A DNA stretch of 34,934 bases from Armatimonadota bacterium (lineage in GTDB: Bacteria; Sysuimicrobiota; Sysuimicrobiia; Sysuimicrobiales; Humicultoraceae): contig JBBIOM010000020.1 in assembly GCA_037443365.1 (NCBI GenBank), positions 1 through 34,934 of the forward strand, in the 5' to 3' direction. The notes under the pieces were generated by a model. That model was not told where the DNA came from, searched no databases, and saw only the letters and a program-made list of their open reading frames with translations. This document shows, piece after piece, positions 1 through 34,934 of the stretch. Numbering within the stretch: position 1 is the first letter of the stretch; each line of letters starts with the position of its first letter. The position numbers were made by a program, and so were the translations under genes.

Positions 1-1098
1 GTCAGCAACGGCGTCGGCGAGGACCTGATCGCATCCAGCATCGCCGCGGTGCTGCGATCGGCCGGGGTCCTGGTGACCGCCTACCCCCTGGTGGGTGAAG
101 GCGCCTACCCTGCTGGCATCCCGCTGCTCGATCCGCGAAGGACGCTGCCCAGCGGCGGATTCTCGATGCGCGCCGGGCTGCGCGGGCTGGGTGCCGACCT
201 GGCCTCCGGGCTCATCGGGCTGTGGCAAGGGCAACGACGGACGCTTGCGAGCCAGCGCGGCAGGCACGATCTCGTCGTGGCGGTCGGCGACGCCTACTGC
301 CTGTGGATGGCCGCGCGCGTCCAGCCCCAGGTGGCGTTCGTATCCACCGCGGATTCGGTGCGTATCTGCGAGTTCGGCACCCTGGCGGTCTGGGTGATGC
401 GCCGTCATGCCCGGCAGATCTTCGCGCGCGATCCGGACACGGCACAGGCGCTTGCGGCAATGGGACTGCCGGCGGCTGCGCCGGGCAACGTGATGATGGA
501 TCTGGTGGATGGCGCTGGCGAGACGTTCGGGCTATCCCCTGAAGCGCAGGTCGTGACGCTCCTGCCCGGAAGCCGCTCCGACGCCCTGGCAAACGCCGCG
601 TTGCTGGCGCGCGCGGCGCGCTCGATCGCCGCCCTCGAGCCGCGCACGCGGTTCCTCATGGCGCTGGCGCCGGGCGTCGCGATCCCAGAGGCCCTGCGCC
701 GGATCGGGGAGACAGGGGACCGGCAGCGCACCGCGGGCGATGGCGATGCCCCGATAACCCTCACAACGGCCTTTGCTGATGCGGTGGCGAGAGCCCATGT
801 CGTGATCGGGATGGCAGGCACGGCCAACGAGCAGGCGGCGGGCCTGGGCCGGCCGGTGGTGGCGTTTCCTGGCCCGGGCGCCCAGTTCACCCCTTTCTTC
901 CTGCGGGCGCAGCACCGGCTGCTGGGCGAGGCCCTCGTCCCAACCCGCGACTGGACAGAGGCGGCCGATGCCGTGGTGCGGCTGCTGCGCGATCCAGAGG
1001 AGCGCGCCCGACGCGGCGCGGTCGGGCGCGAGCGCATGGGACCGCCGGGCGGGTCGCACCTCATCGCAGAGGCACTACTGGCGGTGCTGTCGGGCTAG
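1..1098 (+). CDS. Lipid-A-disaccharide synthase (LpxB)-related GT-B glycosyltransferase-like protein, 5'-truncated by window edge
   Basis: Frame is open from base 1 (VSNGVGEDLIA, resembling the family SNGxGED motif), so it starts upstream of the listed 49 start. Also GNVMMD, LLPGSR, GMAGTANEQAAGLGRPVV, GPGAQFT, RMGPPGGS. Confidence 0.8.
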   Translation, partial: VSNGVGEDLIASSIAAVLRSAGVLVTAYPLVGEGAYPAGIPLLDPRRTLPSGGFSMRAGLRGLGADLASGLIGLWQGQRRTLASQRGRHDLVVAVGDAYCLWMAARVQPQVAFVSTADSVRICEFGTLAVWVMRRHARQIFARDPDTAQALAAMGLPAAAPGNVMMDLVDGAGETFGLSPEAQVVTLLPGSRSDALANAALLARAARSIAALEPRTRFLMALAPGVAIPEALRRIGETGDRQRTAGDGDAPITLTTAFADAVARAHVVIGMAGTANEQAAGLGRPVVAFPGPGAQFTPFFLRAQHRLLGEALVPTRDWTEAADAVVRLLRDPEERARRGAVGRERMGPPGGSHLIAEALLAVLSG

Positions 1099-1970
1099 CG
1101 CCCCACCCAGAAGGCCTGGCTCCACGCGCGAAGGGGTCCTGCGCGGCACTCCAGCCGGACGAAATCCTCATCGCCGGCAGGCGTGTAGTGCCCCTCACCT
1201 CCGCGGATCATGGCGCGCGAGCGGCCCGCGGCGTCGAACACAAGCACCTCTTCGGCGGCGCTACACACAATGATCGCATCGCCGGCTACGCCGAAGTCCG
1301 CCTCCACACCTGTGCTGGCGTAGAACGCTCCGCACAGCAGCGCGGCGCGCAGCGCATCGGATGTGATCGCCTCCACCTTCACCATCACCCAGGCGCGGTC
1401 AAACTGCGCCGAGGTGTGGCAGTCGTCGGCCGCTGCTGCCCAGATGCGCCCTTCCGGCCCGTGCGCTCGAACCGCGCCGGTGAAGCGCCGCAGATCCTCG
1501 TCAGGGTTGGAGTGGGGGTTCCAGATCTCGACCAGGAACGGGCCTGGCAGGGCGGCCATGGTCTGGAGCGTCCAGGCGCCGGTCCACAGGTTGCCGGTCC
1601 AGGAAGGGTGATTCAGGCACGCGATCCCGCCGTCAGCCTGCGTGCGCGCGATGCGGTCAGGGGCCGCCCCTTCCCCCAGCACCTGGTCAACGAGCAGGCG
1701 GCTCAGGTGCTGCCCAAGCGGCGGCACGATGCGGACAATCGTCTCCTCCACGCCGGGGAGGGCCAGGAACCTGGCATCGTTGACCTCGTCGCAGCGCGTC
1801 ACGCGGTCGTGGTCGGTGAAGCAGATGAAGCTGTAGCCGGCATCGCGGTAGCGGCGGGCCAGGTCGGCGGGCTCGAACTGTCCGTCGGAGTTGCGGGTGT
1901 GGCAGTGCAGCTGGGCCCTGCGAAAGACCCCCGGGACCGCGTACGGATCGCGGATTCGCAGGCCGGTCAA
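1095..1970 (-). CDS. PHP-domain metal-dependent hydrolase (CehA/McbA-like)
   Basis: LHCHTRNSDG, FTDHD, NHP and ADDCH metal-ligand motifs; C-terminal FYASTG and WSQ; TTG start. Confidence 0.8.
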   Translation of the reverse strand: MTGLRIRDPYAVPGVFRRAQLHCHTRNSDGQFEPADLARRYRDAGYSFICFTDHDRVTRCDEVNDARFLALPGVEETIVRIVPPLGQHLSRLLVDQVLGEGAAPDRIARTQADGGIACLNHPSWTGNLWTGAWTLQTMAALPGPFLVEIWNPHSNPDEDLRRFTGAVRAHGPEGRIWAAAADDCHTSAQFDRAWVMVKVEAITSDALRAALLCGAFYASTGVEADFGVAGDAIIVCSAAEEVLVFDAAGRSRAMIRGGEGHYTPAGDEDFVRLECRAGPLRAWSQAFWVGR

Positions 1971-2002
1971 CGCCGCGCCCCGCTACGCCCTGCGGTGCTT
2001 CC

Positions 2003-2031
2003 TTGCCGCCCGCATGGACGCGTGCTACGAT
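2003..2031 (+). promoter_or_regulatory. Sigma70-type promoter for moaD-moaE
   Basis: TTGCCG (2003-2008), 17 nt, TACGAT (2026-2031) with extended -10 TG, in a divergent intergenic region. Confidence 0.55.
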
Positions 2032-2057
2032 GCGCGTGAATCGGTCCACCTGGCCCC

Positions 2058-2753
2058 ATGCAGATCACCGTCTCTCTATTCGCCGCCCACCGGGAAGCCG
2101 CGGGCACCGCGACCGTCCAACTCACGGTCCCCGAGGGTACCACGTCCGCCGGGCTCTGGGACATCCTTGTGGCCCAATACCCGGGCCTTCACCGCGTGGC
2201 GCGCCCCACCACGGCGGCGATCAACGACACGGTCGTGCCGCTGGAGCGCGCCCTGGCCGACGGCGACCGCGTTGCCCTGCTGGCCCCGGTCAGCGGGGGC
2301 AGCCCCGAAGCGCTCATTGAGCTCACGCGCGAGCCGATCCGCGTAGAGGCGGTGCTCGACTCCGTGCGTCACCCGGGCGCGGGCGCGGCCGTGCTGTTCC
2401 TCGGCACGGTCCGCGAGCACTCGCGCGGCCGGCGGGTGGAGCGACTCGACTACGAGGCGTACGAGGCGCTCGCGCGCTCCGAGATGGCCCGCATCGCAGA
2501 GCAGGCACGCGAGCGATGGGGCGCGCGCATGGCCGTCGTCCACCGCCTGGGCACCCTGGCCGTCGGCGAGATCAGCGTCGCCGTGGCAGCGGCCGCGCCT
2601 CACCGGTACCAGGCGTTCGAGGCCGGACGGTTCGCCATTGACGCCCTCAAGCAGTCCGTCCCGATCTGGAAGAAGGAGATCTGGGCCGGGGGCGCCGAGT
2701 GGATCTCGGAGGAGGAGCCAGCCACCCCGCCGCCCGCGGTCCCCGATCCCTAG
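2058..2753 (+). CDS. moaD-moaE: Fused molybdopterin synthase: MoaD/ThiS sulfur carrier plus MoaE catalytic subunit
   Basis: N-terminal ubiquitin-like domain ending DGDRVALLAPVSGG, then MoaE motifs GAAVLFLGTVR, LDYEAY, HRLG, APHR, LKQSVPIWKKE. Confidence 0.92.
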   Translation: MQITVSLFAAHREAAGTATVQLTVPEGTTSAGLWDILVAQYPGLHRVARPTTAAINDTVVPLERALADGDRVALLAPVSGGSPEALIELTREPIRVEAVLDSVRHPGAGAAVLFLGTVREHSRGRRVERLDYEAYEALARSEMARIAEQARERWGARMAVVHRLGTLAVGEISVAVAAAAPHRYQAFEAGRFAIDALKQSVPIWKKEIWAGGAEWISEEEPATPPPAVPDP

Positions 2754-3790
2754 GCCACGCGCCAGGGCACCAGCACTATCTTCCCGAACTGCTCGCGGCG
2801 CTCCAGCATGCGGTGGGCCTCGGCGGCCTGCTCCAGCGGCATGACCGCGTGCACCACCGGGCGCACGCTGCCGGAAGAGACCAGGCGCATGACCTCGAGC
2901 ATCTCGCGCTTGGTGCCCACCCAGGTCCCGTGAATCGCCAGCTGCCGGCCGTAGATGTACCGGATGTCGGTGGTCCCTTCGGGCCCTGTCGTGGCTCCAC
3001 AGGTTGCGAGCCGGCCTCCGCGCGCCAGCGACCTGATGCTCGCTTCCCAGGTGGACTTGCCCACATGGTCAAACACCACGTCCACTCCACGTCGTCCGGT
3101 GAGACGGCGCACCTCCTCGTACACATCTTGCGACGAGTGGTTGACCACCTCATGGGCGCCCAATTCCCTGGCACGCTCCAGCTTCCAGTCCGCGCCCGCG
3201 GTGGCGATCACGCGTGCCCCCATCTGCCGTGCGATCTGCACGCCGGCGCTGCCCACGCCGCTGCCCGCACCCCAGATCAACACCGTCTCGCCCATGCTGA
3301 TGCGGGCGTTCGTCACCAGCATGTTCCACGCGGTCAGGAAGACCAGGGGCACGGCCGCGGCTTCCTCGAAGCTCAGGTGGGATGGCTTCGGCATCACGTT
3401 CACGCGAGGCACCACGACGAACTCGGCGTAGCCGCCCGGGATGTGCTCCCCCAGGATCGAGAACGCGTCGCACAGGTTGTCGCGGCCGCTCGCGCAGGCC
3501 GGGCACTGCCCGCACGAGACCCCGGGGGAAATCATCACCTCGTCGCCCACCGACACACCGGTCGCGCGATCCCCGAAGCCGGCCACCACGCCGGCCACAT
3601 CGGCGCCCAGGATGTGTGGAAACCGCAGCCGAAGCCTGGGCAGGCCGCGCCTCACCCACAGGTCAATGTGATTCAGCGCGGCCGCCCTTATCCTGACGAG
3701 GACGTCGGTCGGCCCTGGCGCCGGGTCCGGGACTTCCTGGTGGACCAGGGCCTCGGGGCCTCCGTGCTGGTGGATGCAGACGGCCTGCAT
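2750..3790 (-). CDS. Zinc-binding MDR-family alcohol dehydrogenase / quinone oxidoreductase-like protein
   Basis: AAALNHID, PHILGAD, structural Zn CGQCPAC..C, GAGSGVG nucleotide loop, GKIVL end. Confidence 0.85.
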   Translation of the reverse strand: MQAVCIHQHGGPEALVHQEVPDPAPGPTDVLVRIRAAALNHIDLWVRRGLPRLRLRFPHILGADVAGVVAGFGDRATGVSVGDEVMISPGVSCGQCPACASGRDNLCDAFSILGEHIPGGYAEFVVVPRVNVMPKPSHLSFEEAAAVPLVFLTAWNMLVTNARISMGETVLIWGAGSGVGSAGVQIARQMGARVIATAGADWKLERARELGAHEVVNHSSQDVYEEVRRLTGRRGVDVVFDHVGKSTWEASIRSLARGGRLATCGATTGPEGTTDIRYIYGRQLAIHGTWVGTKREMLEVMRLVSSGSVRPVVHAVMPLEQAAEAHRMLERREQFGKIVLVPWRVA

Positions 3791-3795
3791 CGGCC

Positions 3796-4704
3796 CTATT
3801 CCTCCAGCATCAGGCGCCGGATCTCGGCGGTGAGGCGCAGCGCCTCAGGCATCGGGCGCTGCCACATGTTGCGGCCGAAGATCAGCCCGGTGGCGCCGGC
3901 CTGCATCACGAGGCGCGCCTTCTCCAACAGGTCGGCGTCGCCGATCTTCCCGCCGCCGCTGAAGAGCACGAACGCCCGCCCGGCGCTGCGGACCACCTTC
4001 TCCACGGCCTCGCGGTACTCGAGGATCATCGCGTTGTAGGGCTTGGGCGAGCCCTCCCTGGCCTTCTGATCGAAGACGGGCACGTTGAGCTTGATGACGT
4101 CGGCGCCGAGTTCGGTCGCCACGCGCGCGGCGTAGTCCACGGCGTAGAGGCTGTCACGCCCACCCTTCTTCTCTATTGCTTCGCCCCTGGGATACGACCA
4201 GACGACCAACGGCATCCCGTAGCGGTCGCAATCGGCGCGCACCGACGCCAGCTGCGCGATGTCCTCGTCCTGCCGGGGCGAGCCCACGTAGAGGGTGTAG
4301 CCGACTGCGGCGGCATCGAGCCGGACCGCGTCCTCGACGCGCGCGGTCATCCCCGAGAAGGCCCTGTCCGACGGAGGGATGTTCGTGCTGCCGTTGATCT
4401 TGAGAATCAGCGGGATCCTGCCGGCGTACCCGGCCAGGTAGTGCGCCGCAATGCCGTAGTGGAAGGCTATCCCCGAGTAGCCGCCGTCTATGGCCAGGCG
4501 TATCTGGAAATCAGGATCCTCGCTGGGTGGGTTGGGAAGGAAATCCGCCGGCCCGTGCTCGAGCCCCTGATCCACGGGGAGAACAAGCATCGTTCCCTTA
4601 CCGGGGCCGTGCTGGTAGAGCAGGCGGTGCAGTCGCGCGCGCACGCCCTGAGCGAGCGGCAGCGAGTCGAGCTGCGGTCTTCTAGCACGCTCGTCCTTCA
4701 TCAC
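3796..4704 (-). CDS. Class I (DhnA/FbaB-type) fructose-bisphosphate aldolase
   Basis: LPVDQGLEHGP, AVGYTLYVGS, WSYPRG, Schiff-base ELGADVIK, SGG, GLIFGRN; SD GGGAGGT before the GTG/ATG. Confidence 0.9.
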   Translation of the reverse strand: MMKDERARRPQLDSLPLAQGVRARLHRLLYQHGPGKGTMLVLPVDQGLEHGPADFLPNPPSEDPDFQIRLAIDGGYSGIAFHYGIAAHYLAGYAGRIPLILKINGSTNIPPSDRAFSGMTARVEDAVRLDAAAVGYTLYVGSPRQDEDIAQLASVRADCDRYGMPLVVWSYPRGEAIEKKGGRDSLYAVDYAARVATELGADVIKLNVPVFDQKAREGSPKPYNAMILEYREAVEKVVRSAGRAFVLFSGGGKIGDADLLEKARLVMQAGATGLIFGRNMWQRPMPEALRLTAEIRRLMLEE

Positions 4705-4717
4705 GGTACCTCCCTAG

Positions 4718-4739
4718 CCCGGGCCGCGCTGGGCCCGGG
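4718..4739. other. Intergenic GC-rich hairpin between lptA-like gene and aldolase
   Basis: CCCGGGCC (4718-4725) / GGCCCGGG (4732-4739) perfect 8-bp inverted repeat; no clear U-tract. Confidence 0.4.
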
Positions 4740-4746
4740 TACGTAA

Positions 4747-5604
4747 TCACGGTGTTGCTTCGATCCTGGCCCTGATCTGGCCTTCCGCCACGAACCGTCC
4801 TGCGGCGTACCAGACCGTCAACTTCTCGGCCGACAGGTGGCGGCCTGCCTGCACCAGCCGCACATCGCCCTCGAAGACGGCGCGCTGCTCTCCGAGGAAG
4901 ACCTCTGCCCCCGCGCTGTGGATCTCCATATCGCGCAGGATCGCGTGCACCCCTCCGGAGGCCTTCACCCTCTTCCAGCGATCGAAGGCCTCGATCCGCT
5001 CGCACTGGACGAACCCATCCCGCGTCTGCACGCGGGCTCGGCCTTCCAGGACCGCCTCGCCGCGCGCGCGCCGGTAGACGAGGCGCGCGCCGGTGGCGAT
5101 GATGTCGGGGGGCGTGAAGATCACTACCTCGCCCTGCGCGCTGATCGTGTCCGCCTCAGGCACCACGCTCACCTGGACAGCGGTGACCAGCCCGCCTTCG
5201 ACGTCCATGCTGGCCTTGCCCCGCGCGACCACGTGCCTGATCGCCGCGGACGTGTAGAGCACCGTGATCTCGGCACCTTCCAGCACGCCCTGCGGGGCCA
5301 CCACCCTGGCCTGGCCGGTCAGTACCCCCCGCCCTTCGCCGTAGTAGAGAGTCGCCCGCTCGGCGGTCGCCGTCGTGACCCCGTCGGTGATGCGCACGCG
5401 GCCTGCCGCCGACACCACGCGGGCCGCGGCATCGGCCCGGAGCTCGTCCGCCGTGACCACAAGACGCGGCGAGGGGCGCGGCGCCGGCGTGGCCGAAGGC
5501 ACCGGGCCGGGCGCAGCGGTGGATGGGCCGGGCGAGCCCGCCGCCGCCAAGAGCCACATGGCCGCGGCGACAAGAATCAGGGGCATTGCGCGCGGGAGAG
5601 GCAT
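4747..5604 (-). CDS. LptA/OstA-family beta-jellyroll protein, exported
   Basis: Signal peptide, Pro-rich linker, repeated beta motifs (VTADEL, AAGRVRIT, VVARGKA, ASGGVH, FEGDVRLVQ, LSAEKL). Confidence 0.75.
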   Translation of the reverse strand: MPLPRAMPLILVAAAMWLLAAAGSPGPSTAAPGPVPSATPAPRPSPRLVVTADELRADAAARVVSAAGRVRITDGVTTATAERATLYYGEGRGVLTGQARVVAPQGVLEGAEITVLYTSAAIRHVVARGKASMDVEGGLVTAVQVSVVPEADTISAQGEVVIFTPPDIIATGARLVYRRARGEAVLEGRARVQTRDGFVQCERIEAFDRWKRVKASGGVHAILRDMEIHSAGAEVFLGEQRAVFEGDVRLVQAGRHLSAEKLTVWYAAGRFVAEGQIRARIEATP

Positions 5605-5614
5605 GGTGGTCGCG

Positions 5615-6283
5615 CTAGGGGTTCCTCGTAATGTACTCGTACAGCGTCCGGTCGCGATATGCCGCGGCCAGATGGGCGGCGGCCTTCTTCTTGTCGCCCT
5701 TGCGCGTGTAGGTCAATCCCAGCATGTAGTGGAGCACGGCGTTACGGGGGTTCACCGCGAGCCCCTTCTCCCAGGCGCCGATGGCGCGGTCGCTCTGACC
5801 CAGGTCGGCGTATGCCTGCCCCAGGTAACCGTAGCCCCAGTCGTTCTGAGGGTCGATCGCGACGATCCGCTCGAACCCGGCGGCCACGGCCGGACGCTCG
5901 CCCAGGAAGTAGCGCGCGAACGCCAGCCTGTACCGGGCCAGCAGATCGTTGCGGTTGCGCGCGATCAGCCCCTCGGCCTCGGCCACGATCCGCAGCGCCA
6001 GCGCCTGCCGTGCTGCGGGCGGGCCGATCGCCTGGTCGGCCTCCTGGAGCTGCCGGAATCCGTCCAGGAGCCGCCCGCTGCGAGCGTAGAGCATCGCCAG
6101 CGTGAAGCGCGCGCCGGGATCCGACGGGCTCGACGCGACCTGCTGCTCGTAGCGCCGGGTCAGGGCCGGCCAATCCGCGGCCACCCCCTGCGCAAGCGCG
6201 GCCCGGGGAGGCGGTACGAGCAGCAGCACCGCAAGCAGCACCGAGGTCGCAGCCAGCACCAGGACCCGCCGGCGGTCAGTCAC
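5615..6283 (-). CDS. Exported tetratricopeptide-repeat protein
   Basis: Likely start GTG at 6283 (VTDRRRVLVLAA.. signal peptide ending ALA-Q), not 6514; TPR motifs ARFTLAMLY, YGYLGQAYADLG, LHYMLGLTY. Confidence 0.8.
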   Translation of the reverse strand: MTDRRRVLVLAATSVLLAVLLLVPPPRAALAQGVAADWPALTRRYEQQVASSPSDPGARFTLAMLYARSGRLLDGFRQLQEADQAIGPPAARQALALRIVAEAEGLIARNRNDLLARYRLAFARYFLGERPAVAAGFERIVAIDPQNDWGYGYLGQAYADLGQSDRAIGAWEKGLAVNPRNAVLHYMLGLTYTRKGDKKKAAAHLAAAYRDRTLYEYITRNP

Positions 6284-6285
6284 GA

Positions 6286-6855
6286 TCAGGGCCTGCCTCT
6301 GGTGAAGCCATAATGGCCGAGGGGCTTCCCGAGGCTCCAGTACTCCCGCGCGCCCGGACAGTAGGCCAGTGGAAGGGCTCTCAGGATATCGATCCGGCCC
6401 CTTTCCCCCTGCACTTCCTCCTTCACATGGAGGGCAACGATCTCGCCGAGGAAGAGATCGTGGCTTCCGAGGGAGATGACCTGTTTGACTTTGCACTCCA
6501 TTTGAACCGGACATTCGTCGATCAATGGCGCCCTAACCTTCTCCGCTGGAACGACCTTCCATCCCGTCAGATCGAATTTATCCGTCTCTCTTCCTGAGAC
6601 CACCCCGCAGGCATCAACCCCTCTGACCATCTCCTCCGAGGGAAGATTGACAACAAATTCCCCCATCCCCTTTATGCAACCATGCGAATACCGTTCCGGC
6701 CTGATGGAAATGCCGATCATGGGAGGCTCGGAATTGACCACTCCTGCCCAGGCCAGCGTGATGATATTGGGTTTTCCCTCTTCATCCACACAGGTCACTA
6801 AGACAACCGGTGTTGGAAAGAGTAAGGTCGTAGGTGGAAGGCTCTTTCGCCCCAT
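6286..6855 (-). CDS. Flavin reductase-family (flavoredoxin-like) FMN-binding protein
   Basis: PTPVVLVT, NIITLAWAG, PPMIGISIRPERYSH, EFVVNLP, CGVVSGR..DKF, LIDECPVQMEC, GSHDLFLGEI; SD-like AGGAGAGAGG. Confidence 0.9.
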   Translation of the reverse strand: MGRKSLPPTTLLFPTPVVLVTCVDEEGKPNIITLAWAGVVNSEPPMIGISIRPERYSHGCIKGMGEFVVNLPSEEMVRGVDACGVVSGRETDKFDLTGWKVVPAEKVRAPLIDECPVQMECKVKQVISLGSHDLFLGEIVALHVKEEVQGERGRIDILRALPLAYCPGAREYWSLGKPLGHYGFTRGRP

Positions 6856-6884
6856 TCCTCTCCTCCTTCTGGGACCCTCACCTT

Positions 6885-8024
6885 CTACTGAACGCGAGTG
6901 GCCACCGGCAGCCGCGCCACAACCCTCCGGGCCACCTCACGCAGTACCTTCGAAGATGGACTGTCCGGATGGGTCCTGACGAGCGGCAGCCCGCTGTCGC
7001 CGCTCTCGCGCAGGGCCAGGTCAATGGGGATCTCCCCCAGAAGCGGCACACCCAGGATCTCGGCCAGGCGCCGCCCCCCGCCCCTTCCGAACAGGTCGAC
7101 GGTGGTGGCCCCGGGCCCCGGCGTGAATCCCGACATGTTCTCAACCACGCCGACGACTGGCATGTTCACCAGCTCCGCCATCTTCGCTGCGCGCCTGGCC
7201 ACGCTCACGGCCGCAGGCTGCGGGGTGGTGACGATCAGCATGCTGGCCCGCGGCAGCGTCTGCGCGATCGTCAGCGATACGTCCCCGGTCCCGGGCGGCA
7301 GGTCTATCAGCAGGTACTCCAGGTCATCACCCCAGTGCACGTCGGAGATGAACGAGACCAGGGCCCTGTGCAGGAGCGGCCCCCTCCAGACCACCGCGGC
7401 CGAGTCGTCGGGCAGGAGGAACCCAATGGACATGACGCGGACGCCGTCGCTCTCAAGCGGGATCACTAACTGCTCTATGACCGTTGGGCGTCCCTCAACA
7501 CCCAGCATGCGGGGGATGGAGAAGCCGTAGATGTCGGCGTCAATCACGCCCACGCGCCTGCCTTCCAGCGCCAGGGCCGCGGCCAGGTTCGCGGTGATGG
7601 TGGACTTGCCCACGCCGCCCTTGCCGCTCGATATCGCGATCACACGCGTGCGCGAGTCCTCCGCGAGCAGCCCCTGCCGCCGCATGGGAGGCTCCGGGCC
7701 GTCGGGCGAGGCAGCGGGTTCGCCGCCCTGCAGCCGCCTGACCAGCGCCTGGCGCTGCTCCTGGTCCATCACCCCGAGACGGACGCTCACATCGCTGACC
7801 CCGGGGACGGCTCGGATCCTCTCCGCGACCGCGCTGGCGATTGTCTCTCTCAGGGGACAGCCACTGATGGTCAGCTGCACGTCCACGCTTACCCGGCCTT
7901 CCTCTACGGTGATCTCGCGGACCATGTCCAACTCGACGATGCTCCGGTGAAGCTCTGGGTCTTGTACGTCGCGGAGAGCCTCCAGGATCTGCTCTCGCGT
8001 GGGCTTGCTCCTGCTACCTGACAT
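6885..8024 (-). CDS. mrp: Mrp/NBP35 (ApbC) Fe-S cluster carrier ATPase with N-terminal DUF59
   Basis: DPEL and TISGCPL (DUF59), SGKGGVGKS deviant Walker A, DADIYG, VVWRGP, DLPPGTGD, GVVENMS. Confidence 0.92.
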   Translation of the reverse strand: MSGSRSKPTREQILEALRDVQDPELHRSIVELDMVREITVEEGRVSVDVQLTISGCPLRETIASAVAERIRAVPGVSDVSVRLGVMDQEQRQALVRRLQGGEPAASPDGPEPPMRRQGLLAEDSRTRVIAISSGKGGVGKSTITANLAAALALEGRRVGVIDADIYGFSIPRMLGVEGRPTVIEQLVIPLESDGVRVMSIGFLLPDDSAAVVWRGPLLHRALVSFISDVHWGDDLEYLLIDLPPGTGDVSLTIAQTLPRASMLIVTTPQPAAVSVARRAAKMAELVNMPVVGVVENMSGFTPGPGATTVDLFGRGGGRRLAEILGVPLLGEIPIDLALRESGDSGLPLVRTHPDSPSSKVLREVARRVVARLPVATRVQ

Positions 8025-8035
8025 CGTGGTCCTCC

Positions 8036-8683
8036 CTAGTGGTCTTGCTTGCGGCGCCGACGGCGGCGACGGCGCTTCCCGCTGGCCTCTGCCGGCCGCG
8101 CCGCTGCCGGCGTGACCGGCGCCTCAGGCGGCTCCGCGGCCTCCTCCAAGCCGCCTTCTGTCTCCGGGGCGACCTCGCCGCTGACCTCTTCTTCACCAGG
8201 TGGCGCTCCGGTGACAGATGCCTGATGGCGCCTGGCCTGGGGGCGCGCCAGGTCTCTCTCCGCCAGAGACCTTGCCTTGACGAGCGTGCTCTCGATGTGA
8301 CCCGCGAGTATCTGGCGCACGGCTGCCTCCGAGAAGAGCGTGATGCCGGGATCCACCGCCACCTGCGCGGCGAGAACCGTCGCGCCGTCGGATTCCCCTA
8401 CCGTGTACGCTCCGGAGAACTCCAGAAGGGTTCCGCGTACCTGCTTGAACTCGATCCGGCCAGGCGATCTCAGCGAGAACCTCTGCACCGAGGTGATCGG
8501 CAGGCCTCCGAAGAACCCGCGGAACTCCACCAGGGGCGCGGTGGGCGACCGTTCCCTTACATCCGCGGCCATCCAGATACCGGTGAACCGGGGGTGTGAC
8601 TCGATCCGGCTGAGCAACTGCCAGACACGCTGCACCGGAGCCCGGATGGCCCGATACCCTTCGGCGCGGATCACTCCAGGCAC
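8036..8683 (-). CDS. SRPBCC/START-like (polyketide cyclase-type) domain protein with acidic then Arg-rich tail
   Basis: IRAPVQRVWQLL..IESHPRF, RIEFKQVRG..FSGAY pattern; ends KRRRRRRRRKQDH. Confidence 0.7.
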   Translation of the reverse strand: MPGVIRAEGYRAIRAPVQRVWQLLSRIESHPRFTGIWMAADVRERSPTAPLVEFRGFFGGLPITSVQRFSLRSPGRIEFKQVRGTLLEFSGAYTVGESDGATVLAAQVAVDPGITLFSEAAVRQILAGHIESTLVKARSLAERDLARPQARRHQASVTGAPPGEEEVSGEVAPETEGGLEEAAEPPEAPVTPAAARPAEASGKRRRRRRRRKQDH

Positions 8684-8689
8684 GTCCGG

Positions 8690-9841
8690 CTACCGTCCCG
8701 AGTCGGCAAGGACGATCTTGGAGATGATTGCCCGCTGGACCTCGCTCGTGCCCTCGCCGATCTCGCACAGCTTCACGTCGCGATAGAAACGCTCCACGGG
8801 GTATTCCTTCGTGAATCCGTATCCCCCGTGGATCTGCACCGCGCGGGTCGCGGCCCGCGCGGCGGCCTCGGAGGCGTAGAGCTTGGCCATCGAGGCCGCA
8901 CGGCGAAAGGGCATCCCCCGGTCGGCTAGCCCCGCGGCGTGCTCGGTCAGCAGCCAGGCGGCGTCCATCTCGGTGGCCATGTCGGCCAGCATGAACTGGA
9001 TCGCCTGCAGATCGGCGATCGGCCGACCGTAGGCCACCCGCTCCTGGGCGTACCCCAGGCTGGCCTCGAGCGCCGCGTTCCCGATGCCCACCGCCATGGC
9101 GGCGATCCCGATGCGGCCCCGCTCCAGCACGCGCGTGGCCTGGGTGTAACCCTCCCCCGCATCCCCGATCAGTTGCTCGCACGGTACCTCGCAGCCCGCG
9201 AGGTGCACCTCGGCGGTGTCGCTGCTGCGCACCCCGAGCTTGTCCTCCTTGCGGCCCACCTCCAGGCCCCTGCTGCCGCGCTCGACTACGAAGGCGCTGA
9301 TTCCCTTCCTGCCGGCGCCGGGGGTCGTCACAGCCATGACCACGTATGTCCCGGCCAGGCTCCCGTTCGTGACGAAGACCTTTGTGCCATCCAAGACCCA
9401 GCGGTCGCCGCGGCGCTCGGCGCGCGTCCTGATGGCAGCGGCGTCGCTGCCGGCGCCGGGCTCGGTCAGGCACCAGGCGCCCAGCGCTTCCCCGCTGGCG
9501 AGCCGCGGAAGGTACTTGCGGCGCTGCGCCTCGCTGCCGAACGCGGCGATGTGCCCGGCGCACAGGGAGTTGTGCGCAGCCACGGACAGCGCCACGCCGC
9601 CATCGCCCCAGGCCAGCGCCTCGATCGTGGTCGCCATGGTCAGGGCGTCCAGGCCTGACCCGCCGTACTCGACAGGCACTGTCATGCCCAGCAGCCCGAG
9701 ATCGGCCAGCCGGGGAACGAGCTCAACGGGAAAGCGGCCATCACGGTCCCAGGCGGCCGCGTGCGGGCGCAGTTCCTCGCGCGCGAACTCCCTCATCGTC
9801 TTCTGCACGAGCCGCAGCTCATCGGTGGCGGGCGTTTGCAC
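8690..9841 (-). CDS. Acyl-CoA dehydrogenase (short/branched-chain type)
   Basis: CLTEPGAGSDA, GTKVFVTNG, KLGVRSSDT, GRIGIAA, VQIHGGYG, IGEGTSEVQR. Confidence 0.93.
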   Translation of the reverse strand: MQTPATDELRLVQKTMREFAREELRPHAAAWDRDGRFPVELVPRLADLGLLGMTVPVEYGGSGLDALTMATTIEALAWGDGGVALSVAAHNSLCAGHIAAFGSEAQRRKYLPRLASGEALGAWCLTEPGAGSDAAAIRTRAERRGDRWVLDGTKVFVTNGSLAGTYVVMAVTTPGAGRKGISAFVVERGSRGLEVGRKEDKLGVRSSDTAEVHLAGCEVPCEQLIGDAGEGYTQATRVLERGRIGIAAMAVGIGNAALEASLGYAQERVAYGRPIADLQAIQFMLADMATEMDAAWLLTEHAAGLADRGMPFRRAASMAKLYASEAAARAATRAVQIHGGYGFTKEYPVERFYRDVKLCEIGEGTSEVQRAIISKIVLADSGR

Positions 9842-9862
9842 CAGGCTCCTCCTAGTCTGGGG

Positions 9863-11323
9863 CTATCCCTTGATCACGCCTATCGGATGCATCCGCGCGA
9901 CCCGGTGGCTCAACCCGGCCGAGTGGCAGACCGCCACGACATCGGCCACGTCCTTGTAGGCCTCCGGGGCCTCTTCGGCCAGGAGGCCTCGATCCCGCGC
10001 GCGAACGAGAACGCCCGCCCGGGCGAGCTCATCGCTCACGTTCCGGCCCGCAAGCTGACGGATCGCCGCCTTGCGCCCAAGCACGCGGCCTGCGCCGTGG
10101 CACGTGGAGCCGAAGGCCTCGCGCATGGCGCCCTGCGTGCCGATGGCCACGAACGAGTACCGTCCCATGTCGCCCGGGATGAGCACCGGCTGCCCGACCT
10201 CGCGATAGCGGGCAGGAACCTCGTGGTGCCCGGCGGGAAAGGCGCGCGTGGCACCCTTGCGGTGCACGCACACGCGACGCTGCTCGCCCTCAACCTCGTG
10301 CGACTCGACCTTGGCGATGTTGTGCGCCACGTCATATACGAGGTCAAGACCCAGTCGTTCCCATGCCTTGCCAAACACACGCTCAAAGGCCTCGCGCACC
10401 CAGTGCGTTATCAGCTGCCGGTTCGCCCACGCAAAGTTGGCCGCCCCGCTCATCGCGCCGAAGTACCGCTGCCCCTCCGGGGAGCGCAGCGGCACGCATG
10501 CGAGTTGCCGGTCCACCAGGTGGATGCCGTGACGGCCCGATGCGCGCTCGCAGACGCGCAGGTAGTCGGTGCAGACCTGGTGCCCCAGGCCCCGCGACCC
10601 TGTGTGCACGAACACGAGGATCTGCCCGGGCTCACCAATCCCCAGGGCCGAGGCGGCGGACGCGTTGAATACCTGATCCACGACCTGCAGCTCCAGGAAA
10701 TGGTTCCCCGAGCCCAGCGTCCCTACCTGCCCCCGGCCGCGCTGCTTGGCCTCCGCGCTCACCGCCGCGGGATCGGCATGCTCCAGGGCCCCCCCGGCCT
10801 CGGTCACATCGAGGTCCTCGGGCACACCGTACCCGCGCGCCACTGCCCAGCGCGCGCCCTGCGACAGCACCTCGTCCACCTCACGCGTCCCGACCTTCAC
10901 CCGACCGCCCACGCCGACGCCTGAGGGCACGGCGCTGTACAGCGCGTCAACAAGGACGTCCAGTCGCGGGCGAACGTCGTCCTCGACAAGATCGGTACGT
11001 AGCAGCCTGACGCCGCAGTTGATGTCATACCCGACACCGCCGGGCGAGATGATGCCTTCCTCGAGATCAAACGCCGCCACGCCTCCAACCGGAAACCCGT
11101 AGCCCCAGTGAATATCGGGCATCGCAAGCGACCTCCCAACGATGCCCGGCAGGGTAGCCACATTGGCGACCTGCTCGACGGCCTGCTCCTCGGCCATGGC
11201 GCGCAGCATGCGCTCGTCGGCGAATACAAGACCCGGGACTCGCATGCCCTGCTTGTAGCTGGCCGGGAGCTCCCAGCGCCACTCGTCTATCTTCCTGAGA
11301 ACCTGCGTCCAGGGCGTGCCCAT
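9863..11323 (-). CDS. rtcB: RNA-splicing/repair ligase RtcB (long type)
   Basis: MPDIHWGYGFPVG, GYDINCG, GTLGSGNHF, HTGSRG, DVAHNIAK, HRKGAT, STCHGAGR, EAPEAYK. Confidence 0.96.
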   Translation of the reverse strand: MGTPWTQVLRKIDEWRWELPASYKQGMRVPGLVFADERMLRAMAEEQAVEQVANVATLPGIVGRSLAMPDIHWGYGFPVGGVAAFDLEEGIISPGGVGYDINCGVRLLRTDLVEDDVRPRLDVLVDALYSAVPSGVGVGGRVKVGTREVDEVLSQGARWAVARGYGVPEDLDVTEAGGALEHADPAAVSAEAKQRGRGQVGTLGSGNHFLELQVVDQVFNASAASALGIGEPGQILVFVHTGSRGLGHQVCTDYLRVCERASGRHGIHLVDRQLACVPLRSPEGQRYFGAMSGAANFAWANRQLITHWVREAFERVFGKAWERLGLDLVYDVAHNIAKVESHEVEGEQRRVCVHRKGATRAFPAGHHEVPARYREVGQPVLIPGDMGRYSFVAIGTQGAMREAFGSTCHGAGRVLGRKAAIRQLAGRNVSDELARAGVLVRARDRGLLAEEAPEAYKDVADVVAVCHSAGLSHRVARMHPIGVIKG

Positions 11324-11346
11324 GATTCCTCACCTGCCGCCGCAGC

Positions 11347-11379
11347 AAAGGACCCCCGCATGCGTGCCATGGGGGGTCC
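11347..11379 (-). terminator. Putative intrinsic terminator/attenuator between nfu and rtcB
   Basis: Minus-strand GGACCCCCCATG-gcacg-CATGCGGGGGTCC stem followed by TTT; the U-tract is short. Confidence 0.55.
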
Positions 11380-11401
11380 GCTTGAGCGATCCGAAGGAAG
11401 G

Positions 11402-11665
11402 CTAGAAGGGAACCGCTTCCACCCCACGGATCTCCGGGATCTCCTGCTTCACCATCCGCTCGATACCCATCTTCAGTGTCATCATCGCGTGCATGCAACC
11501 CACGCAGGCGCCCGTCAAGCGGACGCGAACGACCCCGTCGGTCACGTCCACCAGCTGAACATCGCCGCCGTCGCCCTGAATGTAGGGGCGGATGGTGTCA
11601 AGCACCCGCTCGACCCTGCTCTGCAGGCTCGCTGCGGGCTGCTCCGTGCTCGTCTGATCTGTCAT
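11402..11665 (-). CDS. NifU C-terminal / Nfu-type Fe-S carrier protein
   Basis: IRPYIQGDGGDV and GACVGC (CxxC); ATG at 11665 with GGAGG SD preferred over 11683. Confidence 0.9.
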   Translation of the reverse strand: MTDQTSTEQPAASLQSRVERVLDTIRPYIQGDGGDVQLVDVTDGVVRVRLTGACVGCMHAMMTLKMGIERMVKQEIPEIRGVEAVPF

Positions 11666-11697
11666 GACTTCCTCCAGTGGCACTGTTGACGCGCCTA

Positions 11698-12138
11698 CTA
11701 CTCAATCATAGCCCTGCGAGGCCTGCCGCGCAAGGCGCGCGGCACGGGTCTGGGATGATCGCGCACGGCGTCCACCGCGCAGAGAAACCCGAACGCCTCC
11801 CTGCCTGCCAGGAACTGGTGGGGCGTCCCGGATGGAATCAGCATGAAGTCCAGCGGCCTCACCCTGTGCAGCCTGTCGCCGATTCGCACGCGACCCCGGC
11901 CGCGCAGCACCAGCACCGCGTGCGCGTGACGGTGCTGCTCGAGCGACGAGTAGCCACCGGGCGCGATCTCGAAGTAGCGCAGGTGAAACGCCGTCGGCTC
12001 CTCCCGCCCGCCCACCAGCACGAACCGCAGGACGTCATGCCAGGCCAGCGGACCGCGGGACGAGGCCTTGTAAGGAACAGATGGGAATCCCTTCCAGCGG
12101 AACCGCGCCGGGTCGAAACGCGCAATCACGGGCTTCAC
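11698..12138 (-). CDS. Cupin, resembling 1-methylthio-xylulose-5-phosphate methylsulfurylase family
   Basis: FRWKG..YK, LRYFEIAPGGYSSLEQHRHAH, PHQF, FGFLCAVD..RDHP; GTGA overlap with upstream gene. Confidence 0.75.
   Translation of the reverse strand: MKPVIARFDPARFRWKGFPSVPYKASSRGPLAWHDVLRFVLVGGREEPTAFHLRYFEIAPGGYSSLEQHRHAHAVLVLRGRGRVRIGDRLHRVRPLDFMLIPSGTPHQFLAGREAFGFLCAVDAVRDHPRPVPRALRGRPRRAMIE
11705..11733 (-). promoter_or_regulatory. Internal sigma70-type promoter for nfu, inside the cupin 3' end
   Basis: TTGCGC (11733-11728), 17 nt, TATGAT (11710-11705). Confidence 0.55.
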
Positions 12139-13175
12139 GGCCGCACCACCACCTTGAGCGCGGAGCCGGCTTCGCGCATGAGCGAGTAGCCCCGACCCAC
12201 CTCCGAGAGCGGAATCCGATGCGTCACCAGAGGCTCGACCTGCAGCCCCGCGGTGAGCATGCGCAGCGCCTCGCGCGTCTCATCCGGCCCCGCTGAGTAG
12301 GCCGTCGTGACCGTGACCTCCTTGAAGTACAGGTCGTGAGCCGGCAGCGGCCATCTCGCCTCGGGCGGCGTGGGGGCGAAGATCACGAGCGTCCCTCCGG
12401 GTGCCACGCTGCGCAGCCCTTCCTCCAAGGCCTCCACCGCGCCCGGGCCGACTATCACGACGTCCGCACCCGCGCCCCCGGTGGCCTCGCGTACGACTTC
12501 GTGCAGGGACTTGCGCGAGGTATCCACGGCTACATCGGCGTACCGCGCGGCCGTCGCCGCGCGGAGAGGATTGAGATCGGCGGCGACGAGCACCGCGGGG
12601 GCGGCCATCGCCCGAAGGGCCAAGAGGTGCAGCAGCCCCATGACACCCATCCCAATCACCAGCACGCGATCGCCGTCGCGGAGCCGCGCGCGGCGTATGG
12701 ACTTGACCACGCAGGCCAGCGGTTCCACGAATACGGCGGCCTCGTCGGACAGTTCCGCGGGCAGCCGCAGGGTGTCTACGGCGACGGCAGGGGCCTGCGC
12801 CAGGGCCAGGGTCGCCAGGCCGCCGGGTATCAGTCGTCGGGGCGCCCAGGCCGGGCAGTGCACGTGGTCCCCGCGGCGGCAGGCCCGGCAGGCCATGCAG
12901 GGAGCGTGGTGGTGGACGAAGACCCGCTCGCCCGGGCTGAAAGCCGCGCCTGGGCCGGCTTCGAGCACCACGCCCACCGGTTCGTGGCCCAGCGGTACCG
13001 GGGCCTTGCGGGCCAGGTACCAGTCCATGATCTCGCCGGTGCACAGCCCGCATGCACTGATGCGCAGCAGCAGCTCGCCGGGGCCAGGAGGCGGAACCTC
13101 GACCTCCTCCAGCCGCAGATCTCCTGGGCCGTGGCATATCGCGGCCAGCGCCACATTCGGACGCGCCGCGGTCAT
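12135..13175 (-). CDS. Zn-dependent polyol (sorbitol/iditol-like) dehydrogenase, MDR family
   Basis: CGLCTGE, GHEPVG, HHHAPCMACRAC..C, EPLACV, GMGVMG; ATGA overlap with upstream paralog. Confidence 0.85.
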   Translation of the reverse strand: MTAARPNVALAAICHGPGDLRLEEVEVPPPGPGELLLRISACGLCTGEIMDWYLARKAPVPLGHEPVGVVLEAGPGAAFSPGERVFVHHHAPCMACRACRRGDHVHCPAWAPRRLIPGGLATLALAQAPAVAVDTLRLPAELSDEAAVFVEPLACVVKSIRRARLRDGDRVLVIGMGVMGLLHLLALRAMAAPAVLVAADLNPLRAATAARYADVAVDTSRKSLHEVVREATGGAGADVVIVGPGAVEALEEGLRSVAPGGTLVIFAPTPPEARWPLPAHDLYFKEVTVTTAYSAGPDETREALRMLTAGLQVEPLVTHRIPLSEVGRGYSLMREAGSALKVVVRP

Positions 13176-14200
13176 GCCTCGTCCCCGGGCATCACCGCGT
13201 ACTTGGTCCCGATCCTGCGGTCCAGGTCCTTGAACACCTCGGCTATGGCCGCGAGCGGCCGGGCCGCGGTGATCATGTCATAGGGCCTCACCGCGCCTGT
13301 GGCCAGGAGGTCGAGCGCAGAGCGGACGTCCTCGGTGCGGTAGTGAAAGGTGCTGACGAGGTCCACCTCGCCGTAGTGGATGCGCGTGGCGTCGAACTCC
13401 GCACGGCTCTTGCTCGGAAGCCCTCCGAACAGGAGGACGCGGCCTCCTGGGGCGGACCAGGCGGGCGCCGCGCTCCAGACCTCGGGAGAGCCCGTGCACT
13501 CGATGATCAGGTCAGGACCTCCGCCGGTGGCGGCGCGCAGTGCCTGGCCGACGTCTCCGGTGGAGGAATCCAGCGTGCGGGCGGCCCCTGCCCTCTCGGC
13601 CAGTTCCAGCCCTGCGGGACGACGTCCGACCGCGACCACCTCGTGCCCCCGGCGCCGCGCCTCGTGGATCTGCAGGAGGCCTATCGATCCCAGGCCGACC
13701 ACGGCCACACGCGCGCCGGGCGCGGGATCCAGCCGGTCCCAGGCATGCACGACGCAGGCCAGGGGCTCGAGGAACGCGGCCTCGATGTAGGAAAGACCCG
13801 GGGGCTTGGGAAACACGTGCCGGCGCACGACGCGCGCCGGCAGGCGGAGGAAGTCACCGTATGCGCCGAGCGCGATCTCATCGAAGAGGGTGGCGCACAG
13901 GTTCTCGCGGCCGCGCTGGCACGGCGTGCACCCCCCGCACCCGGCCGTGTGCACGAACGCCACGGGCTGACCCACCGAGATCCCGGAGACGCCCTCACCC
14001 ACAGCGGCGATATCCCCGGCCGCCTCGTGTCCAAATGGGCCGAAGGCCACCTTGGGGTGCCCGCGGCGGTAGGTCTTGAGATCGGTCCCGCAGGTGAGCG
14101 CGGCCCGAACGCGCACGACCACCTCGCCGGGGCCGGGCGATGGTACGGGCGCCTCCACCAGGTCGAGCTCGCGGGGAGCGCGCAGGATCGCCTGTCGCAT
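13172..14200 (-). CDS. Zn-dependent polyol (sorbitol/iditol-like) dehydrogenase, MDR family
   Basis: ALTCGTDLK, GHEAAG, CGGCTPC..C, EPLACV, GLGSIG. Confidence 0.85.
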   Translation of the reverse strand: MRQAILRAPRELDLVEAPVPSPGPGEVVVRVRAALTCGTDLKTYRRGHPKVAFGPFGHEAAGDIAAVGEGVSGISVGQPVAFVHTAGCGGCTPCQRGRENLCATLFDEIALGAYGDFLRLPARVVRRHVFPKPPGLSYIEAAFLEPLACVVHAWDRLDPAPGARVAVVGLGSIGLLQIHEARRRGHEVVAVGRRPAGLELAERAGAARTLDSSTGDVGQALRAATGGGPDLIIECTGSPEVWSAAPAWSAPGGRVLLFGGLPSKSRAEFDATRIHYGEVDLVSTFHYRTEDVRSALDLLATGAVRPYDMITAARPLAAIAEVFKDLDRRIGTKYAVMPGDEA

Positions 14201-14221
14201 GCGGCAGCCGGCCCGCTCAGG

Positions 14222-15397
14222 CTATCCGGCCGCGGGGCCGGATTCGGTTGGCAGGGCCAGATTCGTCCACGCGATGATCCCGCCCGCCAGGTTGTAGGCC
14301 TGCGTGTAGCCTGCCTTGCGCAACGCTTCCACCACGCCAGCACTCCGGCTTCCAGAGGAGCACTGCACGATCACGGGCCGGTCGGGGTCGATCTCGGACG
14401 CGCGCCTTGGCACCTCGGATACGGGCATGAGCCTGGCGCCCGGTATGCGCAGCGCAGCCCATTCCCATGGCTCGCGCACGTCCACCAACTGGGCTCCCTG
14501 CGCAAGCATCGCGCTGGCCTCGTGTGGATCCACCTCGGCGCCTGGCGCGGAGACGATCGCATGCGCGGGCTCCCGGGGCCGGCCCGGCAGGCCGCAGAAC
14601 TGCTCGTAATCTATCAACGCGGTGATCGTCGGGCTATCTCCACAGACCGGGCACTGCCGGTTCCGGTTCCAGCGGACGGTGCGCGTCTCCCCGGAAAGGG
14701 CGTCCACGAGGAGCAGGCGGTTGGCCAGGCCTTCGCCGGCGCGAAGCAGCAGCTTCACCGCCTCGATGGCCTGGATGGTGCCCAACTGTCCTGCCACTGC
14801 GCCGATGACGCCGGCCTCGGCGCAGGAGGGCACCGCGCCCGGAGGAGGCGGGGACGGAAACAGGCAGCGGTAGCAGCCGCGTCCGGGCAGGTAGACCGTG
14901 GCCTGGCCCTCCCACCGCAGGACGCTGGCGTCAACCAGCGGCCGACGGAGCAGCACGCAAGCGTCGTTCACCAGGTAGCGCGTGGGGAAGTTGTCGCTGC
15001 AGTTGACCACCACATCGAACTGCCCGATGATCTCGAGGGCGTTGGACGAAGACAGCACAACCGGGAACATCAGCACGGCGACGTCCGGGTTGATCTCCCC
15101 GAGGGTGCGCGCGGCGGACTCGGTCTTGGGAGTACCGACATCGCGAGCCCGGTGCAGGATCTGCCTGTGGAGGTTGGACAGTTCCACGCGGTCGCCGTCC
15201 ACGATCCCGATGGTGCCGACCCCGGCCGCTGCCAGGTAGAGGGCCGCGGGCGAGCCCAGTCCGCCCGCGCCCACCACAAGCACCCTGGAATCGAGCAGGC
15301 GGCGCTGGCCTGCGACGCCCATCTCCTGGAGGACCAGCTGCCGCGAGTAGCGGTCAAGCTGCTCTCTACTGAGGAAGGGCGCGGCGCCGGGGGTCAT
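14222..15397 (-). CDS. moeB: MoeB/ThiF adenylyltransferase with C-terminal rhodanese domain (MoeZ/MoeBR type)
   Basis: RYSRQ, GAGGLG, SNLHRQ, DNFPTRY, CYRC and CPVC Zn motifs, DVRE..E and rhodanese loop CSSGSRS; ATGA overlap with lipA stop gives start 15397. Confidence 0.92.
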   Translation of the reverse strand: MTPGAAPFLSREQLDRYSRQLVLQEMGVAGQRRLLDSRVLVVGAGGLGSPAALYLAAAGVGTIGIVDGDRVELSNLHRQILHRARDVGTPKTESAARTLGEINPDVAVLMFPVVLSSSNALEIIGQFDVVVNCSDNFPTRYLVNDACVLLRRPLVDASVLRWEGQATVYLPGRGCYRCLFPSPPPPGAVPSCAEAGVIGAVAGQLGTIQAIEAVKLLLRAGEGLANRLLLVDALSGETRTVRWNRNRQCPVCGDSPTITALIDYEQFCGLPGRPREPAHAIVSAPGAEVDPHEASAMLAQGAQLVDVREPWEWAALRIPGARLMPVSEVPRRASEIDPDRPVIVQCSSGSRSAGVVEALRKAGYTQAYNLAGGIIAWTNLALPTESGPAAG

Positions 15398-16311
15398 CCT
15401 GCCCACCGCGCTGCTTGCGCCTGCGCCTCAGCCCTGTAGGATGAGCGCACGAGCGGCCCTGCCTCAACGTACCTGAATCCGCGCCGCAGGCCCTCCTCGC
15501 GCAGGGCGGCGAACTCCTCTGGGGTGTAGTAGCGAGCGACCGGAAGATAGCCGGGGCCTGGCCGCAGGTACTGACCCAGGGTCAGCACATCGCAGTCCGC
15601 CGCCCGGAGGTCGTCCATGGCTTCCAGCAGGTCTTCCTCGCTCTCTCCCATCCCAAGAATGACACCACTCTTGGTAAGTGAACTGTACCCCCATTCCTTG
15701 CACCGCGCCAGCAGTTCGATGGATCGGGCGTAGTCGCCGCCCGGGCGCACGCTCCCGAACACCCTGCGGGCCGCCTCCAGGTTGTGCCCCATGATCTCCG
15801 GGCCGGCATCCAGGACCGTGCGCAGCGCTGCGGGATCGCCCTGGAAGTCGGGAACGAGCACCTCCAGGGTGCAGCCGGGAAGCCTCCGGCGAATGGCGCG
15901 AACCGTCTCGGCGTAGATACCGGAGCCGCCGTCTGGCAGATCGTCACGCGTCACCGAGGTCACGACCGCGTGGCGCAGACCCATGGCAGCGGCCGCGTCG
16001 GCGACGCGCGCCGGCTCACTCGGATCAGGGGTGCCCGGCCTCCCGCCTGCCACCGCGCAGTACCCGCAGCGGCGCGTGCAGGCCTCGCCGAGGATCAGGA
16101 ACGTGGCGGTGCGGCGGCCCCAGCACTCGCCGATGTTGGGGCAGCGGGCCTCCTCACAGACGGTGTGTATCCCGCCGCGGCGCATGATGCGGACCAGGTC
16201 GGCGTAGTTATCGCCCCCTGGCAGGCGAACCCGAAGCCAGGCGGGCCGCCGGCCATCACCGGGGCCTGGGCCGTCCGGCTCAGGCGTGCAGGGCTCTTCC
16301 CAGCGCGTCAA
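15394..16311 (-). CDS. lipA: Lipoyl synthase
   Basis: CEEARCPNIGEC, radical-SAM CTRRCGYC, TSVTRDDL, GQYL, VRSSY; TTG start with GGGAGG SD. Confidence 0.96.
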   Translation of the reverse strand: MTRWEEPCTPEPDGPGPGDGRRPAWLRVRLPGGDNYADLVRIMRRGGIHTVCEEARCPNIGECWGRRTATFLILGEACTRRCGYCAVAGGRPGTPDPSEPARVADAAAAMGLRHAVVTSVTRDDLPDGGSGIYAETVRAIRRRLPGCTLEVLVPDFQGDPAALRTVLDAGPEIMGHNLEAARRVFGSVRPGGDYARSIELLARCKEWGYSSLTKSGVILGMGESEEDLLEAMDDLRAADCDVLTLGQYLRPGPGYLPVARYYTPEEFAALREEGLRRGFRYVEAGPLVRSSYRAEAQAQAARWAG

Positions 16312-17680
16312 GTGCCGCCTCCCGCAGCGCCTCGGACAGGGTGGGATGCGCGTGCACCGCGCTGCCCACCTCCGCCACCGTTCCCTCCAGGTGCCGCGCC
16401 ATCACACCTTCCGCCAGCAGCTCTGTAACATAGGGGCCCAGCATGTGTATGCCCAGGATCTCGCCGGTCTGGCGGTCCGCCACAACCTTGACGAAGCCGT
16501 CGCGCTCGCCCCCAATTGACGCCTTGCTGTTGGCCTGGAAGGCGAACCGCCCGACCCTTGTCTCGTGTCCTGACTCCTGCGCCTGCTGCTCGGACAACCC
16601 CATCGAGGCGACCTGGGGGATGGAGAATGTGGGCCGCGGAACGGCCTGGTAGTCCAGGGGCCTGCTCTCGATCCCGGCGATCGTCTCGACCGCGTGGATG
16701 GCCTCGTCGGAGGCAACATGTGCCAGCCGGTAGGGCCTGGCGATCACGTCTCCGGCAGCGAACACCCCTGGCGCCGAGGTGCGCAGGTGGTCATCCACCA
16801 CGACGGCTCCGTTCTGGGTCTCGACGCCTGCCGCCTCCAGGCCCAGGCCATCCGTGGCAGGAGCCCGTCCGATCGCCACCAGGAGGTAGTCGGCCTCCAC
16901 GCGGATCGATTCCGGGCCTCGGCTCAGCGTGATGGCCAGCCCGTCACCGGAGCGAGCAACGCCACTGGCCGTAGCGCCGGTGTAGACCTTCATGCCCCTC
17001 CGCGTGAACAGCCGCTCCATGGTCCGCCCTATCTCGGGATCCTCCAGCGGGAGCAGGGTCGGGAGAAGTTCGATCAGTGTAACCTCGCTGCCCAGCGCGG
17101 AGAACAAACTCGCGAACTCCACGCCGATGGCGCCGCCACCCAGGATCGCCATCGTCCGGGGCAATTCGGCAAGCGTCAGCGCGCCGGTGCTGTCGAGCAC
17201 GCGCTCGTTGTCAGGGACGATCCCCGGAATGCTCCTGGGGGTGGAACCGGTCGCCAGGAGCACATGTTTGGCATCGAGCTCGGGCCGTGAGCCATCGGGG
17301 AACGCCACGCCGGCGCGGGCGGGGCCCAGCAGGCTGCCGTCACCCTCGAAGACCTCAATCTTGTGCTTGCGCATCAGAGACTGAACGCCTTTGTGCAGGC
17401 CTTCGACCACGGTCGCCTTGCGCTGACTGAGACGCGCGTAGTCCACGCGCACCGGTCCGGTCTCGACGCCCATCGCCTGGGCCCTCTTCAACTTCTCGAC
17501 CAGGTCGGCGGCGTGCAGCAGCACCTTGGTGGGGACGCAGCCGTAGTGAAGACAGACGCCGCCCAGCTTGTGGCGCTCGACGACCGCAACGCGCAGCCCG
17601 AGTTGGGCCGCCCGGATCGCGCCTACGTACCCGGCCGGGCCGCCGCCGATGATTACAAGGTCGTAAGGATTGGGCTTCAC
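16280..17680 (-). CDS. lpdA: Dihydrolipoamide dehydrogenase
   Basis: GGGPAG FAD loop, GGVCLHYGCVPTK redox disulfide, GGGAIGVE NAD loop, HAHPTLSE. Confidence 0.95.
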   Translation of the reverse strand: MKPNPYDLVIIGGGPAGYVGAIRAAQLGLRVAVVERHKLGGVCLHYGCVPTKVLLHAADLVEKLKRAQAMGVETGPVRVDYARLSQRKATVVEGLHKGVQSLMRKHKIEVFEGDGSLLGPARAGVAFPDGSRPELDAKHVLLATGSTPRSIPGIVPDNERVLDSTGALTLAELPRTMAILGGGAIGVEFASLFSALGSEVTLIELLPTLLPLEDPEIGRTMERLFTRRGMKVYTGATASGVARSGDGLAITLSRGPESIRVEADYLLVAIGRAPATDGLGLEAAGVETQNGAVVVDDHLRTSAPGVFAAGDVIARPYRLAHVASDEAIHAVETIAGIESRPLDYQAVPRPTFSIPQVASMGLSEQQAQESGHETRVGRFAFQANSKASIGGERDGFVKVVADRQTGEILGIHMLGPYVTELLAEGVMARHLEGTVAEVGSAVHAHPTLSEALREAALDALGRALHA

Positions 17681-17720
17681 GTCTTCTGGATCTCCCCTCG
17701 GCTGAGGAACTCGCGGCGCC

Positions 17721-18230
17721 TCAGGACGAGGCGGCCTCGCGACGGCGCTGCGCCACCAGATCCGCCAGCCATCGCGGATCCTCGTAGACGTAGTCCTTGC
17801 GCAGGGGGTGACCGACCCAGTCGTCGGTCATCATGATCCGCCGGAGATCGGGGTGTCCGTCGAATGCGACTCCGAACAGGTCGTAGGTTTCCCGCTCGTG
17901 CCAGTTCGCCGCGCTCCAAATGCCGCTGACGCTGGGCACCCGAGGATCGTCGCGCGGAACCCGTACCTTCAGCAGCAGTTCGTGACGAGCGGTCATCGAA
18001 AAGAGGTGGTAGAGCACCTCGATCTGTCCGGATGAGGGGCGGTCCACGCCGGTCACAAACGAGCAGTAGTCAAGCAGGAAGGGCGGCTCATCGCGCAGGA
18101 CGCCGCAGATCTCCAGCAGACGCTCGGCGGGCACCGCGGCTCCAGGCACGTGATGCACCGGCTCCTCGTGCGGGAAAGGCTCCACCTCGGGGAAACGCTC
18201 CACAAGTTGCCGCACAAGCTCCCAGCTCAC
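17721..18230 (-). CDS. nuoC: NADH:quinone oxidoreductase subunit C
   Basis: VTGVD, ANWHERETYDLFGV.F.GHPDLRRI, GHPLRKDY. Confidence 0.92.
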   Translation of the reverse strand: MSWELVRQLVERFPEVEPFPHEEPVHHVPGAAVPAERLLEICGVLRDEPPFLLDYCSFVTGVDRPSSGQIEVLYHLFSMTARHELLLKVRVPRDDPRVPSVSGIWSAANWHERETYDLFGVAFDGHPDLRRIMMTDDWVGHPLRKDYVYEDPRWLADLVAQRRREAASS

Positions 18231-18712
18231 GCCCGCCGCCCCGATGAGAAGATCCCGCGCGCCGCCGGTTCCTTCGAGTCCGCCCGGTGCAGGTCAGCGA
18301 GATCGTAGAGCAACCTGCTCCGGTCGCGAGTGCTGGCCTCATAGCAGGGCACGAACACGATCGCCTCTGTGGGACAGACCTCCACGCACAGCCCGCAGAA
18401 GCAGCACTTGTCCATCTCGATGTCGAAGCGGGTGAGATAGCGTTCCTTCCCCTTGCCGGACGCCTCGATGTGAATGCAGCGATCGGGGCAGACGCGCTCG
18501 CACTGGAAGCAGATTATGCACTTGTCCTTCCCGGTCGCGGGATCTATGGGCAGGGCCAGCAGGCCGTGCCAGTTCGGGGAGACCTCCAGCCGCTCAAGCG
18601 GATACTTGACGGTGTTCTTCCTGGCCCCCAGGGCCCGCAGCGTCACCCGAAGCCCGGTCGCCAGGCCTACCACCGAGTCCCATGCGCGTACTGCCAGTTC
18701 AGCCATGCTCAC
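18227..18712 (-). CDS. nuoI: NADH:quinone oxidoreductase subunit I (2x[4Fe-4S])
   Basis: TVKYP, CIICFQCERVCP and CCFCGLCVEVCP; start 18712 (GTG) or 18706 (ATG). Confidence 0.9.
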   Translation of the reverse strand: MSMAELAVRAWDSVVGLATGLRVTLRALGARKNTVKYPLERLEVSPNWHGLLALPIDPATGKDKCIICFQCERVCPDRCIHIEASGKGKERYLTRFDIEMDKCCFCGLCVEVCPTEAIVFVPCYEASTRDRSRLLYDLADLHRADSKEPAARGIFSSGRRA

Positions 18713-18713
18713 C

Positions 18714-19820
18714 CTACCGATCCACGTCCGAGAGGACGATGTCCGCGGTTCCCAGGATGGCGATGACGTCCGCCACCTTCCAGCCGCGCATCACCTCGCA
18801 GAGCGCGTACAGGTTGGCGAACGAGGGCGCACGAACCTTGACCCGGTAGGGCCGGTCGGCCCCCTCGCTCACAATGTGGACGCCGAGGTCCCCGCGGGGG
18901 GACTCGGTGCGCGCGTAGATCTCGCCCTGCGGCAGCTTGACCGCCACAGGAACCTTGGCGCGTACATCTCCTGCCGGGAGGCGGTCTATCGCCTGCCGGA
19001 CTATGCGCACGCTCTGCCGCATCTCCTCCATGCGCACGAGGTACCGGGCGAAGCAGTCGCCCGCCTCCTGTGTTGGAACGTCGAACTCCACCTCAGCGTA
19101 GGCCTCGTACGGGATGGCCTTCCGGACGTCAAAAGCCACCCCTGAGGCGCGGGCCACGGGGCCGCAGGCGCCCATGTTGATGGCGGCGTCCCTTTGCAGG
19201 ACGCCCACACCCTGCGCGCGGGCCAGGAAGATCGGGTTGCCGGTCAGCAGGTCGCTGTACTCCTGCAGGTGATCGGGGAACTCGTCGCAGAACGCGAGGA
19301 CCCGATCTGTCCATCCCCCGGGTAGATCGCGGGAAACGCCGCCAGGGCGGAAGTAGACGTAGTGCAGCCGCCCCCCCGTGACCTGCTCGAACAGGTCCAG
19401 GAGGCGCTCACGCTCCCTGAAGCAGTACAGGAAGACCGTCGTGGCCCCAAGGTCGTTCGCCCAGGTCCCCAGCCACACCAGGTGGCTCGAGAGCCGCTGG
19501 AGTTCCAGCATGATCGTCCGGATCCATCGCGCGCGGGGGGGAACCTCGATCCCGCCGAGGCGCTCCACTGCCAGCAGGTAGGCTTCCTCGTTGGCCAGGG
19601 CCGCCAGGTAGTCCAGACCGCGGTCTGCGAGGGCCACGTTCTGCAGGTAGGTCCGGTGCTCCATCATCTTCTCTACGGAGGAGTGCAGGTACCCGATGTA
19701 CGGCCTGACGTCCACGATGTTCTCGCCGTCGAGGGTCACCAGCAGGCGCAGCACCCCGTGCATGCTGGGGTGCTGAGGGCCCATGTTGAGCATCAGTTCC
19801 TCGGTGCGAAGCGCCATCAC
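18714..19820 (-). CDS. nuoD: NADH:quinone oxidoreductase subunit D
   Basis: NMGPQHPSMHGVLRL, IGYLH, ESPRG, RAPSF, C-terminal DVDR; no NiFe CxxC pairs. Confidence 0.93.
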   Translation of the reverse strand: MMALRTEELMLNMGPQHPSMHGVLRLLVTLDGENIVDVRPYIGYLHSSVEKMMEHRTYLQNVALADRGLDYLAALANEEAYLLAVERLGGIEVPPRARWIRTIMLELQRLSSHLVWLGTWANDLGATTVFLYCFRERERLLDLFEQVTGGRLHYVYFRPGGVSRDLPGGWTDRVLAFCDEFPDHLQEYSDLLTGNPIFLARAQGVGVLQRDAAINMGACGPVARASGVAFDVRKAIPYEAYAEVEFDVPTQEAGDCFARYLVRMEEMRQSVRIVRQAIDRLPAGDVRAKVPVAVKLPQGEIYARTESPRGDLGVHIVSEGADRPYRVKVRAPSFANLYALCEVMRGWKVADVIAILGTADIVLSDVDR

Positions 19821-19833
19821 GCCGCCCCCCGCC

Positions 19834-20397
19834 TCAGGCCCCTTGCGCCGCAGCGCGGCGGAGGAACGGTCCGGACTTGATCTTCTCCTGGAGCCTGAGG
19901 ATCCCTTCGATCAGGGCCTCGGGCCGCGGCGGGCAGCCGGGGATGTACACGTCCACGGGGATGATCTCGTCAATGCCCTTGAGAATCGAGTAGTTGTCGT
20001 GATAGAAGGGGCCGCCGCAGGTCGCGCAGGATCCCATTGAGATCACGTACTTGGGCTCGGGCATCTGCTCCCACAGCCGGCGCGTGATCGGCGCCATCTT
20101 GAGCGTGCAGCGTCCCGCCACGATCATCAGGTCGGCCTGGCGCGGGGTCGCCCGGGGCATGACACCCATGCGGTCGAGATCGAACCGGCCGGCGAAGGCG
20201 GCCATCATCTCGATCGCGCAGCACGCCAGCCCAAAGCCCAGCGGCCACAGGCTGGCCGCGCGGCTCCAGTTGAGCAGCGCATCGACCTTCGTGAGGATGA
20301 CACCGCCCACCGGCAGCCGGTCAAGCGCGGCGATCGTCTTCTCTACGGACTCGGGTCTCGACAAAGAAGCGGTGTCCCGCCGTGGCGGGGTGGTCAT
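19834..20397 (-). CDS. nuoB: NADH:quinone oxidoreductase subunit B
   Basis: [37 protein letters not shown] at 20397 with GGAGGAG SD. Confidence 0.95.
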
Positions 20398-20471
20398 GCG
20401 CTCCTCCCCAGGGAGATTGCTGGCGTGGTTGCGCCCCTGGGCGCCGATCCAGGGCCGCGAGAACCTTACCC

Positions 20472-20500
20472 ATGGTAGCACCGGAGGTGATGACCGTCAA
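20472..20500 (-). promoter_or_regulatory. Sigma70-type promoter for nuoB-D-I-C-lpdA-lipA operon
   Basis: TTGACG (20500-20495), 17 nt, TACCAT (20477-20472) with extended -10 TG. Confidence 0.7.
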
Positions 20501-20565
20501 ACACCCGAGATCGACCCTGGAACCCTTGGAGGCGACGGCCGGTGTGGCAGTCGCCGTGGCCCATC

Positions 20566-21192
20566 TCAGGGCCGAGCCACGAACCGAAACTCCAGGCGCG
20601 CCTCGTTTTCCGCCCTGAGCACACCGAGTATTGACGGCGGATCGAACCCGAAGTCCGTCATCTTGATGATCGTGCGACCGGTCACAGTGAGGGTGGATCC
20701 CTCCAGCCGTACCATCGAAGCGAAGAGCGTGGGCCGCGTGGCATCCCTTATCTTCAGGTTCCCTTCAATCTGGACGGGCGCCTCCCTGCCCTCCACGTAG
20801 GTCTCCGGCAGCCCGGTAACCCGGGTGGGCACAAACTCCGCGATAGGGTATCGATCCGACTCGAGCCAGCGCTGGCGGATCGCGGCGTCGCGCCTCTCGC
20901 TGTCCGACTTGAACTTGCTTATGTCGATCGAGATGACACCTATCCGCGTGTTCGATGGGCGTGCGCGATCGACGAAGACCTCGCCCCGCACCTCGGTTGT
21001 CACGCCGACCGCGGTTGCGAACCGGGCGCCCACCACGAAGGTTTCGTCCACGTTGTACGTAGCGCTGGACTCGCCGGGCACGATCACAAACCTCTGTACG
21101 CCCGGGGCAACAGCCGCGGGCGCCGCAGACGCGGGGGGGGAGATCATCAAGAGAGCGGTGACCGCGGCAACTGACATGGTCCTGAGCAGCAT
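20566..21192 (-). CDS. YceI-family exported lipid/polyisoprenoid-binding protein
   Basis: Signal peptide; ESSATYNVDE, SDSERRD, YPIAEF, GNLKIRD, MTDFGFDPP; ATG at 21192 with AAGGAGGT SD. Confidence 0.85.
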   Translation of the reverse strand: MLLRTMSVAAVTALLMISPPASAAPAAVAPGVQRFVIVPGESSATYNVDETFVVGARFATAVGVTTEVRGEVFVDRARPSNTRIGVISIDISKFKSDSERRDAAIRQRWLESDRYPIAEFVPTRVTGLPETYVEGREAPVQIEGNLKIRDATRPTLFASMVRLEGSTLTVTGRTIIKMTDFGFDPPSILGVLRAENEARLEFRFVARP

Positions 21193-21254
21193 CTCATACC
21201 TCCTTACGGCCGGGAACGGGCGCATCAGCGACGAGCGGCCGTAGCAACCCCCTC

Positions 21255-21280
21255 AACGCCGGGGGCCCATGGCTTGTTCC
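21255..21280 (-). promoter_or_regulatory. ECF sigma-type promoter for yceI
   Basis: GGAAC (21280-21276), 17 nt, CGTT (21258-21255), matching GGAAY-N18-GTT. Confidence 0.55.
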
Positions 21281-21363
21281 CGCCGGCTCGGCAGGGTAAC
21301 ATCGCTTCCTGGCCGAACCTACAGACATCGTTCATCTGTCGCGCATCCTGCGCGCGGGAGCCA

Positions 21364-22203
21364 ATGATGAATCGCGAAGCAGATCTGGGCGCGCTGCGAC
21401 TGCGCGCGCACGCCTTCCGAAAGACGATCCTGGAGATGATCACCCGGGCCGGCTCCGGGCACCCCGGCGGATCACTCTCGGTGATCGATCTCCTGACCGC
21501 GCTGTACTTCCGCCACCTGCGGCACGACCCGGGGAACCCGGCGTGGCCCGACCGCGACAGGGTCGTCCTCAGCAAGGGGCATGCCTGCCCTGCCTGGTAC
21601 GTGGTTCTGGCCGAGTGCGGCTACTTCGATCCCTCCCACCTGTGGACGCTGCGCCAGTTGGGAAGCCTCCTGCAGGGACATCCTGACATGACCCGGACGC
21701 CGGGGGTAGAGATCTCCACGGGCTCGCTGGGCATGGGGCTGTCGGCCGCCTCCGGCATGGCGCTTGCCGGAAAGCGCGACGGACGTCCCTACCGCGTTTT
21801 CGCGGTGCTCGGCGACGGCGAGTGCCAGGAGGGGTCTGTCTGGGAGGCGGCGATGTTCGCCGCCCACTACGGACTGGACAACCTGACGGCCATCGTGGAC
21901 CGCAACGGGCTACAGCAGACGGGGCGCACCGAGGAGCGCCTGCGCCTCGATCCCCTCGCCGACAAGTGGCGGGCCTTCAACTGGGAAGTCCAGGAGATTG
22001 ATGGGCACGACATGGGAGCGATCGTGTGCGCGCTTGAGGCGGCGGCCACCCTCGCCGGGCGGCCGCACGCGATCGTGGCCCGCACCGTCAAGGGCAAGGG
22101 GGTCTCTTTCGCCGAAGGCGTGGCAGGATACCACGGCAAGGCGTTGACGCAGGACGAGCTGGCGCGGGCGCTCGCCGAACTGGACAGCGCAGCGCGGGGG
22201 TAG
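21364..22203 (+). CDS. Transketolase, N-terminal ThDP-binding subunit (split type)
   Basis: GHPGGSLS, LSKGH, LQGHP, TGSLG, GDGE..EG..N ThDP motif, TVKGKG; start ATG 21364 or 21367. Confidence 0.92.
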   Translation: MMNREADLGALRLRAHAFRKTILEMITRAGSGHPGGSLSVIDLLTALYFRHLRHDPGNPAWPDRDRVVLSKGHACPAWYVVLAECGYFDPSHLWTLRQLGSLLQGHPDMTRTPGVEISTGSLGMGLSAASGMALAGKRDGRPYRVFAVLGDGECQEGSVWEAAMFAAHYGLDNLTAIVDRNGLQQTGRTEERLRLDPLADKWRAFNWEVQEIDGHDMGAIVCALEAAATLAGRPHAIVARTVKGKGVSFAEGVAGYHGKALTQDELARALAELDSAARG

Positions 22204-22209
22204 CGTGAG

Positions 22210-23178
22210 ATGGCGAGCGCTCCGAGACCGAACGCGGCACTGAAGGCCACGAGGGACGCCTACGGAGAGGCCATCGTGGAGGTGGCCCGGGACAACCCGC
22301 GCATTGTGGCGCTCACAGGGGACCTGCGCGACTCCAACCGGCTGGAGGCGTTCGCACAGGAGTACCCGGATCGCTTCTTCGAGTGCGGCATCGCCGAGCA
22401 GAACATGATCGGCGTGGCGGCAGGCCTGGCCGCCTGCGGTAAGATCCCCTTCGCGAGTTCGTTCGCCGCGTTCTCACCGGGCAGGTGCTACGACCAGATC
22501 AGGGTGCTGGTCGCGCAGCCCGGCCTCAACGTGAAGCTCGTCAGCACTCACGGCGGCCTGACCGTGGGCGAGGACGGAATGAGCGCGCAGGCAGTGGAAG
22601 AGCTCGCGATGATGCGCGCGCTCGCCAACATGACCGTGATCGTCCCGGCCGACGCGGTGGAGACAGCGCAGGCAATCCACGCGGCGGCCGAGCACAACGG
22701 CCCGGTGTACGTGCGGCTCGGCCGGTCGGGCGTGCCCGTTCTGTTCGATGAGTCCTACCGGTTCTCGATCGGGGCGGCCCCCCTACTGCGTGACGGAGGC
22801 GACGTGACGCTGGCGGCCTGCGGAATCATGGTGGCCGAGGCGCTGGAAGCCGCGCGCCTGCTGGAAGTGGAGGGCATCCGGGCCCGTGTGCTCAACGTCT
22901 CGACGCTCAAGCCCCTCGACGAGGAGTCGCTCCTTCGGGCCGCGCGCGAGACCGGCGCAATCGTCACCGCGGAGGAGCACACGGTCCACGGAGGGCTGGG
23001 AGGGGCCGTCTGCGAGGTGGTCGCGGCAGGTCACCCGGTGGCCGTCGAGCGTGTGGGGATATGGGACAGGTTCGGCGAGTCCGGACCGCCAGGGCCGCTG
23101 ATGCAGGCCTACGGCCTCACCGCGGAGGAGATCGCCGCGGCCGCGCGGCGTGCGCTGAGACGCAAGCGGACCTCCTAG
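22210..23178 (+). CDS. Transketolase, C-terminal subunit (split type)
   Basis: TRDAYG, GIAEQNM, YDQIR, GEDGMSAQ, GPVYVRL, EEH..GGLG. Confidence 0.92.
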   Translation: MASAPRPNAALKATRDAYGEAIVEVARDNPRIVALTGDLRDSNRLEAFAQEYPDRFFECGIAEQNMIGVAAGLAACGKIPFASSFAAFSPGRCYDQIRVLVAQPGLNVKLVSTHGGLTVGEDGMSAQAVEELAMMRALANMTVIVPADAVETAQAIHAAAEHNGPVYVRLGRSGVPVLFDESYRFSIGAAPLLRDGGDVTLAACGIMVAEALEAARLLEVEGIRARVLNVSTLKPLDEESLLRAARETGAIVTAEEHTVHGGLGGAVCEVVAAGHPVAVERVGIWDRFGESGPPGPLMQAYGLTAEEIAAAARRALRRKRTS

Positions 23179-23600
23179 CGGGCCGCGTGCTCGTCAAGGC
23201 CCTGCTCAAGCGAGACCCACGGCAGCGTCGCGCACTTGACCCGCACCGGGAACCGCCGGACACCCTGCAGCGCGGCCAGATCGCCCATCTCCTCCCCGGA
23301 TCCCTCGCCGCGCATCAAGTCCTTGAACTTCCCGACCGCGGCGCGCACCTCGTCCAGCGTCCGGCCCTTGATGGCCTCGGTCATCATCGAGGCCGAGGCC
23401 TGGCTGATCGCACACCCGCGCCCTTCGAAGCGCACGTCCGCGACCCGGCCGTCCCTCAGGTTCAGGTACAGCGTGAGCTCGTCCCCGCAGAGCGGGTTGG
23501 CGCCTTCCACGGATATGTCGCTGGGCTCCAGCCTGCCGCGGTTGCGGGGATGGGCGTGGTGGTCGAGGATCACCTCGCGGTACAGATCATCCAGTTCCAT
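23175..23600 (-). CDS. sufU: SufU sulfur-transfer protein
   Basis: LYREVILDH, NPLCGD, GCAISQAS, RVKCA. Confidence 0.95.
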   Translation of the reverse strand: MELDDLYREVILDHHAHPRNRGRLEPSDISVEGANPLCGDELTLYLNLRDGRVADVRFEGRGCAISQASASMMTEAIKGRTLDEVRAAVGKFKDLMRGEGSGEEMGDLAALQGVRRFPVRVKCATLPWVSLEQGLDEHAAR

Positions 23601-24852
23601 GCGCGACCTCCTTCGTGCTCAAGGAGGCCCGCGCAAACAGGCGGTGCACCTTGATCAGTCCGGCGACCAGGGCGTCCACATCCGACCTCAGGCTGTACAG
23701 GTGGAAGCTGGCGCGAGCCGAGGCCGGTATCCCGAACCGGCGGTGCAGCGGCTCGGCGCAGTGGTGCCCGGCGCGTACGGCGATGCCCTCGCCGTCGAGA
23801 ACCTGGGCGATGTCGTGAGGGTGGACGCCCTCCAGCGTGAACGCGATCGCGCCGCCCCGATCCGCGGCCGTCTTGGGCCCGTAGATCACGAGCCCGGGAA
23901 CCTCGCTTAGCCGCCCCAGCGCGTAGTCAATCAGGTCGCGCTCATGCGCGCTGATAGCGTCCATGCCGGTCTTCCGCATGTAGTCGACCGCTGCGCCAAG
24001 GCCGATCGCGCCCGCCACGTTGGGAGTCCCGGCTTCGAACCTGTGGGGCGGGGCCTTGTAGGTGGACCGGTCGAGTCCGACGCTCATGATCATCTCGCCC
24101 CCACCATGGTAGGGCGGCATCGCCTCGAGCAGGGAGTAGCGGGCCCACAGCCCGCCTATGCCCATCGGGCCCAGCATCTTGTGGCCCGAGAACGCCAGGA
24201 AGTCGGCGCCCAGCGCGCCCACGTCCACGCTCTGGTGTGGGACGCTCTGGGCCGCGTCAACGAGAACCAGCGCGCCCGCCTGGTGCGCCCGATCCGCGAT
24301 GCGCCTGATCGGGTTGATCGTGCCAAGCACGTTGGACTGGTGCGTCAGTCCGACCAACTTCGGCCGGTCCTCCAGCAGACGCTCGAATGCATCGAGATCG
24401 AGCCGGCCCTCGTCCGTGACGGGGACGTACCTCAAGACGGCGCCACGCTCGGCGGCCAGCATCTGCCAGGGCACGATGTTGCTGTGATGCTCCATCTCGG
24501 TCAGGAGGATCTCGTCACCGGCCCCGATGTTGGCGCGGCCCCATGCCGCGGCCACAAGGTTGATGGCCTCCGTGGTGCCCCGGGTGAATACGATCTCCTC
24601 GCTCCCTGCTGCGCCCAGAAATGAGGCCAGATTTGCCCGTGCCTCCTCGTACCTGGCGGTGGCCTCCTCGGCCAGCCAGTAGATGCCGCGGTGGACGTTG
24701 GCGTTGTAGGAGCGATAGTACTCCGATATCGCGTCCAACACTTGCTGCGGCTTCTGCGAAGTCGCCGCGCTGTCGAGGTAGATCAGGGTCTTCCCGTCCG
24801 CCTTCGGGCGCAGGAGGGGAAAATCGTCACGCGTGCCTGCGGCCAGAGCCAC
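23587..24852 (-). CDS. sufS: SufS cysteine desulfurase
   Basis: YLDSAATSQKP, EHHSN, FSGHKM (PLP Lys), RAGHHCA. Confidence 0.96.
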   Translation of the reverse strand: MALAAGTRDDFPLLRPKADGKTLIYLDSAATSQKPQQVLDAISEYYRSYNANVHRGIYWLAEEATARYEEARANLASFLGAAGSEEIVFTRGTTEAINLVAAAWGRANIGAGDEILLTEMEHHSNIVPWQMLAAERGAVLRYVPVTDEGRLDLDAFERLLEDRPKLVGLTHQSNVLGTINPIRRIADRAHQAGALVLVDAAQSVPHQSVDVGALGADFLAFSGHKMLGPMGIGGLWARYSLLEAMPPYHGGGEMIMSVGLDRSTYKAPPHRFEAGTPNVAGAIGLGAAVDYMRKTGMDAISAHERDLIDYALGRLSEVPGLVIYGPKTAADRGGAIAFTLEGVHPHDIAQVLDGEGIAVRAGHHCAEPLHRRFGIPASARASFHLYSLRSDVDALVAGLIKVHRLFARASLSTKEVAHGTG

Positions 24853-24868
24853 TGGCGCACCTCCGATG

Positions 24869-25213
24869 CTAGCGCTTGTGCGGCATTCCCTGACCGGGTC
24901 TGCCTTCCAGCGAGATCAGGATCGCGTCGCCTTCCACCTTCACGGGGTACGTGGCCACCGGCCTGACGGCAGGCAGCGAAAGCACACGCCCCGAGGGCAG
25001 GTGGAACCGCGATCCGTGCCTGGGACACACCAGGATCTCGCCCATCAAGGGACCTTCCGCGAGGGACTGGTCCTCGTGGGTGCAGTTGTCATCCACCGCG
25101 TAGATCGCGCCGCCCACGTTCGCCACCGCGATCTTGCGCCCGGCGGCCTCCACGCGCTTCGCGCTGCCAGGCGGGATCTCATGGAGTGTCGCAACCCGGA
25201 TGAACTCGTCCAT
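24869..25213 (-). CDS. Rieske-type [2Fe-2S] ferredoxin
   Basis: CTHE and CPRHGS.F Rieske boxes. Confidence 0.92.
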   Translation of the reverse strand: MDEFIRVATLHEIPPGSAKRVEAAGRKIAVANVGGAIYAVDDNCTHEDQSLAEGPLMGEILVCPRHGSRFHLPSGRVLSLPAVRPVATYPVKVEGDAILISLEGRPGQGMPHKR

Positions 25214-25214
25214 T

Positions 25215-26531
25215 CTAGATCATCTTCTCCGCCACCCTGGCCCTCAGGTAGGATCGCACCCTCGCTCCGGGAATGCGGTCGAACACGTCGGCGAAGAAGC
25301 CCTCGACAATCATGAACGCGGCCCGCTTGCGCGGGATTCCCCGGCTCATCAAGTAGAAGACCTGCTCGTCGTCCAGGTGGCTCGTGGCCGACCCGTGGGT
25401 GCACCGGAGGTCGTCGGCCATGATCTCCAGCATCGGGATGCTGTCGGACCGCGCGCCCCGCGACAGGATCAGGTTGCGGTTCACCTGGAACGCGTTGGTC
25501 TTCTGCGCACCGGGCTCCACCCTGATCAGGCCCGAGAACACAGACCGGGCCGAGTCCTTCACCGCGCCCCGGTAGAGGAGGTCGCTGGAGGCGCCCGGCG
25601 CCCTGTGATCCTGCAGCGCGTGGAGGTCCACGCGTTGAGCGCCGGTCCCGAAGTAGACCCCGAGCATCTCCGAGGAGGCCCCGGCCCCCAGCAGATGCGA
25701 CTCCACGTCCACCTTGACTAGCCCGCCGCCCAGCACCACGACCAGGCTGCGCAGGGAAGCGCCCCGATCCACGTGGCCTCGGATCAGACTCCCCACCTCC
25801 CACATCGCCGGACCCCACTCCTGTACGGCCGCGTACTGGACCTGCGCCCCGGTGCGCACGAACAACTCGACCGCGCCCGAGCACAGCGTGCGCGGGCCGT
25901 CGGTCGCCGAGGCAAACAGCTCAACCAGCGTCACCCGGCTCTCCTCCTCGGCGACGAGGAGGGTGTGGGGGAAGATGGCGCATCCGCGGGCGCCCAGCCA
26001 GACCTGGCTCACCAGCGGGAGGCTGACCTCCACGCCCCTGGGTACGTACACGAACGTGCCGCCCGTCCAGAGCGCGGCGTGCAGCGAGCGGAAACGGTGC
26101 TCTCCGGGCCAGGAGTCGGTGGCCATCAGGACGTCGCGCACCAGGTCCGGGTGGTCCCTGACCGCGGTGGCCAGGTCCAGGAAGAGCACTCCCTGCTGGA
26201 CCGCGGAGGCCTCCAACTCGCTTCCCGCCATCCCGCCGTCCAGATGCGTGATCAGGCCGGAGCGCTGCTCCGCCTCCCTTGCAATCGTGCCGATGAACCG
26301 GGGGCGGGATGCGCCCTCGGTGCCGCTCGGCAAGCAGAACTCGCCTGGGTCCATGGTGCCGAGATCAGTCCGGCGCCAGGTCTGCGGGTGCGTGACGGCC
26401 GGCATGGGAAGACGCTCGTACGCGTCCCAGGCGGCCATCCGGCGGGCGTGGACCCAATCCGGCTCCCGCATCCTGGCGCTCTGCGCCTCGATGGTCGCGC
26501 GGGTCAGACCGCCCGGGGAGCCCCTAGCCAA
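25215..26531 (-). CDS. sufD: Fe-S assembly protein SufD
   Basis: WRRTD, IPMLEI..DDLRCTHGSA, FYLMSRGI; overlaps sufB stop. Confidence 0.92.
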   Translation of the reverse strand: MARGSPGGLTRATIEAQSARMREPDWVHARRMAAWDAYERLPMPAVTHPQTWRRTDLGTMDPGEFCLPSGTEGASRPRFIGTIAREAEQRSGLITHLDGGMAGSELEASAVQQGVLFLDLATAVRDHPDLVRDVLMATDSWPGEHRFRSLHAALWTGGTFVYVPRGVEVSLPLVSQVWLGARGCAIFPHTLLVAEEESRVTLVELFASATDGPRTLCSGAVELFVRTGAQVQYAAVQEWGPAMWEVGSLIRGHVDRGASLRSLVVVLGGGLVKVDVESHLLGAGASSEMLGVYFGTGAQRVDLHALQDHRAPGASSDLLYRGAVKDSARSVFSGLIRVEPGAQKTNAFQVNRNLILSRGARSDSIPMLEIMADDLRCTHGSATSHLDDEQVFYLMSRGIPRKRAAFMIVEGFFADVFDRIPGARVRSYLRARVAEKMI

Positions 26532-27930
26532 CCGATCCCTCCATCTCCAGCGCTATCAGCCGGTTCATCTCCACCGCGTACTCGAGCGGTAGCTCCTTGA
26601 CGACTGGCTCGATGAACCCCCGCACGATCATGTTCATGGCCTCGCCGGCGCTGACCCCGCGGCTCATCAGGTAGAAGAGCTGATCGTCGCTCACCTTGGA
26701 GACGGTCGCCTCGTGCACTACCGAGGCGTCCATTTCCTCGATCTCCATGTACGGGTACGTGTCGGACCGGCTGTGGTCATCGAGGATCAGGGCGTCACAG
26801 CGCACGGCGCTCTTGCTGCGCACCGCGCCAGGATACACCTTCACGAGCCCGCGATACCCTGCCCGCCCCCCCTCCCGGGCGATCGACTTGCTCACGACCG
26901 ACGACTGGGTGTCTGGCGCGGCGTGAACCACCTTGGCACCGGGATCCTGGTGTTGCCCCTTCCCGGCGAAGACCACCGAGAGGATCTCGGCCCTGGCGCC
27001 GGGCTCGACCATGTACACGCTCGGGTACTTCATCGTCACCTTGGAACCGATGTTCCCGTCAACCCACTCCATCGTGGCGTCCCTATAGGCCACAGCGCGC
27101 TTGGTCACCAGGTTGTAGGTGTTCGTGGACCAGTTCTGGATGGTCGTGTAGCGGCAGCGCGCGCCTTCCTTGACGACGATCTCCACCACGGCGCTGTGCA
27201 GGAGGTCCGTGGTGTAGATCGGAGCAGTGCACCCCTCGACGTAGTGCACGTAGGAGCCGGGCTCGCAGATGATCATCGTCCGTTCGAACTGGCCCGCCTT
27301 CTCGGCGTTGATGCGGAAGTAGGCCTGCAGCGGGATCTCCACGCGCACGCCGGCGGGCACGTAGATGAACGAGCCCCCCGACCACACCGCCGTGTTGAGC
27401 GCGGCCAGCTTGTTGTCCTCCGGCGGGACGACCGTACCGAAATACTCACGCACGATGTCGGGGTGTTCCCGCAGCGCCGAGTCCGTGTCCAGGAAGATGA
27501 CCCCGAGCCCTTCCCACTCCTCCTTGAGGTTATGGTACACGGACTCGGATTCGTACTGCGCCCCCACCCCGGCCAGGTACTTCTTCTCCGCCTCGGGAAT
27601 GCCAAGCCGGTCGAAGGTGCGCTTGATGCCCTCGGGCACGTCTTCCCAGGTGTGGCCCTTGCCGTCGGTCGGCTTCAGATAGTAGTAGATGTCGTTGAAG
27701 TCAATCCGGGTCAGGTCCGCGCCCCACGTGGGCAGCGGGCGCCGCGTGAAGTGCTCGAATGAATGCAGGCGGTAGGCCCGCATCCACTCGGGCTCGCCCT
27801 TCATCGAGGAGATCATCTCCACGATCTCGCGATCGAGGCCCTTGCGAGCCTTGAAGACGTACTTCTCGGGATCTCGAAACCCCCACTTGTAGTGGTCGAG
27901 TTCCACACCCAGCGGGTTGGTCGCCGCCAT
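26524..27930 (-). CDS. sufB: Fe-S assembly protein SufB
   Basis: AQYESE, WSGGSFIY, GQFERT, EGCTAP, HEATVSK, ELPLEYAVE, MEGSVG. Confidence 0.97.
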   Translation of the reverse strand: MAATNPLGVELDHYKWGFRDPEKYVFKARKGLDREIVEMISSMKGEPEWMRAYRLHSFEHFTRRPLPTWGADLTRIDFNDIYYYLKPTDGKGHTWEDVPEGIKRTFDRLGIPEAEKKYLAGVGAQYESESVYHNLKEEWEGLGVIFLDTDSALREHPDIVREYFGTVVPPEDNKLAALNTAVWSGGSFIYVPAGVRVEIPLQAYFRINAEKAGQFERTMIICEPGSYVHYVEGCTAPIYTTDLLHSAVVEIVVKEGARCRYTTIQNWSTNTYNLVTKRAVAYRDATMEWVDGNIGSKVTMKYPSVYMVEPGARAEILSVVFAGKGQHQDPGAKVVHAAPDTQSSVVSKSIAREGGRAGYRGLVKVYPGAVRSKSAVRCDALILDDHSRSDTYPYMEIEEMDASVVHEATVSKVSDDQLFYLMSRGVSAGEAMNMIVRGFIEPVVKELPLEYAVEMNRLIALEMEGSVG

Positions 27931-27947
27931 CGGGCCCTCCCCGGAAC

Positions 27948-28778
27948 CTAGTGAACGACCCAGAAGACCTTGCCGGCGCGCCTGACCGCGCCGTCTTCCC
28001 GGACCTCCGAAGCCACCACCTCGAACTGCTCCCGGATGGCCTCGTAGCCGCTCTGCTCGAGCTCCTCGGCAAGAGACGGCCCGCCCGAGACGACGATGCG
28101 ACCGTCATACATGATGTGCACGAAGTGCGGACGCAGGAACTGCAGTATGCGCGAGTAGTGCGTGATCAGGAGCACACCCATGCCGCCCTGGGCCTCGTCG
28201 TACATCCTGAGGATGCCGTCGGCGACCACCTTGAGGGAGTCGATGTCCAGGCCGGAGTCGGTCTCGTCCATGAATGCGATCTCGGGCTCGAGCATCGCCA
28301 TCTGGAGGATCTCGGCCCGCTTCTTCTCGCCTCCGGAGAACCCGTCGTTGACGTACCGGCCGGGCACCTCCGGGGCGATCTTGAGCGCTTCCATCTTCGA
28401 TCGCAGCAGCTTCTGGAACTCGCCGACCGGCATCAGCTCCTGCTTGTATCCCCTGCGTGCCGAGACCGCCGTACGCAGGAAGCTGGCCATCGTCACGCCC
28501 GGAATGCTCACGGGGTACTGGAACGCGATGAAGAGCCCTTTCCTGGCGCGCTCGTCCGGGGGCATCGCCAGCAGGTCTTCGCCCTTGTACAGGACCTCGC
28601 CGCGCGTCACCTGGTAGAGGGGATTGCCCATGAGCACATTGGCCAGGGTGCTCTTGCCCGATCCGTTGGGCCCCATGACGGCGTGGATCTCTCCGCCGCT
28701 CATCTCCAGATTGACGCCCTTGAGGATGACCTTGTCGTCAACCTGCACGTGGAGGTTGCGGATCTCCAGATCTGCCAT
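27948..28778 (-). CDS. sufC: Fe-S assembly ATPase SufC
   Basis: GPNGSGKST, FQYP, FSGGEKKR, DETDSGLDID, ITHY; ATG at 28778 with AAGGAG SD. Confidence 0.96.
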   Translation of the reverse strand: MADLEIRNLHVQVDDKVILKGVNLEMSGGEIHAVMGPNGSGKSTLANVLMGNPLYQVTRGEVLYKGEDLLAMPPDERARKGLFIAFQYPVSIPGVTMASFLRTAVSARRGYKQELMPVGEFQKLLRSKMEALKIAPEVPGRYVNDGFSGGEKKRAEILQMAMLEPEIAFMDETDSGLDIDSLKVVADGILRMYDEAQGGMGVLLITHYSRILQFLRPHFVHIMYDGRIVVSGGPSLAEELEQSGYEAIREQFEVVASEVREDGAVRRAGKVFWVVH

Positions 28779-28830
28779 GCCCTTCTCCTTCCGACGCCGG
28801 GCCCGGCCCGCCGGGCGCACACCATCGCAC

Positions 28831-28859
28831 ATTCTAGACTTGTTTGGTCAAGTTTTCAA
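28831..28859 (-). promoter_or_regulatory. suf operon sigma70 promoter with overlapping IscR/Rrf2-like operator
   Basis: TTGAAA (28859-28854), 17 nt, TAGAAT (28836-28831); the dyad ATTCTAGAC-N7-GTCAAGTTT (28831-28855) overlaps it. Confidence 0.8.
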
Positions 28860-28902
28860 TCGGACCCCGATGCCGCTGGAGGAAATACCCGGGCACGCCA
28901 GC

Positions 28903-29805
28903 TCAGTGAACCTTGGCCTCACCGCGCCCGCCCGGCACCTCGCAGTACCACGCCGCCATGCGCGCAAAGGCAAGCAACGAGGGTAGACCGGCGCGTATTC
29001 CGCCCAGCATGCGGTCCGCGGAGTGAAGCCCTCCTGATGCCATCATCTGCCATCGCAGCTCGGCTAGCGCCCCCAGGTGGAGCGCCAGGTCCATCGTCAT
29101 CAGCCCTGTATCGGCCACCGGCAGGAACACCTGCCAGCGCCGCGGAGGCCGCTCCATATCAAACATGGTCAGCATGGCCTTGGCGATACCGGTGGCGGCT
29201 CCGGCGGCGTTGCTGAACCACCCCACTGCCTGCGCAATCCGCTCGGGATCTCTGCCGGCGGCCTCCAGGTCGCGCGTGGTGGCCTCGAGCACGGCCACCG
29301 AGGCCAGGATCCGGCCGATGCGCCAGCCGATGCGGATCGGATCCAGATACCTAGGCGGCTGCGGGAGCACGAAACCGGAGGTGGCGGTCGCCGCAAGGCC
29401 GAGCGACCGGGCCTGAGCAATCGCCTCCCGGGCGTCGTCGAGCAGGCTGGCGCGCTCGTCCGACAGGCGCTGGCGGGCTTGCTCTGCGAAGGCCTCGCGC
29501 ACCCGGGGGCGATTGTCCACCAGCAGCGTCGCGCTGGTCAGGACCTCGTAGATGACCGGAAGGATGTGCGTGTTGAGGGCGAACGGCATCAGTACACCGG
29601 GTTCGCCTCCGAGAGGATCCGCTTCGGATGTGCTCTCAAGGAACGCGCGCACGTCGTCTTCTTCCGTGTCCTCATCGAAGAGCAGCGCCACCTCGATGTC
29701 GGTGTCGGCGTAGCTGGGTCCCTGGCCGTACTTCCCGTACAGATAGACCGAGGCGACCTCGTGCTGCGCCGCGAAGTACTTCCTCAGGTTTTCGAGTGCC
29801 TGCAC
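28903..29805 (-). CDS. Fused minimal nucleotidyltransferase (MntA-like) plus HEPN/DUF86 (HepT-like) protein with degenerate catalytic motifs
   Basis: N-half VASVYLYGKYGQG..DTDIEVALL resembles MNT; C-half helical pattern RPP..F..VADTGLM..DLA..L..LAELR resembles DUF86; GTG at 29805 with GGAGG SD. Confidence 0.65.
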   Translation of the reverse strand: MQALENLRKYFAAQHEVASVYLYGKYGQGPSYADTDIEVALLFDEDTEEDDVRAFLESTSEADPLGGEPGVLMPFALNTHILPVIYEVLTSATLLVDNRPRVREAFAEQARQRLSDERASLLDDAREAIAQARSLGLAATATSGFVLPQPPRYLDPIRIGWRIGRILASVAVLEATTRDLEAAGRDPERIAQAVGWFSNAAGAATGIAKAMLTMFDMERPPRRWQVFLPVADTGLMTMDLALHLGALAELRWQMMASGGLHSADRMLGGIRAGLPSLLAFARMAAWYCEVPGGRGEAKVH

Positions 29806-29856
29806 CAGCGGCCTCCGGACACCTGGAGAGCGGAAACCGAACGTCCGTCCGACCTC

Positions 29857-29885
29857 AGTGTACACCGCCCCCTGCGGCGCCTCAA
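29857..29885 (-). promoter_or_regulatory. Sigma70-type promoter for the MNT-HEPN gene
   Basis: TTGAGG (29885-29880), 17 nt, TACACT (29862-29857). Confidence 0.55.
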
Positions 29886-29988
29886 CCTGAGGTACGCATC
29901 TCCGGGCGAAGGGCATCCGGCGGTCGGGGTTGAATTGAACCGTTCGTTCGCATGTGTGACTGCTGGTCTCGAGGAGGTTCGTCGCGAC

Positions 29989-31581
29989 GTGACACCCGCA
30001 ATGCCGGGACCGATGCCCACGGAGATGTGGCGCGTCGGGCTGGCCTTCGTGCCGATTGCCGTCGTGCTGGTGGGTCTGCTCGGATTGAACTGGAGCGGTG
30101 TGCGGTCGGGCGCCGTGGCGCTCGTTGTCGCCGCGGGGCTTGCCCTGACCGCGTTCGCCCTGCCCGCGGGTGCCGTGGCCGTGGCGCTCTGGCGCTCCCT
30201 GGCCCTGAGCCTCCACGTGCTCTACATCATCTGGGCAGCCCTGGTCCTGTACAAGTTCGCGGAGGAGTCGGGGGCGATACGCAGCATCGGGCGCGCCATA
30301 GGGCGCCTGACCGGCGACCGCATCCTGCAGTTGCTGATCATCGGGTTCGCCTTCAGCTCGTTCCTGCAGGGAGTGGCCGGGTTCGGCGTCCCGGTTGCGG
30401 TCACCGCGCCGTTGCTTCTCGGGCTGGGCTTCACCCCGCTCGAGTCGGCCGCGATTCCGCTCATCGGCCACGCGTGGTCGGTGACGATGGGCGACATGGC
30501 CTCCTCGTTCCAGGCGCTCCGGGCCGTGACCGGTCTGCCGCCGCAGGAGATGGGCAACTGGATAGCGGTGTTCCTGGGGCTATCGGCGGTTGCGAGCGGG
30601 TTCGCGGTCGCGCACGTGCACGGCGGAGTCCGTTCGTTCGGACGCGCCCTCGGTTCGATCCTGGCGATGGGCCTGGCCATGGGTCTGACTCACCTGGCGC
30701 TCTCCGTCGCGCAGCACTGGACGATCGCCTCGTTCGGGGCCGGCATGGTCGGTCTTGCCGTCGGGATCGGTCTCGCCCGGCTGGGCAGGCCCGGCGAGGC
30801 GGGCCGCGTGCCGGAGCGCCCGCACCAGACCTCTTCCGCGGGCTCGGGCACGGAGGAGATGACGTTCCAGATGGCCTTCCTGCCCTACTACGTCCTGATC
30901 GCGGTGATCGCGTGCGTCACGTTCGTGCCCTGGGCGCACCAGACCTTCGAGCGCGTGACGTTCGCCTTCAGGTACCCTGAGATCACAACCGGACTGGGCT
31001 GGAAGACCGCGGCGGGCGCCTTTGCGATCCCCCCATTCGGCCACCCAGGGGCGCTGCTCCTCTACGCCTCCGGAATCACAGCGGTGCTGTTCCGGCTTCT
31101 GGGCCGGCCGTCGCCCAACTGGGGAGCGGTCTGGAAGGGTGTGCGCAAGCAGGGGCTGCCCACGACGCTGACGATCCTCTGCCTGGTCGGGGTGGCGATG
31201 ATCATGCTCTACAGCGGCATGACGTACCTCCTCGCCAGGGGGCTCGTCCTGATGGTGGGATCCTTCTTCCCCGTGGTATCGCCCCTGATAGGCCTGCTGG
31301 GGGCCGTGATAACCGGAAGCAACACCAACTCGAACGTGCTGTTCGGCGCGCTTCAGCGCGACGGCGCGCTGATGCTGGCAATGAACCCGTCGCTGATGGC
31401 CGCGCTGCAGTCCTCCGGGGGTTCGCTCGGCTCGATGATCGCGCCGGCGAAGGTGGTCATGGCCACTGCCACCACAGGGCTTCTGGGCCGGGAGGGCAGC
31501 GTCATGCGCGCCACCGCACCGTACGCGGTTGCGTTGGCCGCATCACTGGGCCTGCTTGGGTGGTTCCTGCAGATCAGGTAA
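29989..31581 (+). CDS. lctP: L-lactate permease (LctP family)
   Basis: Polytopic membrane protein with FSSFLQGVAGFGVPVA, GSNTNSNVLFGALQ, GSMIAPAKV; start GTG 29989 (GAGGAGG SD) or ATG 30001. Confidence 0.85.
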   Translation: MTPAMPGPMPTEMWRVGLAFVPIAVVLVGLLGLNWSGVRSGAVALVVAAGLALTAFALPAGAVAVALWRSLALSLHVLYIIWAALVLYKFAEESGAIRSIGRAIGRLTGDRILQLLIIGFAFSSFLQGVAGFGVPVAVTAPLLLGLGFTPLESAAIPLIGHAWSVTMGDMASSFQALRAVTGLPPQEMGNWIAVFLGLSAVASGFAVAHVHGGVRSFGRALGSILAMGLAMGLTHLALSVAQHWTIASFGAGMVGLAVGIGLARLGRPGEAGRVPERPHQTSSAGSGTEEMTFQMAFLPYYVLIAVIACVTFVPWAHQTFERVTFAFRYPEITTGLGWKTAAGAFAIPPFGHPGALLLYASGITAVLFRLLGRPSPNWGAVWKGVRKQGLPTTLTILCLVGVAMIMLYSGMTYLLARGLVLMVGSFFPVVSPLIGLLGAVITGSNTNSNVLFGALQRDGALMLAMNPSLMAALQSSGGSLGSMIAPAKVVMATATTGLLGREGSVMRATAPYAVALAASLGLLGWFLQIR

Positions 31582-32941
31582 GGGGCATCCTCACGCCTTC
31601 GCGCCACGCAAGCGCCTGCTCGATCACGCGCGCGCATTCGAGCAGGGCGCCTTCGCGGAACCGGTCGGCGGCCAGTTGCACTGCCACGGGCAGCCCCTCA
31701 TCGGTGAATCCTGCAGGGATTACCATGGCCGGGAGGCCGGTCAGGTTGTACAGGCGCGAGAACCTGCCGAGCGTGCGGCGCACCTGGGGCCATCCCGCGC
31801 CCTCGGGGTCGGCATCCTGCAGGCGTGGAGCGCCGCCCGGAACGGCGGGGCCTACGAGGACGTCCACATCGCTAAACACCCCGGAGAGCTCGGCCTGGAC
31901 CCTTGCCTGGATGCCTTGTGCCTCGAAGCGCATCGCGGGCGTGATCTCCTCTCCCTGATCCAGCAGGGCGCGCACGTCCCGTCCGTAGCGCTCTCGCATT
32001 CCGGGGAAGGTCTCGCGATGGAACTCGGACGCCTCGGACAGGAGCAGTGTCAGCTGAGCCCGTCCTGCTTCCTCGGGATCCGACAGTGAGACCGGCCGGA
32101 CAGTGAAACCGGCATCGAGGCAGGCACGGAGAGCATCCTCGACGGCCATGGCTGTGGCAGGGTCGAGGTCGGACTCGAAGTACGCGCCGGTCAACCGACC
32201 CACGCGCAACCCTGGGCGCGAGACAGGACCATCCGGATCTGCGCCTGTCATCACGCCCAGGAACAGCGCCGCGTCAGCGACGCACCGCGTTATGGGCCCC
32301 ACGGTGTCGAACGATCCGGAAAGCGGCAGGACACCGTGGCGGCTGATCCGGCCGAATGTGGGCTTCAAACCCACCACGCCGCAGAGGGCAGCGGGGATGC
32401 GTATCGAGCCGCCGGTATCGGTGCCGATCGCGCCGGCCGCCAACCCGGCCGCCACAGCCACGGCCGAGCCCCCGCTCGACCCACCCGCGATGCGATCGGG
32501 GCGCCAGGGGTTGCGCGGCGTGCGCCCGTGCGGGTTGAGGCTGGTCATCCCCAGCGCGAACTCGTGCAGCGTCGTGGTGCCCAGCACGACCGCCCCGGCG
32601 GATTCCAGCAGCCGCACCACTGTCGCGCTCTCGCGCGACGGCTCGCTCCCCAGGAACGACGAGCCAGCGGTGAGCGGGAAGCCCTCGACCTGAATCAGGT
32701 CCTTGACGGCCACGGGCACGCCGTGCAGCGGGCCGCGCCAGCGTCCTGACCGCGCCTCGGCGTCGCGGGCGCGCGCCTCGGATCGGGCGCGCTCGGCCAG
32801 GATCGTGACGTACGCCGCCACCTGCGGGTCTAGCACGGCGATGCGCGCGAGGTAGGACTCGACAGCGTCGGCCGCGCTGATGCGCCCGTCTCGAATCTGC
32901 CCTGCCAGTCCCAGGGCGGCCAATTGCGTGATCTCACTCAT
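31574..32941 (-). CDS. Amidase-signature family protein
   Basis: GPLHGVPVAVKD, GGSSGGSA, GTDTGGSIRIPA (Ser-cisSer-Lys triad), GLKPTFG; ATG at 32941; no gatC/gatB neighbours. Confidence 0.9.
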   Translation of the reverse strand: MSEITQLAALGLAGQIRDGRISAADAVESYLARIAVLDPQVAAYVTILAERARSEARARDAEARSGRWRGPLHGVPVAVKDLIQVEGFPLTAGSSFLGSEPSRESATVVRLLESAGAVVLGTTTLHEFALGMTSLNPHGRTPRNPWRPDRIAGGSSGGSAVAVAAGLAAGAIGTDTGGSIRIPAALCGVVGLKPTFGRISRHGVLPLSGSFDTVGPITRCVADAALFLGVMTGADPDGPVSRPGLRVGRLTGAYFESDLDPATAMAVEDALRACLDAGFTVRPVSLSDPEEAGRAQLTLLLSEASEFHRETFPGMRERYGRDVRALLDQGEEITPAMRFEAQGIQARVQAELSGVFSDVDVLVGPAVPGGAPRLQDADPEGAGWPQVRRTLGRFSRLYNLTGLPAMVIPAGFTDEGLPVAVQLAADRFREGALLECARVIEQALAWREGVRMPLT

Positions 32942-33048
32942 CGCTATTCCCTTCTCCAGGCCGGCTCCTCGCTCCCCCCGGCAGGGAACAGGACCGCAGC
33001 GGAACCAGGTAGAATACGCTGTCCAAATCCCGCACCCGGAGGTGGCCC

Positions 33049-34934
33049 ATGTCCAGCCTCCCGATCGAGTCGTTCCTCGAGGAGCACAGGAGGTTCGCTC
33101 CGCCGGAGGCATTTCGGGCACGGGCGGCGGTCGGCGACGAGGGCGTCTACGAGGAGGCGCGCCGCGATCCGGAGGCCTTCTGGGAGCGCGCGGCCGACCA
33201 GTTGCACTGGTTTCGCCGGTGGGAGCGGGCCCTCGACTGGAACCTGCCCGACGCCAGGTGGTTCGTGGGTGGGCGCACCAACATCGCCTTCAACTGCCTT
33301 GATCGCCACCTCGTCACGAGTAGGCGCAACAAGGCCGCCATTCTGTGGGAAGGCGAGCCCGGAGAGACGCGCGTCCTCACCTACTGGGACCTCGCGCGCG
33401 AGGTGAACCGCTGCGCCAACGCCCTGCTCTCGATGGGCGTGAGGAGAGGGGACCGCGTGGCCATCTACATGCCCATGATCCCCGAACTGCCCATCGCGAT
33501 GCTGGCATGCGCCCGCATCGGCGCCGTGCACACGGTGGTGTTCGGCGGGTTCTCGGCCGAGGCGCTGCGCGACCGCATCAACGACGCCCAGGCCAGCCTG
33601 GTCATCACATCCGACGGCGGCTACCGCAAGGGCGCGATCATCCCGCTGAAACGCAACGTGGACCACGCCATCGCCGACGTCCCCACGGTTCGGAGCGTCC
33701 TCGTCGTGAGGCGCATCGGCGAGGCCGCCGCGATCCACATGGTCGAGGGGCGCGACCGGTGGTGGCACCGTGCCCTGGACGGGATGCGTCTGGATTCCCC
33801 GGCCGAGGAGATGGACAGCGAAGATCTCCTCTACATCCTCTACACGAGCGGAACCACCGGGAAGCCCAAGGGAATCGTCCACACCACGGGTGGCTACATG
33901 GTCGGAACCCACCTGACCACCAGGTGGGTGTTCGACCTCAGGGAGGAGGACCTGTTCTGGTGCACCGCCGACATCGGCTGGGTCACCGGGCACTCCTACG
34001 TGGTGTACGGCCCGCTGCTGTGCGGCGCATCAATACTGATGTACGAGGGCGCGCCCGACTGGCCTGAGCGCGACAGGTTCTGGGAACTCATCGAGAAGTA
34101 CGGCGTCACCGTCTTCTACACCGCGCCGACCGCGATCCGCACGTTCATTCGATGGGGGACCGGGTGGCCAGCGCAGCACGACCTGTCCACGCTCAGGCTG
34201 CTGGGAACCGTGGGGGAGCCCATCAACCCGGAGGCGTGGATGTGGTACCGCAGTCACATCGGGGGCGACCGCTGCCCGGTAGTGGATACGTGGTGGCAGA
34301 CCGAGACGGGCATGATCCTGATCACCCCGCTTCCGGGTATCACCACGCTGAAGCCCGGAAGCGCGACCGTGCCGTTCCCGGGCATTGAGGCCGATGTCGT
34401 GGATGAGCAGGGACGACAGGTCGCAACCAACGCGGGCGGCTACCTCGTGCTGCGCCGGCCCTGGCCGGCGATGCTCCGGGGCATCTACGGCGACCCGGCG
34501 CGTTTCCGCCGCGAGTACTGGGACCGGATTCCAGGGGTGTACTTCACCGGCGATGGAGCACGGCGGGACGAGGACGGGCACTTCTGGCTGCTCGGGCGCG
34601 TGGACGACGTCATCAACGTCGCAGGGCACCGCATCGGAACGATGGAGGTCGAGAGCGCGCTGGTGGCCCACCCAAAGGTGGCCGAAGCCGCGGTCGTTGG
34701 AATGCGCCACGAGATCAAGGGACAGGCGCTGGCGGCCTTCGTTACGCTCAAGGAGGGAATCGCCGGCAGCGGAGCCACGACCGACGAGTTGCGCGGACAC
34801 GTCACCGAGAAGATCGGCGCGATCGCGCGGCCGGACCGAATCATGTTCACCGCGGAACTTCCCAAGACCCGCAGCGGGAAGATCATGCGCCGGCTGCTGC
34901 GCGACATAGCCGAGGGCCGCGTCCTGGGCGATAC
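33049..34934 (+). CDS. acs: Acetyl-CoA synthetase (AMP-forming), 3'-truncated by window edge
   Basis: Absent from the ORF track because it has no stop in the window. ATG 33049 with GGAGG SD; in-frame [11 protein letters not shown] (33841), [20 protein letters not shown] (34861). Confidence 0.96.

Follow-up and report, generated by a model that had tools for sequence, protein, structure and literature searches.

Two purple bacteria, Rhodospirillum rubrum and Rhodopseudomonas palustris, are known to possess the MTA-isoprenoid shunt, which has been defined so far by its RuBisCO-like isomerase. In these organisms, it is composed of MtnP, MtnA, a RuBisCO-like protein (RLP) of the DeepYkr type and a cupin (Rru_A2000 or RPA2170), the former cupin being named in PMC4334135 as the MTXu-5P methylsulfurylase, with glutathione given as the thiol co-substrate of the R. 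rubrum enzyme. [quoted passage not shown] Regarding isoprenoid biosynthesis itself, 181 of 4,400 species are reported to possess every MEP gene except Dxs, 172 of which are left unexplained in that report; some of the lineages considered below may already be listed in its Supplementary Table S2, which is devoted to Dxs-less species with "cupin only" (PMC10663253).

Here, we describe a locus in which a cupin related to Rru_A2000 is preceded by two zinc-dependent dehydrogenases, called adhA and adhB. It lies in a stretch of 34,934 nucleotides, hereafter the window, from a bacterium of the phylum Ca. Sysuimicrobiota. From the sequence and its genomic context, we lean slightly towards the view that adhA, adhB and the cupin form one metabolic unit, which would complete an RLP-independent MTA-isoprenoid shunt leading from MTA to DXP.

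Organization of the locus

In the ORF listing of the window, adhA, adhB and the cupin gene are three consecutive ORFs on the minus strand (Table 1). A sequence-only reading of this DNA had claimed a dehydrogenase-dehydrogenase-cupin unit joined by ATGA and GTGA overlaps, and this is what the ORFs, Pfam and the junction letters, read directly, all indicate: the ATG of adhB shares bases with the stop codon of adhA as ATGA, and the GTG of the cupin shares bases with the stop codon of adhB as GTGA. With an identity of only 31% between them, the two dehydrogenases also deserve the label "divergent" that they had been given.

Table 1. Features of the locus, in window coordinates.
Feature	Position	Strand	Remarks
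moeZ-like adenylyltransferase/sulfurtransferase	14222-15406	minus	ThiF 1.1e-81 and Rhodanese 1.1e-19 (Pfam)
adhA, zinc-dependent medium-chain dehydrogenase	13172-14200	minus	342 aa, ATG start, ADH_N and ADH_zinc_N (Pfam)
adhB, zinc-dependent medium-chain dehydrogenase, sorbitol-dehydrogenase-like	12135-13175	minus	346 aa, ATG start, ADH_N and ADH_zinc_N
cupin, predicted methylsulfurylase type	11698-12138	minus	146 aa, GTG start, Cupin_2 E 1.7e-11 (Pfam)
NifU-like Fe-S scaffold domain protein	11402-11683	minus	NifU 1.9e-28 (Pfam)

The trio is embedded in a co-directional housekeeping array, lpd-lipA-moeZ-adhA-adhB-cupin-nifU-rtcB. The moeZ-like gene is located 21 bases upstream of adhA and is found immediately 5' of adhA in 11 of the 80 cupin loci from genomes described below, as well as in L094 and L095; its product is, speculatively, a thiol or persulfide partner of the module. 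On the other side, the NifU-like gene is 14 bases downstream of the cupin, a synteny retained in 12 of the 80 loci. A split transketolase is also present in the window, 7 kb from the trio. The possibility that it is a hidden Dxs was rejected, its halves scoring 345 and 328 bits to transketolase and 47 and 195 bits to Dxs.

The cupin

Among solved structures, the best match of the cupin is PDB 3jzv, entitled "uncharacterized protein Rru_A2000" (E 2e-26, 96 bits), with residues 11-131 of the cupin aligned to residues 17-134 of 3jzv_A. It is followed by 3kgz (E 4.1e-24) and 3ibm (E 1.1e-22), the next match, outside the family, being at 5.8e-5, so that the likeness to Rru_A2000 proposed by the sequence-only reading is borne out. 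A single Cupin_2 domain spans residues 55-110 of the protein, which fits the methylsulfurylase architecture of one barrel and about 140-170 residues. The motifs quoted by the sequence-only reading are indeed found in the translation (LRYFEIAPGGYSSLEQHRHAHAV, PHQF and FGFLCAVDAVRDHP) and, in the form RYFE..PGG.S.LE.H.H.H, HQF and GFLC..RD.P, they align without a difference to 3jzv, 3kgz and 3ibm, Cys included. Moreover, H69, H71, H73, H107 and C120 are invariant across 25 homologues, the conserved Cys of the GFLC motif, which we take to be catalytic, being thus retained. Seventeen of the 18 long relatives of the cupin are RLP-cupin fusions, 42-50% identical to the window cupin, and none of the 18 is an ADH-cupin fusion. 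In the cupin tree, RLP-linked and ADH-linked cupins are intermixed, and the window cupin hence does not fall outside the methylsulfurylase clade. It belongs to the Rru_A2000-type family, with a predicted methylsulfurylase activity.

The two dehydrogenases

The catalytic zinc ligands (C37, H58, E59 and E145) and the structural-zinc Cys (C88, C91, C94 and C102) of adhA are kept in at least 90% of 26 orthologues, as are those of adhB (C42, H64, E65 and E151; C93, C96, C99 and C107) in at least 90% of 50 orthologues. The best solved relatives of adhB are the sorbitol dehydrogenases 1pl6 (E 4.6e-38) and 3qe3 (E 5.3e-37). In medium-chain dehydrogenases, an Asp or Glu at the end of strand beta-2 denotes an NAD-type enzyme, and a Gly or Ala followed by an Arg an NADP-type one. 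In adhB, this position is occupied by D200, which is an Asp in 44 of the 50 orthologues and a Glu in the other six, all 50 carrying the NAD-type signature. In adhA, positions 192-194 read G-R-R; Gly or Ala followed by Arg is found in 20 of the 26 orthologues and Asp, of the NAD type, in four, the NADP/NAD split being thus not universal. Following these rules, adhA is predicted to be of the NADP(H) type and adhB of the NAD type, which would pair an NADPH-driven reduction with an NAD+-driven oxidation. Neither protein reached the cut-off of any of the curated NCBIfam dehydrogenase equivalogs (Tdh, IolM, GatD, idonate DH and others), the best scores being 131.9 against a cut-off of 500 for adhB and 122.9 against 376 for adhA, and their substrate is therefore not readable from family membership.

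A candidate route from MTA to DXP

In the route that we favor, MTA would first be converted into 5-methylthio-D-ribulose-1-phosphate (MTRu-1P) by MtnP and MtnA, whose genes are located away from the trio. The NADPH-type adhA would then reduce the C2 ketone of MTRu-1P to a 5-methylthio-pentitol-1-phosphate, in the D-arabinitol configuration as stereochemistry demands, and the NAD-type, sorbitol-dehydrogenase-like adhB would oxidize the C4 hydroxyl adjoining the CH2-SCH3 end, the two redox steps being possible in either order. Finally, the cupin, together with a thiol, would strip the methylthio group. While gene anatomy, family assignments, genome content, conserved linkage and cofactor signatures are observed, the substrates, the polyol phosphate and the overall isomerization are inferred. 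The redox step has a precedent in arabitol-phosphate dehydrogenase, described as interconverting arabitol-1-P and xylulose-5-P (PMC6685057).

The genome from which the window originates (G000, 97.71% complete) was searched for the surrounding pathways, enzymes being called by model score against model cut-off. It encodes MtnA (430 bits against a cut-off of 279), MtnP (368 against 306, and 298 against 275 with another model), Dxr (421 against 316) and IspH (285 bits), along with four matches to the spermidine-synthase family. It has no match to RuBisCO-like proteins (PF00016), and thus no RLP of the DeepYkr type that characterizes the shunt; ARD was not found, no MtnB exceeded the cut-off (40.9 against 137), the only class II aldolase-like match was weak (48 bits), and neither HMG-CoA reductase nor Dxs was found. 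With no RLP, ARD or credible MtnB, MTRu-1P has no other recognized consumer in this genome. A genome devoid of mtnA, or equipped with an RLP or an mtnB route, would have spoken against the proposal; neither is the case here.

Conserved linkage and its alternatives

We collected 80 cupin loci from other, species-representative genomes; genome content is given below for 79 cupin-bearing genomes. The order adhA>adhB>cupin on one strand is found in 20 of these loci and adhB>cupin in 21, adhB being thus directly 5' of the cupin in 41, and ADH genes lie within 4.5 kb of the cupin in another arrangement in 10 further loci. Overall, ADH-cupin linkage is found in 51 of the 80 loci and reaches at least nine named phyla. 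Once ADH antisense shadows are set aside, no other gene family recurs beside the cupin over such a breadth of lineages, and the ADH-cupin arrangement is far beyond chance. It could be argued that the adjacency of the trio is an accident of its long housekeeping array, as in this phylum it sits amid unrelated housekeeping genes and no terminator-like site was found on the minus strand between 10100 and 17100. Such an accident is hardly credible, being contradicted by a linkage of this breadth in which all the other neighbors change.

The neighborhood survey for mtnP, mtnK and mtnA that the sequence-only reading had called for succeeded for mtnA-adhB-adhA operons and failed for mtnP, which is not beside the module in any of the 80 genome loci or of 80 metagenome loci. 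In L074, mtnA (11369-10461), adhB (10464-9481) and adhA (9472-8450) form an operon on the minus strand, convergent to the cupin, with an overlap of four bases between mtnA and adhB. The same operon exists in L084, and mtnA adjoins the cupin in L059. In metagenomes, mtnA is directly 5' of adhB in five contigs (L148, L159, L161, L162 and L169) and within 3 kb of adhB in a sixth (L153). Overall, mtnA-adhB(-adhA) operons are carried by Solirubrobacter genomes and by these five contigs. The mtnA-linked loci, 3 of 80 in genomes and 6 of 80 in metagenomes, may perhaps represent one actinobacterial lineage; MtnA is encoded in five of five tested ADH-cupin genomes of other lineages. As a marker of the module, MtnA was rejected, since the cupin-less relatives G141, G145 and G134 carry it as well and it hence does not track the module.

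Other neighbors point to sugar metabolism, and the module might be a pentitol-phosphate or pentose-phosphate catabolic unit that delivers sugars of the xylulose-5-phosphate type to the pentose phosphate pathway, with a cupin that is not a methylsulfurylase. Indeed, an NF004559-type transketolase (998-1001 bits) adjoins cupin-adhB in L116 and L133, and a split or partial one follows mtnA-adhB-adhA or adhB-adhA in L148 and L128, these four being drawn from 80 metagenome loci; a transaldolase-PGI fusion is found 3' of the cupin in Binatia loci (a cluster present in 13 loci), the split transketolase 7 kb off in the window is of the NF004559 type, and adhA and adhB resemble sorbitol and threonine dehydrogenases. 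However, the distance of the cupin to Rru_A2000 and the RLP-fused cupins is about that seen among ADH-linked cupins from different phyla, and the cupin has retained the family-invariant GFLC Cys. Furthermore, the operon partner of the ADHs is mtnA and not a sugar kinase or transporter, and no PTS, kinase or permease family is recurrent across lineages, making a catabolic unit of this kind quite unlikely.

The dehydrogenases are also found without the cupin. Among adhB-baited metagenome loci, 25 extended 3 kb or more to either side; only 11 of these have a cupin within 3 kb, and eight have none of adhA, cupin and mtnA, which weighs against the reading as one unit. An adjacent adhA-adhB pair away from any cupin occurs in G009, G033, G046, G047 and G055, and adhA is present with no cupin within 3 kb in 17 of 80 metagenome loci. 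These cupin-free adhA-adhB pairs and adhA loci would suit an ADH pair acting as a general redox isomerase of ketose-1-phosphates to ketose-5-phosphates, the main substrate of which would be 5-deoxy-D-ribulose-1-phosphate derived from 5'-deoxyadenosine, a by-product of radical-SAM enzymes; DXP would then be made directly and the cupin would serve the MTA branch only. On paper, both redox steps on the 5-deoxy analogue would yield DXP, and some lineages have radical-SAM genes close by (lipA in the window and a radical-SAM gene in Binatia loci). Nevertheless, within the phylum, high-scoring adhB and cupin are nearly always together, which would be unexpected were the cupin dispensable, and no proposal of such a route was found in the literature searched. 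We consider this possibility unlikely, while the present results do not tell 5-deoxyribulose-1-P from MTRu-1P; it extends the reading of an RLP-independent shunt more than it opposes it.

RLP and the dehydrogenase pair

If the dehydrogenases replace RLP, the two should exclude each other, as had been predicted, and the prediction holds in part. In five genomes (G022, G036, G048, G070 and G071), the cupin is fused to an RLP or lies next to one, or that low-scoring RLP type is present, and none of the five carries adhA or adhB at E<=1e-45. No RuBisCO-family gene of any kind is found in 64 of the 79 cupin genomes. The exclusion is however not strict, since, within the same phylum-level group, six genomes (G006, G013, G021, G023, G024 and G033) combine an RLP-type match (137-158 bits) with the ADH pair. 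No RLP was found beside the second cupin copy of G108, the neighbors of which are a rhodanese, a PALP enzyme, a ferritin-like ORF and a JAB protein.

Six other cupin genomes (G014, G040, G052, G056, G060 and G075) were found to have neither RLP nor adhA/adhB. They would be accounted for if the cupin made DXP from MTXu-5P supplied by an unrecognized isomerase, the ADHs being peripheral, for instance in the reduction of reactive carbonyl side products or the conversion of the 1-methylthio-ribulose-5-P epimer. ADHs are frequent as accessory genes, and the RLP of R. rubrum is described as yielding MTXu-5P and the ribulose epimer in a 3:1 ratio, the fate of the epimer being left open in that account (PMC5893883). 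This scenario appears improbable to us, as it requires an additional unknown enzyme and leaves unexplained the paired retention of two ADH subfamilies, the mtnA operons and the absence of ADHs alongside RLP-cupin fusions.

Genomes without Dxs

Dxr is encoded without Dxs in 43 of the 79 cupin genomes, 35 of which have an ADH-linked cupin, and within the phylum 71 of 73 genomes lack Dxs. At least 14 of these relatives keep Dxr yet have no Dxs, cupin or adhB. One relative, G141, which is 100% complete, possesses Dxr, IspH and MtnA and is devoid of HMG-CoA reductase, Dxs, cupin and adhB. The module is thus not the sole answer to the missing Dxs, and we rejected it as a firm and full explanation. 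That Dxs-less bacteria relying on the MEP pathway would draw their DXP mainly, and in certain lineages solely, from the module is accordingly put forward only as a rather doubtful proposition. Candidate lineages, suggested with the same reserve, would be much of Ca. Sysuimicrobiota and Ca. Binatota, with scattered Acidobacteriota, Bacillota, Chloroflexota and Eremiobacterota. If true, isoprenoids, and DXP-dependent thiamin, would be fed stoichiometrically by SAM-derived MTA, and perhaps by 5'-deoxyadenosine, and not by pyruvate and glyceraldehyde-3-phosphate. With the module, the question of Dxs-less species raised in PMC10663253 gains a specific candidate route as well as candidate genes.

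Discussion

The proposal of the sequence-only reading, in which two dehydrogenases take over the function of RLP in the MTA-isoprenoid shunt, is in part supported, by the cupin family, the genome content and the mtnA operons, and is weakened by an RLP exclusion that is not strict and by the lack of mtnP linkage. If it is correct, the shunt would be far commoner than RLP-based surveys indicate, with linked genes in at least nine phyla, and the presence of RLP could no longer be used as a marker of the pathway. It would also be a clear-cut example of non-orthologous replacement, in which a reductase/dehydrogenase pair takes over from a single isomerase, in a module of three small soluble proteins.

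Such a replacement has a counterpart in fungi, in which xylose reductase and xylitol dehydrogenase isomerize a sugar through a polyol, the reductase preferring NADPH and the zinc dehydrogenase NAD+, and stand in functionally for a single isomerase. The fungal substrates are however free, unphosphorylated pentoses, and the fungal reductase is an aldo-keto reductase and not a medium-chain dehydrogenase as adhA is. Closer to the putative step of adhB, the reaction of D-arabitol-phosphate dehydrogenases (APDH of Enterococcus avium and AtlD of Bacillus methanolicus) is its unsubstituted analogue; APDH, unlike what is proposed for adhB, serves arabitol catabolism following PTS uptake.

Regarding the DHAP shunt, its first two steps are common to the candidate route, after which it cleaves MTRu-1P to DHAP and 2-(methylthio)acetaldehyde; for this cleavage, the genome studied here offers only the weak class II aldolase-like match mentioned above. 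With the shunt of purple bacteria, the candidate route shares MtnP, MtnA, a homologous cupin and Dxr, as well as a predicted net chemistry from MTRu-1P to MTXu-5P and then to DXP and a methylthio adduct. In contrast to these bacteria, the genome has no RLP, and two medium-chain dehydrogenases occupy its place in the cluster. While RLP catalyzes a 1,3-proton transfer, the dehydrogenases would reach the same product in two NAD(P)-dependent redox steps, through a polyol phosphate.

Gene organization of the dehydrogenase-cupin trio

The trio consists of adhA and adhB, which encode zinc medium-chain dehydrogenases (ADHs), and a short cupin gene. The DNA itself bears out, in every detail, what the sequence-only reading observed: three minus-strand genes, an ATGA shared by the adhA stop and the adhB ATG, a GTGA shared by the adhB stop and the cupin GTG, Pfam domains ADH_N and ADH_zinc_N in both dehydrogenases and Cupin_2 in the short protein, and 31% identity between AdhA and AdhB. 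No curated NCBIfam model is matched above its cut-off by either dehydrogenase, and their closest solved structures are dehydrogenases and reductases of the sorbitol, threonine and ketose types. The genes stand in a co-directional array (lpd, lipA, moeZ, adhA, adhB, cupin, nifU, rtcB), and no terminator-like site was found on the minus strand at about 10100-17100, which is weak evidence. As here, moeZ lies immediately upstream of adhA in 11 of 80 genome loci (the best 80 of 583 cupin relatives). The window is also rich in iron-sulfur and sulfur-handling genes, with a SUF cluster in addition to nifU, lipA and moeZ.

Coordinates of the trio, its surroundings and related loci
Feature	Locus	Position	Strand	Remark
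adhA	window	13172-14200	-	342 aa
adhB	window	12135-13175	-	346 aa
cupin	window	11698-12138	-	146 aa
moeZ	window	14222-15406	-	ThiF + rhodanese; directly 5' of adhA
split transketolase, first half	window	21274-22203	+	NF004559 type, 345 bits
split transketolase, second half	window	22210-23178	+	NF004559 type, 328 bits
SUF iron-sulfur assembly cluster	window	23587-28832	-	SufS, SufD, SufB, SufC over or near cut-offs
mtnA	L074, Candidatus Solirubrobacter pratensis	11369-10461	-
adhB	L074	10464-9481	-
adhA	L074	9472-8450	-
cupin	L074	8001-8435		convergent with the operon
RLP-cupin fusion	L042	6597-8501		635-aa open frame; also L054, L076, P0121, P0123-P0138
second cupin	L173 (G108:C21)	7271-7699		surrounding cluster 3539-8220

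Identity of the cupin

The likeness to Rru_A2000 noted in the sequence-only reading proved correct: among solved structures, 3jzv ('uncharacterized protein Rru_A2000') scores highest, at E 2e-26 over residues 11-131, followed by the structural-genomics cupins 3kgz and 3ibm and then a gap down to E 5.8e-5. The motifs RYFE..PGG.SS.E.H.H.H, HQF and FGF.C.VD..RD.P are unchanged across 25 diverse homologues, including C120, which we take to be catalytic. Of 18 longer relatives, 17 are fusions with a RuBisCO-like protein (RLP), of 512-582 aa and 42-50% identity to the window cupin; such proteins, mostly from Planctomycetota, are a Rosetta-stone link between both known enzymes of the methylthioadenosine (MTA)-isoprenoid shunt. 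The RLP-fused or RLP-adjacent cupins (L027, L042, L054, L076) nest among ADH-linked ones in an 82-member cupin tree, the deep forks of which are poorly supported. Because of the 3jzv match, the unchanged motifs, the fused kin and this nesting, we file the window cupin, by sequence, in the methylsulfurylase family. The products of the Rru_A2000 methylsulfurylase, in an excerpt of PMC4334135, are DXP and a glutathione-methylthiol adduct.

A second cupin copy, in genome G108, has as neighbours a PALP enzyme, a tandem rhodanese, a Prok-JAB protein and a ferritin-like ORF weakly matching a VlmB homologue (E 5.8e-4), and this is a sulfur-carrier-protein style cluster. Instead of glutathione, the cupin might use a protein persulfide or thiocarboxylate as its thiol partner. 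The cultured isolate Alkalibaculum sporogenes M08 DMB (L058) has the cupin and Dxr, and searches of its genome for Dxs, RLP and adhA/adhB (E<=1e-45) found none; this strain could allow experiments on what the cupin does in yet another context.

Linkage of dehydrogenases and cupin across genomes

The 583 cupin relatives come from a scan in which each species was represented by one genome. Among the best 80 loci, 20 show adhA>adhB>cupin on one strand, 21 show adhB>cupin, 10 have ADH genes within 4.5 kb in a different arrangement and 29 have no ADH in the locus, several of the latter being contigs of just 1.6-3 kb and one (L085) holding an adhB fragment below the 150-bit threshold. ADH-linked cupins occur in metagenome-assembled genomes labelled Sysuimicrobiota/Armatimonadota, Binatota, Nitrospirota, Planctomycetota, Acidobacteriota, Bacillota, Chloroflexota, Actinomycetota and Eremiobacterota, and all-against-all clustering of flanking ORFs revealed no other family as widespread, ADH antisense shadows aside. 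Where the cupin stands alone, adhA and adhB are often still paired elsewhere in the genome (G009, G033, G046, G047, G055), and in Binatia with adhB>cupin an adhA-like gene (258-273 bits) sits at another site. The weakest adhB-like metagenome matches (30-38% identity; L158, L166, L167, L170, L171, L172) adjoin a DeoC/LacD-family aldolase, not a cupin, and probably represent a paralogous dehydrogenase of a different sugar-phosphate pathway.

Regarding MTA salvage, the neighbourhood anticipated by the sequence-only reading was found for mtnA, not for mtnP. In L074 mtnA overlaps adhB by 4 bases, the same mtnA-adhB-adhA operon lies 3 kb from the cupin in Solirubrobacter phytolaccae (L084), and mtnA is convergent with the cupin in L059. 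In five of 80 adhB-baited metagenome loci (L148, L159, L161, L162, L169) mtnA is immediately 5' of adhB; in L153 it lies no more than 3 kb away. These loci possibly all belong to one actinobacterial lineage, and the number of independent linkages is therefore put at one or two. Five ADH-cupin genomes, drawn from five other lineages, were searched for MtnA and all encode it, and mtnP was never found beside the module in the 80 genome and 80 metagenome loci.

Other neighbours may link the module to pentose-phosphate metabolism. Full-length NF004559-type transketolases (998-1001 bits) adjoin cupin-adhB in L116 and L133, split or partial ones (158.6 + 183.4 bits; 61.3 bits) follow mtnA-adhB-adhA and adhB-adhA in L148 and L128, respectively, and a transaldolase-PGI fusion lies directly 3' of the cupin in Binatia.

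No recognised consumer of MTRu-1P and no recognised source of DXP

The window's genome (97.71% complete, 69 contigs) encodes MtnA (430 bits, cut-off 279), MtnP (298 vs 275 and 368 vs 306), four spermidine-synthase-family matches as MTA sources, Dxr (421 bits, cut-off 316) and IspH. Judged by how its nearest loci are labelled, the genome appears to be a member of Ca. Sysuimicrobiota (CSP1-3). In it we found no RuBisCO or RLP, no ARD, no HMG-CoA reductase and no MtnB (the sole class II aldolase-like gene scores 40.9 vs 137), so that neither a lack of mtnA nor an RLP or mtnB route, which the sequence-only reading held would count against it, is seen here. Dxs is likewise absent, its top match (209.6 bits vs 466) being the split transketolase of the window, rejected as a hidden Dxs. 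MTRu-1P is therefore produced without a recognised consumer, and DXP consumed without a recognised source.

When the cupin genomes (79 in all) were scored, Dxs passed its cut-off in 4/39 and 24/40, and Dxr in 35/39 and 38/40. Strong half-length Dxs matches occur in G049, G060 and G073, and an ambiguous 125-bit end fragment in G056 was scored as absent.

Dxr and Dxs by cupin linkage; because the genomes are kin-clustered, the enrichment does not count as a statistic
Cupin	Genomes	Dxr+ Dxs-	Dxr+ Dxs+	Neither	Dxs fragment only
ADH-linked	51	35	13	3	0
not ADH-linked	28	8	15	2	3

Dxs-less ADH-cupin genomes are spread over several unrelated phyla, complete Binatia chromosomes among them; one Binatia genome (G011) also has HMG-CoA reductase. 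An excerpt of PMC10663253 counts 181 of 4,400 species in which Dxs alone is missing, four of them with 'the methylsulfurylase only' and five with methylsulfurylase plus RLP. Among 73 genomes of the window's phylum (>=85% complete, the unpublished G092 and G097 included), just 2 have Dxs, 71 have Dxr, 49 have the cupin and 57 have adhB-like genes (E<=1e-40); the MEP pathway thus appears to operate without DXP synthase throughout the phylum. At least 14 of these genomes keep Dxr without Dxs, cupin and adhB, including the 100% complete G141, which has IspH and MtnA and in which no HMG-CoA reductase was found, so the phylum must have a further source of DXP. Salvage, not the sole supply of DXP, may be the role of the module.

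Relation to RLP

Fifteen of the 79 cupin genomes have any match to PF00016, the RuBisCO family; four score high (three at 445-452 bits, and G042, partial, at 257) and are read as bona fide RuBisCO. The mutual exclusion of ADH pair and RLP expected by the sequence-only reading stands in part: no adhA/adhB (E<=1e-45) was found in the five genomes with a low-scoring, cupin-fused or cupin-adjacent RLP (G022, G036, G048, G070, G071), whereas six genomes, all near the window's phylum, carry a 137-158-bit RLP plus the ADH pair (G006, G013, G021, G023, G024, G033). Exclusion is therefore clean for the cupin-tied type, not for RLPs generally. Form IV RLPs are recorded in two Sysuimicrobiota families in an excerpt of PMC11604079.

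The reading of adhA-adhB-cupin as a putative variant of the known shunt, in which the two dehydrogenases would replace the RLP, is supported by the gene neighbourhoods, by the complementary phyletic pattern and by the cofactor logic. No description of such a replacement was found in the literature searched, most subscription journals lying outside that scope.

Proposed redox isomerization and comparison with known systems

Reduction of C2 of MTRu-1P and oxidation of C4 would give, after renumbering, 1-methylthio-xylulose-5-phosphate. As worked from Fischer projections, the C3 hydroxyl would be kept, already in the D-xylulose configuration, and an intermediate of D-arabinitol type would have the correct C4. 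By its nearest solved structures AdhB is sorbitol-dehydrogenase-like, which fits the proposed C4 oxidation because this class oxidizes the hydroxyl beside a terminal CH2X to a 2-ketose. Arabitol-phosphate dehydrogenase, which interconverts arabitol-1-P and xylulose-5-P (PMC6685057, in excerpt), catalyzes the unsubstituted analogue of the step proposed for AdhB.

The end of beta-2 carries Asp or Glu in 50/50 AdhB orthologues; in AdhA it reads Gly/Ala then Arg in 20/26, the acid is missing in 2/26 and Asp is present in 4/26 (Nitrospirota L040, L073; Thermoflexus L021, L043). In the dinucleotide fold this signature tells the NAD from the NADP type, and it points to AdhA as a predicted NADPH reductase coupled to AdhB as an NAD+ dehydrogenase. 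Such a pairing would set the direction of the isomerization, much as the cofactor split of fungal xylose reductase and xylitol dehydrogenase gives that of theirs.

Follow-up and report, generated by a model that had tools for sequence, protein, structure and literature searches.

The nuoB-D-I-C genes described here very probably encode the soluble half of a second complex I-like enzyme, which assembles with a membrane half encoded elsewhere in the genome. The assignment draws on gene content, the exact complementarity of the two gene sets, their co-occurrence across the phylum, and the intact Fe-S ligands and quinone-site residues of the soluble subunits. To judge by the sequences, the lone Q-module appears to be the product of an operon split in a second, 11-subunit complex and not an orphan. 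The known metabolism of a widespread, uncultured phylum of soils and hot springs gains a core energy-conserving enzyme, and the case cautions that an isolated Q-module operon may be one half of a split complex. The features are listed below; positions refer to the window (the whole 34,934-nt stretch of DNA analysed) unless the source genome (G000) and contig are named.

20472..20500, minus strand: sigma70-type promoter, TTGACG-17-TACCAT, with TG before the -10 hexamer
19834..20397, minus strand: nuoB2, 187 aa from the ATG at 20397; N2 ligands (CC..C..C) kept; Thermus-type Arg (AGR)
18714..19820, minus strand: nuoD2, 367-368 aa, short type; quinone-site H17/H21/Y71/T119/D123 kept; without NiFe cysteines
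18227..18712, minus strand: nuoI2; eight Cys for two [4Fe-4S] clusters; stop codon overlapping the start of nuoC
17721..18230, minus strand: nuoC2, 169 aa; last in the module instead of second
16280..17680, minus strand: lpdA (dihydrolipoyl dehydrogenase), a neighbour 40 nt downstream of the module
G000:C6:33073-40242: second membrane arm, nuoA-H-J-K-L-M-N, without B, C, D and I; directly upstream of A/V-type ATPase genes

The soluble module and its neighbours

A profile search within the window bears out the earlier note's description of four peripheral subunits in the order nuoB-D-I-C. The genes are intact ORFs on the minus strand, and the window has no nuoA, E, F, G, H or J-N in their vicinity. 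NuoB, NuoC and NuoD score above the NCBIfam Nuo cut-offs, NuoI falls slightly below its own (109.1 bits vs 113.05 for TIGR01971), and Pfam also assigns NuoB/D/I/C. The start given for nuoB by the ORF finder, GTG 20481, lies inside the promoter; the ATG at 20397 is preceded by a GGAGGAG ribosome site. The N-terminal stretch of NuoC2 varies in length among relatives (G014, G024, G022), with most matches beginning at residue 30-33. The sigma70-like promoter that the earlier note assigned to the module is a 9/12 match and by itself at chance level (1 found vs 0.4 ± 0.7 in shuffles), but it gains substance from the conservation of both hexamers in 4/4 aligned same-genus relatives; they are not conserved in the single other-genus sequence aligned.

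The module is flanked by a YceI gene upstream and by lpdA, lipA and moeB downstream. Genes for Fe-S and sulfur handling surround it more widely, with a suf operon containing a Rieske ferredoxin upstream (window 23175-28832) and lipA, moeB, nifU-like and Mrp/ApbC-type genes on the downstream side (window 6885-15406); the suf linkage is seen again in G024 and G026. The lpdA gene is probably co-transcribed with the module in the source genome and is not judged part of the complex. Its candidacy as a flavin input module was rejected as plain synteny: among the genomes inspected it touches nuoC only in the source genome, 14 of the 26 relatives with a match have it 0.6-7 kb downstream, G027 and G030 have it at a great distance, and it accompanies E1 2-oxoacid dehydrogenase genes in 3/3 relatives with annotated downstream genes.

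Two other neighbours were considered as electron donors. A sulfite-oxidase-family molybdoenzyme is encoded within ~2 kb downstream of nuoC2 in 19/30 relatives (in G014 at L115:9444-11027). It was rejected as an obligate partner: among the 31 genomes, only the source genome lacks a family match, and the protein, which carries hydrophobic segments at its N-terminus and an RR motif, looks exported. A second Rieske-type ferredoxin, distinct from the suf-operon copy, is encoded directly upstream of nuoB2 in 7/30 relatives (G014, L115:6102-6515; G011, G012, G013, G016, G017 and G029) and is absent from that position in the source genome. As a dedicated donor it was set aside as a minor lead.

A membrane arm without its own Q-module

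The source genome (2.2 Mb, 97.7% complete) contains three NuoD-like loci: a canonical nuoA-N operon (contig C5), a true group 4 hydrogenase with both NiFe motifs, RICGIC and DPCFSC (C2), and the window locus. Family searches also return two NuoA, three NuoH-family (two of them Nuo-type) and nine antiporter-family genes. There are two L-M-N triplets, and two antiporter genes on contig C43 belong to a separate Mrp operon. The description of the module as a second one is upheld, given a complete main nuoA-N operon whose NuoD is only ~50% identical to NuoD2.

The second arm on C6 and the window cluster lie on different contigs and together supply exactly 11 complex I subunits, without the NADH module; neither cluster contains NuoE, NuoF or NuoG. 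NuoF-like copies occur in the main operon and in a formate dehydrogenase cluster, where a second NuoE/F-like pair of this genome stands beside a formate dehydrogenase-type subunit, and NuoG has one match. A NuoG match is found in 30/31 genomes, in most relatives at one locus in the main operon. In G029 a second NuoG match accompanies a partial NuoH on a separate contig (G029:C178:1151-2755), either a duplication or a binning artefact. The C6 cluster encodes both NuoA and NuoJ, subunits described as absent from hydrogenases (PMC3144371).

Several proposals of the earlier note are modified by these genes. Its term stand-alone is apt for the window but not for the genome, where the C6 cluster is found. 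Docking on an arm encoded elsewhere survives in that a separate arm exists, but this arm is a dedicated second cluster, and the word exchangeable is unsupported. The note had also named a plain operon split, with these as the genome's only nuoBCDI genes, as the outcome that would overturn its reading; the finding comes close to this, in that the other genes of the second complex lie in a separate cluster, but the main operon has a complete set of its own.

Iron-sulfur and quinone sites

NuoD2 is as the earlier note portrayed it, with QHPSMH, HSSVEK and DRGLDY, a one-residue insertion before the Tyr, and no NiFe cysteine motifs. The insertion is confirmed by alignment with Thermus Nqo4 and four NdhH chains. 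RGLDYL and DIVLSD occupy what we take to be the positions equivalent to the two NiFe CxxC motifs. Residues matching H34, H38, R84, Y87, T135, D139 and H169 of Thermus Nqo4 are all kept. When the window protein was aligned with sequences from 16 of the relatives' 26 loci and with 8 further NuoD proteins, HSS[VL]EK, DRG[ML]DY and L[SA]DVD(R) were found in 17/17 NuoD2 orthologues and 0/8 of the others. The predicted fold superposes on complex I NuoD with a TM of 0.88-0.91; the pLDDT of the model drops around the odd motifs, at residues 15-21 and 45-47 and at the C-terminus.

The earlier note regarded HSSVEK as atypical, and the sequence does differ. The N2-site Arg of the HRGxE motif is, however, also missing from the main NuoD of the source genome and from that of Thermus, in which it has been swapped to NuoB and the NuoB Arg substitutes for it (PMC8042128). 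The compensating Thermus-type Arg is present in 15/15 aligned NuoB2 and in the main NuoB. The HSS of NuoD2 thus appears to match the Thermus-type swap and looks less odd than first thought, because Thermus and the main NuoD share the loss and both NuoB copies carry the replacement. The invariant insertion before the Tyr is accounted for neither by the Arg swap nor by the 11-subunit model; it is a natural variant beside the quinone-binding Tyr, a position at the heart of the mechanism, and could be of interest to those who study complex I.

The eight cluster cysteines of NuoI2 are retained in 15/15 aligned orthologues. An extra Cys beyond the cluster ligands, C79, occurs in all 15 as well. A second Cys beyond the ligands, in the SCAxCGG motif of NuoB, is common to NuoB2 and the main NuoB.

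Conservation within the phylum

Among named records the nearest are Ca. Fervidifonticultor and Ca. Calidihabitans, both assigned by NCBI to Ca. Sysuimicrobiota. A NuoD2 orthologue is present in 28/30 relatives, two of these partial at contig ends, and the B-D-I-C order, the conservation of which the earlier note suggested examining, is kept in 26/26 relatives' loci that cover the module. NuoH2 is present in 29/30 relatives, with NuoA2 immediately before it in 29/29. Three antiporter subunits follow NuoH2 in 5/5 genomes checked, and ATPase genes follow the second arm in 4/4 annotated relatives (5/5 genomes counting the source). NuoH2 proteins from family f2 are longer (G025, L125:10275-11474, with 399 aa; also G019 and G028) and give a two-piece match that suggests an insertion close to the C-terminus.

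Of the 94 phylum genomes searched, 85 have NuoD2, 90 have NuoH2 and 82 have both; a single genome, 68% complete, has neither. The E-value limits (1e-120, 1e-100) were chosen after the relatives' searches to shut out main-operon copies. Among the 54 high-quality genomes, NuoD2 is found in 53 and NuoH2 in 54. The tallies include two unpublished genomes, G015 and G045, on which the conclusions do not depend (the order is kept in 25/25 without G015). These counts speak for retention and not for co-evolution, because kin are not independent. The sole genome with both halves on one contig is G014, with 1.73 Mb between them; the other assemblies are too fragmented to give the distance.

Relatives outside the phylum and origin of the split

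At the edge of the phylum, protein matches drop from at least 66% to at most 61% identity, with few in between. Short-type NuoD is also found outside, in a small sample of six annotated loci out of 80 listed. Five of these six are canonical in order, with H immediately following D and E-F-G absent; the sixth reads A-B-C-D and then continues with other genes, and none of the six has the B-D-I-C order. Most simply, this suggests that the layout arose from an ordinary A-B-C-D-H-I-J-K-L-M-N operon, which the four soluble genes left before the phylum diversified. Pairwise identities to outside 11-subunit NuoH, 42-49% for NuoH2 and 44-52% for NuoH1, do not separate the two NuoH types; they bring NuoH2 no closer than NuoH1 to these enzymes and do not pair the two halves, which speaks against the reading of one split complex.

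Electron donor, direction of flow and competing readings

Reduced ferredoxin would give its electrons to the second complex at NuoI, and from there they would pass through the two [4Fe-4S] clusters and N2 to menaquinone. The complex would pump protons without an NADH module, and NADH would be handled by the canonical 14-subunit complex. This mechanism as a whole, for which we infer the donor and the direction, is moderately likely. The source genome has two small ferredoxins and menA/menB/menH; a search for the futalosine pathway gave no match. Genes for 2-oxoacid:ferredoxin oxidoreductases occur in 31/31 genomes, but also in 10/14 control genomes, and hence lend weak support. For an enzyme of this sort in Desulfitobacterium, ferredoxin has been proposed as the shuttle (PMC11238625), and a published survey describes no fixed partner for the 11-subunit class (PMC3144371). 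Among the 30 relatives, no electron-carrier gene is constantly linked to nuoB-D-I-C. The donor of 11-subunit complexes is an old question that this module does not make easier to test, and a ferredoxin:menaquinone enzyme leaves both the invariant insertion by the Tyr and a long NuoL2 helix unexplained.

That helix bears on a reading in which the same 11-subunit complex runs mainly in reverse, with pmf driving electrons from menaquinol (supplied, for example, by sulfide:quinone oxidoreductase) to ferredoxin for carbon fixation. On the usual redox potentials, four protons are marginal for this transfer. NuoL2 (G000:C6:35268-37238; L113:9269-11239) has a 25-26 residue helix extension, as in the 2M complexes proposed for reverse transport (PMC9040806), and the second arm adjoins ATPase genes in all five genomes noted above. 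The extension is, however, present in 4/5 phylum NuoL2 aligned, missing from that of G026 and found in an unrelated WOR-3 NuoL, and 6/6 arms checked have a single NuoM. Carriage of sqr is reported for 109 phylum genomes and autotrophy for 3 of 5 families in a description of the phylum (PMC11604079), but the complex is retained in every family searched. Predominantly reverse flow is accordingly judged unlikely. A bolder possibility, equally doubtful, is that Sysuimicrobiota have as a core trait a second complex I whose N2/quinone site is remodelled (the insertion, HSS and L[SA]DVDR) and which combines a 2M-type NuoL strap with a single NuoM. Such an enzyme could be tuned to run from menaquinol to ferredoxin or use some other low-potential carrier, and regulation could fall on the soluble module, which has a promoter of its own.

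There is only a small chance that the complex is a second NADH:quinone isoenzyme, for which the main operon would lend NuoEFG or the formate dehydrogenase cluster its NuoEF-like pair. The genome does encode NuoE, F and G as well as the extra NuoE/F-like pair, but in alignment a 25-residue segment shared by the main NuoD and Thermus Nqo4 is missing from NuoD2, whose nearest relatives outside the phylum belong to operons lacking E-F-G. The missing segment is presumably the part that faces or contacts NuoG.

Both readings offered by the earlier note, an exchangeable or a soluble module, are unlikely. A Q-module that swaps onto the main membrane arm would fit a set of genes with its own promoter, placed apart from any arm, and it is by inference that the two halves are paired here. 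Still, a second arm without a Q-module of its own is kept in 90/94 genomes, and two Q-modules with two arms need no swap, which makes this a very improbable arrangement. A soluble Fe-S oxidoreductase with a non-quinone acceptor can be dismissed almost entirely: invariant changes at the N2/quinone site in all 17 aligned orthologues might hint at one, but the Thermus quinone-site counterparts are all present, the NuoD2 model retains the complex I fold, and the second arm would be left an orphan.

Comparison with known systems

Three related enzyme classes were considered and set aside. A group 4 [NiFe] hydrogenase (Hyc/Hyf/Ech/Mbh) is contradicted by the absence of the two CxxC NiFe motifs from NuoD2. 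For F420H2 dehydrogenase (Fpo), the FpoD model gives 375.6 bits vs a cut-off of 600, below the NuoD models. For the membrane-bound sulfane reductase MBX/MBS, the match to 6u8y_L, presumably the MBS large subunit, has an E-value of 3e-73 vs 3.5e-117 for Nqo4, and the Mrp operon is separate, on C43. Literature searches found no report of the gene order nuoBDIC and no paper treating CSP1-3, complex I and nuo together. The main texts of the two papers describing the phylum contain no mention of nuo genes, which their supplements may list (PMC11604079, PMC11962464).

The partner arm resembles 2M complex I in its NuoL lateral-helix extension, ~26 residues in that enzyme (PMC9040806, citing Chadwick et al. 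2018), but the second nuoM of the 2M type is absent, and three antiporter subunits are found in 6/6 second arms. A closer parallel in layout is found in Bdellovibrionota, where a membrane-only nuoAHJKLMN cluster likewise occupies a conserved site beside another, complete complex I; the phylum is a different one, and the likeness rests on the membrane cluster, as the published description does not give the order of the soluble genes (PMC13147790).

Thermus thermophilus complex I provides the best PDB sequence match to NuoD2 (Nqo4; 2fug and related entries, E 3.5e-117) and shares the transfer of the N2-site Arg from NuoD to NuoB (PMC8042128). It differs in its NADH module, its long NuoD, and HTG and RMDY where NuoD2 has HSS and RGLDY. 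The NDH-1 of cyanobacteria and chloroplasts is ferredoxin-driven. Its NdhH/J/K/I module (PDB 6hum) is the second-best match for NuoD2 and NuoC2 and also lacks an NADH module; NdhH, however, keeps HRG, and the acceptor here would be menaquinone.

The closest counterpart is 11-subunit complex I, with the same 11 subunits, no NuoEFG, no NiFe ligands and, as surveyed, no fixed donor gene. Complexes of this class are widespread, complex I genes are frequently divided among two or three clusters, and in Bacillus the operon adjoins the ATP synthase genes (PMC3144371). Unlike in that class, the split here is exact, between soluble B-D-I-C and membrane A-H-J-K-L-M-N with nuoC last, the enzyme coexists with a full 14-subunit complex throughout the phylum, and an insertion precedes the quinone-site Tyr. 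The enzyme is thus of a known kind, and what is peculiar to this lineage is its gene order and quinone-site signature.
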